NCBI GenBank assembly: GCA_015231305.1 | Contig: JADGBW010000004.1 | Coordinates: 1,314 to 65,313 of the forward strand | From: Magnetococcales bacterium | GTDB lineage: Bacteria > Pseudomonadota > Magnetococcia > Magnetococcales > JADFYX01 | Length of the DNA: 64,000 bases | Direction: 5' to 3' | Shown: one piece after another, positions 1-64,000 of the stretch | Numbering within the stretch: the stretch's first letter is position 1 | Layout: each line of letters opens with the position of its first letter | Made by a program: the position numbers and the translations under genes | Notes under the pieces: model-generated | What the model was told of the DNA's origin: nothing | What the model saw: only the letters and a program-made list of their open reading frames with translations | The model's database searches: none

Positions 1-508
1 TTATCGAGCAACCTGGGGTTTTTGGGTGTTTTTTAAAATGCTCTATTAGGCTTGTTAGATAGTTTTTTTCAACGGTGCAATCGGCATCTAGGCATATTAT
101 GGGGCCATTTTTATAACCGGATTTTTTATAATAATGAGCTGCTTCATCCATTCCTATTTTTCTTGCTAACCCTACACCTGCGTGTTTTGGGGGTAGGTTA
201 TCTTCATTGTGAATTATTATCTCTAAATTATTGGTTTTTTGCTGTTGGGCTATCCAATTTTGGGTAGCTTTTAGGGTTGCTTGGTTCTGTTCTACTATAT
301 CTTGTGCTGCGTCTTGGGCTGCGTTTATTACCACACGTACCTGTACTGGGTTTTTGGGCTGCTGACACTCTGCTAGAGAGTTTAAAGTGGTAATAAGGTC
401 TGGTTCGTTATGGCAGGGAATTACGATTATTAGGGCTGGGGCTTTAGTTTGTTTTTGGGTCTTTTGATCTGTTTTTTTAATTGATGGCAATGGAATGATC
501 CAACCCAT
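1..508 (-). CDS. glycosyltransferase family 2 protein, N-terminal part (gene runs off the left window edge)
   Basis: I translated the minus strand from the ATG at 508 (an alternative in-frame ATG is at 529). It reads MGWIIPLPSIKKTDQKTQKQTKAPALIIVIPCHNEPDLITTLNSLAECQ...VRVVINAAQD...GVGLARKIGMDEA...IICLDADCTVEKNYL. IPxxNE and xDAD are GT-A/GT2 signatures. It is absent from the ORF track because the window edge truncates it. Confidence 0.7.
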   Translation of the reverse strand, partial: MGWIIPLPSIKKTDQKTQKQTKAPALIIVIPCHNEPDLITTLNSLAECQQPKNPVQVRVVINAAQDAAQDIVEQNQATLKATQNWIAQQQKTNNLEIIIHNEDNLPPKHAGVGLARKIGMDEAAHYYKKSGYKNGPIICLDADCTVEKNYLTSLIEHFKKHPKTPGCSI

Positions 509-522
509 GATAGGTAACTTGC

Positions 523-573
523 GTTCCATAGATGGAAAAGTCCGGTGAGGCTGGGTTTTTCCATCTATGGAAC
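523..573. repeat. 17-bp perfect inverted repeat (hairpin) with a 17-nt loop
   Basis: gttccatagatggaaaa (523-539) is the exact reverse complement of ttttccatctatggaac (557-573). It lies between the serA stop (685) and the start of the truncated GT2 gene. Its function is unknown; it could be a terminator, a REP-like element or an operator. Confidence 0.8.
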
Positions 574-615
574 TGATATATTAGCTGGGGCCTTTTTAAA
601 CTCGGCTTTTTTTAT

Positions 616-643
616 AAGCAAAACCTTGGGCTTTGCCCAAACC
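616..643. repeat. REP-like repeat, family B, copy 1
   Basis: aagcaaaaccttgggctttgcccaaacc is the exact 28-nt reverse complement of 24362-24389. It contains the hairpin ttgggc-ttt-gcccaa. It lies just 3' of serA. Confidence 0.8.
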
Positions 644-684
644 CAGCAGGGAAATGATTCCCCTGCACCCCCATTAATTATTTT

Positions 685-2271
685 TTAATACTCGACCAGC
701 TTGGCTTCTAAAACACCTTCTAAGCTTGCAAGTTCTGTCATTACATTATCAGGTACGTTTTGGTCTACATTTACAAAGGCAATAGCCCTGCCGCCCATCT
801 GGGTTCTGCCAAGATGAAAGTTTGCTATGTTAATGTTAGAATTACCTAAAATCATGCCTATTTTACCAATTAAACCCGGTGAATCTTGGTTAGCAACAAA
901 AATTAAGTTGCCTTCTGGGTTTGCCTCAATAGGTATTTCATTCATAGCTACAATACGTGGTAGATCGTCGTTTACCACTGCGCCTGAGATACAGCGTTCT
1001 CTTTTTTCTGTGGTAATAGTCACAGTAATTAAAGAGGTAAAACCCTTTCTTGTGCGTGTTCTTGTAGACTCCACCACCTCAATGCCTCGCTCGTCTGCTA
1101 TTAGCGGGGCGTTTACCAGATTAACTCCATCTTTTAACATAGGAGTAAGCAAGCTGTTTAAAATTGTGTTGGTTATAGGTTTTCTGTTTAAATCTGCAAC
1201 GTCACCTTCATATAAAACCTCTACCCGCTTAACACCAGCTTCTGTTAGCTGGCCTAAGGTTGTGCCTAGCTTATCTGCTAAATTTAAAAACGGGCGCAAA
1301 GTTGGTAGCTCTGTTTCTGATACCGCAGGAATATTCAACGCATTTTGCACAGTGCCGTTTAATAGATAGTCGGAAATCTGCTCGGCTATCTGAACCGCAA
1401 CATTAACCTGAGCTTCAGATGTCGAAGCACCTAAATGCGGTGTGAAAACCACATTGTCAAACTCAAACAGTGGATTTTCTTTGGCAGGCTCTTTTTCAAA
1501 AACATCAAGCCCAGCAGCATAGACCTTGCCAGATTTTAAAGCATCATAAAGGGCTGCCTCATCTAAAATACCACCACGGGCGCAGTTAACAATAACAACA
1601 CCATCTTTCATTTTAGAAAAAGCGTCGGCGTTTACTATATGTTTTGTTTTAGGGGTTAATGGAGTGTGCATGGTGAGAAAATCAATGTTTGGCCAAAAGT
1701 CATCCAAAGTTTCTGCTAACTCAATGCCCATATCATCTGCTTTTTGCTTAGAGATAAATGGATCATAAGCCAAAACGTTCATTTTAAGACCTTGAAAACG
1801 CTCTACCACCAAACCACCAATGTTACCAGTGCCGATTATACCCAGGGTCTTGTTAAACAGCTCCTTACCCATAAAACGGCTTTTTTCCCATTTTCCCTGC
1901 CTCGTAGATGCAGTGGCTTCGGGGATGTGTCTTGCAGCAGACAACATTAAGGCGACAGTCTGCTCGGCTGTTGTGGCTGTGTTGCCAAAGGGGGCGTTCA
2001 TAACTATAACCCCATGCTTGGATGCGGTGGGGATATCAACATTATCAACCCCAATACCAGCCCGGCCTATGACCTTTAAGTTGGTGGCAACTGATATTAA
2101 ATCTGGTGTTAGTTTAGTTGCCGAGCGGATAGCGATACCGTCATAATCTGGCAAAATCGCTTTTAACTCGTCAACTGAAAGACCAGGACGAAAATCAACA
2201 TCAAGACCTCTTTCACGGAAGATCTCTTCAGCACGGGGGGACATTTTATCTGATATAAGCACTTTTGGCAT
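685..2271 (-). CDS. serA: D-3-phosphoglycerate dehydrogenase, long type with C-terminal ASB + ACT domains
   Basis: 528 aa. It has the D-2-hydroxyacid dehydrogenase core with the NAD-binding motif GIIGTGNIGG, then NCARGG and FTPHLGAST. A C-terminal extension of about 200 aa ends in an ACT-like fold. Confidence 0.95.
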   Translation of the reverse strand: MPKVLISDKMSPRAEEIFRERGLDVDFRPGLSVDELKAILPDYDGIAIRSATKLTPDLISVATNLKVIGRAGIGVDNVDIPTASKHGVIVMNAPFGNTATTAEQTVALMLSAARHIPEATASTRQGKWEKSRFMGKELFNKTLGIIGTGNIGGLVVERFQGLKMNVLAYDPFISKQKADDMGIELAETLDDFWPNIDFLTMHTPLTPKTKHIVNADAFSKMKDGVVIVNCARGGILDEAALYDALKSGKVYAAGLDVFEKEPAKENPLFEFDNVVFTPHLGASTSEAQVNVAVQIAEQISDYLLNGTVQNALNIPAVSETELPTLRPFLNLADKLGTTLGQLTEAGVKRVEVLYEGDVADLNRKPITNTILNSLLTPMLKDGVNLVNAPLIADERGIEVVESTRTRTRKGFTSLITVTITTEKRERCISGAVVNDDLPRIVAMNEIPIEANPEGNLIFVANQDSPGLIGKIGMILGNSNINIANFHLGRTQMGGRAIAFVNVDQNVPDNVMTELASLEGVLEAKLVEY

Positions 2272-2438
2272 ACTAAGTTCCTTTAATACAAGGTAACAAT
2301 TTTATATAATGCTAGATTAGTCAGTTAACCAGTGTGTGGCAACAACTACCTAATCAAGAATAATTAACCTGAAAATTTTACACACTTAATCTAGGCAAAG
2401 AAAGAGAACTATCATAAGGAGGGAGTTGTTGACAAGTT

Positions 2439-3251
2439 ATGGTCGCAACTAATTGGGCAGAAACAGGTCAAGGTAGCGATAAAAAAATTCTCATAGTCGC
2501 TGGTTCCGACCCCACCGCAGGGGCTGGAATGCAAGCTGATTTAAAAACTGTCACGGCTTTAGGAGGCTATGCCATGACGGTGATTACTGCTGTAACGGTG
2601 CAAGATACCAATAAGGTATATGAGGTAAAACCAGTATCGGCAGATTTAGTAGCCCAACAAATGGCGGTATGTCTAGAAGATATTGGGGCTGATGCTATTA
2701 AACTAGGTATGTTAGCTACTTCACAAATTGTTGAAGCAGTTGCAGGGCAGCTAGCAGCCCACCCTGACATACCAGTAATAGCCGACCCAGTGTTAGCAGG
2801 AACAGGTGGTGGTGAGCTGCTTGATGGTATGGGGCGAGCTAAGTTTATGGAACTACTACTACCCCATATAGACTTAATTACACCCAACACACCAGAAGCC
2901 CAAACCCTTACAGGTTTAACCATACAAAACCAGCAAGAACAAGAGCAAGCTGCAAGAAAGCTAGCCCAATATGGTTGTGGCGTACTAATAACTGGGGGGC
3001 ATCTACCAGGGGATAAAATTGTCGATCTACTGCTAGATAAAACAGGCAAACTTCACCTATTTGTTAACCAACGTATTGATGGGGCAACTTTTCATGGCAC
3101 AGGATGCACCCTAGCTTCAGCAATTGCGGTAGATATGGCCCGTGGAATACCCATCCATGAAGGGGTAAAATCCGCTTTGGCTTATCTTAAAAAAGCCATG
3201 ATTGGCAGCCTCGCATTGGGTAGTGGACAGCGATTATTGCATACATCATAA
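2439..3251 (+). CDS. thiD: hydroxymethylpyrimidine / phosphomethylpyrimidine kinase
   Basis: 270 aa. It carries IVAGSDPTAGAGMQADLKT and the C-terminal GTGCTLASAIA anion-hole motif of the ribokinase-fold HMP-P kinases. Confidence 0.9.
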   Translation: MVATNWAETGQGSDKKILIVAGSDPTAGAGMQADLKTVTALGGYAMTVITAVTVQDTNKVYEVKPVSADLVAQQMAVCLEDIGADAIKLGMLATSQIVEAVAGQLAAHPDIPVIADPVLAGTGGGELLDGMGRAKFMELLLPHIDLITPNTPEAQTLTGLTIQNQQEQEQAARKLAQYGCGVLITGGHLPGDKIVDLLLDKTGKLHLFVNQRIDGATFHGTGCTLASAIAVDMARGIPIHEGVKSALAYLKKAMIGSLALGSGQRLLHTS

Positions 3252-3333
3252 AAATATCTGCAAAAAGCAGACACTTTTAATATTAATGCTAGGTTTAAAA
3301 CAGGATATTTAGTTAGTGGGGGATTAAGTCAAA

Positions 3334-5067
3334 ATGACAGAGCCACAAAATGACTCTTTATCACCGACCGATGGGACTAAAGGGGGTGTAAGCCATGATA
3401 ATTTTGGCGAGGTATGGAGCTATATTCTTGCTAAAATAGAATCAGGCAAATGGGACTTTGCCGACTGGCCCCTTGAGAACCTACAAGAAATACCCTTAGA
3501 AGCAGATGCTGATGGAGTGGCAGTAAAAGATTTAAACCAATGGGTAAACCGCCATTTAAAAAAAGAAACCCAGCAGAAGATGTTTAAAACTATCGACCCA
3601 GATTGGAGTGCTGACTTGTCCAAACCAACCCCTAGCCCCACAACGGAAGCGACGCAAGTTAGCTCCTCAACGGATGGGTCAAAAGCTTCTAGCCCCTCTA
3701 CAGAAGAACCTAAAGCAAGCCAATCGAACGATGAACCCCAAGCCACCCCCTCATCTGATGAGCATCAAGCTAACAGTCTTGTAGAGTCAGAACATTTAGA
3801 GCCTAACTCAAACTTTGCAAAGAATGATAAAATTGCAGATCAAATTTTAAGCTCTCCCACAGAAATAGTTCCCCAGGAAAAAACTGCAAACTTATCGACA
3901 GACGATCCATCATCAGAACAAATTTCAAGGCCACCTGCACAGTTAGCCTCTTCAGAGCCAGCTGCAAATCAATTGGTTGATGAACCTCCATCACAAATAG
4001 TTGCAAGATCACCTTCAGAAGTAGTTTCCAATGATCCAGCTGCAAATCAATTGGTTGATGAATCTGCATCGCAAATAGTTGCAAGATCACCTTCAGAAGT
4101 AGTTTCTAATGAACCAGCAGCAAGCTTATCTAATGACGAAGCAGAGCAAGAACCAGCAGCAATTCTGCTAACAGATAAAACAGAGCCTGATTTAGCTGCA
4201 ACTCTCTCAAAAAAACCACCCGCCAGTTCAACCCCAGATAATTCAACCCAAGGATTGGTATTAAGATCGCCAACAGAAGTAGTTTCTAATGAACCAGCAG
4301 CAAGCTTATCTAATGACGAAGCAGAGCAAGAACCAGCAGCAATTCTGCTAACAGATAAAACAGAGCCTGATTTAGCTGCAATTCTCTCAACAAAAAATAT
4401 AAAGCCAGATCCAGCAGTAAGCCTTGCCACGGAGTCAGCAAAGCCTGATTTAGAGGTAAGCCCCTCGCCAGATAAAACAGAGCCAGAATTATCTTCTAAC
4501 AATACAGCAGTTGAAACAGTTCGAGAGTCTACTGCAAATACTACTACAGATAAGATTCAACAAAATTCAGCTTCAAACCCTGCAACTGAAGAAGTTAAAG
4601 CAAAACCTGATAATCCTTCGACGTATAAAGAGTTCGTAGCATCAAAACCAAAGCAAAAGATGGCATATGAACATAAAAAAGCAAAAACAATTCTTAAAGA
4701 TGATTTTGAAGCAAAAAAAGCAGAATTTGAGGCCAAAAAAGCAGCAACAGAGATAATTCTCTCTGAGAAAACCCGTAACAGATTGCTGCAATACCGTGAT
4801 AATATGTTTGGTGTAGGTAATGGTTCTATGGAGTTAGCCATCCGCAAGCTACTAGACGGGGTAGAGCGAACCTTGTCTCTAGAAACATTTCAAAAACTAA
4901 CTGTTTTCCAAAGCAAAAACAGCCTAAGCAACTCAGATGAAGCTCTAAACAAGTTATTAGAACTAACAAGCCCCACCAAGACTAAAGATACACTATCTGC
5001 CGCTGACAGCATCATGCTAAAAGAAGAGCTTGAAAAGTTGCTTATTGAGTTGAAGTCAGGAAACTAA
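3334..5067 (+). CDS. hypothetical acidic Ser/Pro/Glu-rich repeat protein (probably largely disordered)
   Basis: 577-aa ORF with no recognisable catalytic motif. The central ~350 aa are low-complexity sequence with nested tandem repeats. The N-terminal (~90 aa) and C-terminal (~140 aa, Lys-rich helical) ends are non-repetitive. Confidence 0.6.
   Translation: MTEPQNDSLSPTDGTKGGVSHDNFGEVWSYILAKIESGKWDFADWPLENLQEIPLEADADGVAVKDLNQWVNRHLKKETQQKMFKTIDPDWSADLSKPTPSPTTEATQVSSSTDGSKASSPSTEEPKASQSNDEPQATPSSDEHQANSLVESEHLEPNSNFAKNDKIADQILSSPTEIVPQEKTANLSTDDPSSEQISRPPAQLASSEPAANQLVDEPPSQIVARSPSEVVSNDPAANQLVDESASQIVARSPSEVVSNEPAASLSNDEAEQEPAAILLTDKTEPDLAATLSKKPPASSTPDNSTQGLVLRSPTEVVSNEPAASLSNDEAEQEPAAILLTDKTEPDLAAILSTKNIKPDPAVSLATESAKPDLEVSPSPDKTEPELSSNNTAVETVRESTANTTTDKIQQNSASNPATEEVKAKPDNPSTYKEFVASKPKQKMAYEHKKAKTILKDDFEAKKAEFEAKKAATEIILSEKTRNRLLQYRDNMFGVGNGSMELAIRKLLDGVERTLSLETFQKLTVFQSKNSLSNSDEALNKLLELTSPTKTKDTLSAADSIMLKEELEKLLIELKSGN
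3958..4113 (+). repeat. in-frame tandem repeat, 78-bp unit x2
   Basis: The unit ccagctgcaaatcaattggttgatgaa.ct.catc.caaatagttgcaagatcaccttcagaagtagtttc.aatga occurs at 3958-4035 and 4036-4113 with a few mismatches. It encodes PAANQLVDExxSQIVARSPSEVVSN(D/E). Confidence 0.9.
4094..4390 (+). repeat. in-frame direct repeat, 180-bp period x2
   Basis: 4094-4200 is identical to 4274-4380. Identity continues to 4210/4390 with one mismatch. It encodes (S/T)EVVSNEPAASLSNDEAEQEPAAILLTDKTEPDLAA(T/I)LS. Confidence 0.9.
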
Positions 5068-5104
5068 CCAAACCCATTACCCAATTAAAAACGGGTTGGT
5101 TTTT
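5066..5104 (+). terminator. possible intrinsic terminator of the 3334-5067 gene, embedded in the 3' end of the convergent MBL gene
   Basis: aaccaaaccc (5066-5075) pairs imperfectly (one bulge) with cgggttggtt (5092-5101). A T-run follows. Confidence 0.35.
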
Positions 5105-5706
5105 CTCTCTTGGCCTAAGTTGGTGGAGGGGCCGTGGCCGGGGTGACATTGTAGGTTGTCTCCTTGGGGCACGAGTATATTCATTATGGAGTCTAGCAGT
5201 TGCTCCATATTTCCACCGGGTAGGTCAGTACGACCAATTGAACCAGCAAATATGGTGTCACCAACGGCGATTTGATCGTTCCACTTAAGGCAAACCCCGC
5301 CTTTGGTGTGTCCTGGAGTATGTATTACTTCAAGAGTTATACCTGCTACCTCTATTTTTTCGCCATCTTCAATATAATTATCAATTTCAGGTACAGGGCC
5401 AAATGGTAGGTTCCATGATGCAGCGTGATTTGCAGCGTCTTGTACAAGGGGATAGTCACCTTTATGGATCCAAAACTGACACCCTGTTGCCTTTTTTAAA
5501 GCTTCAACACCGCCAATATGATCAAAGTGACCATGGGTATTGATAATATGGGTTAACTTTAACCCTAGCTTTTTTAACCGCCGTAGCAATTTGTCACTAT
5601 CACCACCTGGATCAATTAATATTGCTTCACCGCTATTTTTATCACCAAGCAACTGGCAGTTTACCTCTAATGGGCCTGTTGGGATTATTTCATGAATTAC
5701 CGACAT
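5077..5706 (-). CDS. MBL-fold metallo-hydrolase (glyoxalase II-like)
   Basis: 209 aa. It has the HxHxDH motif (THGHFDHIGG), then HTPGHT and the distal H/D ligands. Confidence 0.9.
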   Translation of the reverse strand: MSVIHEIIPTGPLEVNCQLLGDKNSGEAILIDPGGDSDKLLRRLKKLGLKLTHIINTHGHFDHIGGVEALKKATGCQFWIHKGDYPLVQDAANHAASWNLPFGPVPEIDNYIEDGEKIEVAGITLEVIHTPGHTKGGVCLKWNDQIAVGDTIFAGSIGRTDLPGGNMEQLLDSIMNILVPQGDNLQCHPGHGPSTNLGQERKTNPFLIG

Positions 5707-5727
5707 AAAAGAGCATTCCTTTTGAGT

Positions 5728-6006
5728 TTAAAAATATTGAGCATCTTTGGGATCGGGGCCCTCGCTATGCACCACCTGATAGCCTTTATCCGAAAGTTGT
5801 TCTACCAGAGTCTGCATAGAGTCTTGAGCATCGAAAAAAGAGTCATAAGGCATATAGCGAACCGTTCCAGGAGAGCCACTGCGCCCCCATTCACGGATCA
5901 CTTGCCAGCGTCCCATGAGATCCCGTTGAATTTGGATACTATAGTACCAAACATCACCAGAAACTGGGTTTAGTCGTTGCAGATATGCCTTCATGCCGTA
6001 TAACAA
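5728..6006 (-). CDS. WGR domain-containing protein
   Basis: 92 aa. [29 protein letters not shown] matches the W-G-R core of stand-alone WGR proteins. It lies 21 nt upstream of the MBL hydrolase gene, so they are probably co-transcribed. Confidence 0.75.
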
Positions 6007-6130
6007 TTAACCTTGCTATGTTGTTAAACTGTATCATTATACGCTATTGTTACCATGGTATTGCAAGCAATATTAAGATATTATCGTATATTAGTTGATT
6101 GGTTTAACCAAAATTTCGGAGTTAGTGGCT

Positions 6131-6532
6131 ATGTGGGTGATTCCCCGTGTCATAATAAATAAAATTTTAGGACATGCCCAACGTAGTGCTCCTGCTGAGT
6201 GCGTGGGTATATTATCTGGTATTGGTCAGGATATCAGTGGCTGGCATCCACTAAAAAATAGCCTCACTGATACAGACCGTTTTTTAGCTGATCCCCAACA
6301 GCAGTTAGAACTTTTTAAAAATCTGCGTAAAGAACAAAAAGAGGTTGTGGCAATATATCACAGCCACCCCACAAGTCCTCCTGTGCCTTCTAAGTTAGAC
6401 ATAGAACTATCAGAATACCCCAAAGCTCTCTATCTTGTTGTCTCTCTAAACATAGAAGGCTGCATTGAGGTTGTTGGCTATCTTATTAAAAATGGTCAAG
6501 TCACAGAGGAGAGCTTGACGATAAAGGACTAG
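6131..6532 (+). CDS. Mov34/MPN/JAB (JAMM) family metalloprotease
   Basis: It has the JAMM motif: E (AECVGILSG) plus HSHPTSPPVPSKLD (HxHx7Sx2D). I prefer the ATG at 6131, which has GGAG 9 nt upstream, over the TTG at 6095 used in the ORF track. Confidence 0.8.
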   Translation: MWVIPRVIINKILGHAQRSAPAECVGILSGIGQDISGWHPLKNSLTDTDRFLADPQQQLELFKNLRKEQKEVVAIYHSHPTSPPVPSKLDIELSEYPKALYLVVSLNIEGCIEVVGYLIKNGQVTEESLTIKD

Positions 6533-6562
6533 GGTTTGTTTTTTTTTAAGGATTATTAAATC

Positions 6563-7435
6563 ATGGATATTACTGTTTCAGATATGGTCACGTTCTTAGG
6601 AGATGTTCCAGGATTTAAAGACCTGCCGATGACTGATGTTGAAGAGAAGATCATTCCTATTATAGGAATTACTCAGTTTAGTGCAGGGCAGAATATTATT
6701 AATAGTGGTGACTCTCCCCATACTCTATTTATAATTTTTAAAGGTCGGGTTCACGGCAAAACAAAAACCCCTGACAAACAAGAACACCATTTTTTTATCC
6801 ATGAAGGTAATGTTTTTGGTGAGTCGGCCTTGGTATCTAACAATCGTAGAAGCAGCCAAGTAACAGCATCTTCACCTACAACTTGCCTAACCCTAGATAT
6901 TGATACTTTTCAACACATTATGATGCGGGATTGGCGGTTTACCAAAGCATTTTTTATTTTAATAGGGCAGAGGGCTATCGAAAGGCTGGTTAAGGTAGAA
7001 ATTGAGACTTATTATTGGTCAGACAAATATAGAATTGGTGTAAATGAGGTAGATGACCAGCACAAAAGAATACTTGAATCAATTAATGAGCTGGGTAAAT
7101 TTCTCAACTCAGCAAAAAGTGGTGAAAATATAAAATGGCGCATTCAAACGTTTATTGTTGAGATATTAAACTACACAGAAAAACATTTTCGCGATGAAGA
7201 GCAGTTAATGGAAGAGGCTAAAGCACCTTGGCTTGAGGAACATAAGCAGGTTCATAAAGGGCTGGCAAACGATGTTTTAAACTTTCGTGAGAGAATATCA
7301 GAGCTGTCCGATGAAGATGAGCAACTACATATATTAGAACAAATGCATAAATTTATGGTGGAATGGTTAATTCATCATATTATGGTAGAAGATGCAAAAT
7401 TTGGTCAATATTATATGAAACTAGCAGTTCAATAG
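6563..7435 (+). CDS. cyclic-nucleotide-binding domain / bacteriohemerythrin fusion protein
   Basis: The N-terminal half carries the cNMP-binding phosphate cassette (FGESALV...NRRSSQVTA). The C-terminal half carries hemerythrin His/Glu ligand motifs (WSDKYRIGVNEVDDQHKRILE, HFRDEEQLME, WLIHHIMVEDAKF). Confidence 0.85.
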   Translation: MDITVSDMVTFLGDVPGFKDLPMTDVEEKIIPIIGITQFSAGQNIINSGDSPHTLFIIFKGRVHGKTKTPDKQEHHFFIHEGNVFGESALVSNNRRSSQVTASSPTTCLTLDIDTFQHIMMRDWRFTKAFFILIGQRAIERLVKVEIETYYWSDKYRIGVNEVDDQHKRILESINELGKFLNSAKSGENIKWRIQTFIVEILNYTEKHFRDEEQLMEEAKAPWLEEHKQVHKGLANDVLNFRERISELSDEDEQLHILEQMHKFMVEWLIHHIMVEDAKFGQYYMKLAVQ

Positions 7436-7456
7436 TCTGCATATTTTAACCTTGTT

Positions 7457-7490
7457 GCGGCAGTTGAAAATATTAGCTCCCAACTGCCGC
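7457..7490. terminator. bidirectional hairpin between convergent genes
   Basis: gcggcagttg (7457-7466) and caactgccgc (7481-7490) form a perfect 10-bp stem with a 14-nt loop. It sits in the 62-nt gap between the stops at 7435 (+) and 7498 (-). There is no strong U-run. Confidence 0.5.
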
Positions 7491-7497
7491 TTATATA

Positions 7498-10400
7498 TTA
7501 AACCTCTTGTTTAGGCTCATCCCTAACAATTATTTTGTCGGAATCTTCAATTAAATCCAATGGGGCGTTAATTCCAGATGGCCCTCTTTCTCCATTTAGA
7601 TAAGCCATTGTATTCTCTAAAAAGTTATTGGTTTTAAAAATTTGCCCTTCCAATATTCTTAAAGAGTCAACTTTTCCTGTTAAAATAATCTCCTTCAATG
7701 TTGTAAGAGACATAAGTTGGGAACGACCAGTCTCTAAAAACATTGGGACAGATTGCAAAAATAGATTGCGATCTTGAATAAAGTTTAACTTTTCTTGAGT
7801 ATCTTTTTTAGGATTTTGAAGCTCAGCATTTAGCCTGCCTTCTTGAATATATATATTAGCGATAGATTTAAAAGATTGCGAAATCATCACCTTGGTTTTC
7901 TCTATTGTTTTATCCATAAAAGTTAATAAAAATACCTTAGACTCGATATCTTTCTTTATGGTTAGCATATCTTTTTCAAGCTTTGTGGCTATTTGCAATA
8001 TAGAAAAGTCGTGGTTGCTATCATCCATACTTAATTTGGTGAGAAGTAGGTTTACCTTGCTTTCATTGTTATCATCGACATCCATTAGGTCTAGTCTGTT
8101 ACTGCCCCACAAACTAATAATAAAACTATCTAAAGATGATAGGTCTCGTTGAAGAATGTTTAGTCCTACTGCCTCTTCAATTATCTCACGATGTATAAAT
8201 TTATCAAAAATAGATGCAATAGGTCGCAGTGTGTCAGTGCGGATTTTGGTAAGAATAGATACAGTCTGTTTCCTTTCAAAAGATAACCTTCTTACAATAT
8301 CCAGTGTTACCCGAAGCTTATCTGCCAAGAGATCAGCTTTTCTTTCAAGTATTGATGCGTCACTTTCTTTAGTTAACAATACTGCCGGTATTTCGATAAT
8401 AGATGAGTTGCCAATGATGTTATTAAAAAGAGCATTATCAATACGCAAACCTTGACCAGATGACATACCCAAAACTGTTAATAACTCTCTTTCAAATAAT
8501 AGACACTCATCATGGTTTTTTTGTATTTTCAAAACCCGTTTAAGCTCTTGATGCTGTGGTATATCATCCAAAACATTTAAAAGTGGGTTTAATATCTCTT
8601 TCTTGATTTTTGGTAGCTTTTCGCTAAGCAAGCTGGTTAATAATGGTCGGTATGGTGTAAGTGAGTCTATGTAAAGATGAGATTTTTTCTGCAAAACTGC
8701 CTGATCTACCATCCAGTTATTACGAGTTATAGAAAAGTTAAAATCAGAACGGGCAATAGGCCGTGAAAATAGATTGTAGACAAGATCAGATATCCACCTA
8801 TTTTTTACTTTGCGTCCGAATATCCCACCCCCAGAATGGAGAATTATCAAGACATTATGATGTAACTTCATATTACGAGATTGCGTCGCAAACTCAGGAT
8901 ACATTTCATATAGTTCATCAATTATATTAGCAATATATTCTATTTCTAACTGGAACTGATCCTCATTTTTACTCATATGGCTGCTGATTTTTTTATGTCT
9001 TGTCTCAAAGTGGTCTTGACTAATGGAAAACGGCTGGAACAGTTCACCATATAGACGATTGAGTAGCGGAGGAAGAAGTGATTCTGGATCGGCAAGTATT
9101 TTTCGGGTCATGGACTGCCGAGCATTATAGACCTCTGCATAGCGTATTCTGGTTGTAGAAAAGAGGCCAAAAAACCAAAAGCGGAATTTTTCTCCAGCGG
9201 TCATACGTGAGTGATCTTTAACAAATGGAGCAAGGCTTTCTAGGTATTGATGATAGACCCAGTGCAGAACAGGAGTTCTTGGGCAGGAAAGATGTGGAAT
9301 AGTCGAGCGAATATCTGGACGAGCTAAAAATGAGCGAATACGCTGTATATACTCATCTTCCCATGTTTGAAAACGTTTGATGTTCTCTTGCAAGAAATGC
9401 TGGTCACGTCGCCCCCAACGGGCAACCATTGTGCTGTAGAAAATTGGGTCGGAAAGATCCATAAACACAGCGATAAATAAAATCCAAAAAAGAATAGATG
9501 CGCCAACTGCTGCGCCGTACCTCTCTAAAAGAAGTGATTTTAACTCCATAACACTGCGACGTTCTGCCATGGGAATTTCGCTCTGGTTGAGCTGATCAAT
9601 GGCTTCAACACGGGGAATTTCAATTTTAACATCAATTGTATATTCAGTGTTACTAGGTATGCCTACTTTATCAACCTCTCTTAAAAAATTGATATGGGAC
9701 TCTGCTAAACGGTTGATAGCGTTGGCAGCTGTACCAAACTCACCTTTGTTTTTCTCCATCAAAGCAACTACTTCTTGCACGCTCTGGTTAACATGATAGG
9801 CCTCTAAGTTAAACAGAGCCGTTATTTCATCTATGGAGTAAGATTGCAGGGTCATTTTGTCTGCTAATGCGTCCATGCGTTTATTAACAGCACCATTCAT
9901 TTTGGAATATTGGCCCTGATAAACCCTTAGGATTTTGTTTAATTTATCTTCAAGTGAGATGGTTAAATCCAGGTCAGATTTTTGCAACATTCTATCAAGT
10001 TTTTTATTAAACTTAGAGTTGCCAATTGCCCGGACAACATCATGTTTTCCAGGCTTGTAACCACCATGAATTATATAGTATTTAGACCAATAGCGTGGTC
10101 CTTTACTGGCGATACCACTAGATGCTACCCCCATCATTTCATCTTCTACAACTTGGTCAAACTGTTTGGTGCTAGTTGCAATTTTCTTCTCCAACAAACC
10201 TTTTAGGTCTTGTAGAGAGTCTGGGTTATCCGGGTCAATATCTTTTGCATCACCCAAAGCCCTGCCGACTCTTTCTTGGATAAGCTCTAACTGATAGGCA
10301 AGATCTTGTGTTTTAGAAAAAAGCAGGACAATGCCGTCATAGTTGGTCCATATAGAACCCATGGTAAAAAATAGGGAGAGTATCATCCAGCGCGGAAAGC

Positions 10401-11202
10401 GTTTAAAGGCATCTAAAAAGCCTTGGAACACTTTTCCAGTTTCTGCCACGCCCTGAAAAAGACGGTCTTTGAAGTCTAAAATTATGGAAGATAGCACAAC
10501 GCCAAAGGTTAAAGTTAATATTAGGCGTATATTTTCATGTTGAGCACCCAATAGAAAATCACCAAATATTGATACAGCAATATCGTGTTGTACAAGATCA
10601 TTCACACCCTTGGCGGTGGTTAAGGTAGAACCGATAAATAGTAGAAGCCCCAAGATAATTTTACCTATGGAGAGAAAGGAGCCAAAGGTTTCTAATATTT
10701 TATCCTCAAGGCGTATCATAGAGCCTTCCCGGCCCCATAAATATCTTAAGGATCTAGACACTTTCATTGCTTGAGGTAAGTTTTCCCCGGCCTCTTTTTG
10801 GCTTGCTGCAAATGCATTTTGTATTGCGGATACGTTTAGCTTATATATCAACGCTGTTAGTTCGTAAAATGGATTTTCCGATAACATGGCCTCACTACCT
10901 TGAGCAAGACCTTTTTGAAATATTTGAAATTTTTGTGTTGTTGGGGGGGTGCTTTGAGTAACTTCACTTTTTGCTTCAACCAGTAGTGCTTGGCGAAGTC
11001 TCTCGGCCGCTTTTGTTACTTTGCTTAGCTGGTCGGGATCGGCATAATCAAGTAGTTGTTTTTTGTTTTGTTCGGTTACCTGCGCGGTTTTGGTATTGGC
11101 AACCATATCAGGAAAAAATGAAAATGGTTCATCTGGCTCAAGACTACCACTAAAACATTTTTCGCTTAGACGACCATAATGTATAAAAAAAGAGTTTTCC
11201 AT
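7498..11202 (-). CDS. large hypothetical membrane protein with long helical / coiled-coil regions
   Basis: This is an uninterrupted 1234-aa ORF. Hydrophobic helices include FGSFLSIGKIILGLLLFIGSTLTTA, ILTLTFGVVLSSIILDF, RWMILSLFFTMGSIWTNYDGIVLLF and GAAVGASILFWILFIAVFMDL. I saw no Walker A, nuclease, protease or kinase motif. Confidence 0.7.
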   Translation of the reverse strand: MENSFFIHYGRLSEKCFSGSLEPDEPFSFFPDMVANTKTAQVTEQNKKQLLDYADPDQLSKVTKAAERLRQALLVEAKSEVTQSTPPTTQKFQIFQKGLAQGSEAMLSENPFYELTALIYKLNVSAIQNAFAASQKEAGENLPQAMKVSRSLRYLWGREGSMIRLEDKILETFGSFLSIGKIILGLLLFIGSTLTTAKGVNDLVQHDIAVSIFGDFLLGAQHENIRLILTLTFGVVLSSIILDFKDRLFQGVAETGKVFQGFLDAFKRFPRWMILSLFFTMGSIWTNYDGIVLLFSKTQDLAYQLELIQERVGRALGDAKDIDPDNPDSLQDLKGLLEKKIATSTKQFDQVVEDEMMGVASSGIASKGPRYWSKYYIIHGGYKPGKHDVVRAIGNSKFNKKLDRMLQKSDLDLTISLEDKLNKILRVYQGQYSKMNGAVNKRMDALADKMTLQSYSIDEITALFNLEAYHVNQSVQEVVALMEKNKGEFGTAANAINRLAESHINFLREVDKVGIPSNTEYTIDVKIEIPRVEAIDQLNQSEIPMAERRSVMELKSLLLERYGAAVGASILFWILFIAVFMDLSDPIFYSTMVARWGRRDQHFLQENIKRFQTWEDEYIQRIRSFLARPDIRSTIPHLSCPRTPVLHWVYHQYLESLAPFVKDHSRMTAGEKFRFWFFGLFSTTRIRYAEVYNARQSMTRKILADPESLLPPLLNRLYGELFQPFSISQDHFETRHKKISSHMSKNEDQFQLEIEYIANIIDELYEMYPEFATQSRNMKLHHNVLIILHSGGGIFGRKVKNRWISDLVYNLFSRPIARSDFNFSITRNNWMVDQAVLQKKSHLYIDSLTPYRPLLTSLLSEKLPKIKKEILNPLLNVLDDIPQHQELKRVLKIQKNHDECLLFERELLTVLGMSSGQGLRIDNALFNNIIGNSSIIEIPAVLLTKESDASILERKADLLADKLRVTLDIVRRLSFERKQTVSILTKIRTDTLRPIASIFDKFIHREIIEEAVGLNILQRDLSSLDSFIISLWGSNRLDLMDVDDNNESKVNLLLTKLSMDDSNHDFSILQIATKLEKDMLTIKKDIESKVFLLTFMDKTIEKTKVMISQSFKSIANIYIQEGRLNAELQNPKKDTQEKLNFIQDRNLFLQSVPMFLETGRSQLMSLTTLKEIILTGKVDSLRILEGQIFKTNNFLENTMAYLNGERGPSGINAPLDLIEDSDKIIVRDEPKQEV

Positions 11203-11392
11203 ATTCTAACCTGTATCAACCTGGATAATTGACTATCTATTCTAAACAAAGAATATTTTAAAGGGAAATAAGCCTTTTGCCCCGGAAACTTTCTAAATTG
11301 GTATAGCCCTTAATAATAATTCTATTTTTAGCTAGTAGCAATTATTTCTATATATATTTCAGTATTTTCACAGGAATGGGCAATGTTTTGTA

Positions 11393-14038
11393 TCAGGACT
11401 CTCTGATTTTACCGGCCAGTTTATTAAGAATTCTTCCAGACTCCAAAATCTGCTCTAGGGTTATTTCAAACTGGTCAAGATGAGAATCTAGACCAGTAAG
11501 TTTTGTGTTTCCCTCTTTTTCTTGCTGTTTTATGGCTGAAGATAAGTTTTTGATAACAGTAAAAAAATCTTGTGCTGCTATGTTGCTAGCTGTACCGCCA
11601 GTTTTGTGTAAGAAACTCCTTGCATCTTGGGAGTTGCCTTTGGCAACAATTTCCCGCAACTCTTTACCAAGGCCCTGGTTTTTTTCATAAAACATCATTA
11701 GAAGACGGGCAAATAGTGTTTTATTATCACCAAGAATATCCAGCCCAAGTTTTATATCTATCCCTGGTAGTTCTGAGGGAAAAATATTTGTAAAGTCCAA
11801 CTTTTCTTTGGTATTTTGTGTTTTTGTAGCATCTTTTTTATTGTTTGTTGGTTTAATAAATTTTAACAGACAGCGAAACAGCAATTTAACATCGATGGGT
11901 TTGTTAATATGATCATTCATTCCTGCTGCTAAAGTGTTCTCCCTGTCTTGGGGAGTAGCGTTGGCGGTCATAGCTAATATTGGTAAAGCTATATTGTCTG
12001 GGTTATTGCGAATAATCCTAGTTGCTTGATAACCATCCATAATGGGCATTTGGACATCCATAAGAACAGCATCAAATTTTTGTTTTTTTGTCTCTAAAGC
12101 AATAACAGCTTCATAACCATCATTAACTACTTCTACTTTTAACCCTTCACGCTCTAAAATCTCTTTTGCTACTTCTTGGTTAATTTCATTGTCTTCTACT
12201 ATAAGAATTCGTGCACCTATAATAGGAGCTAGTGAAGGTTTATCGCTCTTGCTTAATGGAGTATTAAAACTTTCTCTTGCTTTGATTTCGTCAGTGTTTA
12301 AATATTTTGTTTTGTCACTATTTGCCTTAATAAAACTAGCAGTAAAGCTGAAAGTGCTCCCCTTACCAAGCTCGCTCTCAACCCATATTTTCCCACCCAT
12401 TATCTCTGCCAGCTGCTTACTAATTGACAAACCCAAACCAGTACCGCCAAATTTACGGGTGGTAGAGCTATCACCTTGGTTAAAAGGTTTAAACAGCTCG
12501 GCCTGTTGCTCTTGATGCATGCCAATGCCACTATCTTGTACTGAAAATTGATAAACAATTCTCTCTTGAGTTTGGTTTAAGCTAGAATCGTCAGTTGGAT
12601 GTTCTAGTGTAGTTAGTTCATTAGATTTTTTTGATGTATCAAGTGATGTTGCGGTTATCTTGTTGGTATCGTTTTGTGTTTGTAGCTGGCTTGCAACTGC
12701 TTTTTCTTGGTTTAAGGTTTCAATGAATATTTTGATAAAGCCAGTTTCAGTAAATTTAACGGCGTTATCAAGAAGGTTTGTTATAATTTGCCCTAATCTT
12801 AGGGGGTCGCCAACTAACATACAGGGTAATTTTTCTGGAAAAGACAGTAGTAGCTTAACTCCCTTAGAACTACTTTTTTGCTCTGCTAACATAATTACGT
12901 TGTGCAGTAGCTCGTTTAAATTAAATTCAGTGGTTTCTAGGTCTAGTTTTCCTGCTTCTATTTTAGAAAAGTCCAGAATATTATTAATAATATTAAGAAG
13001 AATTTGTGAAGAGAAACTTATTTTATTGAGGTAATTTTTCTGTTTAGCTGTTAGTTCTGTTTGTAAAAGTAGGTGGCCTAAACCAACAATTGCATTCATT
13101 GGAGTACGTATTTCATGGCTCATATTAGCCAAGAATATACTTTTTGCCTTAGTTGACTCTTCGGCAATTTGTTTAGCTTTTGAAAGCTGCTCATCTTGTT
13201 GGCAGCGTACAATTATACCAGCTAAAGTACTTGTTATAACTCTTAAAAATATCTCTTCTTCATCGGTGGGTGTATGCCCTTTATCCACATAAAGGTTAAG
13301 TACACCTAATAGCTTTTCTCCCATTAATATTGGTAAACAGTAGTGACCATGGTCAACTATGCCGGCAAAAGTATTGCTGTGTTTTTCGTCCATGTGGCTA
13401 ACAAATACTGTTTGTTTGTTTTGTGCTGCAAGGCCACAAATACAGTGGCCTTTTGGTACTGTTGAGCAGAGAGAAAGTAGGGGAGTTGAAAGCCCATAAT
13501 GAACCTTAAGGTAGAGTTCTTGTTTGTTTTCATCCCATAAAAATATTGCACCTTTTGGTTGTAGGGCAAACCAGGGTATAGCTGTAATGAGGAACATAGC
13601 CTCTTCAAGATGTTCTGATAACGATAGGGGTTCTAATGAGTCTAATAACAGGCGGTTGGTTACTGCCCTAGTTTGGCTATGGCGTTCGAGGTCTTTATTG
13701 TGTTGGACTATCTTTTTAGATTGTTTTCTAAATTCTGTTAATAGTAGCTCTTTTTCTTTTTTTATAGCACTTAAAGAGTTTGTTTGTTGTGAAAGATTTT
13801 GTTCAACTTGCTCTAAGTGCAAGTTTTGTTTAGTCACGTGCTCTTGTATTAGGTAGATGGCAATAACACCAATTACCCAGATAACAAAGTGTGCAAATAT
13901 AATGGTAATTGAGGATGTGTCTATTTCTGAGTTAGTGGCGGATAAGATATCGATTAAATGCAGGTTCCAGAGTAGGGAGACCGTGGCAGTCAAACTCAAA
14001 ATCAAAAATGGCAGAACGGTTATGATCCTGTTTTTCAT
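11393..14038 (-). CDS. hybrid sensor histidine kinase / response regulator (TM-GAF-HisKA-HATPase-REC-HPt)
   Basis: 881 aa. It has an H-box (SHEIRTPMNAI), N-box (DNAVKFT), G1 (DSGIGM) and G2 (GGTGLGLSI). The REC domain reads ILIVEDNEINQ...LMDVQMPIMDG. The HPt domain reads HKTGGTASNIAA. Two N-terminal TM helices and a GAF-like segment precede these. Confidence 0.95.
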   Translation of the reverse strand: MKNRIITVLPFLILSLTATVSLLWNLHLIDILSATNSEIDTSSITIIFAHFVIWVIGVIAIYLIQEHVTKQNLHLEQVEQNLSQQTNSLSAIKKEKELLLTEFRKQSKKIVQHNKDLERHSQTRAVTNRLLLDSLEPLSLSEHLEEAMFLITAIPWFALQPKGAIFLWDENKQELYLKVHYGLSTPLLSLCSTVPKGHCICGLAAQNKQTVFVSHMDEKHSNTFAGIVDHGHYCLPILMGEKLLGVLNLYVDKGHTPTDEEEIFLRVITSTLAGIIVRCQQDEQLSKAKQIAEESTKAKSIFLANMSHEIRTPMNAIVGLGHLLLQTELTAKQKNYLNKISFSSQILLNIINNILDFSKIEAGKLDLETTEFNLNELLHNVIMLAEQKSSSKGVKLLLSFPEKLPCMLVGDPLRLGQIITNLLDNAVKFTETGFIKIFIETLNQEKAVASQLQTQNDTNKITATSLDTSKKSNELTTLEHPTDDSSLNQTQERIVYQFSVQDSGIGMHQEQQAELFKPFNQGDSSTTRKFGGTGLGLSISKQLAEIMGGKIWVESELGKGSTFSFTASFIKANSDKTKYLNTDEIKARESFNTPLSKSDKPSLAPIIGARILIVEDNEINQEVAKEILEREGLKVEVVNDGYEAVIALETKKQKFDAVLMDVQMPIMDGYQATRIIRNNPDNIALPILAMTANATPQDRENTLAAGMNDHINKPIDVKLLFRCLLKFIKPTNNKKDATKTQNTKEKLDFTNIFPSELPGIDIKLGLDILGDNKTLFARLLMMFYEKNQGLGKELREIVAKGNSQDARSFLHKTGGTASNIAAQDFFTVIKNLSSAIKQQEKEGNTKLTGLDSHLDQFEITLEQILESGRILNKLAGKIRES

Positions 14039-14108
14039 GCAGTACCTTATTTTTTTATTACTAATTGTTCACTACTATAACCTTAAACAGAGAATTTGTA
14101 CAAATAAA

Positions 14109-14558
14109 TCACATTAATTTGGCTGCGGTTCGAACTGCTTCTTCAAGGGTCGATAAAAAACGAGAACGGTCTTTTTTGCCAAAGTTTGCCACCCGGCTTT
14201 GAAACTCACTAGTCTCTCTTAAGTGAGCATTAAGATCTCGTACCGCTAATGCCATCCCTATGCTTTCTTCATCAAAGGGGCGACCCGTGGGGCCGACAAC
14301 CTGGGCTTTGTTTTCAAGGCAGCGAGCAGCAAGGGGAATATCGGAAGTCACCACAATATCAGTTGGCCCAGCCCGCTCTGCAATCCAATCATCAGCTTTG
14401 TCAGCTCCAGCATCAACAATGGTTTGACGAATAAAACGGCTAGATGGCAATCGCATCCATTGGTTACTAACCATATGCACAACTAGTTTATGCCGTTCAG
14501 CAACCCGTACTGTCTCATTTTTTACCGGGCAGGCATCGGCATCAACATAAATTTCCAT
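14109..14558 (-). CDS. YaiI/YqxD family protein (UPF0178 / DUF188)
   Basis: 149 aa. The N-terminus MEIYVDADACPVK is characteristic of this family. Confidence 0.85.
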   Translation of the reverse strand: MEIYVDADACPVKNETVRVAERHKLVVHMVSNQWMRLPSSRFIRQTIVDAGADKADDWIAERAGPTDIVVTSDIPLAARCLENKAQVVGPTGRPFDEESIGMALAVRDLNAHLRETSEFQSRVANFGKKDRSRFLSTLEEAVRTAAKLM

Positions 14559-14750
14559 TTTATACTCTCTAACCCGAAAACAAGCCGGCTTTTTAATATA
14601 TTTATATTTTTCTGGACAATATGGGCATCTAGGGTAAAAATCAAGGCGGTAGGAGGCTTAAATGGTAAGTTTGTTTAATTACTTAATTTAGGCTTACTAA
14701 CAAACAATAACCCAAACCCATGCAAAGGGTACACATTAGAAGAACAAAAA

Positions 14751-15674
14751 ATGGCAAAATATTTAATTACAGGTGGTTATGGGTTTATAGGATCACATCT
14801 AATAGATGCACTTTTGTTGCGTGGTGATTCAGTACGAATTTTAGATAACCTCTCTACTGGTAAGGTAACAAATGTTGCTGGTGAACATGAGTTTATCCAG
14901 GGTGACGTTGGTGATAATAATGTAGTAAAAGAGGCCATGGAGGGGGTGCAGGGTTGCTTTCATTTAGCTGCTATTGCCTCAGTTGAAAAGTCCAACCAAG
15001 ATTGGTCCAAAACCCACCAAAGCAACCAGACTGGCACTGTAAATGTTTTTGATGCTGCAAGGCAAAATCCAACAATACCAGTTGTCTATGCCTCGTCAGC
15101 AGCGGTATATGGTGATAATACTAATATACCTTTAGCGGAGAGTGAGCCTATCTCTCCACTTACTGCCTATGGTGCGGATAAAGCTGGGTCAGAGCTTCAT
15201 GGCAGGGTTGCAACTTTGGTCCATGGTGTACCAACAGTGGGCTTACGCTTTTTTAATGTGTTTGGGCCAAGGCAAGACCCATCTTCAGCTTATTCTGGGG
15301 TTATTTCCATATTTTTAGATCGCACATTGCGAGGTAAAGGGGTAACAATATTTGGTGATGGCGAGCAGACACGAGATTTTATTTATGTGACAGATGTAGT
15401 TGCGCATCTTTTAGCTGCAATGGAGTTAAAACCCACAAATCCTCAAGTATTTAATGTCTGTACTGGTAAGTCAATTTCTTTAAAAATAATGTTAGAGAAT
15501 ATATTTACCATAACTGGTAAAAAGATTTCAGTAAGCTACGGTCCTGCAAGGTTAGGCGACATACGCCAATCAGAAGGTTTGCCCACCATGGCAACTGAAA
15601 ATCTAGAAGTTAAAGCTCAGGTTGAGTTTAAAAATGGCTTGGCCGATCTTATAAAGTCTAAAATATCTGAGTAA
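14751..15674 (+). CDS. NAD-dependent epimerase/dehydratase (UDP-sugar 4-epimerase-like SDR)
   Basis: 307 aa. It has the Rossmann motif GGYGFIGSHL, a catalytic YxxxK (YGADK) and the extended-SDR architecture. Confidence 0.9.
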   Translation: MAKYLITGGYGFIGSHLIDALLLRGDSVRILDNLSTGKVTNVAGEHEFIQGDVGDNNVVKEAMEGVQGCFHLAAIASVEKSNQDWSKTHQSNQTGTVNVFDAARQNPTIPVVYASSAAVYGDNTNIPLAESEPISPLTAYGADKAGSELHGRVATLVHGVPTVGLRFFNVFGPRQDPSSAYSGVISIFLDRTLRGKGVTIFGDGEQTRDFIYVTDVVAHLLAAMELKPTNPQVFNVCTGKSISLKIMLENIFTITGKKISVSYGPARLGDIRQSEGLPTMATENLEVKAQVEFKNGLADLIKSKISE

Positions 15675-15699
15675 ATAAATTTTTTTTGGAATAGAGCAA

Positions 15700-17652
15700 T
15701 TATCTAGCATCTGCCATCAATAAAGAGGTAATGCCTGGTTGGTCTGGCCCAAGTGCAGACTTTAAAGAGGCTGCGCCGTAGAGACGTAGTTGATAGATCA
15801 TCCAGCCTTGAATTACCCTTTTTACGTAGTGCCTGGTTTCACCAATGGGGATATTTTCAATGAAGGTTAGAGGGTCTTCTTTTTGGCGATCTTTCCACCA
15901 TCTATCGGCTCTGGTTGGTCCTGCATTGTAGGCTGTAAGTGCAAGTATGAGATCACCGTTATAACGTTTTAACATCCGTTTGATATAAGCCTGCCCTACG
16001 GCTAAATTATAGGATGGCATTTTTAAGCGGAATGAGTTGGAAGGTAGCAGGCCAGAATCTTTTGCCTCTTGCCTAGCTGTTGCTGGTAGAAGTTGCAACA
16101 GGCCATGGGCATCAGCACTTGATCTTGCCCGGTAGAAAAACAGGCTTTCTTGCCTTGCCATACCCCATATTAAAGAGGGGTCCACCTGCCAGCCAATATA
16201 AGGTTGCCAGTTTGGTACAGGAAACAGCCCATCCCAATATTTAAGTCCTTTATTTTGTAGCACCCTGGCACTTTTTATAATGTGGTTGGGGGCGTTGAAA
16301 TATTGTGCAAGACATAGCTGATGGGTTATGTCTAGCCCATGTATTTTGGTGAAACGTTTTATTTCAGGGCCAATATAATAGTTTCGCCCTGCATCGCTAA
16401 ACATACGAAACGTCTTCATATCGTTGCGATATTTAGGGTTGTTTAAAGTGTGGCAAGATATCTCTTTATCTTTTGGTAGCTTAGGTATGAAGCCAATACT
16501 ATCTTCCATTGCGAGAAGGCCATAAAAACTTTCTGGATAGGCTATAGCTTTTTTAAACCATTTTTCTCGTTCTTGTTTATTTGGTGCGGTTTTGGCTGCC
16601 CAGTATGCACCCTGACTTCGGCGGTTTGCGCTTTTTCCCTCTAGGGCAAGCTGCATAAAGTATTGCCGTGACTGTTTTTTAAGGCCACTTAAATGAGCAT
16701 ACCAAGCTCCTAACCATAGAGAGTCTTCCAGCTTACCGCCCATCTCTTTTATATTAGGTTCCAGGAGCTTTACCGCAGTTTTTGTCTCTTTAAAAAGGGC
16801 AAAAAGTCTGGCGAGACGATAACGTTGGTTCTGCCTGCCTCGTTGGGTTAGATATGTCCCCTCTACACCCATTAGAAGCTCTTTGGCTTTTTCACGATAA
16901 CCATGACGGCGTAACCCGTTAATACGGCTTAGCCATAACTCTGGTGATTTGGCATCTTTTTCTGATAGCTTTTTTAAATAATAGTTAAATTTAACCTGCG
17001 AGTGCTTAGCTGCTTCTAAAGCAAGAAGATAGGTTCTTTTTTCCTTAGGAAGCCATTTTAAAACTTCAGCCATAGCTTTTTTATTTTTACGGTTTAAAAA
17101 ATATCGTGCACGTTTTTCGTGTTCAGCAGCGGTCATTTTTTTAAGGTTACCGCTAGTTTTTTGCATAATAGTACGAGGAAACTGTACCCCTTGGGTATAG
17201 AGCGTACGCCAGATAGCGCGGGCCTCTTTATGGCGTTTTCCATCTAGAAGAAGCTGTAAATAGCGCAGCTTAGCTACTTTAGTAACTGGAGTTTTTTTGT
17301 CATACCATGCAAGTGCTGCACTGTTTGTACTTTTTTTTGTAATGCGAACCTCTAAAAAATTACGGATACCAGAAGCTCGCGGATGGTTAGGCCAGCGGTT
17401 TATAAAGTTTTTCAACCGCTTAATAGATGCATTATATTTGGGGTGATAGAGAAGTTCTAACTCTAGATAAGATGCTAGACGATCGTTGTTGGGCCAGAGA
17501 GAGCGGTCCATTAATGGTGATATGTTGTGGTTTTTGTCTAACATAGAGAACATAGCTTTAAACTTTGCGCCATCATCCGTAATAGCCTTGGCCAACTGTG
17601 GGGTAAACCCAAGGCTAAAGACAAAGAAAAAAATGATGATACGTTGGAACAT
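15700..17652 (-). CDS. slt: soluble lytic murein transglycosylase (Slt70-like)
   Basis: 650 aa. It has a signal peptide, a long helical superhelix region and a C-terminal SLT domain with the catalytic-Glu motif (ARQESLFF...HGLLQLLPATA...AYNAGP). Confidence 0.9.
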   Translation of the reverse strand: MFQRIIIFFFVFSLGFTPQLAKAITDDGAKFKAMFSMLDKNHNISPLMDRSLWPNNDRLASYLELELLYHPKYNASIKRLKNFINRWPNHPRASGIRNFLEVRITKKSTNSAALAWYDKKTPVTKVAKLRYLQLLLDGKRHKEARAIWRTLYTQGVQFPRTIMQKTSGNLKKMTAAEHEKRARYFLNRKNKKAMAEVLKWLPKEKRTYLLALEAAKHSQVKFNYYLKKLSEKDAKSPELWLSRINGLRRHGYREKAKELLMGVEGTYLTQRGRQNQRYRLARLFALFKETKTAVKLLEPNIKEMGGKLEDSLWLGAWYAHLSGLKKQSRQYFMQLALEGKSANRRSQGAYWAAKTAPNKQEREKWFKKAIAYPESFYGLLAMEDSIGFIPKLPKDKEISCHTLNNPKYRNDMKTFRMFSDAGRNYYIGPEIKRFTKIHGLDITHQLCLAQYFNAPNHIIKSARVLQNKGLKYWDGLFPVPNWQPYIGWQVDPSLIWGMARQESLFFYRARSSADAHGLLQLLPATARQEAKDSGLLPSNSFRLKMPSYNLAVGQAYIKRMLKRYNGDLILALTAYNAGPTRADRWWKDRQKEDPLTFIENIPIGETRHYVKRVIQGWMIYQLRLYGAASLKSALGPDQPGITSLLMADAR

Positions 17653-17718
17653 AGTTTAATAACCTAGTTTTATAACTTAAATGTGGCGGTTGATAGTTAT
17701 TAGCAAAGCTAATTGAAA

Positions 17719-18624
17719 TTAAAAAAGCGCGTCGGCAAATTCAGTCGCATCAAAAGGTTTCAAATCATCAATACCTTCTCCTACTCCAATAAACTTAACT
17801 GGTAGGCCAAATTGTTCGCTTAAGCTGACTAAAACACCACCTTTGGCTGTGCCATCTAGTTTGGTAATTACCAAACCGGTAATTTTTAAATCGTCATGAA
17901 AATGTTTAACCTGACTAATGGCGTTTTGCCCCGTTGTGGCATCTAACACCATTAATACTTCGTGGGGTGAAGAGGGGTCTTGTTGACCCAAAACCCTTTT
18001 AATTTTTTTAAGCTCTTCCATTAAATGGGTCTTTGTGTGTAATCGGCCTGCTGTATCAGCCAGCAGGATATCCATACCACGAGCTTTTGCAGCTCCATGG
18101 GCATCAAATATTACAGAAGCACTGTCAGCTTTTTCGCCTTGGGCAATAACCGGACAGTTGGTACGTTTACCCCACTCTTGTATCTGCTCGACAGCAGCAG
18201 CACGAAAGGTATCACCTGCTGCTAAAATAACTTTTTTGCCTTGGGTGGAATAATGGTTGGCCATTTTACCTATGGTAGTAGTTTTACCTACCCCATTTAC
18301 ACCTACCACTAAAATGACCTTGGGTGGTGTAATTTTTGGTTCTTCAGAGGTGTTAATAGCCAATAGACGGTCTCTAATTACCTCTTTTAATACATCTCTG
18401 AACGCCTCTGCTTCATTTCCTTTAACATTGCGGAACCGCTCACGGGTCTCTTCAATTATTGACATAGAGGTGTCAAGGCCAAAGTCGGAGGTGATCATTA
18501 AATCTTCCAACTCTTCTAATAGAGCATCATCAACCGTACGGCCTGGTATAATGGCATCCAGCCCTTTGGTAAATTTGGCTCTGGTTTTACTTAATCCTGT
18601 CTTTAGCTGTTTGAAAAACGACAT
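17719..18624 (-). CDS. ftsY: signal recognition particle receptor FtsY (short, NG-domain only)
   Basis: 301 aa. The SRP-GTPase motifs are GVNGVGKTTTIGK, DTAGR and TKLDGTAKGG. Confidence 0.95.
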   Translation of the reverse strand: MSFFKQLKTGLSKTRAKFTKGLDAIIPGRTVDDALLEELEDLMITSDFGLDTSMSIIEETRERFRNVKGNEAEAFRDVLKEVIRDRLLAINTSEEPKITPPKVILVVGVNGVGKTTTIGKMANHYSTQGKKVILAAGDTFRAAAVEQIQEWGKRTNCPVIAQGEKADSASVIFDAHGAAKARGMDILLADTAGRLHTKTHLMEELKKIKRVLGQQDPSSPHEVLMVLDATTGQNAISQVKHFHDDLKITGLVITKLDGTAKGGVLVSLSEQFGLPVKFIGVGEGIDDLKPFDATEFADALF

Positions 18625-18855
18625 TTATTACTTCCTATTTAAACGATATAGTTGTGGGAAAATATTTATACTATACCATTCGCTATGTTTTGATTGAGTG
18701 TTTATACCCGGATGTTACATTAAAATTGGCTAGGTGTTAAAAAGGTCAGCAAAGTTGTTGTATGCCTTGTTTTTATGGGGTTGTTAACACCATTATAGCC
18801 TTTCATTATGTAGCAAACGAGTTGTGTCAGTTCACTTGGAGTCGTTAACTTTAAC

Positions 18856-19914
18856 ATGACCACCCCTAAACTTTCAATAATCATTCCTGTCTTAAACGAA
18901 GCAGCTAGTTTACCGACTTTAATTCAGCAGCTTCAACAACAGACAGATTGCCAACTGGAAATTATAGTTGTTGACGGCGGCTCTCAAGATCAAACCCAAA
19001 GTGTTGTCAAAAATTTGGGTGTGGTTTTTGTCACATCAAAGCCTGGTAGGGGTGTACAGATGAACACAGGAGCAAGAGTAGCTAAAGCCCCTATGTTGCT
19101 GTTTCTCCATGCTGATTCAACACTGACAAATTCTGAATTATTAAAAAATGCCATCACTACCTGGAATAAAAATAGGCAAACCTTGGGCCATGATCGCATC
19201 GGTGGTCATTTTAGTCTGAAATTTACCCAGCAACCTGCTAATCGTAAATGGGTTTTTAAATTTTATGAGGCAAAAACATCTCTTAATCGCTCTATGTGCA
19301 CCAATGGAGATCAGGGGTTTTTGTTAAAGCGCGAATTTTTTTGGCAGCTTGGTGGGTTTTCCCAAGAGTTACCATTTTTAGAAGATCAAATATTAGCTAG
19401 TCAGATATATGATAAAGGGGTATGGATAACTCTACCTGGATCATTAACCACCTCTGCTCGCCGTTTTAAACAAGAGGGTCTGGGGCGACGTATGATATTA
19501 AACGCTATTATAATGGCTTTTCATTATACTGGTTTTAAGCAGTTTTTTGCTCGTGCTCCAGAGGTTTATCGTCAGCAGGACACAGCAAAGCCGTTGCAAA
19601 TAACCCCTTTTTTTAACCTTATAAAAACTCTTAACTCTGAAGCTGGCTGGCAGGTAAGTTTTAAACGTTGGCGTTATATAGGTGGTTTTGTCCGTGAGGC
19701 AGCCTGGCAGATATTTTTTGTTTTAGATGTTATTGCTGCACAACTTTTTAACTGGCAAAAAAAACCATTTGTCGCCTTACACGACAAGGTATTTAAACCA
19801 TTAACAAATTTTTTACTATTTGATGTTTTAACTGCCATTTTAACGTGGATTTGGTTTACATTAACGGGGTACTATTTTGCTATTAGTGAAGCTAACTTTA
19901 AACGGACCAGTTAA
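18856..19914 (+). CDS. glycosyltransferase family 2 with C-terminal membrane helices
   Basis: 352 aa. It reads LSIIIPVLNE...EIIVVDGGSQDQT...LFLHADS. The C-terminal ~100 aa contain two hydrophobic helices. Its TAA stop overlaps the ATG of the next gene by one nucleotide (TAATG at 19912-19916). Confidence 0.85.
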   Translation: MTTPKLSIIIPVLNEAASLPTLIQQLQQQTDCQLEIIVVDGGSQDQTQSVVKNLGVVFVTSKPGRGVQMNTGARVAKAPMLLFLHADSTLTNSELLKNAITTWNKNRQTLGHDRIGGHFSLKFTQQPANRKWVFKFYEAKTSLNRSMCTNGDQGFLLKREFFWQLGGFSQELPFLEDQILASQIYDKGVWITLPGSLTTSARRFKQEGLGRRMILNAIIMAFHYTGFKQFFARAPEVYRQQDTAKPLQITPFFNLIKTLNSEAGWQVSFKRWRYIGGFVREAAWQIFFVLDVIAAQLFNWQKKPFVALHDKVFKPLTNFLLFDVLTAILTWIWFTLTGYYFAISEANFKRTS

Positions 19915-21575
19915 TGAGCCAGACCACAAAAGATAATTTATATATAGAATATTTAGCTTGGCAGCAACGAAGGCTAAAAGACGCTATTGTATATTTTAAA
20001 AACAGCAATCAAGATCAATTTGGTCTGTTACGTGACCTTTTTCTTTACAACTGGTTGCAACGTGAAGTTAAGCCCCCCCATAAAAAAGCGGTTTTAGCTC
20101 TTGCTTTTCCTAAGCTATCAGAAGAGTTGACAAATTTAATGTTAACTACTTGGGATAATTCAAAATATCTACAGGGGCTTATCGCCTATTGGCATTCACA
20201 AAAAAGTAGTTTGCAACGCAAAGAGAGTATAGAAAATCTCTTGGCTAAACATGGTGGTGATATCTCTTTAGCGGTAGACGATATTTTGGCCACTTGGCAA
20301 AAGTTGGCTCTTTTTAAGCAACCCCATAAAGAGGCTTTTCGTGAAATTTTAGAGAAACAAAAAAAACGTGGGGCAGAGGTAGGGGGTGATATTGATAAAG
20401 AGAGAGCTGCAATTATAGATAGATTGCCAGACAGCTTTAATTGGGATTCTGAATTTCAAAAAGTTGGTATTATTCCTCACATGGGCTGCGCTAAAAATTG
20501 TCGTCACTGTATGTTTGTCTGGCGGCAACCCATTAAAAACAAGGTTGATGCTAAACTACTGTTTAAGCCGATAAACAGTGCTACTAAATCTGTACTTTTT
20601 ACAGGGGGAGACCTTGATAGGCATATGCCAGAGTTTTATCGGGCTATTGCTTCTATGGAAACAGTTTCGGTATTTGCAATTTTATTAAATGGAGCTTTTG
20701 CAACAACACTTAGTGAGACAGAGGCACGTTTTTTAGAAATTAATAAGGCACTTGAAAAACGAAAGAAAAATTTTCAACTTGCCAAGGTTATTTTGCAAAT
20801 TAGTTTTGATGAGTACCACCAGGAGATTTTAAGCGATGAAAAAGGTGAATTAAAAGAGCGGATTTCCGTAGTTAATATTGCTAATATAGTAACTACATCT
20901 CTTAAATATCCGCAAATTCAGTTGGTGTTGTTACATAAACAAAATCGGCTAAATTTCTCTGAAAACCTCATTAAAGTAGGGTTGTTTGATCGCCTTAATA
21001 AAACTCTTACAGCTATGGGGTATCCTGTTGTTAACATAGATTGGCATACATCACCTCGTAAAAAGGCTGACCCTGCCAACCCAACCCATAAAGGGGGGGT
21101 TATTAGAGACGTTATATTTAGCCTGCAAGGTTTTTCTGATCAGCCTATCCATATGATGAGCTCCACCATAGACGCATATGGCAGGGCGGCACTTTTAGAC
21201 CCAAGTGAATATATTAATGAACGAGATTATCTAGACTATATTTTAGCAAACGGCCCGCCAGATAGTGAGCAGTTTGATATAGACCCCATGGTTTGGTATG
21301 ACGGTTCTGTGACGCTTTTCTCTGCTGCTCATGTTTGGGTTGGTAATATAATTGAGGAGGAGGGGGTGTTTGCTCGTTATAAAAAAGATCCTCTTCTTCA
21401 CGCTTTACGACAGTTTGATAAAAGCTTGCTTGGGTACTATGCAGAAGCTGATAACGATTTAGAAACATTGATAAAAAGCGCAACTGGCCCACACCACCTC
21501 TTTCATCTTTTAACCCAGTCTGCTGCAATGCGTTTACACATGACTAAACGTTTGGTTGAGAACAGAAATTTATAA
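19914..21575 (+). CDS. radical SAM-like protein with unrecognised N- and C-terminal extensions
   Basis: 553 aa. It has one CX3CX2C cluster, MGCAKNCRHCMF, with Cys codons at 20487, 20499 and 20508. VLFTGGDL (a GGEP-like SAM motif) follows about 30 aa later, then ILLNG and QISFDEYH. About 185 aa precede the cluster. There is no Cys-rich SPASM region. Confidence 0.65.
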   Translation: MSQTTKDNLYIEYLAWQQRRLKDAIVYFKNSNQDQFGLLRDLFLYNWLQREVKPPHKKAVLALAFPKLSEELTNLMLTTWDNSKYLQGLIAYWHSQKSSLQRKESIENLLAKHGGDISLAVDDILATWQKLALFKQPHKEAFREILEKQKKRGAEVGGDIDKERAAIIDRLPDSFNWDSEFQKVGIIPHMGCAKNCRHCMFVWRQPIKNKVDAKLLFKPINSATKSVLFTGGDLDRHMPEFYRAIASMETVSVFAILLNGAFATTLSETEARFLEINKALEKRKKNFQLAKVILQISFDEYHQEILSDEKGELKERISVVNIANIVTTSLKYPQIQLVLLHKQNRLNFSENLIKVGLFDRLNKTLTAMGYPVVNIDWHTSPRKKADPANPTHKGGVIRDVIFSLQGFSDQPIHMMSSTIDAYGRAALLDPSEYINERDYLDYILANGPPDSEQFDIDPMVWYDGSVTLFSAAHVWVGNIIEEEGVFARYKKDPLLHALRQFDKSLLGYYAEADNDLETLIKSATGPHHLFHLLTQSAAMRLHMTKRLVENRNL

Positions 21576-21672
21576 CATTATTAGGCTCGGCACAAAATTT
21601 GCGGTTGCGATGATTGTTGGGATTAACTCTCAATAACCATTTTGCAGATAAATTTGTGACAGGAGCTTAGAA

Positions 21673-21861
21673 ATGTGGGAACATTCCGATTTAACTCAAC
21701 TAAAGCTGGATCTCTTAAAGGGAATGCCACGGGTATATAACAAACTGGTTGTGCGTTTAAACCGTGAGGGTTTAGTTGAAGCAGATATTCATGATGCCAA
21801 AAAACGTAAACAGTTAGATGGAATTCTAGACTACTATTATCGCAAATTCATGCCCGCATAG
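21673..21861 (+). CDS. hypothetical small helical protein (62 aa)
   Basis: A strong AGGAG lies 8 nt upstream of the ATG. The stop is 17 nt before the next gene. I recognised no motif. Confidence 0.5.
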   Translation: MWEHSDLTQLKLDLLKGMPRVYNKLVVRLNREGLVEADIHDAKKRKQLDGILDYYYRKFMPA

Positions 21862-21878
21862 AAATTGAGTAACTCTTA

Positions 21879-23090
21879 ATGACTGGAACAGATAGCCGCG
21901 TTAACCGCAAACTGCTTTTGGAGTACGACCAAAAGAAAAAATTGTATGACGATTTTTTGGTTATGATCTTGCGTTTTTTAGGTGAGTTCATTAAAGAGAA
22001 CTCCCTTGGGGTTTTCTCTTTTGAAGGCGAGGTTATGAGTTCTCAGGAGCTTGAAACTAGATTAAAAGCTGGTTTGGTGGCTTCGAATATTGAAGATATA
22101 AAAGATTTTGTAGAGATTGAAATTCTTACATATTTTGAGGATAATGTTAGTGATGTAGCTAATGTTTTAAATGCTGAATTTAAAATATTAGAAGAATCAA
22201 TTAACCAAGAAAAAGGGTTAGATCCTCAACGTTTTGGCTATCAAGCACCCTCATATTTAATCCGCATGATGGACAGCCGTTTGGAGTGGATTGAATATCG
22301 CTGTTTTACAGATTGTAAGGCTAAGGTTAAGATATCATCGCTGTTGCAAAATACCTGGGAAAAAATTCAAAACAGGCTGAATTTTGATGAATCATCAGTG
22401 CCTTACCTCCAGCAAAGACCAACACAGCGTATTGTTGGACTTTTTGAGCTTGCCGACCGTGAGTTAAACCAGCTTAAAAACTCTCTACCCAAAATTAAAG
22501 ATCAAACTAAAGATATAGATTTAGATATAGATTTAGTTGATACATTTATAGCTCCTTCACCTGTTTCTGCCCCTAAACAAGAGGAGCCAGAAAAGAGCAA
22601 GCTTGAGGTTCCTTACGAAATACCAAAAGCGGTTAAAGTTGCTAAGAAGGGTGGTTTAGAAATATCTCCAAGAAACAGCCTTAGTGATATGGAAAAAGCC
22701 AAGCCAGAGATGGTTTTAACTTCTGAATCTGTAGGCAAGTTGATTCTTGATGATCCTGATGTACGTGGGGTTGATAGGTTGATATCCGATGGATTTTCTA
22801 CTCGTTTGAAGTTTGATTCTCTATTTTTAGAAAATCTTTGTGAGGTAGCAAACAGTTTTCATATTCCCAGTAAAAATGTCTTGTTGAAATATATCACTCA
22901 ACAAGAACAATTAATATTTAAACATACAGAAGAACTTATTAATAAACCAGCGGGGGATGCTCCTTTTACCATTCCGCGGGGTATATCTATTTTAATGGCT
23001 TTCCACGTTTTAGCAAACGATGGTGAAGATAGAGAGGTGGTTGAAAAAATTGCCGAAATTATTCAATCAATTAACGATGCTTACCTTTAG
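21879..23090 (+). CDS. RelA/SpoT-like (alarmone synthetase fold) domain protein, catalytic motifs degenerate; paralog 1
   Basis: 403 aa. The order and spacing of the synthetase motifs are kept but the residues are replaced. FEGEVMSSQELETRLK replaces RxKxxxSxxxK. DFVEIEILTYFEDNV replaces DxxGxR. FGYQAPSYLIRM replaces GYRSxH. AKVKISSLLQNTWEKIQNRLNF replaces EIQIRTxxQxxWAxxxHxxxYK. A low-complexity linker and a ~130-aa C-terminal domain shared with paralog 2 follow. Confidence 0.6.
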   Translation: MTGTDSRVNRKLLLEYDQKKKLYDDFLVMILRFLGEFIKENSLGVFSFEGEVMSSQELETRLKAGLVASNIEDIKDFVEIEILTYFEDNVSDVANVLNAEFKILEESINQEKGLDPQRFGYQAPSYLIRMMDSRLEWIEYRCFTDCKAKVKISSLLQNTWEKIQNRLNFDESSVPYLQQRPTQRIVGLFELADRELNQLKNSLPKIKDQTKDIDLDIDLVDTFIAPSPVSAPKQEEPEKSKLEVPYEIPKAVKVAKKGGLEISPRNSLSDMEKAKPEMVLTSESVGKLILDDPDVRGVDRLISDGFSTRLKFDSLFLENLCEVANSFHIPSKNVLLKYITQQEQLIFKHTEELINKPAGDAPFTIPRGISILMAFHVLANDGEDREVVEKIAEIIQSINDAYL

Positions 23091-23108
23091 AGAACAGATA
23101 TTTATGCC

Positions 23109-24311
23109 ATGACTAATACCAAGGCGACTGTTGGCATTTTTAAAGAACCAAGATCTCATTATCTTGAATTTATAGATATTTTCAAGTCACTTGTGCATGT
23201 GTTAATTGCACGAGAGGGTAAAATAGGCTTGGTTGAGGTGAGCGGACATCTGAAATCGGTTGAAGATATGGGTAAAGCGGTAGCTGTTCTGCCTGACGGA
23301 ACCTACCCGATTATGTCTGATATTCATAATTCCATGGCACTGCGTGTGGTGACATTTTATGAAAAAGATGTAGCCCCTGTGTTAAAAAAATTAACCAACT
23401 CGTTTGGGGTTGTAGAGGTAAATATACAAGAGAAAGACGACCCAGAGGTGTTTGGTTATCAGGGATCTTCATTAATATTAAAACTAGGTGAAGACCGTCT
23501 TAAATTAGATGAATATCAACGTTTTGCTGATTTACAAATAGAGGTGCAGGTATTTTCTCTATTTCAAGATACCTGGTCTAAAATTGCTAGTCATATTGGC
23601 TACCCAGAGGATAAATTTCCCAAAGAACAACTACGCGAGTATAACCAACTTGCCTATATGGTAGAGCTGGCAGATTCTGAGCTTAACAACATTAAAAAAT
23701 CGATATTTACCTACGATTGGAGCGAAGATAATACAGCTGCACCTGATAAAAAGAAGCCTGCCACAAAACAAAAGGGCAACAAAAAGGGAGTAGCAGGAGA
23801 GGCTAAAGAGACAAATAAAGACAGTACATCTCAATCTGGACCTCTTATTCCTCAAATCAACCTGCCACCTACTAATAAAATAGATAAAATTAAATTGGCA
23901 AAAGTAGGGGACTCTCTAAATTCTGAGACCATAGATAATTTAATTTTGGCTAATGATTTAGTACGAAATTTTGATAAGCTGATTTCAGATACGTATAATA
24001 CGAGGTTGATGTATCAAGGCAAAAACTTAGAGCCATTACTTTCGGCATTAATAGAGCTTGATATCTTTAAAACAATTGCAGATATAGAGGCCGAACTATT
24101 TAAAAAACGCCACTCTATTTTATCCTTAGGGATACAGATTTATGGCCCACCAAAAGATAAAAATTATGAACATATACCAAAAGGTATTTCACTGTTTTTG
24201 CTAGCATATTATACAATTTCAGATTCAAGAGATATAAAGCTGGTAAGAAAGTTTTTAGATAAATATTCTTTTGATCAAGAGTTGATCAATAAAAAAAGTG
24301 TTTTGTGGTAG
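23109..24311 (+). CDS. RelA/SpoT-like (alarmone synthetase fold) domain protein, partly degenerate; paralog 2
   Basis: 400 aa. The motifs are VSGHLKSVEDMGKA, NSMALRVVTFYEKDV, FGYQGSSLILKL and LQIEVQVFSLFQDTWSKIASHIGYPEDK. The E-x-Q, W and H of the EIQIRT..W...H motif are kept, but R/T and the GYRSxH Arg/His are lost. It has a Lys-rich linker. The C-terminal domain aligns with paralog 1 (LIL.D..VR..D.LISD...TRL, IP.GIS). Confidence 0.65.
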   Translation: MTNTKATVGIFKEPRSHYLEFIDIFKSLVHVLIAREGKIGLVEVSGHLKSVEDMGKAVAVLPDGTYPIMSDIHNSMALRVVTFYEKDVAPVLKKLTNSFGVVEVNIQEKDDPEVFGYQGSSLILKLGEDRLKLDEYQRFADLQIEVQVFSLFQDTWSKIASHIGYPEDKFPKEQLREYNQLAYMVELADSELNNIKKSIFTYDWSEDNTAAPDKKKPATKQKGNKKGVAGEAKETNKDSTSQSGPLIPQINLPPTNKIDKIKLAKVGDSLNSETIDNLILANDLVRNFDKLISDTYNTRLMYQGKNLEPLLSALIELDIFKTIADIEAELFKKRHSILSLGIQIYGPPKDKNYEHIPKGISLFLLAYYTISDSRDIKLVRKFLDKYSFDQELINKKSVLW

Positions 24312-24361
24312 AAAAAAAAGCTTTTAACTATCATGTGACAAGTGAGATTTTCTCCCTTATA

Positions 24362-24389
24362 GGTTTGGGCAAAGCCCAAGGTTTTGCTT
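24362..24389. repeat. REP-like repeat, family B, copy 2
   Basis: ggtttgggcaaagcccaaggttttgctt is the exact reverse complement of 616-643. It lies 3' of the gene ending at 24311. Confidence 0.8.
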
Positions 24390-24517
24390 TTAAGACTTTA
24401 TTATAAAAAAGCGAGGGGGTTTAGGAAACTGCAAACCCTTCAAAGGATATACCATAAATATCAAGAGTATAAGAAGATATAAAGCAACCAAAAAAAAATA
24501 AACTAACAGCAAAAACC

Positions 24518-24542
24518 TGTAGGAGCGAGCTTGCTCGCGAAT
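24518..24542. repeat. REP-like palindromic element, family C
   Basis: tgtaggagcgagcttgctcgcgaat contains the perfect hairpin gcgagc-tt-gctcgc. A diverged inverted copy lies at 32662-32687. Confidence 0.7.
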
Positions 24543-24771
24543 TTAAAGGCTACCCAAATAAAACAAAACCCAAACAGATAAAAGATAACAAATGACCAAA
24601 TTCAAAAAACTATAGTAGATACAAAAAAACTGTACTTAAAAAAAGCATGTCATATCCGCGCAAGCGCAAATCTAAGGCGACATTGTTGAATTTACAGCAT
24701 TTCCCCCTACACTGTAATAATGCCGACTTGGATTAGAATTTCTTTTTTCAGATAAAAATCACAATATAAAA

Positions 24772-25230
24772 TTACCGCCCATAACCAGCACACCAACCAC
24801 CACTCTTAACACCCCCGTCATATCCAACTGCCAACCCGCTATTGTTTAACAAATAACTAACATCTACCCCATCCGCCACAACATAGGCCACAATTCTAAA
24901 ATATTTCCCCCGACCAACTTCTTTAAGAGTAATTCTTCCAGCCCTATCCAACAACTGCCCAAGCATAACTTTTGCCTGTTTAGCCAACTTAATTTCTGCC
25001 AAACATTCACCTCTAATTTCTGGAGTATCAATTCCACGAATCCGCACAGAAATGTTTTGCCCAATCAACGGGTGAACTCCAGGTAAATTAAACCGCACAG
25101 TATCGCCATCATAGTTACCAAGGTATACGACACCCTCTATATCTCCATAGCTTTTCTTATCTCCAAAAGCAGGCCCTAAAAGAGCAAATAAAATAAAAAG
25201 TCCAACAAGAAAAATATATTTAGGGTGCAT
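24772..25230 (-). CDS. secreted thermonuclease (staphylococcal nuclease / SNase) family protein
   Basis: 152 aa. It has an N-terminal signal peptide (IFLVGLFILFALLGPAFG), a DGDT motif, and RIRGIDTPE in the position of the SNase RLxGIDxPE motif. Confidence 0.85.
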   Translation of the reverse strand: MHPKYIFLVGLFILFALLGPAFGDKKSYGDIEGVVYLGNYDGDTVRFNLPGVHPLIGQNISVRIRGIDTPEIRGECLAEIKLAKQAKVMLGQLLDRAGRITLKEVGRGKYFRIVAYVVADGVDVSYLLNNSGLAVGYDGGVKSGGWCAGYGR

Positions 25231-26016
25231 AGGACAGTACTACACATAGTGTAGATAGATTAAGAGATAGGGGGTAGTTTTGGGAAAAACAACTAAATAG
25301 AAAACTCATTGTCACTAAAAGCCGAAATAGCAAAATACGGCCTACACCAGTTTGGCATATCCGGCTCTGCCTCTTGTAGAGAAAAAAAGTAGACCAAACC
25401 TGATTCCAACACCAATTTATGTAATTTTAATTTAGCAAATGTAAATTAATACATAAGAAATAAAAATTGCATTATAAAACCGTAGACAAATAAATGGATA
25501 AGGGCCGTGAGTGTAGAAAAATAACCACCTTATTTGTGTTTACCATTTAATATCAAGGTGTTGTAAAAACCCAAAACGTCCATTTTGAACGGTTTGGCCT
25601 ACTTGAATATGGAACTATAAGAGGCTATTTTCCCAGCAAACTAACTGGTGGATTATTTTCGCACGTATAAAAACAGGAAAGATAAAAAAAAATCCCTAAT
25701 TTTTTGGTGTACGAACGGGTTTTGTTGTAACCTTCAGATATGCCATGACTGCTCCTTCTCGTTTAAGGACGTTTTGGTTAGGCATAGTGGGTGTTCCACC
25801 ACTCACTATGCTGCTACCCATCATTTATATCTTATTCCAGGTCCATTAAGCAAAGAAAAAACAAAAAAAGTATCGCAAAGCTTAACCTGTATCATTTAAA
25901 CCTGCTAGACATAATCAAAGATTGATCCTTATTGTAAAAATATCCAAAAATACCAACAATTTTAAGCACTATTTTTAATTTTAACTCTGTAACAATAAAA
26001 AAAATTATTCTAGGTA

Positions 26017-26238
26017 TTGATAATAGTAGTTATAGCTTCTTTTATTTTATTTGACGGTAAATATACGATTGCTAAAGATCCAAAGGATAGAAGTGTGATA
26101 GCCTTCAACAAAATTAACTCATTATCAAGAAAACCTGATACAAAGTATGTGAAGCATCTTGAGGGCTATTTTCCTGGTACTATAATCAGTATTAAATTTT
26201 CCCTTAGTGAAACTCAAATTGAAGGGAAGGAGCTATGA
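26017..26238 (+). CDS. small ORF (73 aa, TTG start), translationally coupled to the DUF4325-like gene; possibly a 3' remnant of a larger gene
   Basis: Its stop overlaps the next ATG (ATGA at 26235-26238). It has no SD and no ATG, and an in-frame stop lies only 2 codons upstream. The ending ...GYFPGTIISIKFSL resembles the last strand of GHKL/HATPase-type proteins, which often precede DUF4325 genes. That resemblance is weak. Confidence 0.3.
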   Translation: MIIVVIASFILFDGKYTIAKDPKDRSVIAFNKINSLSRKPDTKYVKHLEGYFPGTIISIKFSLSETQIEGKEL

Positions 26239-26564
26239 CTACTCAAACAGAACCAATTACACTTGATTTTTCAAAACAAGGCGGACCAGTTTTTGTTGGA
26301 AGAGCACAAGGTGAAAAAGCTAGACAAAACTTCAGGCTCGATATCTTGGATGATTCTGAAGATATCATAAAGGTTGTCATCCCTGAGGGGACATACTCTG
26401 TGAATAGCTCCTTTTTTCTAGGTCTTTTTACAAAAAGTGTTTTAAAGACTGGAAGCAAGAAAAAGTTTCTTGCTAAATTTAATTTTGTTTGTGAAAGTTT
26501 CCTCTTGGAGACTATTGATACATACATTGATAGAGCTTTAAGAGAAAAAAGTGATCTCTTCTAA
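26235..26564 (+). CDS. STAS-like DUF4325 family protein
   Basis: 109 aa. ...VVIPEGTYSVNSSFFLGLFTKSV...FNFVCESFLLETIDTYIDRAL fits, from memory, the pattern of the STAS-like DUF4325 family (vsSSFl.eLf ... i...I.ra). Confidence 0.55.
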   Translation: MTTQTEPITLDFSKQGGPVFVGRAQGEKARQNFRLDILDDSEDIIKVVIPEGTYSVNSSFFLGLFTKSVLKTGSKKKFLAKFNFVCESFLLETIDTYIDRALREKSDLF

Positions 26565-26576
26565 AAAGATCATGTA

Positions 26577-27140
26577 ATGGAGTATTTAATAAGAATTATT
26601 AGTGAAAACCCTGAATATGCTGTACTTTTTTCAGCTTTACTAGCTGTTATTAGTATACTTATGCATTCGGCTAGATTTATTTTTTCTAGAACTGATAGAG
26701 GAATTGATCGTAAGATTTCAGTTGATGAATTTTGGTTTCTGGATATTCTTTTACATCCCTGTATCACACCGCTAAATGATTTTTTCTCAAAAAGAAGGGA
26801 AGCTGTTTCTACTTTATCTATAGAACTCATAGATAAATCTCCTACAGATCAAATAATAGCTGTGCAATCTTACCTTAAAGATTTCAATAAGGACTGTGTT
26901 GTAGAGCAAGTCCCAGGATTTCAAAGTTTTAATTTAATTGATCTAGAAGTACTGCCAAAAATAGAAATGGAACTCGAAAAGCTTTCTGATTCAATCAATA
27001 AATCTAGTAGTGAAGTAGTTGATGTCGATTTTATTATGATTAAAAGTGTCACTGCATCCCAGCTTAAAAATCTTTCAACATGCCATGTAGAAATTTTACG
27101 TATTCTATATGAAAAACATTCAGCAATTGCTAAAATTTAA
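26577..27140 (+). CDS. hypothetical protein with one N-terminal TM helix
   Basis: 187 aa. It contains the helix AVLFSALLAVISILM and no recognisable motif. It sits in the AT-richer islet, 12 nt after the DUF4325 gene. Confidence 0.5.
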   Translation: MEYLIRIISENPEYAVLFSALLAVISILMHSARFIFSRTDRGIDRKISVDEFWFLDILLHPCITPLNDFFSKRREAVSTLSIELIDKSPTDQIIAVQSYLKDFNKDCVVEQVPGFQSFNLIDLEVLPKIEMELEKLSDSINKSSSEVVDVDFIMIKSVTASQLKNLSTCHVEILRILYEKHSAIAKI

Positions 27141-27363
27141 TAGAAAGAAGATCTGTTAAACCTGATGAGGGTATTTAGACATAAATAATTTGATCAAGGG
27201 ACAGTTTTATAGAATCTATAATAGTAGAGAGGTCAGGGGGCAATATATTAGTAGTTCGCAAAATTCTACAACAATATCATGGGCCTATAATCTACCTTCT
27301 AATCATGATTTGGGGATGGTATATAGTGGAACTAAGTTAAAGGTGTATTAAGTTATGTTTATT

Positions 27364-29415
27364 TCAGGTTTTGCTTATTGATTCTTGGATTTTAGATTGC
27401 CACATCTGTTGGTAATTATTTTCTAAATCAGCAACAAACCCTGCTATATCACAAAGTGGGGAGTTTTTAACAGAACTATGTAGAGATAGGCGTTGTTCTG
27501 TATTTCTAACACCTTTTTTTGCTAAATTTACAGCAATGTTTAAATATTGTTCTTTAGTTGTTGCAACCCATTCACTTTTACCAATTACTGTTAATAGGCT
27601 TACTCCTTGTCTTTCAATCATTCTACTGCCTGATAGGGTAACAACCGGAACGCCCATCCATAAAGCATCAGCTGTTGTTATTCCTCCTGTACGTGGAAAA
27701 GGATCAAGAGCAACATCTATTAGGCCATACTCTTCCATATAGTTAGATGATGCTGGTTTTAAAATTAGGCGGTCTTTTTGTATTCCACATTTTAAAAAAA
27801 GCTCATAAATATTGGTTTTAGTAAAAGGGTTAACTAGTTGGCTCGATTTAAGAAAAAGCTTTGAATTAGGGACTTCAGATAAAATCTGGCTCCAAAGCAT
27901 GGCAACAGATTCATTTATTTTAGATATATGGTTAAAAGAGCCAAAGACGACATTTTTGTTAGATATCCGATCATTCTGCAATATTTCTGGCTTGTAGCTT
28001 GGCTGATATGATACCCAACATTTGGGTTGATGGATAATAGTTTCAACAGCTTGTTCTGGGGTATCTTCAGGAGTTAAAACAGGGTCTGTAATCCAATAAT
28101 CCATAGATTGCAACCCAGTGGTAGTACAATAACCTAAATATGTAGCTTGAATTGGTGCGGGTTTATAGGTAAAAACCTTCAGCCTATTACCATTTGTGTG
28201 ACCAGTTAAGTCAATAATAATATCTATTCCATCATCATAAATTTGTTTTGCCATCTGTTTATCATTCAAGCTTACAGTATCGCGCCAAACATCTGCATAA
28301 GACTTAATTTGAGTTGTTACTGTATCGGGACTGATAACGTTAGAATAACAATATACCTTAATTTTATTACGGTTATGGGTTTGAATAATACCAGAAATAA
28401 AGTTGCTTACAGGATGTCTTATAAAGTCTGGTGATACATAGCCAACTTTTAATATGTCATTTGTTTTTTTGTTAATAATATGTTTGTAGCTATTTTTCTC
28501 TCCTAAATACCCATGTAGTTTATCAAATTGTTTGTGATATTCTAATGTCTGCTGGTGAGTGTAGAGAACAAAATAACTAAGTACATATAGAAACCTGCTG
28601 TAAATTTTTTCACAATCTGGTTTTAATAAAATAGCTTTTTGTATATTGGCTACCCCTTCGTGAGGTCTGCCTTGCTCTTGTAGTACATTGCCAAGGTTAG
28701 AATAAGCGTCAGAAAGTTCAGGGTTTATTATTATTGCTTTTTGATAACTCACTATTGCTTCATCATGTTTGGCTTGTTCTTGTAGAGCATAACCAAGATT
28801 AGAGTAAGCTTGGGCAAAGTCTGGTTTTATGGATATTGCTTTTTGGTAGTTGGTAACGGCTTTATCAAGTTTGCCTTGCAACTGTAAGACAATACCAAGG
28901 TTAGAATAAGCATCTACATAATCTGGTCTATATGATATTGCTTTTTGAAGAATTATAATTGCTTCATCCAGTTTTCCCTGTTTATGCAGGGCAATACCAA
29001 GATTGGATAGAGCTTCTACATAGTCAGGTCTAACAGATAATGCTTTTTGGTAACTGGCAATAGCTTCATCCAGTTGGTTTTGTTCTAAAAGGGCATTACC
29101 AAGATTAAAATAAGCTTCTACATTATCGGGTTTAATTAATATTGCTTTTTTATAGTTTGAAATTGCTTCTTCAAGTTTGCCTTGGGTTTGCAAAGCTAAA
29201 CCCATGTTAGAAAAAGCTACTGTACTTTCATGGTCTATTTCTAAATTCTTTTTATACCAAAAAATAGCTTCATCTAGTTGTCCCGATTGGTGATATAAAA
29301 TTCCTTTTTGCAACGTTTCTTGAGCTTCTGCAAGGTTAAAATTGGTGGTTGGTATTTGTTGCTGCACATTTTTTTTAGAAAGCTTTTTTTGCTGCCGCCT
29401 TTCTTCTGAGTTCAT
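27364..29415 (-). CDS. TPR-repeat protein with C-terminal SPINDLY/O-GlcNAc-transferase-like (GT41) domain
   Basis: 683 aa. It has about 7 consecutive 34-aa TPR units (...A..YQKAI...PD...AYSNLG..L..QGK.DEAI...), then a ~400-aa glycosyltransferase-like C-terminal half. Confidence 0.9.
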   Translation of the reverse strand: MNSEERRQQKKLSKKNVQQQIPTTNFNLAEAQETLQKGILYHQSGQLDEAIFWYKKNLEIDHESTVAFSNMGLALQTQGKLEEAISNYKKAILIKPDNVEAYFNLGNALLEQNQLDEAIASYQKALSVRPDYVEALSNLGIALHKQGKLDEAIIILQKAISYRPDYVDAYSNLGIVLQLQGKLDKAVTNYQKAISIKPDFAQAYSNLGYALQEQAKHDEAIVSYQKAIIINPELSDAYSNLGNVLQEQGRPHEGVANIQKAILLKPDCEKIYSRFLYVLSYFVLYTHQQTLEYHKQFDKLHGYLGEKNSYKHIINKKTNDILKVGYVSPDFIRHPVSNFISGIIQTHNRNKIKVYCYSNVISPDTVTTQIKSYADVWRDTVSLNDKQMAKQIYDDGIDIIIDLTGHTNGNRLKVFTYKPAPIQATYLGYCTTTGLQSMDYWITDPVLTPEDTPEQAVETIIHQPKCWVSYQPSYKPEILQNDRISNKNVVFGSFNHISKINESVAMLWSQILSEVPNSKLFLKSSQLVNPFTKTNIYELFLKCGIQKDRLILKPASSNYMEEYGLIDVALDPFPRTGGITTADALWMGVPVVTLSGSRMIERQGVSLLTVIGKSEWVATTKEQYLNIAVNLAKKGVRNTEQRLSLHSSVKNSPLCDIAGFVADLENNYQQMWQSKIQESISKT

Positions 29416-29500
29416 TATTAAAGTATGCCCTTAAAAAAATTCAACACCGCTAAATTTTATCAACTATAAAAAATAATTGGCTTGTTGCCCAACCAGAGTA

Positions 29501-30343
29501 CTAACCTATCATCAACTTAATACCAACCAATAGCAGGAAAACACCGAAGCTTTTTCTTAGTTTGGCTGGGGGTAGGGTGTGTGCTAGCTTTACACCTATT
29601 GGGGTGGTAATTAGTGTGCCAATTATTATACCAAAAAAAGCCTCTGGCAGTATATAACCCCAACTGCCTGTTGGTAAATCTGGCTTGTTCCATCCTGCAT
29701 TAATAAAACCAGCTGCACCAGATATTGCTAAAAATATCCCGATAGCTGATGAACTGCCAACAGCAACGCGAATTGGTATGTGAGATATAAGTGTTAAGGC
29801 AGGTACAGACAAAGAGCCACCACCTATGCCAAATAGAGAGCTTAATGCACCAATAATTAAACTAATAATTGTTGATGATAATCTTTGCAGACGGATAGGC
29901 TTGTTATCTTGTTTTTTATCTTCACCGCTTTTGATCATCTTTATTGCCACTGTTAGCAAAAAAATACCAAACAGTAACTGTAATAACTCGCCTTCTAAAC
30001 GGACCGCTATTTGCGCGCCAAGCCAAGCTCCACACAGAACCCCAGGGGTGTAATAACCAACAGCAAGCCAATTAATGCTTTTACGTCGTTGCTGTTTGAA
30101 GGTTGCCATTAAATTGGTAATTATTATGGTGGCAAGGGAGGTTCCAACCGCCATTTGCATTATATGTGTGGTTGGTAGCTCTGTTAAATGAAACAAAAGC
30201 AGCAGGGCCGGGACAATTATAACCCCACCTCCAACCCCAAATAGGCCAGCAATAATACCAGCCCCAAGGCCAGTTATTATAGAAGCTACCAACAATAGAG
30301 AGATAAAATTTATCTCTTGTAGTTGTTCCATAACCTCAACCAC
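29501..30343 (-). CDS. TSUP / TauE-SafE family anion exporter
   Basis: 280-aa polytopic membrane protein with the duplicated GxGGG motif (LFGVGGGVIIVP, LFGIGGGSLSVP). It overlaps the upstream HAD gene by 8 nt. Confidence 0.9.
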   Translation of the reverse strand: MVEVMEQLQEINFISLLLVASIITGLGAGIIAGLFGVGGGVIIVPALLLLFHLTELPTTHIMQMAVGTSLATIIITNLMATFKQQRRKSINWLAVGYYTPGVLCGAWLGAQIAVRLEGELLQLLFGIFLLTVAIKMIKSGEDKKQDNKPIRLQRLSSTIISLIIGALSSLFGIGGGSLSVPALTLISHIPIRVAVGSSSAIGIFLAISGAAGFINAGWNKPDLPTGSWGYILPEAFFGIIIGTLITTPIGVKLAHTLPPAKLRKSFGVFLLLVGIKLMIG

Positions 30344-31316
30344 CTATACTGTTAACAATATAGTCGGGTTTAATAGCCCACTTTTGGCAGGTTGTCTCAA
30401 TAGTATTTGCCTCTAGCCCATGGATACCAGATAAGGTTAAACAGGTGGAAAAACCCATTGCAGCACCCCCTAAAATATCTGTGGTTAGAGAGTCTCCCAC
30501 CATTAAAATTTTATTGGGCGCAATGTGGGGGTACTTCTCTAAGGCTAATTGGTAAACAGGAGCAAATGGTTTACCAATACCAATGCTTGAGCAGTTATAT
30601 TTTTTGTTTAACTCATAAGCTGTAAAGCCAGCAACCACTACAGATTCTGTATCATTTGCTTGCACAATTATATCGGGGTTTGCCACTAACATTGGTAGTG
30701 GTCTGTTTTTGAGTTCAGCCTCTACAACCTCTTGTTGTGTCTGCCCGTAATAGTCCCTATTGCTACATATTAATATATATGCAGGTTGTTTATCTGTTTT
30801 TAAGGGAGAATCAGGCGGGTTTAGCAGTAGTCGGGAAGGATCTTCTCCATAATAATCTGCACTTTGTCTTGTGCCTATTAATAGGTAAGGTAGGCCGCTA
30901 TATGGCGAGCTTCTTAAATAAGGTTTAATTGCCATTCCTGAGGTAACTATCTGTTCAGGTTTGATAGCAAAACCTAATTTATTTAACTTTTGCCAAACGC
31001 TTTTTGGTTTTTCTGAAGCGTTGTTTGAAACTACTAAAAAATTAATACCATGTTGTATACAGCTGTCAATTGTAGCAACTGCTCCATCAATAGAGGCTGC
31101 GCCTCGGTTTAATACCCCATAGGCATCAAAAAGTATAAGGTCAAATTTATCCATTAGGTGGGTAAACTCGACACGCTCCATAGCTCCTGAATTTAATTTT
31201 TTATCCAAGTTAATATTTTCACTACAGAGTTGATCTCTATAACGTTTAACATTGTAAGTTAGCACTGATTTATCAGTTATTTTGGGCTTTTTATCAATTG
31301 CTACATTTTTTTTCAT
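30336..31316 (-). CDS. HAD-superfamily hydrolase, subfamily IIA
   Basis: 326 aa. The motifs are FDAYGVLNRG (motif I), VVSNNAS (motif II), and GKP plus MVGDSLTTDILGG (motifs III/IV). Confidence 0.8.
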   Translation of the reverse strand: MKKNVAIDKKPKITDKSVLTYNVKRYRDQLCSENINLDKKLNSGAMERVEFTHLMDKFDLILFDAYGVLNRGAASIDGAVATIDSCIQHGINFLVVSNNASEKPKSVWQKLNKLGFAIKPEQIVTSGMAIKPYLRSSPYSGLPYLLIGTRQSADYYGEDPSRLLLNPPDSPLKTDKQPAYILICSNRDYYGQTQQEVVEAELKNRPLPMLVANPDIIVQANDTESVVVAGFTAYELNKKYNCSSIGIGKPFAPVYQLALEKYPHIAPNKILMVGDSLTTDILGGAAMGFSTCLTLSGIHGLEANTIETTCQKWAIKPDYIVNSIGG

Positions 31317-31580
31317 TTTATTTTGCCAAAAAAAATATTAAAAATATCAGTCAGTAAGAAAGAATGGCTGTAATTTTTTAAATAACTGTGTATACTTCGA
31401 TTAAATTTTTTTTTAGTATACAAATAGATTCAAAACCTTTATGTCGTCATTAAGTCAGCTTTCTTCAGTGTAGAGTCAGCAATTAGTGGTGCATGGTGAC
31501 AATTGCTGAATCTAACTTCAACTGAAAATTGTTATCCTTAATACAGTTGATCACTATCTTTTGCCTTTTAGGGGCCACAT

Positions 31581-32498
31581 ATGAGTTTTTCTGATACACG
31601 TTTACGGGTTTTTCATGCTGTAGCCAAGCATCTCTCTTTTACCAGAGCTGCTGAAGAGTTATACCTTACTCAGCCAGCAGTTACATTTCAAATACGTCAA
31701 CTAGAAGAGCATTTTGACACACGGTTGTTTGACAGACACCACAACCGTATCACCATGACCGAAGCTGGTTTGATGGTGTTCAACTATACCGAACGTATAC
31801 TAGAGCTATACCGCGAGACAGACAAGGCCATCAATGAGATGACTGGTATGACCCGTGGCATCGTAAAATTGGGAGCCTCCACCACAATTGGTGAGTATAT
31901 TCTACCAGTTATACTAAGTAGTTACCATGAACAGTTTCCTAATGTGCGAGTACGAATGACAGTGGATAATACCCGGCTAATTGTGCGCAAGCTAGAGGAT
32001 GCCACTATAGATTTAGGTATGGTAGAGGGGCCAGTACAAAATAAAAATATTCACATTGTCCCCTGTATAGAAGATGAGTTGATTGTTGCGCTTCCTCCTA
32101 ATCATCCACTTTCACATATGACCGACATATCACTTTCTAAACTAAAAGAATATCCCTTTGTATCCCGCGAGGAGGGGTCTGGTACTCGTCAGGTAATAGC
32201 AGAACACCTTAAGAAAAACGGTGTTAACTATGATGACCTTGATATGGTTTTAGAGTTAGGTACTACAGAGTCTGTAAAGGCAGCTATTGAAGGTAATGTT
32301 GGGTTTAGTATTGTATCAAGTGTATCTATACGTAAGGAGTTACGCTTAAAAAGCCTTAGTGCCCACCGTATAAAGGGTGTATCCATGAAGCGGATGCTTA
32401 ACTTTGTTTTCCAAAAGCAGAAGTTCCGCTCTAAAGCCGTAGAAGAGATGCTAAATTTTGCCAAGACTCAGTGTAGCGAAATGGTTGTTGAGTTCTAA
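31581..32498 (+). CDS. LysR-family transcriptional regulator
   Basis: 305 aa. The N-terminal wHTH reads LRVFHAVAKHLSFTRAAEELYLTQPAVTFQIRQLE. A LysR substrate-binding domain follows. It is divergent from the HAD-TauE operon. Confidence 0.9.
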   Translation: MSFSDTRLRVFHAVAKHLSFTRAAEELYLTQPAVTFQIRQLEEHFDTRLFDRHHNRITMTEAGLMVFNYTERILELYRETDKAINEMTGMTRGIVKLGASTTIGEYILPVILSSYHEQFPNVRVRMTVDNTRLIVRKLEDATIDLGMVEGPVQNKNIHIVPCIEDELIVALPPNHPLSHMTDISLSKLKEYPFVSREEGSGTRQVIAEHLKKNGVNYDDLDMVLELGTTESVKAAIEGNVGFSIVSSVSIRKELRLKSLSAHRIKGVSMKRMLNFVFQKQKFRSKAVEEMLNFAKTQCSEMVVEF

Positions 32499-32542
32499 GT
32501 GCTGCTAAAAAAACAGACGTTCTACAACCAATATTAAGTCTT

Positions 32543-32612
32543 TCCCGCGGGGGAGGGAATCCAGAGAGTTCTACGTTGCTGCCATAGATTTCCGCCTACG
32601 CGAGAATAACGA
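32543..32612. repeat. REP-like composite repeat, family A, copy 1
   Basis: ttcccgcgggggagggaatccagagagttc...atagatttccgcctacgcgagaataacg shares an exact 17-mer, gggaatccagagagttc (32556-32572), with 59244-59260. Its second half is shared with 37539-37566. Confidence 0.75.
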
Positions 32613-32661
32613 TGGTTTCTTACTGAGTACAGTTTTTAAGTGAAGCCATTATATCATAAAG

Positions 32662-32687
32662 GCTCGCAAGAAAGCTTGCTCCTACAG
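32662..32687. repeat. REP-like palindromic element, family C, diverged inverted copy
   Basis: The reverse complement, tgtaggagcaagctttcttgcgagcc, shares the tgtaggagc.agct head with 24518-24542. It is internally palindromic (gcaag-aaa-gcttgc). Confidence 0.55.
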
Positions 32688-32707
32688 TTCGTATCGACAA
32701 TAGTAGG

Positions 32708-33427
32708 TTAAGTCGTCCAGAGGGAGTTGCCGGATTTTTTGCTTAAAATTTGTAAAAACTCCTGGTGGCTTTTCTCATCTTCACTGTTAGTAGGCCAAGT
32801 ACGTTTGGGAAAAACAAGAGGTTCTAGTTGTTTTCGTGATTTATTAATTTCACTATTTTGTTTGTCTGTATCACTGTTAGTTGTGGCTGTAGTTAGGCCA
32901 AAATCAAGGTTAAACTGATTTCCACCCATCAATTCAATATAGACTTCCGCTAACAATTCAGAGTCCAACAACGCCCCATGAAATGTGCGGTTGGAGTTGT
33001 CTATTTTATAACGACGGCAAAGGGCATCGAGGCTGGCTGGTGAGCCTGGGTATTTTTTTCTTGCCATAGATAAGGTATCTATGGCCCTATCGCTTTTGAT
33101 GCTGGGCAGGTTTTGTCGGTTGAGTTCCATATTTAAAAAGCCCATATCAAAACTGGCGTTATGGATCACTAGTTTATCATTTTTTATAAAATCTAAAAAA
33201 TCTTGGGCAATATCTGCAAAGCGGGGTGAATCTGCAACTTGTTCGTTTGTAATGCCGTGGACTTTTGTTGCCTCACGGGGGATCTCTCTATCGGGGTTGA
33301 GATACCACTGGCGTTGATCTCCCTTACGATAGTTAACAAGCTCTATACAGCCGATTTCAACAATACGATGGTCATCGTTAGGGGATATACCAGTTGTCTC
33401 TGTATCTAAAATTATTAGACGTTCCAT
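32708..33427 (-). CDS. dnaQ: DNA polymerase III subunit epsilon (3'-5' proofreading exonuclease)
   Basis: 239 aa. The DEDDh motifs are ExoI ILDTETTG, ExoII HNASFDMGFL and ExoIII HGALLDSELLAEVY. Confidence 0.9.
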   Translation of the reverse strand: MERLIILDTETTGISPNDDHRIVEIGCIELVNYRKGDQRQWYLNPDREIPREATKVHGITNEQVADSPRFADIAQDFLDFIKNDKLVIHNASFDMGFLNMELNRQNLPSIKSDRAIDTLSMARKKYPGSPASLDALCRRYKIDNSNRTFHGALLDSELLAEVYIELMGGNQFNLDFGLTTATTNSDTDKQNSEINKSRKQLEPLVFPKRTWPTNSEDEKSHQEFLQILSKKSGNSLWTT

Positions 33428-33442
33428 AACAAACTCTTAAGG

Positions 33443-34846
33443 TTAATTGCACTTAGCAAAAAACGATTCAAACTCTTCTTCTTTAAATACTGGATCAACT
33501 GAGCTGTTCCAACGATTTTGATAGGCATCTATCAGGCGGTCAGCTGGTGAAATGCCACTTTTGGCTATTTGAAAAAGGCTTTTTAAATAAATTGTTTCAT
33601 TACAGCCTTCTCCATTACGACAATCTAGAGCAGCAAGGCCAGCTTGCGACCATTTAAGAATGTTTAAGGCTAGTTGTTGCAGGGTTTTACCGTCAGGGGT
33701 TTTAGTTTTAAGCCCGAAACGTGGAACCTCTGCTACAATTCTCATTCTATCTTCAATGCTCCAATCAGCCACAAGATCCCAAGCTGCTTGGCTAGATTCG
33801 TTGTTGTAAAGCAGACCTTTCCATAAAGCTGGTAAGGCGCAAATAGATTGTGAATTACCAGCATCAGCACCCCTTGTCTCCAAGTACTGTTTTAAACGAA
33901 CATCAGGGAAAAGAGTTGATAGATGTATTTCCCAATCTTCTATTGTGGGATAATAGCCAGGTTGTTCTGGTAGATTTCCTGCTAAAAATTCACGAAATGG
34001 AACTCCTCCACCGTCGACATAGTCACCATTTTGGTAACGAAATAGCATAGGTACATCTAATGCGTAATCAATATATCTCTCAAAGCCGAAGTCATCTTCA
34101 AATACAAATGGCAAAAAGCCACAGCGGTCAGGGTCAGTAAATCGCCATATTTCAGCACGGAAAGATTGAAAACCGTTGAGTTTACCATCAAAAAATGGCG
34201 AGTTGGCAAACAGGGCAGTAGCCACGGGTTGAAGTGCTAGTAATAGGCGGAATTTTTTTACCATATCTGCCTCATCGGAATAATCCAAATTGGCTTGCAC
34301 AGTTGCTGTGCGGGTCATCATATCCAAACTATGGCGACCTTTTTGTGGCAGATATTGGCGCATTATTTTATAACGACCTTTAGGCATCCAGGGTATTTCA
34401 TCAAAACCCCATTTTGGTTGGGTTCCAATACCCAAAAAGGTGATGCCAAGCTGTTTACAAATGCCAGCTAATTGGTCGAGATGTTCATTTATTTCATTTT
34501 GGGTCTCATGGATAGTCGCCAATGGCGCGCCGGATAGCTCTAACTGGCCACCGGGTTCTAGAGTTACACCAGCAGCCCCTTTTTTAAGAGCAATGAGTTT
34601 GCCTTTCTCTTTTATTGGCTGCCAAGCATAAGTATCTGCCATACTCTGCAATATATTTTGTATGCCTTTGGGTGAATCGTGGGAGATAGGGGATAGGTTG
34701 GAGCGACAAAAGCCAAACTTTTCATGTTCGGTACCAATACGCCAGTCCCTTTTAGTCTTATAACCAGCTTCAAACCAGGATAGAAGATCGTTATATGCAA
34801 TAGTTGGAGTGTTAGAATTTTTATTTTTATCGGGTGTCATGAGCAA
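33443..34846 (-). CDS. gshA: glutamate--cysteine ligase, plant/alphaproteobacterial type (GCS2)
   Basis: 467 aa. Length and blocks such as IGTEHEKF, TLEPGGQLELSG and ETRGADAG match the GSH1-type enzyme. Confidence 0.85.
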   Translation of the reverse strand: MLMTPDKNKNSNTPTIAYNDLLSWFEAGYKTKRDWRIGTEHEKFGFCRSNLSPISHDSPKGIQNILQSMADTYAWQPIKEKGKLIALKKGAAGVTLEPGGQLELSGAPLATIHETQNEINEHLDQLAGICKQLGITFLGIGTQPKWGFDEIPWMPKGRYKIMRQYLPQKGRHSLDMMTRTATVQANLDYSDEADMVKKFRLLLALQPVATALFANSPFFDGKLNGFQSFRAEIWRFTDPDRCGFLPFVFEDDFGFERYIDYALDVPMLFRYQNGDYVDGGGVPFREFLAGNLPEQPGYYPTIEDWEIHLSTLFPDVRLKQYLETRGADAGNSQSICALPALWKGLLYNNESSQAAWDLVADWSIEDRMRIVAEVPRFGLKTKTPDGKTLQQLALNILKWSQAGLAALDCRNGEGCNETIYLKSLFQIAKSGISPADRLIDAYQNRWNSSVDPVFKEEEFESFFAKCN

Positions 34847-35017
34847 TCTGAGTTGGCAGGTATTAATAAAGTTCCGCTTAGGATAGCAGGTTTGTTGTTA
34901 TAATATATCATTAAAAGAAATAAAAGCGACTTCTCTCTGCATATGATTTTATGATATATTCTTCTATCAATGTGAAGTTATGTAAAATATCCGGCTAATA
35001 AAGAGTAGGAAATAAAT

Positions 35018-36544
35018 GTGAATAAGAGCGGATATCACTTAATCAAACAGATGTTTTATCATCTTTTAGAGGAGCCGGATAGTCCTGCTCGTCCAATATT
35101 CAATTTAGCCATGATGTTTGTGGTGGCTGCGTCCATTACAGCCATGGTTTTAGAGGTTGACCCTAACCTTACAGTTGAAGAGCTTGAATTTTTTGCTAAA
35201 CTGGAAGATATATTCATTACAATATTTGTTACTGAATATGTTTTACGTCTTTGGGTCTGCTCTGATGTTGGTGTAATTTTTAAGTCTGAGCTTAAACGCT
35301 ATAATCGTCGTAACCACAAACCTAAAAAAATTAGAGCTTTCTGGTATGCTGTCAGAAAATCTTTAGAACCCAAACTGGCTTGGATGGTCCAGCCCTTAGC
35401 CATTGTCGACCTGCTCGCTATTCTACCGGTATTTAGAATTTTCAGGCTGTTCCGTGTGCTTAGGGTTTTACGGGTTTTAAAGCTGTTTCGTTACTCTAGA
35501 CGCTTGTCTTTCTTTGGCAGTATTGTCAAAGAGAGGTCTTACGAAATATTCTCCCTAATTACGGTTGCTATTGTTGTTTGGGGAATGGTCGCTGTAGCAT
35601 TTTTTGTTGTCGAAAGAGGAGTAAACCCTAAAATAACCTCTATTTGGGAGGCTGTATATTGGTCTATTATCACCATTACAACTGTTGGTTATGGTGATAT
35701 TACCCCAGCAACACCAACAGGCCAAACTATTGCTGTTGTTGGTACTCTGTTTGGTATGTGGGTGGTGGTCTTCATGACCTCAATTGTAGTATCCGCTCTT
35801 ACAGAACGTCTCGTTAGTTTAACGGAGATTCGTATGGAAAGTCAGATTGATCGTTTTCAAAACCATGTCATTGTGGTTGGCCTTAATGCTTTAGGTCGTG
35901 AAGTTTGCAGAACATTAGCAGAGGAGAAAAAACCCTTTGTAGGAATAGATAGTGACGAAAGAAGGGTAGAACAAGCTAGAAAAGAGGGCTGGATAGCCCT
36001 TAAAGGCAGTGTAACAGAAGATGAAGATCTCTGGTTACGTGCAGGGTTACGAAGAGCACAAGGTGTCATAAGCTGCTTTGAGGCAGAGGTAGATAGTGTC
36101 TATATAATCCTATTAGTGCGAGATATAATGCCAGAGTGTTATATTGTTGCTTGTGGGGTTACTAGGGCCTCTGAAACTAGGCTTTTACGAGTTGGGGCCA
36201 ACAAGGTTATATCTCCTGCTCAAATTGGCGGCACTCAAATGGCTAACATGGTGCTAAGACCTTCTGCTACCCAATTTTTTGAATTGGCTTTCAGGTCAGA
36301 CAATGACGAGGTGGAGATGCAAGAGATGCAAATCCCCATTAACTCACAACTTGATGGCTGCAAATTAAATGAGCTATATACCAACAAAGAATTTGATGAT
36401 GTAATAGTTATTGGTTATATGGATAGCGATTCTAAAAATATCTGTTTTAACCCCAAGGGTGATGTAAAGCTAAATGCTGGTGATGTTCTTATCTGTTTTG
36501 GGCAACTAGATGACTTAGCCCGTTTTGAAAATGCTTTAAAATAG
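35018..36544 (+). CDS. voltage-sensor-containing K+ channel fused to RCK (TrkA-N/TrkA-C) domains
   Basis: 508 aa. It has an S4-like helix with Arg/Lys at every third position (RIFRLFRVLRVLRVLKLFR) and the canonical filter TTVGYGD. A Rossmann-type RCK domain (HVIVVGLNALGREV) and a TrkA-C domain follow. The GTG start has an AGGAA upstream. Confidence 0.9.
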   Translation: MNKSGYHLIKQMFYHLLEEPDSPARPIFNLAMMFVVAASITAMVLEVDPNLTVEELEFFAKLEDIFITIFVTEYVLRLWVCSDVGVIFKSELKRYNRRNHKPKKIRAFWYAVRKSLEPKLAWMVQPLAIVDLLAILPVFRIFRLFRVLRVLRVLKLFRYSRRLSFFGSIVKERSYEIFSLITVAIVVWGMVAVAFFVVERGVNPKITSIWEAVYWSIITITTVGYGDITPATPTGQTIAVVGTLFGMWVVVFMTSIVVSALTERLVSLTEIRMESQIDRFQNHVIVVGLNALGREVCRTLAEEKKPFVGIDSDERRVEQARKEGWIALKGSVTEDEDLWLRAGLRRAQGVISCFEAEVDSVYIILLVRDIMPECYIVACGVTRASETRLLRVGANKVISPAQIGGTQMANMVLRPSATQFFELAFRSDNDEVEMQEMQIPINSQLDGCKLNELYTNKEFDDVIVIGYMDSDSKNICFNPKGDVKLNAGDVLICFGQLDDLARFENALK

Positions 36545-36546
36545 AG

Positions 36547-37431
36547 CTAAACAAAAACAGTACCAACACCTTGGTCTGTGAAAACCTCTAACAATAATGC
36601 ATGCTCAATACGTCCATCAATAATGTGTGCAGAGTTAACCCCATGGGCTTTGGCATTAACACAGGTCTGCACCTTGGGGATCATTCCACCCTCAATGGTG
36701 CTGTCTGCTATCATCTTTGGAACCTCATCTGGTTTTAGTTTGCTTATCAAACGACCGTTTTTATTTTTCACACCCAACACATCTGTAAGCAAAATTAATT
36801 TTTCTGCTTTCAGGGCAATAGCTATATGACCAGCTACTGAGTCTGCATTGATGTTGTAAGTTTCCCCATGCTGCCCAACCCCAACTGGAGCTATAACGGG
36901 AATAATGTCTGATGTGTTGAACATGCTCAAAAGCGTGGTATCAATTTTATCCACATCACCAACCCAACCCAAATCTATTATTTCTGGGGTTGATGTTTCT
37001 GGTCCAGAGCGAACATGTTTGCGTTTTTTTGCAATAATAGTTCGGCCATCTTTACCAGACATACCTGCTGCCTGACCACCATTTAAGTTTATTAAATTAA
37101 CAATATCTTTGTTAACTTTACCAGCCAAGACCATCTCTACCACATTTACAGTTTCTTGGTCAGTTACTCTTAAACCATCAATAAAGTGAGGTTTTAGCCC
37201 CATCTGTTCCATTATTTTACCAATTTGCGGTCCACCGCCATGCACTACAACCGGGTTTATGCCTACTTGGCGTAACAGGATGATGTTTTGGGCAAAAGCG
37301 GTTTTAAGCTCTTCGTCAACCATTGCATTGCCACCATATTTTATCACGAAGGTTTTCCCTTCAAAACGACGCATATAGGGTAGGGCTTCAATGAGAATGC
37401 GGGCTTTTTCAACTCGTTTATTCATGGTCAT
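36547..37431 (-). CDS. argB: acetylglutamate kinase
   Basis: 294 aa. [19 protein letters not shown] and the amino-acid-kinase fold motifs are present. Confidence 0.95.
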
Positions 37432-37510
37432 AAAAAATTCTCTTTAATGTATAGTAGGTTCAATTTAAAAACTGAACACAACAAAATAGCATGTAATTAT
37501 CGAAAAAAGG

Positions 37511-37566
37511 TGGGTATCCTGGGCAGCGATGATAAATTATGGATTATCCCTTCAGCGAGAATAACG
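37511..37566. repeat. REP-like composite repeat, family A, degenerate copy 3
   Basis: ggtatcctgggc...atggattatcccttcagcgagaataacg parallels gggaatccagag...atagatttccgcctacgcgagaataacg of copy 1. Confidence 0.5.
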
Positions 37567-37636
37567 TCATGCTGTTTTAATAGTTTCTGTTTTTAGTTTG
37601 AAATTACTATAACTAGTATACATTTTTTTGTTAAAG

Positions 37637-37668
37637 CAAAAAAAACCCCGCATAAGCGGGGTTTTTTG
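37637..37668. terminator. rho-independent (bidirectional) terminator after the bc1 operon
   Basis: In caaaaaaaaccccgcataagcggggttttttg, the GC stem ccccgc/gcgggg (37646-37651 / 37656-37661) has a 4-nt loop. A-runs and T-runs flank it on both sides. It lies immediately 3' of the petC stop (37670). Confidence 0.85.
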
Positions 37669-37669
37669 T

Positions 37670-38500
37670 TTAATGGACTTTTGCCCATATCCGTCGTTTA
37701 ACTGCATAAAGCAATATGGTAAAGAAGACCAAATAGAGCAAAACCTTAAACCCTAAGGTCTTACGCTCTATTAAGGTTGGTTCAGCAGTCCAAGCCATAA
37801 ATGTTGTAATGTCGTGGGACATCTGTTTTAAAGAGCTTTCCGTCCCATCTGCATACTCAACCGCACCATCAGTTAGAGGAGCAGGCATTGCAAAAAATTG
37901 TCCAGGGAAATATTTGTTAAAATTATCTCCGTTGTCAATCCGTTTCAATGTGTTCTCGATCTGTTTTGGATGATTAGCATCTACGTGTAGAGCAGCTGCT
38001 AGCTCCAACGCCTCAGTTTTTGATACTTTGTTATCTTCCCAGACTTTTTCTACTAGCTCTGTTTCGCCATCGTTAAGATAGCCAGTAAGAATGCCATAGA
38101 CATAATTCTCGTAGCCCTTACGAGCTTTGGTCATTAATGATAGATCAGGGGGAATAAGACCAAATGACTCTTGTGCTGAGATATCATCCATTGCTGATAT
38201 CATTTTATCATTTTTAGTACGACCCTGTGTATCAGCTAAAGCCACTATTTCAGCTTCGGTGTAGCCAAACTGTTTTAGAGATTCAAACTTGATGTATTTA
38301 AAGGAGTGACAAGCCATGCAGACTTCAACTGCTATTTGCGCACCACGCTTTAATGCAGCATTATCAAACTTACCGAAGGCTCCTTTAAAGCCCCACTCCT
38401 GTGAAGGAGGTTTTATTGCTCCGCTAGAAGCAAGTGTAATTTGGGGAACAAAAGCAGCAGCTAATATCGCAACTTGGACAAATTTTAAAAATTTCATCAT
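37670..38500 (-). CDS. petC: ubiquinol-cytochrome c reductase, cytochrome c1 subunit
   Basis: 276 aa. It has a signal peptide, the heme-binding motif CMACHS and a C-terminal membrane anchor. It is the last gene of the petABC order. Confidence 0.9.
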   Translation of the reverse strand: MMKFLKFVQVAILAAAFVPQITLASSGAIKPPSQEWGFKGAFGKFDNAALKRGAQIAVEVCMACHSFKYIKFESLKQFGYTEAEIVALADTQGRTKNDKMISAMDDISAQESFGLIPPDLSLMTKARKGYENYVYGILTGYLNDGETELVEKVWEDNKVSKTEALELAAALHVDANHPKQIENTLKRIDNGDNFNKYFPGQFFAMPAPLTDGAVEYADGTESSLKQMSHDITTFMAWTAEPTLIERKTLGFKVLLYLVFFTILLYAVKRRIWAKVH

Positions 38501-38511
38501 TTAAACTCCCC

Positions 38512-39726
38512 TTACAGACTTTTTGGCAGTGGTAGGGGCTTTTCAATTTTAAAAGCCGTCACGATAAATAACATCACAAAATAGCCGAAGTAGATTGCTG
38601 TTCCGGTACGGCCAAGGATAATAAGAGGCAGAGCTCCATCAAAAGCTGTTGCATCTGATGGGTTATATCCAATCCAACCCAACAATATACAGTCGGCAAC
38701 AAAAATCCAGAATAGAGATCTACTCAATGGGCGGTAACGGAAAGAGCGCACTGGTGAGCGGTCTAAAAATGGTAGGACAAACAGAATACAAATGGCCCCA
38801 ACCATAGCGATAACACCAGCTAGTTTACTATATTCACCCAAAAAGTCGATTGAACGCAAAATGGCATAGAATGGGAGGAAGTACCACTCTGGCACAATAT
38901 GAGCTGGAGTCTGCATCGGGTTTGCAGGAATATAGTTATCCGGCTCTAAAAAGGCGTTGGGGGCAAAAAATACAAACCAGCAATAGATAATAAGAAGTAT
39001 ACCTATTCCATATAGATCTTTGATAGTAAAATATGGGTGGAACGGTAGGGTGTCTTTCTCTTCATTAACAATATCAATACCGTCTGGATTGTTTGAATGC
39101 ACCGCATGTAACGCCCACATATGAACAATAACTAATGCGAAAATAACCAGAGGCAATAGAAAGTGGAGAACATAAAAACGGTTTAATGTGGCATCGCCAA
39201 CAGAAAAACCACCCCAGACCCAAATAACAAGATCTTCACCAACCATAGGAACCGCGGTTATTAAGTTGGTGATAACGGCAGCACCCCAGTAGGACATCTG
39301 ACCCCAAGGTAGTACGTAACCCAAGAAGCCTGTACCCATCATTAAGAAGAATATTATAACTCCAATCCACCAGAGAATCTCTCGTGGAGCACGGTATGAG
39401 CCATAATACATTCCTCTTAAGATATGGACATATATAATAATAAAGAAGAACGTAGCACCGTTAGCATGGAGATAACGTAGCAACCAGCCATAGTTCACAT
39501 CACGCATGATGTGCTCAACAATATCAAATGCTGCTTTAGCATCTGGTTTATAATGCATAGCCAAAAACAGGCCAGTGGCAATCATAACTATCAACATGAA
39601 CAGAGCTAGAGAACCGAAGTTCCACCAGTAGTTCAAGTTTTTGGGGGTAGGATATTCCGTAGCCTGACTTTTTATCATGTCAGATACCGGAATTCGGGCA
39701 TCAACCCATTCCATTAATTTAGACAC
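38512..39726 (-). CDS. petB: ubiquinol-cytochrome c reductase, cytochrome b subunit
   Basis: 404 aa. It is polytopic, with the conserved bis-heme His pairs ([11 protein letters not shown], ...HFLLPLV...) and a PEWYFL motif. Confidence 0.95.
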
Positions 39727-39784
39727 TTTTTTTCCTCCTACTCATCAATCAAATAATAGATGAATTTTTTTGGTTGATTGCCAA

Positions 39785-40309
39785 CTAAACCGGCTTACCA
39801 ATTACAATTGTGTGGTCGTCCTTAAATACATAGTACGGAACCGGCAGGTTCTTTGGTGCAGGACCCTGACGAATACGACCTGAAGTATCATAATGTGAGC
39901 CATGACAAGGACAGAGGAATCCACCAAAATCTCCAGTACCAACTGGTTGCGGAACACAACCAAGATGAGTACACAGTGCTAAAAGAACTAAATATTGTTC
40001 TTTTAATACTCGATCTTTATCTAGCGCAGGATCTGGCAAGCTGGCTGAATCAGCCTCTTTTGCCTGGGCAATCTGTTCTGCGTTTCTATGTAGGATAAAA
40101 ATTGGTTTTCCTTGCCAAGGAATAGTAATCATCTGGCCTTCAGCCAATGCACTGAGATCTGCCTCAGTTGTTGCTTGGGCTAGGACGTCCGCTGAGGGAC
40201 TCCAAGACCTGATGAAAGGCCATGCTGCTGCTGCAGTACCTGCAACACCAACGGCCCCAGTTGCCAGGATGAGAAAGTCCCGGCGATTCTCTTCTGCCTC
40301 AATAACCAT
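39785..40309 (-). CDS. petA: ubiquinol-cytochrome c reductase, Rieske iron-sulfur subunit
   Basis: The Rieske boxes are CTHLGC and CPCHGS. A twin-arginine motif (NRRDFL) is present. I prefer the ATG at 40309 (MVIEAEENRRDFL), which has GGAGG upstream, over the TTG at 40360 in the ORF track. Confidence 0.9.
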   Translation of the reverse strand: MVIEAEENRRDFLILATGAVGVAGTAAAAWPFIRSWSPSADVLAQATTEADLSALAEGQMITIPWQGKPIFILHRNAEQIAQAKEADSASLPDPALDKDRVLKEQYLVLLALCTHLGCVPQPVGTGDFGGFLCPCHGSHYDTSGRIRQGPAPKNLPVPYYVFKDDHTIVIGKPV

Positions 40310-40656
40310 AAAGTCTCTTGACCTCCAGTGAGGTAGCGGGGAAGCTACAAATGAAAACAATATTGTACATGATTCTATTTAAGAACTAAGATTAGGTGTC
40401 GCCATTTATAAAAGCGGTAAATCAAACGATCTTGAGAATCCATACTAAAAAAAACTTAAACCTGAGCCTGTATTTATAAGTGAAAATCGTGATAAAAATC
40501 CTAATGCTGCTTTATCAAAATAGGCAAATATTTATAAGAACACGCTAATATTCCAAATTTACCACCGCTGAGTCAACCATATTTCCACCAAATGACGAAA
40601 AAAATGCATAAAAAGGGTTAATACCCTTAGAAACGAAAGTTTGAGGTAAAATAAAG

Positions 40657-41127
40657 ATGTTTCATGTGATGCTATTTCAACCGGAAATTCCCCCCAATAC
40701 CGGAACCATCATCCGTTTGTGTGCGGCTAGCAATAGTCGTCTACACCTTATAGGCCCACTTGGTTTCCGCCTGGATGCAGCAGCTGTAAGAAGAGCAGGT
40801 ATGGATTATCGGGAGTTAGCAGATGTACAACGATGGGATGATTTTTCACAATACACCGATAATTGTAGTGACAATAGCCGCACTTTTGTAATTTCAACCC
40901 ATGGAAAACAGATATATTCCCAGGCAAAATTTCGCCCAGGTGATAGGTTCTTATTTGGCTCTGAGGGGGCTGGTTTACCTGAAGCAGTTATAAAATCTCA
41001 TGGGGATAGGGTATTACGCATACCTATGGCTCACACTGCTAGAAGCCTTAATCTGGCAGTTAGCGTTAGCATTGTTATTTATGAAGCGTTGCGTCAAGTC
41101 GGTTTTCGTGATGAGCAACTGCAATAA
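40657..41127 (+). CDS. trmL: tRNA (cytidine/uridine-34-2'-O)-methyltransferase TrmL (SpoU/TrmH family)
   Basis: 156 aa. The N-terminus MLFQPEIPPNTGTIIRLCAA closely parallels E. coli TrmL. The SPOUT knot motifs FGSEGAGL and SLNLAVSV are present. Confidence 0.9.
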   Translation: MFHVMLFQPEIPPNTGTIIRLCAASNSRLHLIGPLGFRLDAAAVRRAGMDYRELADVQRWDDFSQYTDNCSDNSRTFVISTHGKQIYSQAKFRPGDRFLFGSEGAGLPEAVIKSHGDRVLRIPMAHTARSLNLAVSVSIVIYEALRQVGFRDEQLQ

Positions 41128-41322
41128 AACTAGCTATCTAACAATTCATATTAACTCATATAGCCATAGTCACGTTTTAAACAGCTAACAGGATTGCAAC
41201 TAATTTATGCTTTGCCCTCCTAGATACCAGCTTTCATGTGAAAGATGTACCAATTGTTTTGTGCGTTATTAGAAAATGTAAACATATAATAATGCTAATG
41301 GCCTATTTTTAGGAGAAATTTG

Positions 41323-41853
41323 ATGGAAGAAGTTGAAATTATAGTTGGAGACATAACTAACTTGAAGGTAGATGTAATTGTAAATGCTGCAAATTCTACA
41401 CTTTTGGGTGGTGGTGGTGTTGATGGTGCAATTCATAAAAAAGGTGGAGAAACAATTTTGCAAGAGTGTATAGAGATAAGAAAAAAATCTTATCCTCAGG
41501 GACTTCCAACGGGTCAGGCTGTAATTACCCAAGGAGGAGAGCTACCAGCTTCATATGTAATCCATACAGTTGGGCCAGTGTATGGCGTTGACACCGCGCC
41601 CCAAGCTCAACTAAAAAAATGTTATGAAAATTGTCTTGAGTTAGCCAAGAAAAACGAAGTTGCAAGCATAGCTTTTCCTGGTATAAGCACTGGAGTTTAT
41701 GGTTTTCCCAAAGAGAGCGCTGCTCCCATTGCTTTGATAACCATTAAAGAATTTTTAACAAAATCACCAGGTTCTATAGAACGTATAATACTTTGCGCAT
41801 ATAGCAAAGAAGATCAGGAAATATTACAGCAAGCATATGATAATTTATATTAA
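41323..41853 (+). CDS. macro-domain protein (O-acetyl-ADP-ribose deacetylase, YmdB-like)
   Basis: It reads IVGDITNLKVDVIVNAAN..LLGGGGVDGAIH...FPGISTGVYGFP. The ATG at 41323 has AGGAG 7 nt upstream. The track's TTG at 41320 is one codon earlier. Confidence 0.9.
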   Translation: MEEVEIIVGDITNLKVDVIVNAANSTLLGGGGVDGAIHKKGGETILQECIEIRKKSYPQGLPTGQAVITQGGELPASYVIHTVGPVYGVDTAPQAQLKKCYENCLELAKKNEVASIAFPGISTGVYGFPKESAAPIALITIKEFLTKSPGSIERIILCAYSKEDQEILQQAYDNLY

Positions 41854-41872
41854 AAAATTGCCATCACACTTA

Positions 41873-42781
41873 CTAAGCAGTTAAAAAATAGCTCCATAGT
41901 GGCAGGGTAATATATGAGGTCAACAGGCCCATGCCAACCATTGCTGCTATAAGATCAGGAGCAAGACCAGCAGCAATTGCCAAAGCTCCTGCTGTAATCA
42001 TAGATGGCATTGCTGCTTCAAAAATTGCTATACGCGCAGGGTCACTAGTAAGGCCAAATATATTGCAAACAAGCAGAGCCAGAAGAGGGGCTATAAATAG
42101 CTTTAGACTTAAACCTGCAATTAGTGGAGTGATATATTTTTTTTCAAGATGAAATTTGAGCTGCAAACCTACTGCAACCATTACTACCGGAACCAACGTA
42201 TCAGCTAATCGTGTAAGTATAGATGTTAGCATACTCGGTAAAACCCAACCCTGATACATCAAAGTTATTGCTATAAGCAGAGATACAAAAGGTGGAAAGG
42301 TAATAATTTTGTGAAAGATAGCCCTAGTTGATACCTCACCATCTCCAGAATAAACAGCCAGTATTATTGCTCCATAGATGGTTAAACCAGGAAAAGTACC
42401 CAGCTGATCATATAACACTCCATAGGGTATGAAATCGGCTCCAAACAGGGCATCGATCATGGGGATACCCAAAAATGAAGTGTTACCAAGAGGAACCACC
42501 ATTAAAAGTCCCCCTGTAATAGAGTTGCTCCAACCAAAAAGCCGGGCGAGAGTAAGCACAGCTACAGCCCCAAACCCCATCATAAACCAAGGCATTATTA
42601 TAGGCGTTAACAGAGTTGTTGAAAAACTCAACTTGGGAACCTGAATTAAAATAAGTGCAGGTAGAGAGAGATAGATAACATACTGGTTAAATGATAAAGC
42701 TGCTGAATCGTGAAAAACACCAAGGCGGCGCAAGGCAACTCCAGAAAATAGCAACAGCAGGATAAGTATAAAATTTTCCAT
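41873..42781 (-). CDS. AEC (auxin efflux carrier) family transporter
   Basis: 302 aa with about 10 TM helices. The architecture and size are typical of AEC permeases. Confidence 0.8.
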   Translation of the reverse strand: MENFILILLLLFSGVALRRLGVFHDSAALSFNQYVIYLSLPALILIQVPKLSFSTTLLTPIIMPWFMMGFGAVAVLTLARLFGWSNSITGGLLMVVPLGNTSFLGIPMIDALFGADFIPYGVLYDQLGTFPGLTIYGAIILAVYSGDGEVSTRAIFHKIITFPPFVSLLIAITLMYQGWVLPSMLTSILTRLADTLVPVVMVAVGLQLKFHLEKKYITPLIAGLSLKLFIAPLLALLVCNIFGLTSDPARIAIFEAAMPSMITAGALAIAAGLAPDLIAAMVGMGLLTSYITLPLWSYFLTA

Positions 42782-43025
42782 ATAAAAAATTATCCTATAT
42801 TAAGGCTAGATCAGGCAGTTGGTAGTGTTCGTGGTGTAAAATATTATTTTATAACGTGTATTATTGAAAATAATAGTCACCTTTGATGGTTATTATACTT
42901 TATCTTGATATATAACTGTCGAATTTAGGATAATAGGTTGAACTAGCAAAAAAAATGGAAGTTCAGGTAGCTATATATCACCCGAACTTCCATTGTTAAT
43001 CTTATAAATTCAGCTAACTACATAT

Positions 43026-43433
43026 CTATTTAGTTTTACCTGAAATAAGCCGATCATGATTTTCTTGCACAAATGGTGATGCCTCACCAACCAAACACCA
43101 AATAAGCTGTTTTTTATCAGTAACTTCAAGGTTAGTAAATGCGCACCTATTTTTCAGCTTATCTGATAGTTCTCTTTTTTTCTTTTCTTCAGCATTTTTC
43201 CCCAAAATTTTCCAAACCAAGCAAGGGTATAGTTCCTGTATAAACTTTTGGTTAGCAAGTTTAGGGTCATTAACATGGCTGTTTTTTGCTTTAGAAAAGC
43301 TAGCACTAAAACATCCTGTTGTTGCTGCCACCAACTCTTTAGGGCCAGTAACTACCTCTTGAGAGCAGCTAGATAACAGAAATAGACCCATTATCAAGAG
43401 TAGAAATTTCCGGTAAGCTTTTATAATAATCAA
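43026..43433 (-). CDS. hypothetical lipoprotein
   Basis: 135 aa. It has a signal peptide with a lipobox (LFLLSSC). No other motif was seen. Confidence 0.5.
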   Translation of the reverse strand: MIIIKAYRKFLLLIMGLFLLSSCSQEVVTGPKELVAATTGCFSASFSKAKNSHVNDPKLANQKFIQELYPCLVWKILGKNAEEKKKRELSDKLKNRCAFTNLEVTDKKQLIWCLVGEASPFVQENHDRLISGKTK

Positions 43434-43541
43434 ATTATTTTCTTAAAAAGTTTTATGTGAATAGTGTATTTTGAAGCATTCTTTCATATTAATAGTTTTC
43501 TAGCAAACAAATCCCTATTTACATTCTAAAAATGCTTTTTT

Positions 43542-43877
43542 TTAAGTGGTAGTCTCTAACCTTATAATTTGTCTTTGTTGACGAGCCATATCTATCAATG
43601 GAGTGCTTTCATCTTCTTCCCACTGCTTAATGCCCACGCCTATAGGTTCGATACGACTATCAGTATGTACTGTTGTTTCCCAAAGTATTTCTGTACCGTT
43701 CCAACTATTTGGCTCATCAAACCTAGATGTAACAACCATTAAATCCACATCACTATGGGTATGAGAATCATAGCGAGCATAAGAGCCATATAGAATACCA
43801 AAAGCTACAGGAATGCCTCTTTCTTCAAGTTTATGGAGATAACCTTTTACAGTTTCAACAATTTGTTGAGTAGCCAT
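43542..43877 (-). CDS. nucleotidyltransferase-domain protein (MNT-type, cognate partner of HEPN toxins)
   Basis: 111 aa. It carries the minimal pol-beta NTase motif GILYGSYARYDSHTHSDVDLMVV (GSxxxG...SDxD). Confidence 0.75.
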   Translation of the reverse strand: MATQQIVETVKGYLHKLEERGIPVAFGILYGSYARYDSHTHSDVDLMVVTSRFDEPNSWNGTEILWETTVHTDSRIEPIGVGIKQWEEDESTPLIDMARQQRQIIRLETTT

Positions 43878-43897
43878 AACATGACCTCCAAGGCTTG

Positions 43898-44238
43898 CTA
43901 TTTATATTGTTGAGCAGATTTTACGGGTACATGTTGGCTTGTAATATTACCAGGATAACGACCAACTAGGCAGAAAGCGTTAATTCGACCTAGTAAAAGC
44001 AACCACTTTTAAGGTAACTCAATTGCTGCTAACTTTGCTAAATGGACTAAATCATGACTCTTTAGTGGGTGCTCTTTTAGCAGTATACAACACATGCGCT
44101 TTAAGAGCTTTCTCTATACTTAAGATGTAGAAAAAAAAGCCTATGCCTAATATTGCCTCGTTCAATAAGACCTACAGCAATATTCCAATCTTCATCAGAG
44201 CTTGTACACCAGTAATCTATCTGCTTGGCTACGTTCAT
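43898..44238 (-). pseudogene. HEPN-domain gene disrupted by two frameshifts and one in-frame stop
   Basis: My own three-frame translation of the minus strand gives four segments. Frame 1 reads MNVAKQIDYWCTSSDEDWNIAVGLIERGNIRHRLFF. After a T8 run (A8 at 44131-44138 on the + strand) the sense continues in another frame as ILSIEKALKAHVLYTAKRAPTK. A third frame gives SHDLVHLAKLAAIELP. After a TAA the same frame continues as KWLLLLGRINAFCLVGRYPGNITSQHVPVKSAQQYK. EKALKA, HDL..L and RYPG are the HEPN helix motifs. The gene ends 20 nt before the MNT start. Confidence 0.6.
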
Positions 44239-44495
44239 AATAACATATAATAGCAAACCTTACCTACAATGGCGAAGTGAACATGAAAAGTTTGTTATTT
44301 ATATTAGTTGATTTTGGTATATACTACAAATTATGAGACAATCACTATTAATCTTGTTTTATAACAAAGTTTAAGAGATTGTTTGGGTGGTGGTTGGAAC
44401 TTCAAATCAGTTATATCTTTGTCCAAAGAACAACGATTAACAACCCGATACCCCAAGTCAGCATTTTAACAATAAGATATAGGGGTAGTTGTGTC

Positions 44496-44556
44496 ACACA
44501 GTACAATAAACTTAACTAAATCACATATGCAGTTATTTAAGTCAATTGTACTGTGT
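44496..44556. repeat. long imperfect inverted repeat (12 + 6 bp stem, 21-nt loop)
   Basis: acacagtacaatAAacttaa (44496-44515) pairs with ttaagtCAattgtactgtgt (44537-44556), with 18 of 20 positions complementary. It lies about 40 nt 3' of the DsbA-like gene stop. Confidence 0.7.
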
Positions 44557-44596
44557 TTTGTCTCATTTAAAAATTTAAGACTTAGTTTTGGTTAAA

Positions 44597-45565
44597 CTAA
44601 TTAGCCAACTCTTTTTCAATAACCTCAACAAAATCTGAAAAAGGTACAGCACCTACTAGTTTTATGCCGTTTACGAAGAAGGTTGGAGTTCCGGTTATAC
44701 CTAGGGCTTTGCCATCTTTTTTATCAGCGGCAACTCGGCTGGCATATTTATCGCTGTCTAAACATTTGTTAAATTTTTTGCTGTTTAGTTTTAGCTTTTT
44801 TGCCAGTTTTTTATATGCAGATACACTCAGCTCAGCATCTTTTTTAAATAGAGCATGGTGGAAAGACCAGAATGCTTTTTGGTCTTGGGCGCACTGTGCA
44901 GCTTCGGAAGCTTTTGGAGCTTTTTTATGGAATGGTAGTGGGAAATGGCGGAAGACAAAGCGTATTTTGTTGCCATATTCTTTCTCTACCTGTTTTAGTG
45001 CTTTTTGAGCACGACGACAGTAAGGGCATTCATAATCTGAAAACTCAATTATGGTTATTGGGGCATTTTTATTGCCTTTTACCAGATCTTGCGGTCCGGG
45101 AACATCATAACGGGGAGTTTCTAATAAAAATGTAACATTGTATTTACTGGTTAAGCTTTGCAAGTAAGCTGCCTGGAGGTTCTGCTGCAACTGTTTAAGC
45201 AGATAACCACGAATTTTTTCTTCCATCCCTTTACCACCATCTGGTAAGCGAGCAGCGTTAGCTTTTATGAACTCGGCAACATCTGCATCAGATAGTGGTG
45301 GAATTTTATCAAGTACCATTTTTTGCAGTACTTGATCAGCTGCAATATTGTTGGCTTTGGCCTCTAGGCCTAAAAGGTGGTTTATAACTATCTCTTGGAC
45401 TTTTTCTTCTCTTAGTTCATACAATTTTTGCGAAAGCTGTTTGTCAACTTCGGCTAGTTCTAAACTCCAAGAACCTACCGTTGCAACAGGTTGGGCCTGG
45501 GCAGGTGAAATTAAGGATAGAGTTAGTGCAAACAATAGAGGTAGGGCAATTATTAGTCGGATCAT
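44597..45565 (-). CDS. DsbA-family thiol:disulfide oxidoreductase with N-terminal chaperone-like helical domain
   Basis: 322 aa. It has a signal peptide and a thioredoxin-fold CxxC active site (FSDYECPYCRR), followed by GTPTFFVNG. Confidence 0.85.
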   Translation of the reverse strand: MIRLIIALPLLFALTLSLISPAQAQPVATVGSWSLELAEVDKQLSQKLYELREEKVQEIVINHLLGLEAKANNIAADQVLQKMVLDKIPPLSDADVAEFIKANAARLPDGGKGMEEKIRGYLLKQLQQNLQAAYLQSLTSKYNVTFLLETPRYDVPGPQDLVKGNKNAPITIIEFSDYECPYCRRAQKALKQVEKEYGNKIRFVFRHFPLPFHKKAPKASEAAQCAQDQKAFWSFHHALFKKDAELSVSAYKKLAKKLKLNSKKFNKCLDSDKYASRVAADKKDGKALGITGTPTFFVNGIKLVGAVPFSDFVEVIEKELAN

Positions 45566-45592
45566 GTTTTTGTTCCGTTTGAATTGAAAAGG

Positions 45593-46030
45593 TTAATTAG
45601 TTTTGTAGATATCATCTGCTCGTTTACGAAATGCATCTACCATTCTTTTGGATGCTTCTCCAAAAACTGGGCCCAAAGCCATTTCTATTAGGCGACTTTT
45701 AAAACGAAAATCGATAAAAAAGTCTATGGTACAACCCCCATTGGGAGAGTCAATAAAGCTCCATTCGCTCTCAAGATGTTTAAAGGGGCCAGAGATGTTG
45801 GAAATAGTAATTTTTTTACCTGGAACAACAGTATCAAGAGTTTTAAAAGTCTCGCGCATACCCTTAAAAGATATGGTCATTTCAGACATAAATTTATTGT
45901 CTTTTTCATCATATTTGCGTGCTTTTGCCAACCAGGGAATAAACTCCGGATATCTATCCATATCAACTACCAGGTCATACATCTGTGAAGCACTATAAGG
46001 TACTTTTGTGGACGAAGTACGTTTACTCAT
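45593..46030 (-). CDS. SRPBCC / RatA (COQ10-like, polyketide cyclase fold) family protein, copy 2
   Basis: 145 aa. It reads YPEFIPW...ISFKGMRETF...FIDFRFKSRL...GPVF and aligns along its whole length with the adjacent gene. Confidence 0.8.
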   Translation of the reverse strand: MSKRTSSTKVPYSASQMYDLVVDMDRYPEFIPWLAKARKYDEKDNKFMSEMTISFKGMRETFKTLDTVVPGKKITISNISGPFKHLESEWSFIDSPNGGCTIDFFIDFRFKSRLIEMALGPVFGEASKRMVDAFRKRADDIYKTN

Positions 46031-46055
46031 TTTATAATGTGACTCCTTATCGCCC

Positions 46056-46496
46056 TTAATTACGATGAAGGGCTATTGCTCTTTTTCTAAATGCACTTAT
46101 CATCTGCTTAGAAACTTGTGTAAATACTGGCCCCATGATCATCTCTTTCATACGGCTGGAGAAACGAAAGTCAATAAAAAACTCTATTTTTGTTCTATCC
46201 TCTCCAATGGGGTGAAAATGCCAGGTACTTACTAAATATTGAAATGGGCCCGATTTAAGATTGATCTCAATTTTTTTATTTGGCACTACAATATCTTGAG
46301 TTTGAAATTTCTCTCGCATCCCTTTAAAGGATATTGACATTTCTGCCATAAATTGAGTGTCTGTTTTATCCCATACACGAGCCTTACCACACCAAGGTAA
46401 AAATTTAGGATAGCTCTCTACATCCACCACGACGTTATACATCTGTTCGGCTGTAAAAGGTAGGACTTCACTGACGCGAATTTTTGGCATGGGCAA
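46056..46496 (-). CDS. SRPBCC / RatA (COQ10-like) family protein, copy 1
   Basis: 146 aa. It reads YPKFLPW...ISFKGMREKF...FIDFRFSSRM...GPVF and is a tandem paralog of 45593-46030. Confidence 0.8.
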   Translation of the reverse strand: MPMPKIRVSEVLPFTAEQMYNVVVDVESYPKFLPWCGKARVWDKTDTQFMAEMSISFKGMREKFQTQDIVVPNKKIEINLKSGPFQYLVSTWHFHPIGEDRTKIEFFIDFRFSSRMKEMIMGPVFTQVSKQMISAFRKRAIALHRN

Positions 46497-46734
46497 TCTA
46501 ACTCTTAAAATATTGATTAGTTAGTAGCTTTATTGCTTTAAAATTTGAAAAACAAAGAAACTTTTGCAAAAAAGTGTTACTTGTTAATATGGTCAGCTTA
46601 AAAAATTACTTTGTTATTCAGTATTAAGCTAGATCACCCATAAAGCATAAAATATCCGAGAGTGGTTAGTAAAGGGCACGTTATGTTATGGTTTCAACCT
46701 TTATTAGGCTCCTTGTATATATAACCATCTGGCA

Positions 46735-49700
46735 ATGAGAGCAAGAGGTCTTAGCTTACAGGTTACAAATTTTATGGCAATTATAATGCGACATACAAAA
46801 AAAAATCCTCATAAATCAGACGCTTTACGAGCAAACCTGCTTGAGACGGCAGTTGAGCCAATTAGCATAGATTCTCGCCATGAACCACTTAGAGTGGTCG
46901 TTGCAAACTATGCAGGTATATTAAAAAATTTAGACCGCTTACTGCGCGAGCTAAACCACCCTTATCGCAACTGGAAACTCATCATGCCTGAGTTGCGAGG
47001 TTTTGTGCTGAAAAATTGCTCACGCTATATAAGCAGTAAAGATGGCCCCGGTTGTTTTTTACTATTTAGTGATTTTTTTCTTGGTGCATTAGTAGAAGTT
47101 AGGGCTGAGGCAGATATACGTACGGTTTTAGAAGGTTTGACAGCCTACCTGGAGAAACAGGCTCAGCTTTTAAAAGGTGAGCAAATAGCGGATTATGCAC
47201 AAGCATTTGAAACTATTATCTTAGCTCTTTCAGCTCTCCCAGATTCTCGGCTGTTACTTCTTTCCCAGACTCACCATCCGTTAAAAAGAACGGTGAGTTT
47301 AATGATAAAAAAGACCAACAAAGCAGGTCTACCATTTCCACTTTCTGCTAAAGTTGTTCAGCAGTTAGCTGTTCGCTCGCTACATGCTACTTATGAATAT
47401 TGGCTGCAACAGTCTGACCCAGAGTGGTACGCAGTTTTAGGAACTGACCCATGTGATCAGATAAGCCATAAGGCTTTAAATAAGGTTAAAGAGGAGCTAG
47501 AACAGCTATCACAAGAGCCAACTACACCTGCTACTTTGGAAAAGCTGACCAAAATGCCATCGTTTTTGGACATTATTCGCCACTATCGTGAAGCAGCCGA
47601 ACTGTTAGGTCAGGGTAACGATGGGGATACGGTCTCAGCAGAGCATCTTATTGAAGGTCGTAAATTAAGGTTTTTATTCCATATTATGGAGATAGATGGT
47701 CTCTCCATGATTCATGAAGAGACTTTAAGAGAGATTAACCGATCATTGGTGCGGTTAATTCGCCTTCAACGTAGCTACAGCGAAATACATGAAGCATTTA
47801 TTACAGCTTTTTCATTTTTAAAGGCCAATGTTGTTATCTATCCTCATACTGCACTACAGTGTATTGAAGTATTAGGCATTGAGGTGTTTCGCCATAATAA
47901 CAACAGGTTGGTGGAGTCATTTTTAGAGCAAACAGTACGTTTTGGTTTTCAGTTTAGCTCTGTCACAGGGGTTGATAACGATTGGCAGCCAATCTGCAAT
48001 CCTGCCCATCTATACAATATACGTATATGGCTTAGCCTGATTACACAAAACCCACCATGGTCTCCAGTGCTATTTTCGGCATTGATAATAAATTTAAAAC
48101 TTACAGGAGCATTGATAAAGGATACTGACCTTTTTCAAAAAGAGATTTCCCACTTATTAAACAGTGGAATTAAACCAGTCTATAATCTTTCTAAACAGTT
48201 TTGTCGCCAGCTTCCAGTCTATTATAACGAAATTGGGGCTGAAGGTGAGCTTCGCACTGTTTCAACAGAGCTAGATGAAATTAGTCGCCGCAAGGACCGT
48301 TTGATACATTTTTTACGTAAACAGTGTCATGTGGAGAGCACTAACCGCATTGTTGACCTCTCTTATAATATTCTTAAATATTGGCAAACTGGTGAAAAAG
48401 AGGTTTTGCAAGGTTTAGTCGCTGATGCAATATTGGCAGATATTGTTCCTAATGGACCCTATTTTGATCATGTACATATAATCATGAAGGCTCTGTTTGA
48501 TGATGAGGAACTTTTAAATGATCCAGTTAATCAACCGCTGTATCTTGTAGAAGAAAAAATAAAAAGCTTTAGCCAACTTCCAGCTAGTGAAGGAAGAAGG
48601 GTTTTATTGATGATTCGTCTCTATCATCAGTTAGAGCTAAAATATAATCTCGGTTTCAGGGGGATTCGCCAGCCACTGCGTCAGGCTGTTGAGGATGGTA
48701 TCCCAGGTATGGATGCCCTGTTAACTATCTTGGAGAGCGGAGCGGAGGGTTATGAGCGTCTAGGAGGACTATTAGATGCTATGGAGAGTTTAAAAGAGAC
48801 CATTTTAAGTGAAGAGGTTTTCCCTGCACGAGAGGAGATATACCAAAAGCGACATATAGCTGTGGATATTCCATCAGTGTATGGTTGTTATCAGGAACGT
48901 AAATTTGATGCTCTCTCTTTGAGTTTTCGTTTAGAAAACTTGGCAAATGTCGATCTTGAAGGGTTGGTGGGACGAATCCCAGAAGATTTTATCACTCGTG
49001 CTGCATTTTTTAAGGTTTTTAAATATCTTAAAATATTCTTAAGGGCACTACATATAGATGGGGTCACATCTCGTAAATTAACCCATATGCAGGATGTTTT
49101 AGAACGGTTTTTAGAGTTAAACCATTTCTCATACCATCAATACCTGGATATCTTTCGCAGTTTTTCCGAAGGTGTGAAAGATATAATATTATCTTATTAC
49201 ACTACCCACCATCGGGATAATCTATCTATCATTGTCCCTATGATCCCTAGAGAAGCCTTGCTAAGTAAATATGCGAGCCTAAAAGATGATAACGATGATG
49301 TTATTTCGGTAGAGAGAATAGGTGAATCATTTCTTCGTGATCTTATAGCCGAGACATTTGGTTTACAGGCGTTTGATCGTTTCATTAGTAGAATTTTGCA
49401 AATTTTAGCCCGTCAGCAAGAGGTGTTGTCTCCGCCGCGTCTTGATCAACTTATGACTTATGATCCGGCAAGGCTGTTTTGCTCTCTCTATAAACCTGAC
49501 CATCGGGTACGTAATTTAATTCATTTGGGTAACAAGGGTTTTAACCTGGTTGAACTAGAAGAAAAAGGGCTTAAAGTACCAGCCGGTGTGGTGTTGACAA
49601 CTGAGTTTTTCCGTTGTCGTCCTGTAATTAGAGAATACCCACCAGCATCGCGAGATTTTATGGCCCGCCTGCGCAAACAGGTTACTTTAATAGAGGATCA

Positions 49701-51003
49701 GACTGGCTTGGTTTTTGGTTCAGAAGATAAGCCTCTGTTGTTATCTGTACGTAGTGGAGCCTTAATTTCTATGCCGGGTATGATGCAGACTATACACAAT
49801 GTGGGGCTTAACGAAAAAATAGTTGAAGGGCTGGTGCGTGAATCTGGCAACGGATTTTTTGCCTGGGATAACTATCGCCGTTTTATACAATCATGGTGTA
49901 TGACCTTTGAGGTAGACAGGGGTATTTTTACCGATCTTATGCACAGTGCTAAACGGCGCTATGGTGTTAAGAAAAAACACGAATTAAGTGAAGGTCAAAT
50001 GGCTGAATTGGCTAAGCAATATAAACAAATTGCCGATGAACACGATCTTTTGATACCTGATGATCCTTGGCAACAACTACTTGGGGCTATTAATCAGGTT
50101 GTGGAATCATGGGAGTCTACAAAAGCAAAAGAGTACCGTAGCATTATGAATATATCAGATTCTTGGGGTACTGCTGTTGTTTTGCAGCGTATGGTTTATG
50201 GAAATATCCATCAACAGGCAGGCTCTGGAGTATTTTTTACCTCCCACCCTCACCGTAAATTAGACAGGGTATTGCTTTGGGGAGACTACACACCAGGCAA
50301 CCAGGGTGAGGATATTGTAGGAGGGTTAGTCTCTACTAACCCTATGTCTTTAGAGCAGTGTGAATATGACGGGCGCGATCCTAAAAATAGCTTGCAACAA
50401 TGTTACCCTAAAATTTACAACAAAATATTGGAAGAGGCCCACCATTTGGTTGATGTTTGCAACTGGAATGCTCAAGAGGTGGAGTTCACTTTTGATGGGC
50501 CAGAAGAGGAAAATCTGTTTTTTCTGCAAAGTAGAGATATGATAACTAGTAAAAACCGCCAAGCTATCTTCCATAGTTTTGTGGATTCTCAAAGATTAAG
50601 AGAGTCACGGTTAATTCAAGGTATTGGCGTTAGTGGTGGTGCGTTGTGTGGTAAAGCTGTTTTTAATTTAGATCAAGTAGAACAGATGCGTTTAAAAGAT
50701 CCTAAAACACATTTAATTTTAATTCGTTACGATACCGTACCAGATGACATAAGAGAGATTTCACTAGCTGATGGACTTTTGACTGCTCGTGGTGGACAAA
50801 CCTCACATGCTGCAATTGTCGCTGCCCGTTTGGAAAAAACTTGCGTAGTTGGCTGTGAAGATTTGGCTATCCACGAGGAGGAGGGGGTATGTAAAATTAA
50901 TGGAAATACAATATATTGTGGAGACAAAATTAGTATAGACGGCAACCGGGGGCTATTATTTAAGGGGTGGCATGAAATTGAAACCAGCCTGCTGCCAGAT
51001 TAG
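46735..51003 (+). CDS. large PPDK-like protein: ~900-aa unknown N-terminal region + PEP/pyruvate-dikinase ATP-grasp domain + phospho-His swivel domain, no PEP/pyruvate TIM-barrel
   Basis: 1422 aa. From about aa 925 it reads LIHLGNKGFNLVELEEKGLKVPAGVVLT, LLSVRSGALISMPGMMQTIHNVGLN, DNYRRFIQ, GTAVVLQRMVYGN, SGVFFTSHP and NQGEDIVGG. These are the hallmark blocks of the PPDK nucleotide-binding domain. Then comes TARGGQTSHAAIVAARLEKTCVVGC (phospho-His, codon 50806-50808) and GDKISIDGNRGLL, and the protein ends. The start is uncertain (ATG at 46735, 46774 or 46786). Confidence 0.8.
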   Translation: MRARGLSLQVTNFMAIIMRHTKKNPHKSDALRANLLETAVEPISIDSRHEPLRVVVANYAGILKNLDRLLRELNHPYRNWKLIMPELRGFVLKNCSRYISSKDGPGCFLLFSDFFLGALVEVRAEADIRTVLEGLTAYLEKQAQLLKGEQIADYAQAFETIILALSALPDSRLLLLSQTHHPLKRTVSLMIKKTNKAGLPFPLSAKVVQQLAVRSLHATYEYWLQQSDPEWYAVLGTDPCDQISHKALNKVKEELEQLSQEPTTPATLEKLTKMPSFLDIIRHYREAAELLGQGNDGDTVSAEHLIEGRKLRFLFHIMEIDGLSMIHEETLREINRSLVRLIRLQRSYSEIHEAFITAFSFLKANVVIYPHTALQCIEVLGIEVFRHNNNRLVESFLEQTVRFGFQFSSVTGVDNDWQPICNPAHLYNIRIWLSLITQNPPWSPVLFSALIINLKLTGALIKDTDLFQKEISHLLNSGIKPVYNLSKQFCRQLPVYYNEIGAEGELRTVSTELDEISRRKDRLIHFLRKQCHVESTNRIVDLSYNILKYWQTGEKEVLQGLVADAILADIVPNGPYFDHVHIIMKALFDDEELLNDPVNQPLYLVEEKIKSFSQLPASEGRRVLLMIRLYHQLELKYNLGFRGIRQPLRQAVEDGIPGMDALLTILESGAEGYERLGGLLDAMESLKETILSEEVFPAREEIYQKRHIAVDIPSVYGCYQERKFDALSLSFRLENLANVDLEGLVGRIPEDFITRAAFFKVFKYLKIFLRALHIDGVTSRKLTHMQDVLERFLELNHFSYHQYLDIFRSFSEGVKDIILSYYTTHHRDNLSIIVPMIPREALLSKYASLKDDNDDVISVERIGESFLRDLIAETFGLQAFDRFISRILQILARQQEVLSPPRLDQLMTYDPARLFCSLYKPDHRVRNLIHLGNKGFNLVELEEKGLKVPAGVVLTTEFFRCRPVIREYPPASRDFMARLRKQVTLIEDQTGLVFGSEDKPLLLSVRSGALISMPGMMQTIHNVGLNEKIVEGLVRESGNGFFAWDNYRRFIQSWCMTFEVDRGIFTDLMHSAKRRYGVKKKHELSEGQMAELAKQYKQIADEHDLLIPDDPWQQLLGAINQVVESWESTKAKEYRSIMNISDSWGTAVVLQRMVYGNIHQQAGSGVFFTSHPHRKLDRVLLWGDYTPGNQGEDIVGGLVSTNPMSLEQCEYDGRDPKNSLQQCYPKIYNKILEEAHHLVDVCNWNAQEVEFTFDGPEEENLFFLQSRDMITSKNRQAIFHSFVDSQRLRESRLIQGIGVSGGALCGKAVFNLDQVEQMRLKDPKTHLILIRYDTVPDDIREISLADGLLTARGGQTSHAAIVAARLEKTCVVGCEDLAIHEEEGVCKINGNTIYCGDKISIDGNRGLLFKGWHEIETSLLPD

Positions 51004-51148
51004 ATGGTAACTTTGGCAAAGTTGATGTTTTTATAGTACAACTGCTAATGGCTATAAGTTGATTATATAAAAACAGTGCTGTATATGTGAAAGTAAGTTT
51101 GCTTATAAGTCTCTTACAAAAACATTGGCTTAGTAAGCAAGCTTAGCC

Positions 51149-52639
51149 CTACATATTATTTAATAAATCCATAATTTTAGGCTCTACACTATATACAAAC
51201 GGAACCATCTTATCTCTAATTTGAAAAAAGATGCTTATCTGGTTTGTTCTACCGCTAAATACTATATGATGGTCTTTTATATCTCCTGCATCTAGCCAAA
51301 CAGAGACATCTTCTGATAAGGGATTATGTGCTACAATAAATGGTGTTTCTGGGGTAACGTTAAGGTTTTTGCGAAAACGGGCGACATCCATTTTAGTATA
51401 TCCAGCAGGATACCCAGGTCGCCGCAGGCGGTTCCATATTAGCTCTTTTACTAAACCGGGATAACGGTAAGTGTTAATCAATAGGTCTTGAGTTACCTTG
51501 GCTTTGGGAGGAGCTGCGTGGCAGACGATAAATTGCTCGGATTTAACAATATATGGCAGGTTGAGATATAGCCTATCAAACTCTTCTTTATATTTTTCCC
51601 CGCGCAGTTTTCTAATTTGCTTTTCCCATAAAATCCCCTGGGGTATTCCAGTTTTACTAACATCTTCTGAAAAACTATCGTGATTACCCCGTAGATAAAA
51701 AATTTGCGATGGAAAACGAATTTTTAGTTTAAAGATAAAATCCATCATTAAGATGGAATTCTCCATTTCCTCCATCTCACCATCAATTTCTGAGTGGACA
51801 GCATCACCCAAAAAGATTAAGTAGATTAATCCCTGTTCTAAAGCATCGAGAAAATGGTTTTCGGTGAGAATTTTTACAAGGTTACCTACCTGACTATGGA
51901 GATCACCAATAATAAGTGGGGCTAGTCCATCTGGAGGTAGCACCAATCCCCCTGGTCTGCCGCGGTCATCCAGTGGTCGGCTTGCATCTTTATCTAGAAT
52001 ATCATTAATTTCTTGTATGGTCTTTAAAGCTTCTTGATTTGGTAGAATCTTAATAGGACCACCATATATCTCTTTAAGTTTTGCTAGTCGAGACATTCTT
52101 TGGGAGACAATTTTTTCTTCTTCAAGGTTATCACCCAATGGGGTTAGATATGTTCCTCTATCTTCGGTTAAATCTTTAAAAATTAGTGAATCACCACCAT
52201 GGGCGATTGTTAAATGTTTTTTTGCCACATTTTTAGGGAAATGAAAATATGTTTGCTGTAGCTCATCTCCGCAGCCTAGAACAATTGAATCACCTGGTTC
52301 TAAACGAAAAAAACCACTTGGTTGTTTGAAGTAGTTTTCAGGGTCAATAACTATAAGTGTTTGCGTTTTAATTTCTAAAGAAGAGTCTAAAAGAAATTCT
52401 GGGCATATCCATAACTCTTTCCCCTTTCTTTGTTTGCCTAATACACAACTAAAAGCCCCATTGCTGTATGGGACACGAATTTCATCACCCAGAAGAAACA
52501 CCTCTTGGTTAAGGTCAACATCATCATATGTTTTAGGTCTGATAAAAGTTGCTTTTAATCTATCAAAAAAACTAAGCGAGGAAGTATTTGCGATGTTTGG
52601 CATAATGAAGTCCACAGTGAAGAAAATGTTACTAATCAA
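51149..52639 (-). CDS. FHA-like domain + calcineurin-like metallophosphoesterase (PPP-type phosphatase) protein
   Basis: 496 aa. The central and C-terminal region carries the metallophosphatase motifs LIIGDLHS (GDxH), IFLGDAVHS (GDxxH-like), YLRGNHDS (GNHD/E) and VCHAAPP. The N-terminal segment reads IVLGCGDE...VAKKHLTIAHGGDSLIFKDLTEDRGTYL, which is FHA-like. The start is uncertain (TTG at 52639 or ATG at 52603). Confidence 0.7.
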   Translation of the reverse strand: MISNIFFTVDFIMPNIANTSSLSFFDRLKATFIRPKTYDDVDLNQEVFLLGDEIRVPYSNGAFSCVLGKQRKGKELWICPEFLLDSSLEIKTQTLIVIDPENYFKQPSGFFRLEPGDSIVLGCGDELQQTYFHFPKNVAKKHLTIAHGGDSLIFKDLTEDRGTYLTPLGDNLEEEKIVSQRMSRLAKLKEIYGGPIKILPNQEALKTIQEINDILDKDASRPLDDRGRPGGLVLPPDGLAPLIIGDLHSQVGNLVKILTENHFLDALEQGLIYLIFLGDAVHSEIDGEMEEMENSILMMDFIFKLKIRFPSQIFYLRGNHDSFSEDVSKTGIPQGILWEKQIRKLRGEKYKEEFDRLYLNLPYIVKSEQFIVCHAAPPKAKVTQDLLINTYRYPGLVKELIWNRLRRPGYPAGYTKMDVARFRKNLNVTPETPFIVAHNPLSEDVSVWLDAGDIKDHHIVFSGRTNQISIFFQIRDKMVPFVYSVEPKIMDLLNNM

Positions 52640-53041
52640 GCTAACTACGTTAACATGCGTTTATGGTTCTGGCAACATATTTATACACCATGAAATTTAA
52701 CGTTTTCTTAACAAATCTGCATACTGCTAGAATATAATAATTTGTGGTTAATATAGTAAAATATATGTTTATAAAAATGCAATATATAGTAGGTGTAGAG
52801 GTAATATTTGGATATGTTTTATATATATGAGAATATGTACTAGCAAAAATAATTGAAGCAAAAAGTTAACAGCTATAATTATATAGTTTTATAAAAATGT
52901 TTTTATATTTTTTTATATATGTGAGAATTTATGGGTATAATACAAAAACTTAGCATTGCTGTTTTTATGGAAATGAAGTTTTGCCTTATAATATGTGCTG
53001 TTTATAAATGTAATGCTATAAACGGTTTATAAGTATTTTGT

Positions 53042-53377
53042 TTATGGAAGAAATTGAGTGAGAGTCACATTATTATTAAAAATTGAAAGGGCAATTCCAT
53101 GGGTCTTATTATGAGCAGCACTGTATTGGAACTCATAATTTTCATATTCAATCGATAAAATTTCTTCTGCAATAATATCATTTATACTAGCAGTTTCAGC
53201 CTGTAAAATAATTGATTTAAGGCTTAACTCATTTGTAACTCCAGCATAAGAAACAGCACCATTACCAAGCTGAAATATAGCAGGAATAGTATTTATATTA
53301 CGGGTATATACCCCTTTGTTTTCTTTTTCAGCATCAGCATTATTAAATGCTGGTTGCTTTTTGTTGAGTTTTAGCAT
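53042..53377 (-). CDS. hypothetical small protein (weakly PilZ-like beta-barrel pattern, no RxxxR)
   Basis: 111 aa in the AT-rich islet. AVSYAGVTNELSLKSIILQAE...ILSIEYENYEFQYSAAHNKTHGIALSIFN loosely resembles the DxSxxG half of PilZ domains. Confidence 0.35.
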   Translation of the reverse strand: MLKLNKKQPAFNNADAEKENKGVYTRNINTIPAIFQLGNGAVSYAGVTNELSLKSIILQAETASINDIIAEEILSIEYENYEFQYSAAHNKTHGIALSIFNNNVTLTQFLP

Positions 53378-53748
53378 GCAAAGATATCTCCGCTATATTA
53401 CTACTACCCATTAAATATTTATAAGTGTTATGATTTACAAAGCCAATGTTAACAATTGTTCATTAAGTGTTACTATAAACAATTGTAAATGTAAAATCTA
53501 CATAATTGTTTAAATAAATAAAATTTTTTATTTGTTAAAATTGAGGTAGTAGTACTGTTTAACTGTGAGAAGGTAGTCGACATGTTATAACGCAAGCTAC
53601 TTTATAACGGTGTCTGAGATAGCTTAAAAAAAGGAAATATCTGCGGAAAAGATCTGTATTTGCCTGCAAATGGCCTATTGTTACTATTATTTTCCTACTT
53701 GTTTTAGAATTTATTTAAGAAGAGTGTTATAAGTTGAGGTTTTAGAAA

Positions 53749-54111
53749 CTATTTATCTATGAGAAGGTCTTCTTTTTTTCCGCCATTGTTAAAAAATTGT
53801 TGATAGATATTGGGGCATCTACCACGACCAGACCATTTTACCCCTTTATATTCATATTTTGGCTTAACCTTGGGTGAGCTAGGTTTTTTAGTTGAAGGAA
53901 AAGTGCCTTCAAAAAAATCGGATAAATTCAGGCCTAAATTATTGGCCTTTCTATTTAGCCTAAGCTTATAGTCTTGTTTATATTGAGTTTGACGCTGCTT
54001 TATTAAAACTTCTAATTTCTTCTTAATAGCAATAAGAGTATCAAGCTCTAGAGCTTCCAGCTCTTCGTGATTTACGTTGCCAATTTTAGTTTTTAGATGT
54101 TGCATAGCCAC
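53749..54111 (-). CDS. H-NS family nucleoid-associated DNA-binding protein
   Basis: 120 aa. It has an N-terminal coiled coil (LEALELDTLIAIKKKLEVLIKQRQ) and a Lys-rich linker. The C-terminal KYEYKGVKWSGRGRCPNIY matches the H-NS DNA-binding loop motif (TWSGRGRxP). Confidence 0.7.
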   Translation of the reverse strand: MAMQHLKTKIGNVNHEELEALELDTLIAIKKKLEVLIKQRQTQYKQDYKLRLNRKANNLGLNLSDFFEGTFPSTKKPSSPKVKPKYEYKGVKWSGRGRCPNIYQQFFNNGGKKEDLLIDK

Positions 54112-54337
54112 CTGCCATTTTAACCATTAAAGTTAAACCGCCAACTAGAATTGCTAAACCAATAATAGGAGCAAAAGAGGTCGATATTAAACCAGCAGTA
54201 GCTGCTCCTTTTGTTACTGCAGATGCTTTTGCAGTTGAGACTGCCATACTGTTACTATAAGCAACCTGAACAGCTCCAGGCCCAGTAATTTGCATTACTT
54301 CATTAGCCGCCAATACTGTGGATATAGTTTGCTTCAT
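54086..54337 (-). CDS. hypothetical Ala/Gly-rich small membrane protein
   Basis: 83 aa. It has a C-terminal TM helix (FAPIIGLAILVGGLTLMV). Its 3' end overlaps the H-NS-like gene start by 26 nt. Coding status is uncertain. Confidence 0.35.
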   Translation of the reverse strand: MKQTISTVLAANEVMQITGPGAVQVAYSNSMAVSTAKASAVTKGAATAGLISTSFAPIIGLAILVGGLTLMVKMAGGYATSKN

Positions 54338-54381
54338 AATGTTAGTATCAACCTTAACTTTAATATATTAAACAATATTGG

Positions 54382-54630
54382 TTAATGAATTGTCTGTTTG
54401 TTTATTAAATGGAAATAGATAAGTTCGTAGTCAAACTTTACAAGTATGCAAGGTAGCCTAGACTTCCCCTTAGCATCAAAAATTGAGACAAAATACTGCT
54501 TGCCATTAACAAGTTCACTTGAGTTGAAATATTTATCAAATGAAACAAACAGGCTGGTACTAGATAGTTTTTCAACTTTCCCAACCAAAGGTTTTCCTTT
54601 TTCAACCTCAATAACAGCTTGGGGATCCAT
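54382..54630 (-). CDS. hypothetical small protein (weakly PilZ-like)
   Basis: 82 aa. GKVEKLSSTSLFVSF...YFVSIFDAKGKSRLPCILVKF loosely resembles a PilZ beta-barrel without the RxxxR motif. Confidence 0.35.
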   Translation of the reverse strand: MDPQAVIEVEKGKPLVGKVEKLSSTSLFVSFDKYFNSSELVNGKQYFVSIFDAKGKSRLPCILVKFDYELIYFHLINKQTIH

Positions 54631-54772
54631 AACGCCTTACCTCAACAATGTAAATAGTTCAAGGCTGTTAATACTCTAATAACATCTTCAATACACTAAA
54701 GCATGGTTTTGATACTAATAGAAAAACTTGGCGTGCGCAATAAAAAAATGAACACTTATTAATAAATAATTC

Positions 54773-54786
54773 TTTTTTTTTTTTTT
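54773..54786. repeat. T14 homopolymer tract
   Basis: Fourteen consecutive T on the + strand (A14 on the - strand). It lies about 145 nt upstream of the 54630 start, in an AT-rich intergenic region. Confidence 0.95.
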
Positions 54787-55003
54787 AACTATTTAGAGTG
54801 TTTTGTTGGCAATAATATTGATGTCAGAGGATCACTGAGAAGATTTTGAATAAGAGAAAATTAGGTAGTAACACATAAAAATGTGTATAAATATTGGCAG
54901 TATAAATATATGTACATAAAAATATTGCTAAAAATAGGATTGTCTACATATAAAGTTAGTGATGACAATAAAAAGTGCTAATAAGTTTTTAAGCAAAATC
55001 TCT

Positions 55004-56089
55004 TTACAAATCTCCAAGCTGTGCTAATTGATCGGCTTGGTTTTGAGTTGTAAGTGCGGATATCATTTCTGTAAGATCACCTTGGATAATGGCATCTAGC
55101 TTGTGCAAGGTTAGGTTTATTCTATGATCAGTCATACGGTTTTGTGGAAAATTATAGGTGCGGATGCGCTCAGAGCGGTCACCTGATCCTACTTGTCCTT
55201 TGCGTTCTTGGGACCGTTCATCGTCTAAAGCTTGCTGTTCTTGGTCGTATAGACGAGCTTTTAGTACCTTTAAGGCTTGGGCTTTGTTTTTTAACTGCGA
55301 TTTTTCATCTTGGCAGATAACTACTAAACCAGTTGGAATATGCGTAATTCTAATTGCTGAATCAGTAGTGTTAACAGATTGTCCACCTGGACCTGATGCT
55401 CTAAAGACATCTATGCGAAGGTCCTCTTTTTCGTTTATTTTAATATCAACTTCGTCAGCTTCAGGAAGTATTGCTACAGTGCAAGCTGAGGTGTGAATTC
55501 GACCTCCGGCTTCTGTTGTTGGTACTCTTTGTACCCTATGTGTGCCAGACTCAAACTTTAAAGCTGCAAATGCTCCTTTACCAGTTAACATTGCTACCAC
55601 CTCTTTAAAACCCCCAAGAGCAGTTGGGCTGCTGGATAATATCTCAATTTTCCAGTTGTGGTTCTCTGCATAACGGGTGTACATGCGAAATAGGTCGCCA
55701 GCAAAAAGACCTGCTTCATCACCACCTGTGCCTGCTCTTATCTCTAATATAACATTTTTATTTTCGTTGGGATCTTTAGGCAAAAGCATAATTTGTAGAT
55801 GCCGCCATTTTTCGGCAACTTGATCTTTTAAATACTCCAGCTCATCTTTTGCCATCTGGCGCATCTCTTGGTCAGACTCAGACTCTGCCAACATGGCTTC
55901 TGCTTCTGCCTTTTGAGTTTCAATGTTTTGAAAATCGTTAAAAGCTTCAACTACTGGGTCCAAATCAGAATACTCTTTTGAGTAGCGTGTGAACTGCTCA
56001 GAATCTGCCATGGTTTCTGGTTGACCTAAAAGAGCACTTAGTTCTGCATGACGGCGTTGAAGAGTTTTTAATTTATCTAAAAAAGACAT
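55004..56089 (-). CDS. prfA: peptide chain release factor 1
   Basis: 361 aa. It has the GGQ motif ([19 protein letters not shown]) and an RF1-type tripeptide region ([14 protein letters not shown]). It sits immediately downstream of hemA, as in many proteobacteria. Confidence 0.97.
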
Positions 56090-56094
56090 GGTTG

Positions 56095-57357
56095 TTATTT
56101 CCGGTTTAATTCAAATAGTTTTTGCACTGCATCAACGTAGAGCCAGCTATCTTCTTCGCTTGCAATGCTGTTTAAATTTTTGAGTGGTTGGTGCAGAATT
56201 TTATTAACCAACAGCCTGGCAAATTTCTCCATTTTTTCCTGCTCTTGAGGTGAGAGGTCCGGCAGTGTTTTTTGCAATTTTTTTAGTTCTTGGTCGCGTA
56301 TGGCCTCAATTTTTTCTTTAAGAGCGATAACTGTAGGTACTACAGCTAAACTTTTATGCCATTGAACAAAAATAGGGGACTCCTGATCGATTATCTTCTG
56401 TGCTGCGCTTACTTCTCGTCCCCTATCTCCCATATTATCTTCTACTATCTGTTTTAAATCATCAATATCATAAAGAAAAGCGTTAGATACCTTTGCAATT
56501 TCATGGTCTAAATCTCGAGGTACAGCAATATCTATATAAAACTGTGGTCGTTGGCGTCTCTGTTTTAATGCTGCTTTAACCATATCTGCTTCTACCATTA
56601 ACTCTTCAGCTCCTGTTGAAGATAAAATGATATCTGCCCTTGGTAGCTGCTCATTAAGTTGACTTAAAGCAAACCCTTCACCTGAAAACTGTTCGGCTAG
56701 TTTTTTTGCGTTCTCTAGGGTGCGATTGACTACAATTATTTTTACCCCTTGTGATGATAGATGCTGGGCTGCTAATTCGCACATCTCACCTGCTCCGATT
56801 AACAAACAGGTGTGATCCTCTAATTTTCCAAATATGCGCCGGGCAAGGTTAACCGCAACAGAGGCTATGGATACTGGGTTTTTGGCAATTCCAGTTTCGG
56901 TTCTTATTTTTTTAGCCACCTTAAACATACGCTGAAATAGTTTGTTTAGGATTGTGCCGGTGGTTTTTGTATCTGTTGCAGTTTGAAAAGCCTGCTTAAG
57001 CTGGCCTAAAATCTGTGCTTCTCCTACCACGAGTGAGTCTAGACTAGCAGCTACTCTAAAGCCGTGGTTAACTGCTTGTTCTTCTTGATATGTATAGAGA
57101 TAAGGAGTTAAATTTTCTAATTTAATATTTTGGCTTTGGGCTAGCCACTGCTGTGTGGCTGTAATTGCAATATCTTGGTTTTCACAGACAAAATATATTT
57201 CAAAACGATTACAAGTAGATAGTAAAACAGCCTCTAAAATTGGCTCCAGAGTTACTAATTCCGTAAGTTGTTGTTCTAACGAATTACCAGTGGCTACCTG
57301 TTCACGCAAGGAGACAGGAGCAGTTTTGTGGCTCAAGCCAACGACTATGATTTTCAT
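56095..57357 (-). CDS. hemA: glutamyl-tRNA reductase
   Basis: 420 aa. It has the active-site Cys motif [10 protein letters not shown] and the NADPH-binding motif LIGAGEMCE. Confidence 0.95.
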
Positions 57358-57360
57358 TGT

Positions 57361-57714
57361 TTAAGAGAGGATATCTATTTCCAACTGTCTTAAGATTGCA
57401 TCTATTATTAATAAAATAACTGAAACAATATTTGCAACTACCGCTCCCCAAGCCAGCCCTGTTGCCATTGCAGCATCTTGAAGATAATAAAATGCCCACA
57501 AAGCAGGAATAAGATGAAAATCTGCTGCCATACTAGCAGCCATGGTCATGGCTCCAGTAGTGCGTCTTGCCCCTAGCTTCAGTGTTGTTGCTATAACATT
57601 CATACTAACGGCAATTATTAACTCATAGCCATCGTTAGAGTGGGAAAGATAGCTGACAGTTGTTGTCAATGCCATCATAAGAAAAAAAGTGGTCCAAACC
57701 ATGCGCCATTCCAT
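57361..57714 (-). CDS. hypothetical small integral membrane protein
   Basis: 117 aa with 3-4 hydrophobic helices. It ends 3 nt before the hemA start codon. Confidence 0.5.
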   Translation of the reverse strand: MEWRMVWTTFFLMMALTTTVSYLSHSNDGYELIIAVSMNVIATTLKLGARRTTGAMTMAASMAADFHLIPALWAFYYLQDAAMATGLAWGAVVANIVSVILLIIDAILRQLEIDILS

Positions 57715-57926
57715 AGGACACCTCTTAGTAAATTGTCACAGGGTATTGGAAAAATAAATTATACATTTTGCCTTTTTTATATCGTTAAAATCCATAAAAT
57801 ATACACAAAATAAGCCTTGTCTATATTTATATGTTTAATTAATAATAAAAAATAGCTGCAATTTAATGTATATTAGTTTCTCCGCCCCTAATTGTTATGT
57901 TTTAAAGTTATCAATTTACCAGCAGT

Positions 57927-59021
57927 TTATTGATCTTCATCTGCTGGATCTTTTTTAGAACCTGGATGCAAATATTCTGGTAGCATGCCTAGTTGAGCTA
58001 GAGTCCCCATTATCAACACCCGGTCTCCTGCATGAATATGCATATCTGGGTTAGGCATTAAAATCAAACGGCGTCTATTACGACGTTGAATACCCAAAAT
58101 ATGCGCGCCTATATCACGACGTATATTTGTCTCCCTAATGGAGAGACCCTCAAGGGTAGAACCTTTACCAATCGTAATATCACGTATATCTAGATTTAAA
58201 AATTCTCCAAAGGCAATCCGGTCCAAAAAGCTGCTCTCTCCTTCACCTGATGGGTGAATTGCCATGGCAGATATACGTTGCCCAATTAATTCATTGGGTA
58301 AAATTACCGTTGTTGCGCCAACTTTATGTAGCTTTTCTCTAGACTCTTGATGTCCAGCAACTGTTATGATGATGATTGATTTTTTGATCTCTTCTTCAAG
58401 AATTTTCCCCGTAACCACCACTGTAATATTGTCTGAATCATCATTGAAAGCAGCGACAATACCACGAGCTTGGATAATATTTGCCCGGCGAAAACTGTCA
58501 TTTAAAAAGGGATTTAAAGGGAGAATTTCAACAATACCATCTTCATTGGCCTGAATAACCCGGTTGGGGTCATCATCTATTACTACATAGGGTATTCCCT
58601 GGCGTAACAGGCTTCTAACCACTTGTCGAGTGATGTCAGTATAACCAGCAATTATAAAATGATTTTTAAACTTTCTGGCTCTATTCTCCATAAATGTATC
58701 TCGAATTTTCCCCAGTAGATCATGACTAATAACAACGTTAATGGAGACAGCGATAGCATAAGACCAAACACCAACTCCACCCAAAATTAAAACGATTACA
58801 AACAGTCGCCCAGATTGGGAAATTGGATGTGTCTCTTGATAGCCCACAGTTGTTAATGTAAACACAGTCTGATACACAGCATCCAAGAAGGGATAATCAT
58901 CAATGATCATGAATCCCAATATGCCGATTGTATTGACTAAGATCAGAGCGATTATTGGAGCCTGAAACCGTTCCAGAATATCACTTAGATCGTGACGGCG
59001 TTTTATAAAACGGTTTTGCAG
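57927..59021 (-). CDS. 2-TM K+-channel-like protein with RCK (TrkA-N + TrkA-C) domains; non-canonical filter and probable CTG start
   Basis: The track ORF (57927-58919, TTG start) lacks TM1. The frame stays open upstream to a TAA at 59025-59027 and encodes LQNRFIKRRHDLSDILERFQAPIIALILVNTIGILGFMII (TM1). The only plausible initiator is the CTG at 59021, with GGGAG 7 nt upstream. The pore reads FTLTTVGYQETHP, that is GYQ instead of GYG. The RCK Rossmann motif is HFIIAGYTDITRQV. Confidence 0.75.
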   Translation of the reverse strand: MQNRFIKRRHDLSDILERFQAPIIALILVNTIGILGFMIIDDYPFLDAVYQTVFTLTTVGYQETHPISQSGRLFVIVLILGGVGVWSYAIAVSINVVISHDLLGKIRDTFMENRARKFKNHFIIAGYTDITRQVVRSLLRQGIPYVVIDDDPNRVIQANEDGIVEILPLNPFLNDSFRRANIIQARGIVAAFNDDSDNITVVVTGKILEEEIKKSIIIITVAGHQESREKLHKVGATTVILPNELIGQRISAMAIHPSGEGESSFLDRIAFGEFLNLDIRDITIGKGSTLEGLSIRETNIRRDIGAHILGIQRRNRRRLILMPNPDMHIHAGDRVLIMGTLAQLGMLPEYLHPGSKKDPADEDQ

Positions 59022-59231
59022 TGTTTAACTCCCTAGTGATGCTTGTTAAGGAAATAACTACCAAATTTTCTCTTAATTATAATACAATATTACCAGTATT
59101 TGTGAGCTTATCTGAGATTTCAATTGATACAACAAAATTACATGCAAGCTTGCACTAACAGTAAAACATTAAAAATATTTATAGTGCTCTTATAAGTAAA
59201 AAAAGCCCCTCTAAAACCAGTATTACAACAA

Positions 59232-59295
59232 TCCCATGTAGGCGGGAATCCAGAGAGTTCAATTTTTCTCTCTAAATTCCCACTTGAGGGAATAA
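59232..59295. repeat. REP-like composite repeat, family A, copy 2
   Basis: It reads cccatgtaggcgggaatccagagagttc...aaattcccacttgagggaataat. The exact 17-mer gggaatccagagagttc (59244-59260) is shared with copy 1. Confidence 0.75.
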
Positions 59296-59385
59296 TATGT
59301 ATTTTTTTTATATACAGTATTTATTATATAGCTATTATACTTTTGTTTGCTAAAAGCAAAGCGTATATATAATCTGCTATTTTTG

Positions 59386-60990
59386 TTAAAGCTGTGGTCC
59401 CGCTGCTACCAAAGCCTTACCTTCTGCGTTATCAGTATATTGAGCAAAATTATCAACAAACATCTGTGCTAGTTTCTTGCCTTTAGTTTCCCACTCGTCT
59501 CGGTTTTCATAAGTATCACGAGGATCAAGAATAGAGCTATCTACACCTGGAAGAGAGGTCGGTACACAAAGGTTAAATAGTGGAATCTCTTTAGTTGGAG
59601 CCTGATCAATGGAGCCATCTAAAATTGCGTCGATTATTCTACGAGTATCTTGGATAGATATTCTTTTTCCTGTTCCATTCCATCCAGTATTAACCAGATA
59701 AGCAGTAGCCCCAACTGATTCCATACGTTTTATTAGCTCTACTCCGTACTTTGTTGGGTGCAGTGTTAAAAATGCTGCGCCAAAACAGGCTGAGAAAGTA
59801 GGGGTTGGTTCAGTAACTCCCCGTTCAGTTCCTGCAAGTTTTGCAGTAAAGCCTGAGAGAAAATGGTATTTAGTCTGCTCAGGGGTTAGTTTAGATACTG
59901 GAGGTATTACTCCATAAGCGTCAGCTGTTAAAAATATGACCTTTGATGCGTGTCCAGCTTTCGAAGGAGAAGGCACGCTGTTTTCAATATGGTGAATTGG
60001 ATACGATACACGAGTATTTTGGGTTACTGAGGAGTCTGTATAGTCAATTTTACCATTTGCATCTACTGTTACATTCTCCAGAAGAGCATCACGTCGAATA
60101 GCTTTATAGATGTCAGGCTCTGCTACTGGGTCCATGTTTATGGTTTTTGCGTAACAGCCACCTTCAAAGTTAAATATACCATCATCGTCCCAACCATGCT
60201 CGTCATCACCAATTAATTTACGTTTAGGATCAGTAGAAAGAGTGGTTTTTCCAGTGCCAGACAGGCCGAAGAAGATTGCTGTATCACCATCGTTACCTAC
60301 ATTGGCAGAGCAATGCATTGCTGCCATGCCACCCAAAGGCAGGTAGTAGTTCATGAGAGAGAACAGACCTTTTTTCATCTCTCCGCCATACCAAGTGCCA
60401 CCAATTATTTGCATTTTTTCGGTTAGGTTAAACGCTGAGAAGTTCTCAGAGTTTAGGCCCAGCTCTTTATAGTCACTATTGCTAGTTTTAGAGCCATTCA
60501 TAACTACAAAGTCTGGTTCACCAAAATTTTTCAACTGTTCAGGTGTTGGTGTGATGAACATATTGGTTACAAAATGGGCCTGCCATGCCACTTCAACAAT
60601 AAAGCGAACTTTTAAACGGCTAGTATCATTTGCACCACAAAATGCATCTACTACAAAAAGCCGTTTGTTGGATAGCTGGTTGACCACTAAACCTTTACAG
60701 TGTTGCCACTGTTTTTGGTTCATAGGTTTGTTGTCAGAACGATTATCAGCTTCCCACCACCAAACAGTATCTTTGCTGATTGCATCCTCAACAATATATT
60801 TATCTTTGGGAGAACGGCCTGTAAAAATGCCAGTCATGACATTAACTGCGCCATTCTCAGTTACAACTCCTTTTTCATAACCCTCTAAACCTGCTTTGGT
60901 CTCCTCGGCAAATAGCTCCGGGTAAGACGGGTTGTGAATAATTTCAGTAACTCCAACAATATTATATTTTTCAAGTTCTTGAGGCTGCAT
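59386..60990 (-). CDS. pckA: phosphoenolpyruvate carboxykinase (ATP)
   Basis: 534 aa. It has the kinase-1a motif [13 protein letters not shown], plus IGDDEHGW and the PCK-specific domain blocks. Confidence 0.97.
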
Positions 60991-61041
60991 AGCTTATTCC
61001 TATCTTAATGTTTGTCTATACTTTTTTATTTGTCAGTTTAA

Positions 61042-62331
61042 TTATTTTTTTATGCTCTCCTGGGTTAAATAGACCCTTGCTCTTATCTTACTATCTTCTA
61101 CTGCTGGTTGATCATAAGCATCAACTCCTAAAAATTCCGCCATAATGACCGTCTCTGATTCTAACAGGATGATCATCTCACCGAAAGCAAATGCATCTCC
61201 TGTTGCAATATTAAATGTTCTTACCGGTAACTTGCGGTTTATAAGAGCATCTCTAGTACCTAGAAATTCTGCCTTAAATAACTCTCCCGTACTACGACCA
61301 ATAAGTGGTGTAACTGACTTTAATTTCTTAAAATTTTTACTTAGTTTTTTAGAAATTTTTCTACCTGAATTAGTGCTTTTAGGATCAAACAAAAAGGTAA
61401 ACTGTTTATCACTAGGGCCATCAAGGTAAAGTTGTAGTTGTGAGTGTTGGTCTGTTACGCCACGTGCAGCAACAGGGGTTAAGCCATGGGGTTTGCCCTC
61501 AACATCGGTTTTACCAAGACTCTCCCCTAATAGTTGGCTCTGCCATGCTGCGACTCGGTCTAGTTTTTGTCCATAACTCATATAAACACTGATATTTTTG
61601 GCTTTTTTATTCATTAAATATTGGCTGGCTGCCCCACGCAATGCCGGGTTAGTTTCAAAATCTGCCAATAAACATTTTTTCAGCATAAATTTTGCGCCGT
61701 CAAGAAGCTCAGCTATATCAGCTCCCGCTACAGCAGCTGGTAGAAGGCCAACAACTGATAAGGCAGAAAAACGCCCACCAACTGCTGGATGATCAATAAT
61801 CGGTATGTTAAGGATTTTGGCAATTTTACCAATATCACTCTTACGATTTTCTGTGATAATCGCAACATGCTGATTAAAATCTGAACCTAAACGGTTTTGC
61901 AAAGCGGGCAGGGTAGTTAAAAACTGGCTTAAGGTTTCGGCTGTTCCTCCAGACTTACTAACTACCAGCAAAAATGTTTTGCGCCAATCTACCTTGTTAA
62001 GGTTAGAAAGTGTATTAGGGTCAACATTATCGTAAAATTTTACCGGAAGGCCACCTTTGGTTTTTAAGCCATTGACCAACATTTCCCCACCTAAAGAGCT
62101 ACCGCCTATTCCAAATACTATAAGCTGATTGGCTCTCTTACAGATTTTTTTACGCCATTTTTGTACAGTTTTTAGGATGTTTTTATCTGTAGGTAAGGTC
62201 ATAAAAGGGGGCATACTGCCCATATTCCAATATTTAATACGACCTTTAACAAGGTTTAAAAGCTCAGCATCTTTCTGGATATCTGCCGTAGCAAAGCCAC
62301 TATCTTCTATTTGAAGCCCTAGTTTACTCAT
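61042..62331 (-). CDS. pgi: glucose-6-phosphate isomerase (short bacterial type)
   Basis: 429 aa. The SIS-domain motifs are FGIGGSSLGGEM and VVSKSGGTAET, followed by DQHSQLQLYLDGP. Confidence 0.9.
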   Translation of the reverse strand: MSKLGLQIEDSGFATADIQKDAELLNLVKGRIKYWNMGSMPPFMTLPTDKNILKTVQKWRKKICKRANQLIVFGIGGSSLGGEMLVNGLKTKGGLPVKFYDNVDPNTLSNLNKVDWRKTFLLVVSKSGGTAETLSQFLTTLPALQNRLGSDFNQHVAIITENRKSDIGKIAKILNIPIIDHPAVGGRFSALSVVGLLPAAVAGADIAELLDGAKFMLKKCLLADFETNPALRGAASQYLMNKKAKNISVYMSYGQKLDRVAAWQSQLLGESLGKTDVEGKPHGLTPVAARGVTDQHSQLQLYLDGPSDKQFTFLFDPKSTNSGRKISKKLSKNFKKLKSVTPLIGRSTGELFKAEFLGTRDALINRKLPVRTFNIATGDAFAFGEMIILLESETVIMAEFLGVDAYDQPAVEDSKIRARVYLTQESIKK

Positions 62332-62343
62332 GATTATACCCCC

Positions 62344-63363
62344 TTACTTTTTCTTGGGCAGACGTGTGAGAGGGTTGAGTGGTTTAACTCTTTGGCGGAT
62401 TTCAAAATGCAGCCTTGGGGTGGTTGCATGGCCTGATTGCCCAGCTAAAGCTATACGCTCTCCAGCTTTTATAGGCTGTCCACGGCGAACAAGAATTTGA
62501 TTTATGTAGCCGTAGGCTGTCATGTAGGAGCCACCATGACGTAATAGGATCATTTTACCATAACCTGGCAACCCAGAGTCAGCATAGGCAACAATACCAT
62601 CAGCGGCAGCTCTAACGGGATCACCCACTCTAACTGCTATGTCAATACCGTTATTGCGCTGTTGACCACGACGGCCAAAACGGTTAATAATTTTGCCTTT
62701 GTGTGGCCATGACCACTTTTTAGGTGGGTATTTTGGTAGTTTCCAGGTTTTAAATTTGCTTTTTTTCGCAGCAACTCTTTTTTTCGCTTTTTCTACTTTT
62801 ATTGGTTTTTTGGCGACCTCTTTTTTTTGAGGTTTTGCTATTTTTGCCATAGTAATGGCTTTTTGTCGTATAGGCTGCTCTATTTTTACAAATGGTTTGT
62901 CTGCAATTTTTATTTTTTTAATATTTTTTGCTAGCTGCAATTGTTTGTCAGGGACAATTGACTCTGCTATTACCTCTGCTTTTTTAACTACAACTGGTTT
63001 TTCAGTTATCTTAACCTTTTTAGGTGCAACTAATTGTAGCTTCTGCCCAATACGTAGCTCATCACTGTTTTCAATGTTGTTCCACTTTGCGAGCTTTTCT
63101 AGTTCGACACCGTGTACAGCAGCAATTGCCCACAGGGTATCTCCTGCGTGCACCACGTAGACGTTGCTTTTAGATTTACCGATATACTCATCAGCTTCTG
63201 TCCCAGCCCCTACACCCCAAGCCAAAGGAGGTCCACTAGCTATGCGCACCTTGGGTATAGTTTTATTGTCAGCACTTTTGTAGCAACCAGAAGTTCCCAC
63301 AGCTAACAATAATGGTAGCAACAGATATATATGGTGTATCCGAAATTTGGCAAACATAGTCAC
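62344..63363 (-). CDS. nlpD: LysM + M23 peptidase lipoprotein (NlpD-like murein hydrolase activator)
   Basis: 339 aa. It has a lipobox (LLAVGTSGC) and a LysM domain (YVVHAGDTLWAIAAVHGVELEKLAKWNNI). The M23 domain reads GIDIAV..GDPVRAAADGIVAYA...HGGSYMTAYGY...GQSGHATTPRLHFEIR. Confidence 0.85.
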   Translation of the reverse strand: MTMFAKFRIHHIYLLLPLLLAVGTSGCYKSADNKTIPKVRIASGPPLAWGVGAGTEADEYIGKSKSNVYVVHAGDTLWAIAAVHGVELEKLAKWNNIENSDELRIGQKLQLVAPKKVKITEKPVVVKKAEVIAESIVPDKQLQLAKNIKKIKIADKPFVKIEQPIRQKAITMAKIAKPQKKEVAKKPIKVEKAKKRVAAKKSKFKTWKLPKYPPKKWSWPHKGKIINRFGRRGQQRNNGIDIAVRVGDPVRAAADGIVAYADSGLPGYGKMILLRHGGSYMTAYGYINQILVRRGQPIKAGERIALAGQSGHATTPRLHFEIRQRVKPLNPLTRLPKKK

Positions 63364-63942
63364 TTAAATCAATCTTATTAATGTAAAAGCTACAATAGCT
63401 AGAAGTAAAATACCTACGGTTAACAACTCTAAATGCTTCTCAACTAAAAGCCTTAACCGCTCTCCACCCCATTTTAAAAGAGCAGCCACTAGAAAAAAAC
63501 GAGCTCCGCGAGATAATATTGAGACTATAAAAAATATGGCGAAGTTAGAGCCAAAGAGTCCCGCGCAGATCGTAAAAAGTTTATATGGTATAGGAGAAAA
63601 CCCAGCAATAGCAATAATCCATACATCATACTGGCGAAAAAGCTCTCCTAGATGTTCAAAACGGTCAGTTGCTCCATAAAATTGAATTATTGGTTCGCCG
63701 ATTATAGGCATAAATTCCTGCCCAATCAAATAACCAAATGCACCTCCAATAGCTGAGCCTATTGTACAGACAGTCGCAAACCAAAATCCCTTTAATGGTT
63801 TTGCTAAAACCATAGGAATTAGAAGGACATCAGGGGGAATAGGAAAAAAAGAGGATTCGGCAAGAGCCACAAAAAAAAGCGCGATAGCAGCATTAGGAGA
63901 GGCTGCCAGATCCATTGTCCATTGGTATAAACGTCTGATCAT
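63364..63942 (-). CDS. DedA/YqaA (SNARE-associated) family membrane protein
   Basis: 192 aa. It is polytopic, with the N-terminal motif ALAESSFFPIPPDVLL typical of the family. Confidence 0.8.
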   Translation of the reverse strand: MIRRLYQWTMDLAASPNAAIALFFVALAESSFFPIPPDVLLIPMVLAKPLKGFWFATVCTIGSAIGGAFGYLIGQEFMPIIGEPIIQFYGATDRFEHLGELFRQYDVWIIAIAGFSPIPYKLFTICAGLFGSNFAIFFIVSILSRGARFFLVAALLKWGGERLRLLVEKHLELLTVGILLLAIVAFTLIRLI

Positions 63943-64000
63943 CAGGTTTCAGCCCAGCCTTTAGCTCCAACTAACGGTACAAAACGACACATCTCTAAAA
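63942..64000 (-). CDS. pcm: 3' end of a gene running off the right edge; probably protein-L-isoaspartate O-methyltransferase
   Basis: My own translation gives ...LEMCRFVPLVGAKGWAET*. The stop TGA (63942-63944) overlaps the DedA ATG by one nucleotide. The motif (V/C)RFVPLxG resembles the Pcm C-terminus, and pcm precedes nlpD in many proteobacteria. Only 19 codons are visible. Confidence 0.4.
   Translation of the reverse strand, partial: LEMCRFVPLVGAKGWAET

Follow-up and report, generated by a model that had tools for sequence, protein, structure and literature searches.

A tandem pair of degenerate RelQ/RelP-like proteins and a 62-aa basic protein in Magnetococcales: a candidate domesticated pseudoenzyme pair

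The window analysed here, a 64,000-nucleotide stretch of contig JADGBW010000004.1 from a Magnetococcales bacterium, carries a trio of same-strand (+) open reading frames (ORFs) of 62, 403 and 400 aa, which span 21673-24311 and are separated by spacers of 17 and 18 nt (Table 1). These coordinates are exactly those of the operon, one 62-aa ORF followed by two tandem ~400-aa paralogs, described in a first-pass annotation of this DNA. Judging from a consensus scan, the transcription unit probably ends at the hairpin of 24364-24390. This terminator-like hairpin adjoins the last gene, where the annotation had placed a REP-like element; that palindrome, with one copy within the window, actually lies ~208 nt 3' of the last gene, at 24519-24541. 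Directly upstream and on the same strand, a glycosyltransferase (GT2) gene overlaps a radical-SAM-like gene in a module (18856-21575) that may be co-transcribed with the trio.

Table 1. Features of the locus, in positions of the window
Feature	Position	Strand	Basis or remark
Family-2 glycosyltransferase (GT2) gene	18856-19914	+	Pfam GT2 E 4e-20
Radical-SAM-like 553-aa protein, CxxxCxxC	19914-21575	+	weak Radical_SAM and YydG matches
Shine-Dalgarno AGGAG	21661-21665	+	7 nt 5' of the 62-aa gene's ATG; read from sequence
Gene of the 62-aa basic protein (pI 9.35); putative partner of the two paralogs	21673-21861	+	ORF
Paralog 1 gene, 403 aa	21879-23090	+	ORF
Paralog 1 N-domain, aa 1-200	21879-22478	+	RelQ/RelP-like SAS fold, dead active site
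Paralog 1 linker, aa ~201-270	22479-22688	+	Lys/Pro/Glu-rich, gapped unconserved alignment columns
Paralog 1 C-terminal helical domain, aa ~271-403 + stop	22689-23090	+	acidic, pI 4.8; aligns with paralog 2 C-domain
Paralog 2 gene, 400 aa	23109-24311	+	ORF
Paralog 2 N-domain, aa 1-200	23109-23708	+	SAS fold, remodelled but conserved pocket
Paralog 2 linker, aa ~201-262	23709-23894	+	basic (pI 9.6), Lys/Pro-rich, predicted disordered
Paralog 2 C-terminal helical domain, aa ~263-400 + stop	23895-24311	+	AF2, hhalign
Candidate terminator hairpin TTTGGGCAAAGCCCAAG, then T-rich tail	24364-24390	+	consensus scan, pattern match

The two large proteins are indeed tandem paralogs: BLASTP aligns them at 28% identity over ~374 aa (E 6e-34), a match running from the N-domain through the ELAD(R/S)ELN helix into the C-domain. 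The RelA/SpoT fold of small alarmone synthetases (SAS) assigned to their N-domains is confirmed by profile searches and by AF2 models with Foldseek, and it is of the RelQ/RelP type. The search against Pfam PF04607 (RelA_SpoT), proposed as a check, gave a signal from both paralogs, but at 26.6 bits for paralog 2 and 15.2 bits for paralog 1 it remains below the gathering threshold of 27. By comparison, phrog_9640 scores 116 and 93 bits on the two paralogs, with E values of 4e-33 and 3e-26 for the N-domains of paralogs 1 and 2. RelQ and RelP of Firmicutes (SAS1/SAS2) are the best matches of the N-domain in both sequence and structure: their PDB structures are found at E 4e-8 with the family profile and at E 3e-24 with a profile of canonical relatives, and the AF2 model of paralog 2 matches 2be3, 6fgk and 6ex0 in Foldseek (E 6e-8, TM 0.7-0.79). 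Syn motifs 1-4 and the helix after them follow in the same order. RelQ and RelP, however, are active single-domain enzymes of ~210-230 aa, whereas the pair has most of its catalytic residues replaced and carries in addition a linker of ~65 aa and a C-terminal domain of ~135 aa.

Structure prediction gives a disordered linker and a helical C-domain: in paralog 2, pLDDT falls below 50 at residues 208-248, and the C-domain modelled alone forms a compact bundle of 7-8 helices (pLDDT 84.7, pTM 0.82). Foldseek, which had been recommended for this domain, gave no significant match to that confident model in the PDB (best E 0.68) or BFVD, and neither Pfam, PDB nor Foldseek searches match the C-terminal domain that the paralogs share. 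It is thus unannotated, as first described; it is not, however, new to the pair, for it is homologous to the C-region of a large canonical SAS subfamily of ~360 aa with intact motifs (hhalign 99.3%, E 1.4e-20).

This subfamily is the true parent family of the pair. An exhaustive profile search recovered 6577 representatives, the typical member being ~360 aa long and matched in two stretches, with a SYNTH domain joined by a short linker to a helical C-terminal domain peculiar to the family; the subfamily matches phrog_9640, and every catalytic residue is invariant. An example is Halobacillus salinus WP_135327382, annotated '(p)ppGpp synthetase'. In Atkinson nomenclature, the subfamily is possibly fpRel or gRel, and the literature searched yielded no experimental work on it. 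Besides the homologous N- and C-domains, it has in common with the pair an 'RLExxEY.RF' insert separating motif 3 from motif 4, as well as the ELAD.E(F/L)N helix. Its members are single-copy, have no conserved neighbour, are spread over many phyla and are frequent in prophages and at P2-like moron positions. The window genes, in contrast, form a duplicated, degenerate pair with expanded linkers, and they are chromosomal and inherited vertically. Canonical relatives have a short helical linker only, which in this lineage has been replaced by ~65 disordered, Lys/Pro-rich residues.

Motif residues were scored column by column against 60 canonical, active-looking relatives. The motif strings given by the first-pass annotation all proved right, and most catalytic or substrate-binding residues are replaced: paralog 1 retains 6 of the 21 near-invariant positions and paralog 2 retains 10. 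In paralog 1, the R/K, D-G-R and E-Q-R positions read E51/M53, D76-E79-E81 and K149-K151-S153, respectively, while G120-Y121, S154, Q157 and W160 are retained. Paralog 2 carries H47-x-K49, N74-x-x-A77-x-R79, G116-Y117, E145-x-Q147-x-F149 and Y165; five positions that are invariant in 60/60 relatives are replaced in it (R48->H, D73->N, G76->A, R151->F and H163->S). The two enzymes had been described as looking inactivated, and both are degenerate, but not to an equal degree. Across orthologs, the former catalytic positions of paralog 1 have a pairwise identity of 0.37 against a domain mean of 0.64 (P<1e-4); those of paralog 2 stand at 0.73 against 0.69, with the substitutions H47, N74 and G119 fixed across the clade. 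The former active site of paralog 1 is under relaxed constraint and drifting, whereas the remodelled pocket of paralog 2 is conserved.

In paralog 2, Lys of motif 1, Arg of motif 2 and Tyr of the G-loop are still found alongside the catalytic Glu and Gln, an observation that counts against reading it as a pseudoenzyme. Since these residues remain and Asn can ligate Mg2+ weakly, residual or altered catalysis by paralog 2 is possible. Its conserved pocket is equally expected of an enzyme with new chemistry.

In a neighbour-joining tree, the Magnetococcales group is monophyletic and the sub-trees of paralogs 1 and 2 mirror each other, as expected of an ancient duplication; the paralogs go back to a single tandem duplication, specific to Magnetococcales, of a RelQ/RelP-like SAS. 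None of the lineages examined has kept the ATP-binding Arg/Lys in paralog 1, and most have also lost its catalytic Glu. Deeper Magnetococcales lineages have a near-canonical paralog 2: motifs of this kind are found in the singletons P0014 and P0031 and in the paralog 2-type proteins P0030, L007_g2a and L009_g2. They are degenerate in L004/L006_g2, an independent lineage in which D73 and E147 are also lost, and in the window's clade, where H-x-K, N..A.R and E-x-Q-x-F/Y are fixed. Reading frames are intact and dN/dS is well below 1 across metagenome-assembled genomes (MAGs) at 42-81% identity; the trio thus consists of real, selectively maintained genes under purifying selection.

The trio is syntenic beside SLT-ftsY in a Magnetococcales clade of uncultured magnetotactic cocci whose MAGs have diverged to ~45-55% identity. 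No defence genes were found near it, nor any PADLOC match. Its inheritance is vertical, and its surroundings are of a housekeeping kind rather than a defence island. Of the suggestion that the unit might be conserved and sit in such an island, the first part therefore holds within the clade; among the loci fetched, the 62-aa gene is confined to that clade, and the island is not there. In other lineages the pair occurs in mixed contexts (after fliI, after TPR proteins, after lon), which offer no coherent functional clue; singleton relatives lie beside ntrYX and near a Ppx/GppA gene.

In L002 (73% identity) and L003 (79%), an ortholog of the 62-aa gene immediately precedes the pair, and the gene was absent from every other locus fetched; it joined the pair in the window's clade only. 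With dN of 0.14-0.19 and dN/dS of ~0.08-0.10, it is the slowest-evolving gene of the locus. The third-position variation is limited to its coding part, which is conserved, while the intergenic DNA upstream is not conserved in L002/L003. The protein is conserved over its full length, looks helical and basic, and has neither Cys nor a leader + core layout. It is an orphan, matched by nothing in Pfam, NCBIfam, PADLOC, PHROG, PDB or a metagenome scan.

What, then, is the trio's role? A small ORF tightly linked to a SAS-fold gene recalls the type II toxSAS modules (FaRel2, PhRel2 and PhRel with their small antitoxins), and the first-pass annotation had drawn an analogy to these and to CapRel, the fused toxSAS (e.g., CapRel-SJ46, PDB 7ZTB). 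The 62-aa protein would then be an antitoxin, paralog 2 a toxin and paralog 1 a decoy or sensor of a toxin-antitoxin or anti-phage module. We consider such a module very improbable, even though the parent subfamily is common in prophages, as is CapRel, one relative (L074) has a small-alarmone-hydrolase-like neighbour, and CapRel likewise joins an N-terminal SYNTH-type domain to a C-terminal regulatory one. Similarity to CapRel is weak and confined to the N-domain (E 1e-6 to 1e-5; with the family profile, 1e-6 against 1e-24 for RelQ/RelP), Foldseek gives no structural match between the pair's C-domain and CapRel, and CapRel is an active tRNA pyrophosphokinase. Accordingly, the pair does not belong to CapRel. 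The catalytic set essential for toxSAS toxicity is absent, PADLOC is silent, and the inheritance is vertical and syntenic, neither patchy nor island-borne, which also sets aside a classical toxSAS module. Moreover, the 62-aa gene is present only where paralog 2 looks inactive and missing where it looks active, the opposite of the antitoxin pattern. Alternatively, the trio could be tied to the upstream module, the 62-aa product being, for example, a RiPP-like peptide substrate or carrier on which the radical-SAM enzyme and the glycosyltransferase act, and the paralogs accessory proteins or scaffolds. The common strand, the 97-nt gap after the radical-SAM gene, the five-gene order kept in L002 and L003 and the weak match to the YydG peptide-epimerase family all fit this idea, which we nevertheless regard as very improbable. 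The module and the trio are inherited separately: GT2 and radical SAM are kept beside SLT-ftsY in L002, L003 and L011, yet L011 (HQL52) has them at that same site without the trio; at least 790 GT2-radical SAM homologs occur outside the clade, in taxa without the pair; and the pair occurs without them in four other contexts. The features of the 62-aa protein described above are not those of a RiPP precursor either. It is scarcely credible that the C-terminal domains adopt a histone fold and heterodimerise by handshake, with the Lys/Pro-rich linker as a histone-like tail. The weak family-profile matches all fall on α1-L1-α2 of histone H3 (E 0.01-0.2, ~30-55 residues), and LISDxYxTRLxF resembles EIAQDFKTDLRF by eye, but these amount to effectively one independent match at E ~0.01, and the gap between the two H3-like motifs is ~18 residues too long. 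Since the AF2 model is a compact bundle without a histone match in PDB or BFVD, a histone fold is disfavoured.

A regulated housekeeping enzyme is an unlikely reading too, though one that deserves more weight. Paralog 2 would be a nucleotide pyrophosphokinase or catalyse a related chemistry with its remodelled H/K/N/R/E/Q pocket, with paralog 1 as a non-catalytic regulatory subunit and the 62-aa protein as an activator or inhibitor. Paralog 2 retains K49, R79, G116-Y117, E145, Q147 and Y165, its fixed substitutions and the domain-average constraint on its pocket point the same way, and singleton relatives have ntrYX and Ppx/GppA nearby. Sister lineages pair a near-canonical paralog 2-type protein with an already dead paralog 1; clearly, then, there was a stage at which an enzyme worked with a pseudo-subunit. 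A precedent is PANGU type I, which consists of the GRel toxSAS Pag1B and the YejK-like nucleoid protein Pag1A; Pag1B is described as a SYNTH domain followed by a helical linker and then a C-terminal domain that binds the partner, its tetramer being inactive until the separately encoded basic protein binds the C-domain (bioRxiv 10.64898/2026.04.06.716658). This layout and partner activation offer a mechanistic template for a SAS with a C-domain and a small partner. The PANGU partner, however, is a 37-kDa YejK/NdpA protein and that of the window a 62-aa orphan (Pag1B being compared by description only), no recurring YejK-like neighbour was found near canonical relatives, the window C-domains are no more than mildly acidic in paralog 1 and neutral in paralog 2, and the enzymes look inactive. 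In nucleotidyltransferase-fold enzymes, replacing the metal-binding Asp by Asn is a standard way to abolish activity. Paralog 2 has just this change, as one of five invariant positions lost at once, and the loss of D73 and E147 in the independent L004/L006 lineage suggests that catalysis is dispensable for the pair's role.

With most catalytic and substrate residues replaced in both paralogs, a pseudoenzyme pair, as first proposed, stands as the best reading. Our tentative view, held at somewhat less than even confidence, is that the trio combines two domesticated pseudoenzymes with a small partner and works without catalysis, as a regulator or a sensor of nucleotides. RelQ and RelP form homotetramers, and because SAS enzymes are oligomeric, we propose that paralogs 1 and 2 might form a hetero-oligomer. 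The GRel enzyme Pag1B is likewise a tetramer, remodelled by a partner protein on its C-terminal domain (10.64898/2026.04.06.716658). In the pseudoenzyme pair, paralog 1 would be a pure scaffold and paralog 2 would keep a nucleotide-binding pocket without Mg2+-dependent pyrophosphate transfer. The 62-aa protein would be a third subunit or modulator, perhaps docked on the C-terminal domains, and the complex would serve as a housekeeping, non-catalytic nucleotide/alarmone sensor or adaptor rather than a toxin. On this reading, what was once an enzyme appears now to serve as two non-enzymatic partners.

The trio consists of a 62-aa gene and two larger genes, paralog 1 and paralog 2, all on the forward strand at exactly the positions of the first-pass annotation with 17 nt between the first two genes and 18 nt between the last two. 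The source of the window is the MAG of an uncultured member of the Magnetococcales, and the larger two gene products have the same sequences as HQL71_01130 and HQL71_01135. A REP-like element had been placed directly 3′ of the last gene. In fact, a terminator-like hairpin comes first, and the near-perfect palindrome GTAGGAGCGAGCTTGCTCGCGAA lies farther downstream; it presumably resembles Pseudomonas-type REP elements, but its assignment to a REP family was rejected because there is a single copy within the window. No riboswitch or other Rfam family was found in the intergenic regions, no tRNA genes were found in the window, and a plasmid as the source of the DNA was rejected after megablast gave no plasmid match.

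Features of the trio and of its surroundings in the window
Feature	Position	Strand	Remarks
1234-aa ORF	7498-11202	-	no Pfam match at E<=0.01
Family-2 glycosyltransferase (GT2)	18856-19914	+	upstream of trio
Radical-SAM-like (rSAM) protein, 553 aa	19914-21575	+	overlaps GT2; conserved CxxxCxxC
AGGAG box	upstream of 62-aa gene		sequence inspection
62-aa gene	21673-21861	+	ORF
Paralog 1, 403 aa	21879-23090	+	ORF
Paralog 2, 400 aa	23109-24311	+	ORF
Variable region	24312-29415		GC 0.32-0.35
Terminator-like hairpin and T-run	24364-24390		3′ of paralog 2; pattern scan
Near-perfect palindrome	24519-24541		
SNase-like ORF	24772-25230	-	N-terminal hydrophobic stretch
Three unknown ORFs	26017-27140	+	
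TPR and GT41 O-GlcNAc-transferase-like protein	27364-29415	-	
1422-aa protein	46735-51003	+	PPDK_N ATP-binding and PEP-utiliser mobile domains
120-aa H-NS-like ORF	53749-54111	-	in AT-rich stretch 52.6-55.0 kb

That the two large genes are tandem paralogs is borne out by BLASTP, which aligns them over about 374 residues (28% identity, E 6e-34) with the same three-part layout of N-domain, linker, and C-domain. The Pfam model PF04607 (RelA_SpoT) is matched marginally, with 26.6 bits for paralog 2 and 15.2 bits for paralog 1 against a gathering threshold of 27 bits. A profile built from 23 family members matches RelQ and RelP in the PDB at E 4e-8 to 1e-5, and phrog_9640, a phage family of unknown function, is matched by paralog 1 at E 4e-33 and by paralog 2 at E 3e-26. 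The AlphaFold2 (AF2) model of paralog 2 has an N-domain pLDDT of about 80-92 and superposes on 2be3, 6fgk, 6ex0, and 5dec (Foldseek E 6e-8 to 1e-6; TM, by target, 0.7-0.79), with CapRel (7ztb) a weaker match than these RelQ/RelP-type structures. Thus, the RelA/SpoT-type N-domain first proposed holds up in profile searches for both paralogs and in Foldseek for the paralog 2 model, and the pair has the fold of a small alarmone synthetase (SAS) and a place in the RSH superfamily.

We compared 21 motif positions, column by column, with 60 aligned, diverse representatives of the canonical relatives, an SAS subfamily of about 360 aa with a C-domain and intact motifs. In these, R48, K50, D73, G76, R78, G118, Y119, E147, Q149, H163, and Y167 (numbered as in P0047, a family protein) are invariant or nearly so. 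Motif 1, R-x-K-x3-S-x3-K, which binds the ATP phosphates, has its R and its first K in all 60, S in 50, and the last K in 59. The corresponding residues are E51, M53, E57, and R61 in paralog 1 and H47, K49, D53, and A57 in paralog 2; E51 and M53 thus replace the ATP-binding R and K, and H47 the Arg. In motif 2, D-x-x-G-x-R, which includes the Mg2+-binding Asp, D, G, and R are each present in 60 of 60. Paralog 1 has D76-E79-E81, with glutamates for G and R, while paralog 2 has N74-A77-R79, with Asn for the metal-binding Asp and Ala for Gly. Motif 4, E-x-Q-x-R-(S/T) followed by H...YK, is likewise nearly constant in the canonical relatives (E, Q, and H 60/60; R 59/60). In paralog 1, K149-K151-S153 stands in for the catalytic E-x-Q-x-R, followed by N165, F169, and D170; paralog 2 keeps the motif in part, as E145-Q147-F149, S161, Y165, and P166, in which F149 replaces Arg and S161 and P166 replace H and K. 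The Gly-Tyr of the G-loop, on which the acceptor base stacks, is kept in both (G120-Y121 and G116-Y117) and is invariant across the Magnetococcales and canonical sequences except L009_g2, a paralog 2-type protein with Thr in place of Tyr.

In all, paralog 1 retains 6 of the 21 positions (D76, G120, Y121, S154, Q157, and W160) and paralog 2 retains 10 (K49, R79, G116, Y117, E145, Q147, S150, Q153, W156, and Y165). The motif strings first read by eye were all correct in this alignment, as was the claim that most catalytic or substrate-binding residues are replaced. Judged from these columns, both paralogs have lost the canonical catalytic set.

The paralogs are not, however, equally dead. Among ten paralog 1 orthologs, the mean pairwise identity at 16 former catalytic positions is 0.37, compared with 0.64 for the whole N-domain, and not one in 10,000 randomly drawn sets of columns fell so low; therefore, constraint on the former active site of paralog 1 is relaxed. 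Among ten paralog 2 orthologs, identity at the same positions is 0.73, compared with 0.69 for the N-domain. H47, K49, R79, G119, E145, Q147, and Y165 are invariant in the latter, and N74 is found in nine of the ten, with His in the other. The two former active sites are under asymmetric constraint, and the paralog 2 pocket is remodelled yet maintained.

From what did such a pair arise? With the family profile as query, an exhaustive HMMER search gave 6577 cluster representatives at E<=1e-3, 1394 of them at <=1e-30. Behind the Magnetococcales sequences, the best-scoring proteins (E 1e-70 to 1e-53) are about 350-370 aa long and align in two blocks, one in the N-domain and one in the C-domain. 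One of this kind, Halobacillus salinus WP_135327382, annotated as a "(p)ppGpp synthetase", matches phrog_9640 from end to end at E 1e-95 and sits amid PBSX-like prophage genes. The paralogs and the subfamily have in common an insert, R-L-E-x-x-E-Y-x-x-F, between motifs 3 and 4, and hhalign joins the Magnetococcales C-domain to the canonical C-region with a probability of 99.3% (E 1.4e-20, 130 columns), with the motifs lD..Ia ... (R/K)G(I/V)S.f.L in both. The C-domain had been described as novel. It is indeed unannotated, with no match in Pfam and nothing beyond noise in a profile search of PDB sequences, but it is not unique, being that of a large SAS subfamily. Modelled alone it folds confidently (pLDDT 84.7, pTM 0.82), and Foldseek finds no significant match to the model (best PDB E 0.68; nothing in BFVD). 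The pair thus belongs to this large subfamily, of which it is a duplicated, degenerate, domesticated offshoot and not a typical member: an intact catalytic set, a single copy, and association with mobile elements or prophages are traits of the subfamily that the window genes lack.

GTDB species representatives hold at least 569 loci of canonical members, which are spread over Firmicutes, all proteobacterial classes, Bacteroidota, Actinobacteria, Cyanobacteria, Saccharibacteria, and others, and no conserved same-strand neighbour was found beside them. At least 83 loci, many full-length, are on IMG/VR viral contigs, where P2-like baseplate, tail, integrase, and lysis genes recur as neighbours; GenBank phage records, unlike IMG/VR, hold few full-length relatives. 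The HD-domain small alarmone hydrolase is the classic universal toxSAS antitoxin. In one Eubacterium MAG locus (L074 6050-6550), a 166-aa ORF downstream of a canonical member has an N-terminus that, by eye, resembles such a hydrolase. The PADLOC candidate PDC-S33 matches canonical members in the N-domain only. From the taxonomic range in Atkinson 2011, our guess is that the parent subfamily is fpRel and/or gRel of the Atkinson nomenclature.

In a neighbour-joining tree, built with no bootstrap support, all Magnetococcales sequences group apart from the canonical ones and split into paralog 1-type and paralog 2-type clades with mirrored branching orders, as a single ancient duplication in tandem would produce if both copies were thereafter inherited together vertically. 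Two near-basal singletons are almost fully canonical: P0014, of Magnetococcus sp. WYHC-3 (L001 6137-9362), has a Ppx/GppA gene about 1 kb away, and P0031 (L173 316-5227) is directly 3′ of ntrY-ntrX. These near-canonical singletons and their contexts hint that the ancestral Magnetococcales copy was a working alarmone synthetase. Deeper lineages (P0029/P0030 of the MAG HQL52, L007_g2a, and L009_g2) combine a dead paralog 1-type gene with a near-canonical paralog 2-type gene, and in L004/L006_g2 D73 and E147 have been lost independently. In two loci of a distant Magnetococcales lineage, L007 and L008, the paralog 2-type gene is split into ORFs of 292 and 118 aa, by a frameshift or an assembly error. 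The Magnetococcales proteins share an expanded Lys/Pro/Ala-rich linker, where canonical members have a short one; in paralog 2, residues 208-248 of the linker are predicted to be disordered (AF2).

Orthologs of the 62-aa gene lie directly upstream of the pair in two other MAG loci, L002 (HQL72; 73% identity) and L003 (HQL67; 79%), in which identities are 45% and 42% for paralog 1 and 55% and 50% for paralog 2. By tblastn, the gene is in none of the other Magnetococcales loci fetched, and no ORF fits between the pair and the preceding gene in L004-L009 and L012. It appears only in the window clade, whose paralog 2 is also degenerate, and is there strictly linked to the pair; it is absent beside the more active-looking paralog 2 genes of other lineages. 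It is the slowest-evolving gene at the locus (dN 0.14-0.19, as against 0.38-0.53 for paralog 1 and 0.34-0.42 for paralog 2), with dN/dS about 0.08-0.10 where dS is unsaturated, and its nucleotide conservation begins at the ATG and shows third-position variation. All three genes of the trio are real and constrained. The 62-aa protein is basic (pI 9.35), and no relatives were found in the PDB, the family libraries, PADLOC, the phrog set, or a metagenome scan.

The order SLT - ftsY - (thioredoxin) - GT2 - rSAM - 62 aa - paralog 1 - paralog 2 is kept in L002 and L003, and the trio's position beside SLT-ftsY is retained in MAGs down to about 50% identity. A role in a GT2-rSAM pathway could be read from this order. 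The rSAM protein is only weakly similar to known rSAM families (Pfam 14.7 bits, YydG 21 bits); its homologs number more than 790, many of them from sulfur-oxidising Gammaproteobacteria, and the GT2-rSAM pair adjoins SLT-ftsY in several Magnetococcales. In HQL52, the SLT-ftsY-trx-GT2-rSAM block occurs without the trio, the pair there being after lon on a different contig. Given this block and the rSAM homologs elsewhere, the trio was inserted beside an older, independent module. The remaining window genes are housekeeping ones (serA, hybrid histidine kinase, epimerase, LysR regulator, RNase T, glutamate-cysteine ligase, and K+ channel) and PADLOC has no match for the trio, on which grounds a defence island was rejected. 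Inheritance of the trio is vertical and outside any such island.

The flank 3′ of paralog 2 has a lower GC content and differs in L002 and L003, making it a variable region. A link to flagella or flagellin glycosylation was considered since the pair follows fliE-I in L007/L008 and TPR proteins in L004-6/L009. It was rejected: contexts are heterogeneous across lineages, and the resemblance to the window's TPR-GT41 protein goes no further than generic TPR repeats. In L007 (8001-10526) and L008 (5368-7893), the pair is directly after fliE-fliF-fliG-fliH-fliI, and a sulfotransferase follows. Elsewhere in the window, the 120-aa ORF, which ends ...VKWSGRGRCPNIY..., has by eye an H-NS-type DNA-binding motif and sits among small ORFs only (GC 0.30-0.32); it may encode a xenogeneic silencer within an acquired island. 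The recognisable domains of the 1422-aa protein are confined to its last ~450 residues, leaving an N-terminal stretch of about 970 residues with none.

How does the pair compare with known systems? The first-pass annotation had framed it by toxSAS toxin-antitoxin modules and CapRel-type sensors, and both comparisons have to be revised. The canonical-relatives profile matches RelQ/RelP at E 3e-24 and CapRel (7ztb/9erv) at E ~1e-6 in the N-domain only, and Foldseek finds no CapRel match for the C-domain; CapRel membership is rejected. A toxSAS is a catalytically competent toxic SAS with a patchy, mobile, or defence-island distribution, whereas the window pair lacks the catalytic set in the alignment, and the trio is syntenic beside SLT-ftsY, with housekeeping neighbours and no PADLOC match. 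A histone fold was suggested by the family profile, whose only match in the C-domain is to histone H3 (E ~0.01, local), and by LISDxYxTRLxF, which by eye resembles H3 alpha1-L1-alpha2. It was rejected because the confident model of the domain is a compact multi-helix bundle, for which Foldseek finds no histone in the PDB or BFVD. Even taken together, the toxin-antitoxin or defence, GT2-rSAM pathway, and histone-fold readings are improbable.

Both RelQ and RelP form homotetramers. Pag1B, a GRel enzyme, is tetrameric as well (10.64898/2026.04.06.716658). Because of these precedents, we infer that paralogs 1 and 2 would form a hetero-oligomer, in which paralog 1 may act as a scaffold, paralog 2 may keep a ligand pocket without normal pyrophosphokinase activity, and the 62-aa protein may be a third subunit. 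The nearest mechanistic template, compared by architecture alone, is PANGU, described in a preprint, in which a basic protein with a gene of its own switches an SAS that carries a helical linker and, at its C-terminus, a domain for binding the partner (10.64898/2026.04.06.716658). Membership in PANGU/GRel is unsupported: no YejK/NdpA-like nucleoid-associated protein (~37 kDa) is beside the trio, no YejK-sized neighbour recurs around 160 canonical loci, and the C-domain, far from being strongly acidic, is just mildly so in paralog 1 and neutral in paralog 2.

A non-catalytic role, the pseudoenzyme pair of the first reading, is the best-supported interpretation, to which we would give somewhat less than an even chance. 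The chief alternative holds that paralog 2 has remained an enzyme, perhaps of altered chemistry, regulated by its dead partner. The invariant residues of its pocket are compatible with this, and the loss of the Arg of motif 1, the metal-binding Asp, and the Arg of motif 4 weighs against it; we consider it rather unlikely. Returning to the non-catalytic reading, it is tempting to propose a more specific version: a phage-derived SAS domesticated in magnetotactic cocci into a three-protein, non-enzymatic module that reads a nucleotide signal such as (p)ppGpp or (pp)pApp, in which one pseudoenzyme is a scaffold, the other has a nucleotide pocket that is remodelled yet conserved, and the basic 62-aa protein is their partner. 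Alternatively, the fixed H/K/N/R/E/Q pocket of paralog 2 might perform new chemistry. This proposal, with its alternative, is doubtful as it stands.

To our knowledge, every SAS-fold protein characterised to date is an enzyme, belonging to the alarmone synthetases or tRNA pyrophosphokinases. If the proposal is true, the module would be the first SAS-fold alarmone receptor, sensing a nucleotide signal rather than making it. The parent subfamily, with thousands of members, intact catalytic motifs, and many copies in prophages, is apparently uncharacterised; it is a plausible new class of fused or partner-regulated anti-phage toxSAS, with a C-domain that has no structural relative. A constrained tandem pair without the catalytic set would show that the SAS fold can be recruited as a pseudoenzyme, in parallel with pseudokinases and pseudo-GTPases. 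The Magnetococcales lineage offers the intermediates, from active-looking singletons, through an enzyme with a dead partner, to two degenerate copies with a new small subunit, so that the path by which an enzyme became a pseudoenzyme can be tested directly.

Follow-up and report, generated by a model that had tools for sequence, protein, structure and literature searches.

Several enzymes transfer a phosphoryl group from ATP through a phosphohistidine to an acceptor held by a further domain. This extra domain forms the acceptor site in rifampin phosphotransferase (RPH), where it is all-helical, in PigC/HapC, and in the glucan dikinase GWD. The domain order is ATP-grasp, substrate domain and swivel in RPH and PigC/HapC/RedH, while GWD has N-terminal carbohydrate-binding modules and a His domain before its C-terminal ATP-grasp. 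In succinyl-CoA synthetase and ATP-citrate lyase, the phosphoryl group is transferred by an ATP-grasp domain to a mobile His and from there to a carboxylate, forming an acyl-phosphate, and pairs of a kinase with an acyl-phosphate reductase are common (PGK/GAPDH, AK/ASADH, ProB/ProA, ArgB/ArgC). The closest precedent for the gene described here, absent from the examples cited in an earlier note on this DNA, is VadK (Rv1127c) of Mycobacterium tuberculosis, a PPDK without the barrel, which phosphorylates itself on His with ATP/Mg.

We analyzed this gene, hereafter gene X, within a 64,000-nt window, i.e., the whole stretch of Magnetococcales DNA under study (Table 1). The reading frame was found with the extent first reported, but its start is probably M18 at 46786 rather than the first ATG, because the identical deposited protein (P0001, 100% identity, from a Magnetococcales MAG) is 1405 aa long. 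All motifs previously singled out, namely LLSVRSGALISMPGMMQTIHNVGLN, DNYRRFIQ, GTAVVLQRMVYGN, NQGEDIVGG, GGQTSHAAIVA and GDKISIDGNRGLLFKG, are present in the translation.

Table 1 Features of gene X, with positions in the 64,000-nt window.
Feature	Position	Strand	Remarks
Gene X, longest ORF	46735..51003	+	1422 aa counted from first ATG; coordinates include the stop codon
Probable true start codon M18	46786..46788	+	Identical deposited protein of 1405 aa; homologue alignments start at residues 23-28
Family-specific all-helical N-terminal domain	46786..49494	+	Residues ~18-920; without known relative
Motif ELNHPYRNW in N-terminal domain	46948..46974	+	Conserved; E72, H75 nearly invariant
Most conserved block of N-terminal domain	48121..48345	+	Residues 463-537; DTDLFQ ... 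NEIGAEGELR ... HFLRKQCHVESTN
Conserved beta-hairpin block of N-terminal domain	48829..48936	+	Residues 699-734; EEIYQKRHIAVDIPSVYGCYQERKFDALSLSFRLE; invariant K705, H707, S714, G717
ATP-grasp (nucleotide-binding) domain, PPDK-type	49507..50538	+	Residues 925-1268; K934, R1006, R1048/R1049, E1248, E1250, Q1265, R1267
Phospho-histidine swivel domain (PEP-utilizers mobile domain)	50623..50979	+	Residues 1297-1415; protein end 7 residues on
Codon of catalytic His1358	50806..50808	+	TSH motif, equivalent to PPDK His455; kept in 47/48 diverse members

The earlier note had described an ATP-grasp and a phospho-His swivel without the PEP/pyruvate barrel, and Pfam, the alignment to PPDK and the position of the protein end all agree with this description. 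In Pfam, residues 974-1203 matched PPDK_N (E 3.7e-25) and residues 1327-1406 the PEP-utilizers swivel domain (E 9.6e-18), with no match to the PEP-utilizers_C barrel. Residues 925-1415 align to residues 14-511 of Clostridium symbiosum PPDK (1KBL; E 1e-78, ~38% identity, with 39% in the ATP-grasp and 36% in the swivel), a sequence match that is far beyond chance. Since gene X ends ~7 residues past the end of this alignment at PPDK residue 511, the TIM barrel is absent, and the PPDK barrel residues R561, R617, E745 and D769 have no counterpart in the alignment. In contrast, PPDK K22, R92, D321, E323, R337 and H455 correspond to K934, R1006, E1248, E1250, R1267 and H1358, the last lying at codon 50806, where the catalytic His had been predicted. 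Of 48 family members (26-51% identity), 46-48 retain equivalents of these residues. Judged by sequence, the two domains are closest to genuine PPDK: gene X scores 371 bits on TIGR01828 (PPDK; cut-off 843), compared to 67-76 bits on the PpsA models, 282 bits on NCBIfam NF004531 (truncated PPDK type; cut-off 456), and a negligible 24-30 bits on the RPH and PigC/HapC/RedH models. We predict that gene X very probably encodes an active His-phosphorylating kinase.

The ~900 residues upstream, in which no domain had been recognized, remained without a match to any Pfam or NCBIfam family and, by sequence or profile, to any PDB entry. The AF2 model (pLDDT 81.9, pTM 0.69) consists entirely of helices plus one beta-hairpin. 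Foldseek yielded nothing beyond generic HEAT/ARM solenoids at TM 0.1-0.2, with no (alpha/alpha)6 or CBM fold and no RPH structure among the matches listed, so that neither structural nor profile searches uncovered the known substrate-binding domain that had been considered for this region. Pfam also detected no carbohydrate-binding module in gene X or the family members scanned. Nevertheless, across 48 sequences down to 26% identity, 17 residues of the domain, mostly charged or polar, are invariant (D463, P494, G504, R507, D514, R528, K529 and H532 within the block of residues 463-537), and ~20 further residues are conserved at ≥90%. This conservation makes the domain look like a site and not a spacer; that this putative site receives a small-molecule acceptor is a proposal we hold with slightly less than even confidence.

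The architecture is fixed across a broad family. A search using the beta-hairpin block as a pattern recovered 564 relatives, and homologues number in the hundreds in Magnetococcales, Desulfobulbales, Desulfobacterales, Beggiatoaceae and Myxococcota. The N-terminal domain is matched by 518 clusters (50% identity), in which all complete members are 1335-1540 aa long and have the ~500-aa PPDK module after this domain; none of the complete homologues carries the barrel. Among metagenome loci, 65 of 80 are complete and 15 break off at contig ends, which also cut a shorter relative (P0178) and account for the sole apparent stand-alone N-terminal domain. An extra hemerythrin sensor domain occurs in 2 of 35 members scanned and in the cluster of P0172, and the one hemerythrin-bearing locus inspected has no GAPDH neighbor.

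Gene order links the family to GAPDH. A same-strand GAPDH gene directly adjoins gene X in 37 of the 42 metagenome loci where both flanks could be assessed, with GAPDH on each side in 13 loci, and 17 of 20 clusters (70% identity) include at least one locus with this arrangement. De novo clustering of 98 loci identified GAPDH (63 loci), GlgA-like (23), PGK (14) and TIM (12) as recurrent neighbors, and no further family. Typical layouts are gapA-X-long gap-pgk-tpi, as in locus L078, and glgA-gapA-X, and many loci carry a PGK gene in the operon as well. The GAPDH linkage extends to M. marinus MC-1, Thiovibrio, Desulfopila and members at 28-35% identity. The partner varies by lineage (canonical, long or both), and both GAPDH types retain the catalytic Cys and His. 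In the window itself, gene X has no adjacent GAPDH, and the neighbor previously called an FHA-phosphatase and proposed for a survey of conserved neighbors is not conserved: Pfam gave a Metallophos domain alone (E≤0.5), and no homologue was found in the 98 related loci, whose conserved partner, GAPDH, lies outside the window. PEPCK and PGI genes are located 8-11 kb from gene X. Overall, we consider a functional tie to the GAPDH node highly likely, and, given the adjoining GAPDH genes in related bacteria, gene X probably acts at the GAPDH step in an as yet undescribed manner.

Our preferred, if tentative, reading is that gene X encodes a PPDK-derived ATP-dependent phosphohistidine (di)kinase in which the helical N-terminal domain replaces the barrel and the acceptor belongs to the GAPDH node. 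Specifically, the complete conservation of PPDK catalytic residues suggests that the ATP-grasp (925-1268) would phosphorylate swivel His1358 from ATP. The swivel would then deliver this phosphoryl group to another site, in the N-terminal domain, possibly the cluster formed by D463, R507, D514, R528, K529, H532, K636, Y637, K705, H707, S714, R868 and D881, where, going by gene order, it would meet an acceptor from the GAPDH step of lower glycolysis/gluconeogenesis. The candidate reaction we favor is 3-phosphoglycerate + ATP (+Pi or H2O) <-> 1,3-bisphosphoglycerate + AMP (+PPi or Pi), i.e., a dikinase route that would parallel phosphoglycerate kinase and pass an acyl-phosphate to the adjacent GAPDH. 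We regard 3-PG/1,3-BPG as the specific acceptor as rather unlikely; because PGK shares the operon at many loci, there is no obvious need for another enzyme that activates 3-PG. A small metabolite would also sit uneasily with the HEAT/ARM-type resemblance of the modeled domain, a fold class seen more often in protein binding, with its 900 residues, large for a triose-binding site, and, by analogy, with VadK, the closest characterized barrel-less PPDK, which is proposed to be a regulator. The hemerythrin-bearing members and the position of gene X away from GAPDH in its own window also count against the preferred reading.

The main rival, possible yet doubtful in our view, is a VadK-like regulatory phosphohistidine kinase, whose autophosphorylation on His1358 would be set by adenylate, PPi or Pi status. 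The helical domain would serve as a docking platform or sensor binding adjacent GAPDH isoenzymes or other lower-glycolytic enzymes, switching flux between glycolysis, gluconeogenesis and glycogen storage, with a protein acceptor or no small-molecule acceptor. VadK sets the precedent, as a PPDK cut after the swivel that autophosphorylates on the equivalent His and co-purified with two enzymes of one pathway. A regulatory role is further consistent with the score on the truncated-type model NF004531, the structural likeness of the N-terminal domain solely to ARM/HEAT/alpha-SNAP-type protein-binding repeats, the hemerythrin sensor of some members, the PGK already encoded at these loci, and the 13 loci that place gene X between two different GAPDH paralogues, where a switch would naturally sit. 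However, such a density of invariant charged residues at 26% identity is unusual for a docking scaffold, and a lineage-varying GAPDH partner is easier to reconcile with a shared metabolite than with a specific protein interface. In addition, VadK needs no extra domain, gene X is not a VadK orthologue since its NF004531 score falls below the cut-off, and the mechanism of VadK itself is still a model, built on pull-downs and on AF3 complexes of low confidence.

A bacterial glucan (glycogen) dikinase of the GWD/PWD type, phosphorylating a storage polyglucan bound by the helical domain, appears improbable. The ATP -> His~P -> acceptor logic is common to GWD, 23 of the 98 loci, each of Desulfobulbales type, have a GlgA-like glycogen synthase 2-3 genes upstream of gene X, and in one locus (L015) the long GAPDH is followed by a CBM48-bearing alpha-amylase. 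Yet the general partner is GAPDH rather than a glycogen enzyme, Magnetococcales and gapA-X-gap-pgk-tpi loci have no glycogen gene nearby, and the missing carbohydrate-binding module, the Foldseek results and a domain order unlike that of GWD all weigh against this reading.

Still less probable is that the database name 'phosphoenolpyruvate synthase / PPDK' is essentially correct, i.e., that gene X remains a pyruvate/PEP dikinase whose pyruvate site comes from the N-terminal domain, as a non-homologous replacement, or from a separate barrel in trans. The closeness to genuine PPDK, the PEPCK and PGI genes in the window, and the place of PPDK in lower glycolysis, compatible with operon membership, would fit. 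Against this, the TIGR01828 score falls far short of its cut-off, the four barrel residues lack counterparts, the conserved partner is neither enolase nor pyruvate kinase, no stand-alone PEP-utilizers_C gene occurs among Pfam-annotated neighbors of the inspected loci, and the 98 loci show no additional recurrent neighbor family. Moreover, a survey requiring the barrel residues still reports that M. marinus depends on a route combining a dikinase with PEP carboxykinase, which suggests that MC-1 has a canonical pyruvate dikinase besides gene X. Finally, an inactive remnant without a function of its own, whether pseudo-enzyme or assembly/annotation artefact, had nothing in its favor and is on conservation data effectively refuted, and the earlier worry over a fusion artefact or pseudogene with it, by 1422 codons read through without interruption, hundreds of full-length, barrel-less homologues of the same architecture in several phyla, preserved catalytic residues, and tight operon packing (e.g., 1 nt between the gapA end and the X start in L078).

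Compared to known systems, succinyl-CoA synthetase/ATP-citrate lyase is a mechanistic analogue and not a relative: its chemistry is that proposed here for 3-PG -> 1,3-BPG, but its His-carrying element has a different fold, it shows no detectable homology to the N-terminal domain, and it forms ADP, not AMP. GWD/PWD likewise pairs a phospho-His domain with a nucleotide domain of PPDK type, GWD phosphorylates a substrate other than pyruvate, and some X loci include glycogen genes; gene X, however, has no CBM and the opposite domain order. RPH and PigC/HapC/RedH follow the same logic, from ATP-grasp through swivel His~P to an acceptor on a third, family-specific domain, and the swivel is C-terminal in RPH as in gene X. 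Their extra domain lies between ATP-grasp and swivel whereas that of gene X comes first, and they belong to antibiotic resistance or secondary metabolism as opposed to central metabolism. With PPDK (EC 2.7.9.1; TIGR01828; PDB 1KBL/1DIK), gene X shares an ATP-grasp and swivel at 36-39% identity, including K22, R92, E323, R337, H455 and the TSH motif, but it has no part of the PEP/pyruvate TIM barrel (residues ~534-874, including R561, R617, E745 and D769), adds a 900-aa domain and scores 371 against 843 bits; the database names 'PPDK' and 'PEP synthase' are therefore misleading. VadK and the NF004531/PRK05878 group likewise combine a PPDK-derived ATP-grasp and phospho-His swivel, end directly after the swivel without a TIM barrel, and, for VadK, are linked to enzymes of one central pathway. 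VadK, however, is ~490 aa without an N-terminal domain and is found in Actinomycetota, with a link to the methylcitrate cycle, while gene X has 900 extra, highly conserved residues and is associated with GAPDH in Magnetococcales, Desulfobacterota, Beggiatoaceae and others.

The earlier note had described gene X as an ORF encoding the ATP-grasp and phospho-His swivel domains of PPDK without the TIM barrel, and its translation contains every peptide block quoted there as well as the catalytic His codon at 50806 (His1358, within GGQTSHAA). Both domains were detected with Pfam, namely PPDK_N at residues 974-1203 (E 3.7e-25, 89.4 bits vs a cut-off of 27) and the PEP-utilizers mobile (swivel) domain at 1327-1406 (E 9.6e-18, 64 bits vs 23.1), with no match to the PEP-utilizers_C barrel (PF02896), so that this part of the description holds. 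A PDB search aligned residues 14-511 of Clostridium symbiosum PPDK end to end with X 925-1415 (E 1e-78), the ATP-grasp being 39% and the swivel domain 36% identical. The N-part catalytic residues by which PPDK is defined in the literature, i.e., K22, R92, D321, E323, R337, and H455, correspond to K934, R1006, E1248, E1250, R1267, and H1358 of X, the exchange of D321 for E1248 being conservative. X ends 7 residues beyond the alignment end at PPDK residue 511, and the barrel is therefore absent along with R561, R617, E745, and D769. ATGs occur at 46735, 46774, and 46786, and homologue alignments start only at residues 23-28. The longest ORF opens 17 codons 5' of the start used in a deposited Magnetococcales MAG protein that is 100% identical to X; since that protein has 1405 aa, the true start is probably M18 (46786).

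Homologues of X proved numerous and uniform in architecture. A full-length protein search returned >100 proteins, each ~1400 aa long and sharing 49-100% identity. Their sources are Magnetococcales (including M. marinus MC-1), Desulfobulbaceae/Desulfobulbia, Thiovibrio, Desulfolithobacter, and Ca. Parabeggiatoa, and they are named in databases "phosphoenolpyruvate synthase", "PPDK", or "PEP/pyruvate-binding domain-containing protein". When the N-terminal 920 residues alone were searched against 1.84 billion representatives, 518 clusters matched at E ≤ 1e-3 and 177 at E ≤ 1e-30. All complete members have 1335-1540 aa, with ~500 residues after the N-terminal domain (N-domain), and the shorter matches followed up were fragments; P0178, an apparent stand-alone N-domain protein, was ruled out as such because its 2.9-kb contig ends within it. 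An initial scan of genome contigs was swamped by the PPDK motif SMPGMMxT (7 loci), while a scan of metagenome contigs seeded solely with N-domain motifs and alignment found relatives encoded in 564 of 600 candidate stretches. Among the best 80 metagenome loci, 65 encode a full-length PPDK module, while the remaining 15 are truncated where their contigs end. Across 48 members (26-51% identity), K934 is kept in 48, His1358, R1006, and E1250 in 47 each, and R1267 in 46, the remaining two having K instead, and Pfam detected no barrel (PF02896) in any of 35 scanned members. This fixed architecture and conservation exclude a fusion artefact, a pseudogene, and barrel-bearing homologues, each of which the earlier note had considered. 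Overall, the X family is real, widespread, uncharacterised, and mis-annotated; our literature search found nothing on it or on a PPDK-like/GAPDH gene pair. A subgroup of 1455-1540 aa (P0155, and P0172 with its cluster P0271-P0276) carries an HHE (hemerythrin) domain N-terminal to the helical domain, a hint that O2, iron, or redox state controls some members. One hemerythrin-bearing member, in locus L014, has a ferritin-like gene as neighbour and no GAPDH nearby.

The ~900-aa N-terminal region, in which no domain had been recognised by eye, has no relative in any of the resources searched. Pfam and NCBIfam returned no family for it in X or in 35 diverse members, PADLOC defence models did not match, and PDB searches gave no phmmer match at E ≤ 10 and a single noise match (E 0.39) with a profile. 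A confident AlphaFold2 model of the N-domain from a 36-sequence alignment (pLDDT 81.9, pTM 0.69) comprises ~45 helices and one beta-hairpin at residues 699-720; with the 920-aa model, Foldseek retrieved only CRM1, importin, CAND1, and designed repeat proteins from the PDB (TM 0.1-0.2) and nothing from BFVD. The conserved core, residues 296-760, modelled separately (pLDDT 78.5), gave no Foldseek match at E ≤ 1e-3, just generic or designed helical repeats at TM 0.1-0.3. Conservation of the N-domain nevertheless equals that of the catalytic module. Its residues D463, P494, G504, R507, D514, R528, K529, H532, K636, Y637, K705, H707, S714, G717, G776, R868, and D881 show no variation among 48 sequences, down to 26% identity, and E72, H75, H425, D465, E503, R519, D521, H525, E534, E700, R706, Y716, Y719, E721, and R732 are at least 90% conserved, with the signature blocks DTDLFQ, NEIGAEGELR, HFLRKQxHVE, and KRHIAxDIPSxYGxYxExKF. 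With invariant Arg, Lys, His, Asp, and Glu occurring this densely, the N-domain may contain a ligand-binding or catalytic site whose substrate would be anionic and possibly bound to metal.

GAPDH is the conserved genomic partner of X. Long GAPDH paralogues (381-417 aa) lie 30-110 bp or less beyond the end of X in M. marinus MC-1, in a Magnetococcales MAG with 62% identity, in two MAGs of Desulfobacterales type, and in members sharing 35%, 32%, and 28% identity, while the order in Desulfobulbales is GlgA-like - (hypothetical) - canonical GAPDH - X. Among the best 80 metagenome loci, a canonical-type GAPDH lies just upstream on the same strand in 44 of the 63 with an assessable upstream flank, and a long-type GAPDH just downstream in 21 of the 52 with an assessable downstream flank; when both sides could be assessed, GAPDH was present on at least one in 37 of 42 loci (88%) and on both in 13. 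GAPDH-adjacent members occur in 17 of 20 N-domain clusters (70% identity). The typical full operon reads gapA - X - long gap - pgk - tpi, and at one locus (L078) a single nucleotide separates the end of gapA from the start of X. Unsupervised ORF clustering across 98 related loci recovered as recurrent neighbour families GAPDH (63), GlgA-like (23), PGK (14), and TIM (12), and no others. The adjacency is missing in the window and in its 80%-identical relative L016, both among the minority that has lost it.

Both GAPDH types retain the SCTTN cysteine, the TIHA histidine, and the TGAA, VRVPT, and WYDNE motifs, and the long GAPDH of MC-1 scores above the type-I GAPDH cut-off (406 vs 367 bits). The long form is a type-I clade with five conserved insertions, one of ~30 aa after the THTRT motif, and is widespread in Magnetococcales and Thermodesulfobacteriota; we found no paper on it. 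Of its top 120 members, at least 17 come from a contig equal in length to one that encodes an X-family protein. The residue at the NAD-specifying Asp position is linked to cofactor specificity in dehydrogenases. Because Gly-Arg ("NVGR") replaces the Asp of "INDL" here, the sequence suggests that long GAPDH may use NADP(H). In Desulfolithobacter, long GAPDH comes first in its own gap-GNAT-pgk-tpi-secG operon 200 kb from X, and is thus not strictly dependent on X.

Within the window, the upstream flank of X consists of a DsbA-like gene and a pair of SRPBCC genes, all divergent from X, a trio conserved at this position in Magnetococcales only; its downstream flank is a convergent Metallophos gene. 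The latter had been put forward as an FHA-phosphatase neighbour worth surveying, and an FHA-like stretch, HLTIAHGGDSLIFKDLTEDRGTYL, is indeed seen by eye; Pfam (E ≤ 0.5) found no FHA domain, however, and it is GAPDH that is conserved instead. Since the protein has no homologue near X in 98 related loci, it was ruled out as a partner, and the Metallophos neighbour of MC-1, a different, YaeI-like protein, was set aside. A gene for ATP-dependent PEP carboxykinase (PEPCK_ATP, E 1.8e-202) lies beside a phosphoglucose-isomerase-like gene further downstream, which places gluconeogenic genes, though not GAPDH, in the wider neighbourhood of X. Three further observations concern the related loci. A conserved ~270-aa protein without a Pfam or NCBIfam family lies between the GlgA-like gene and canonical GAPDH in several Desulfobulbales-type loci; small GNAT acetyltransferases, 32-38% identical to each other, lie inside or beside the gap/X/pgk cluster at three unrelated loci; and a stand-alone response-regulator receiver gene lies directly downstream of X, convergent, in several Desulfobulbales-type loci, which may be lineage synteny only.

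Features of the window and of related loci (L-numbers)
Feature	Location	Strand	Remarks
Cytochrome bc1 operon (Rieske, cytochrome b, cytochrome c1)	window 37670-40360	-	by homology to annotated L016
Macro-domain protein	window 41320-41853	+	
Nucleotidyltransferase (Polbeta/NTP_transf_2)	window 43026-43877	-	beside small unannotated ORF; possibly a toxin-antitoxin-like pair
Two tandem SRPBCC (Polyketide_cyc) genes and DsbA-like thioredoxin gene	window 44597-46496	-	divergent from X
Gene X	window 46735-51003	+	uninterrupted, 1422 codons
Metallophos protein, 496 aa	window 51149-52639	-	domain at 242-411 only; 240-aa N-terminal part unannotated
H-NS-like protein	window 53749-54111	-	
PEPCK_ATP and phosphoglucose-isomerase-like pair	window 59386-60990, 61042-62331	-	8-11 kb downstream of X
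SRPBCC/DsbA-like trio elsewhere	L016:7892-9798, L018:4319-6167, L020:4225-4647		
Long GAPDH genes	L001:12399-13634, L007:14284-15531, L008:14201-15436, L012:12342-13589, L015:12198-13451, L018:10607-11842, L017:8001-9221		
Hemerythrin-bearing member	L014:8001-12623		
~270-aa protein	L004:5957-6790		also in L024, L026, L069, L076
GNAT acetyltransferases	L012:7465-7917, L017:9218-9661, L068:1908-2339		
Response-regulator receiver genes	L004:12276-12668, L005:4670-5068, L022:8256-8636, L048:11260-11634	-	

X thus combines an intact PPDK-type ATP-grasp and phospho-His swivel with a conserved new domain in a fixed fusion, in tight operon association with GAPDH; the remainder of the mechanism we infer. 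Characterised dikinase relatives with a foreign third domain include RPH, PigC/HapC, and GWD. On our preferred reading, which follows the same logic, His1358 would be loaded by ATP, and the swivel domain would pass its phosphoryl group on to an acceptor that the N-domain binds. That this acceptor is a small molecule we hold to be close to an even call, tentatively. The candidate reaction is 3-phosphoglycerate <-> 1,3-bisphosphoglycerate (3-PG and 1,3-BPG) coupled to ATP <-> AMP, a specific assignment that is rather unlikely as it stands, and is proposed because GAPDH is the invariant neighbour, because in bacteria a carboxylate kinase habitually comes with an acyl-phosphate reductase (PGK/GAPDH, AK/ASADH, ProB/ProA, ArgB/ArgC), and because succinyl-CoA synthetase proves ATP-grasp -> His~P -> carboxylate chemistry feasible. 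Spending two anhydride bonds would pull the uphill PGK/GAPDH segment toward gluconeogenesis and glycogen, in keeping with the glgA-gapA-X operons found in sulfur bacteria that are autotrophic or energy-limited, and the reverse direction would regenerate ATP from AMP + PPi. On this speculative reading, X would be a 3-PG dikinase (yielding 1,3-BPG + AMP + Pi or PPi, or the reverse) whose helical acceptor domain is new; paired with a long GAPDH dedicated to it and probably of NADP type, it might form a PGK-independent, thermodynamically pulled gluconeogenesis branch or, with similarly low confidence, a PPi/AMP-salvaging glycolysis branch in sulfur-cycling sediment bacteria.

The main rival, a possibility we take seriously while doubting it, is a regulator of the VadK type. 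VadK (Rv1127c of Mycobacterium tuberculosis) is a barrel-less PPDK that autophosphorylates on the equivalent His and binds two methylcitrate-cycle enzymes. A regulatory role is favoured by the N-domain's sole structural resemblances, which are to protein-binding repeats, by the hemerythrin sensor of some members, by the presence of PGK already within the operon, and by the placement of X between two GAPDH isoenzymes; the dense invariant charged residues of the N-domain would be unusual for a docking scaffold. Other readings are much less likely. A glucan dikinase is improbable: GlgA-like genes recur near X, but GAPDH is the general partner (63 vs 23 loci), and Pfam detected no CBM family in X or 35 relatives. 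A cryptic pyruvate dikinase is very improbable: a trans-acting barrel was rejected given the lack of PEP-utilizers_C among Pfam-annotated neighbours of the inspected loci and further disfavoured by the lack of another recurrent neighbour family in 98 loci. An inactive remnant is scarcely credible beside the near-complete retention of the catalytic residues. The reported lack of enolase in cable bacteria was dropped as a link, being a tangent and now questioned by a closed genome.

Lower glycolysis (gap-pgk-tpi) is commonly held to be fully described, and the position of a 1400-residue protein inside this core operon is unexpected. The family comprises >500 clusters at 50% identity in sulfur-cycling bacteria of environmental importance (Magnetococcales, Desulfobulbales, Desulfobacterales, and Beggiatoaceae), and since its members are routinely mis-annotated as PEP synthase or PPDK, metabolic reconstructions are distorted at the pyruvate/PEP node. 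As an enzyme, X would add a new triose-phosphate-level reaction, and its substrate-binding fold would be new as well; as a regulator, it would widen the very recent mycobacterial VadK finding to a phylogenetically broad phosphohistidine control of GAPDH isoenzymes.

Because both Pfam domains score above their gathering cut-offs, X is placed by sequence in the broad PEP-utilising/dikinase superfamily (ATP-grasp -> His~P swivel -> third site), but it falls outside the PPDK, PpsA, VadK-type, RPH, GWD, and Enzyme I families alike. Against the PPDK model TIGR01828 (EC 2.7.9.1) it scores 370.9 bits vs a cut-off of 843.45, matching only profile positions 14-335 and the swivel, and having no barrel it was rejected as a PPDK. 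The PEP synthase/pyruvate, water dikinase models TIGR01418 and NF005057 gave 66.6 and 76.2 bits (cut-offs 739.75 and 598) over the swivel region only, and PpsA, which requires the barrel, was likewise rejected. Against NF004531 (VadK/truncated PPDK, PRK05878) the score is 281.9 bits vs 456; VadK, with ATP-grasp and swivel only (~490-534 aa) and its end after the swivel, has the same layout as the C-terminal 500 aa of X but lacks the 900-aa domain that precedes them. The residues on which an ATP/Mg-dependent autophosphorylation of the swivel His would rest are conserved in the X family. RPH (NF041857; 24.2 bits, swivel only, cut-off 999) is ordered ATP-grasp - RIF-binding domain - swivel, whereas the extra domain of X is N-terminal. 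GWD has N-terminal carbohydrate-binding modules and a His domain upstream of a C-terminal nucleotide domain, whereas in X the ATP-grasp precedes the swivel. PTS Enzyme I (TIGR01417; 17.6 bits, swivel only, cut-off 341.7) consists of an HPr-binding N-domain, a swivel, and a PEP-binding barrel. The second half-reaction and third domain of X appear to be without a described counterpart, while its first half-reaction would be like that of these dikinases, and we propose that the family consists of phospho-His dikinases of the swivelling type in which the acceptor or partner domain is new.
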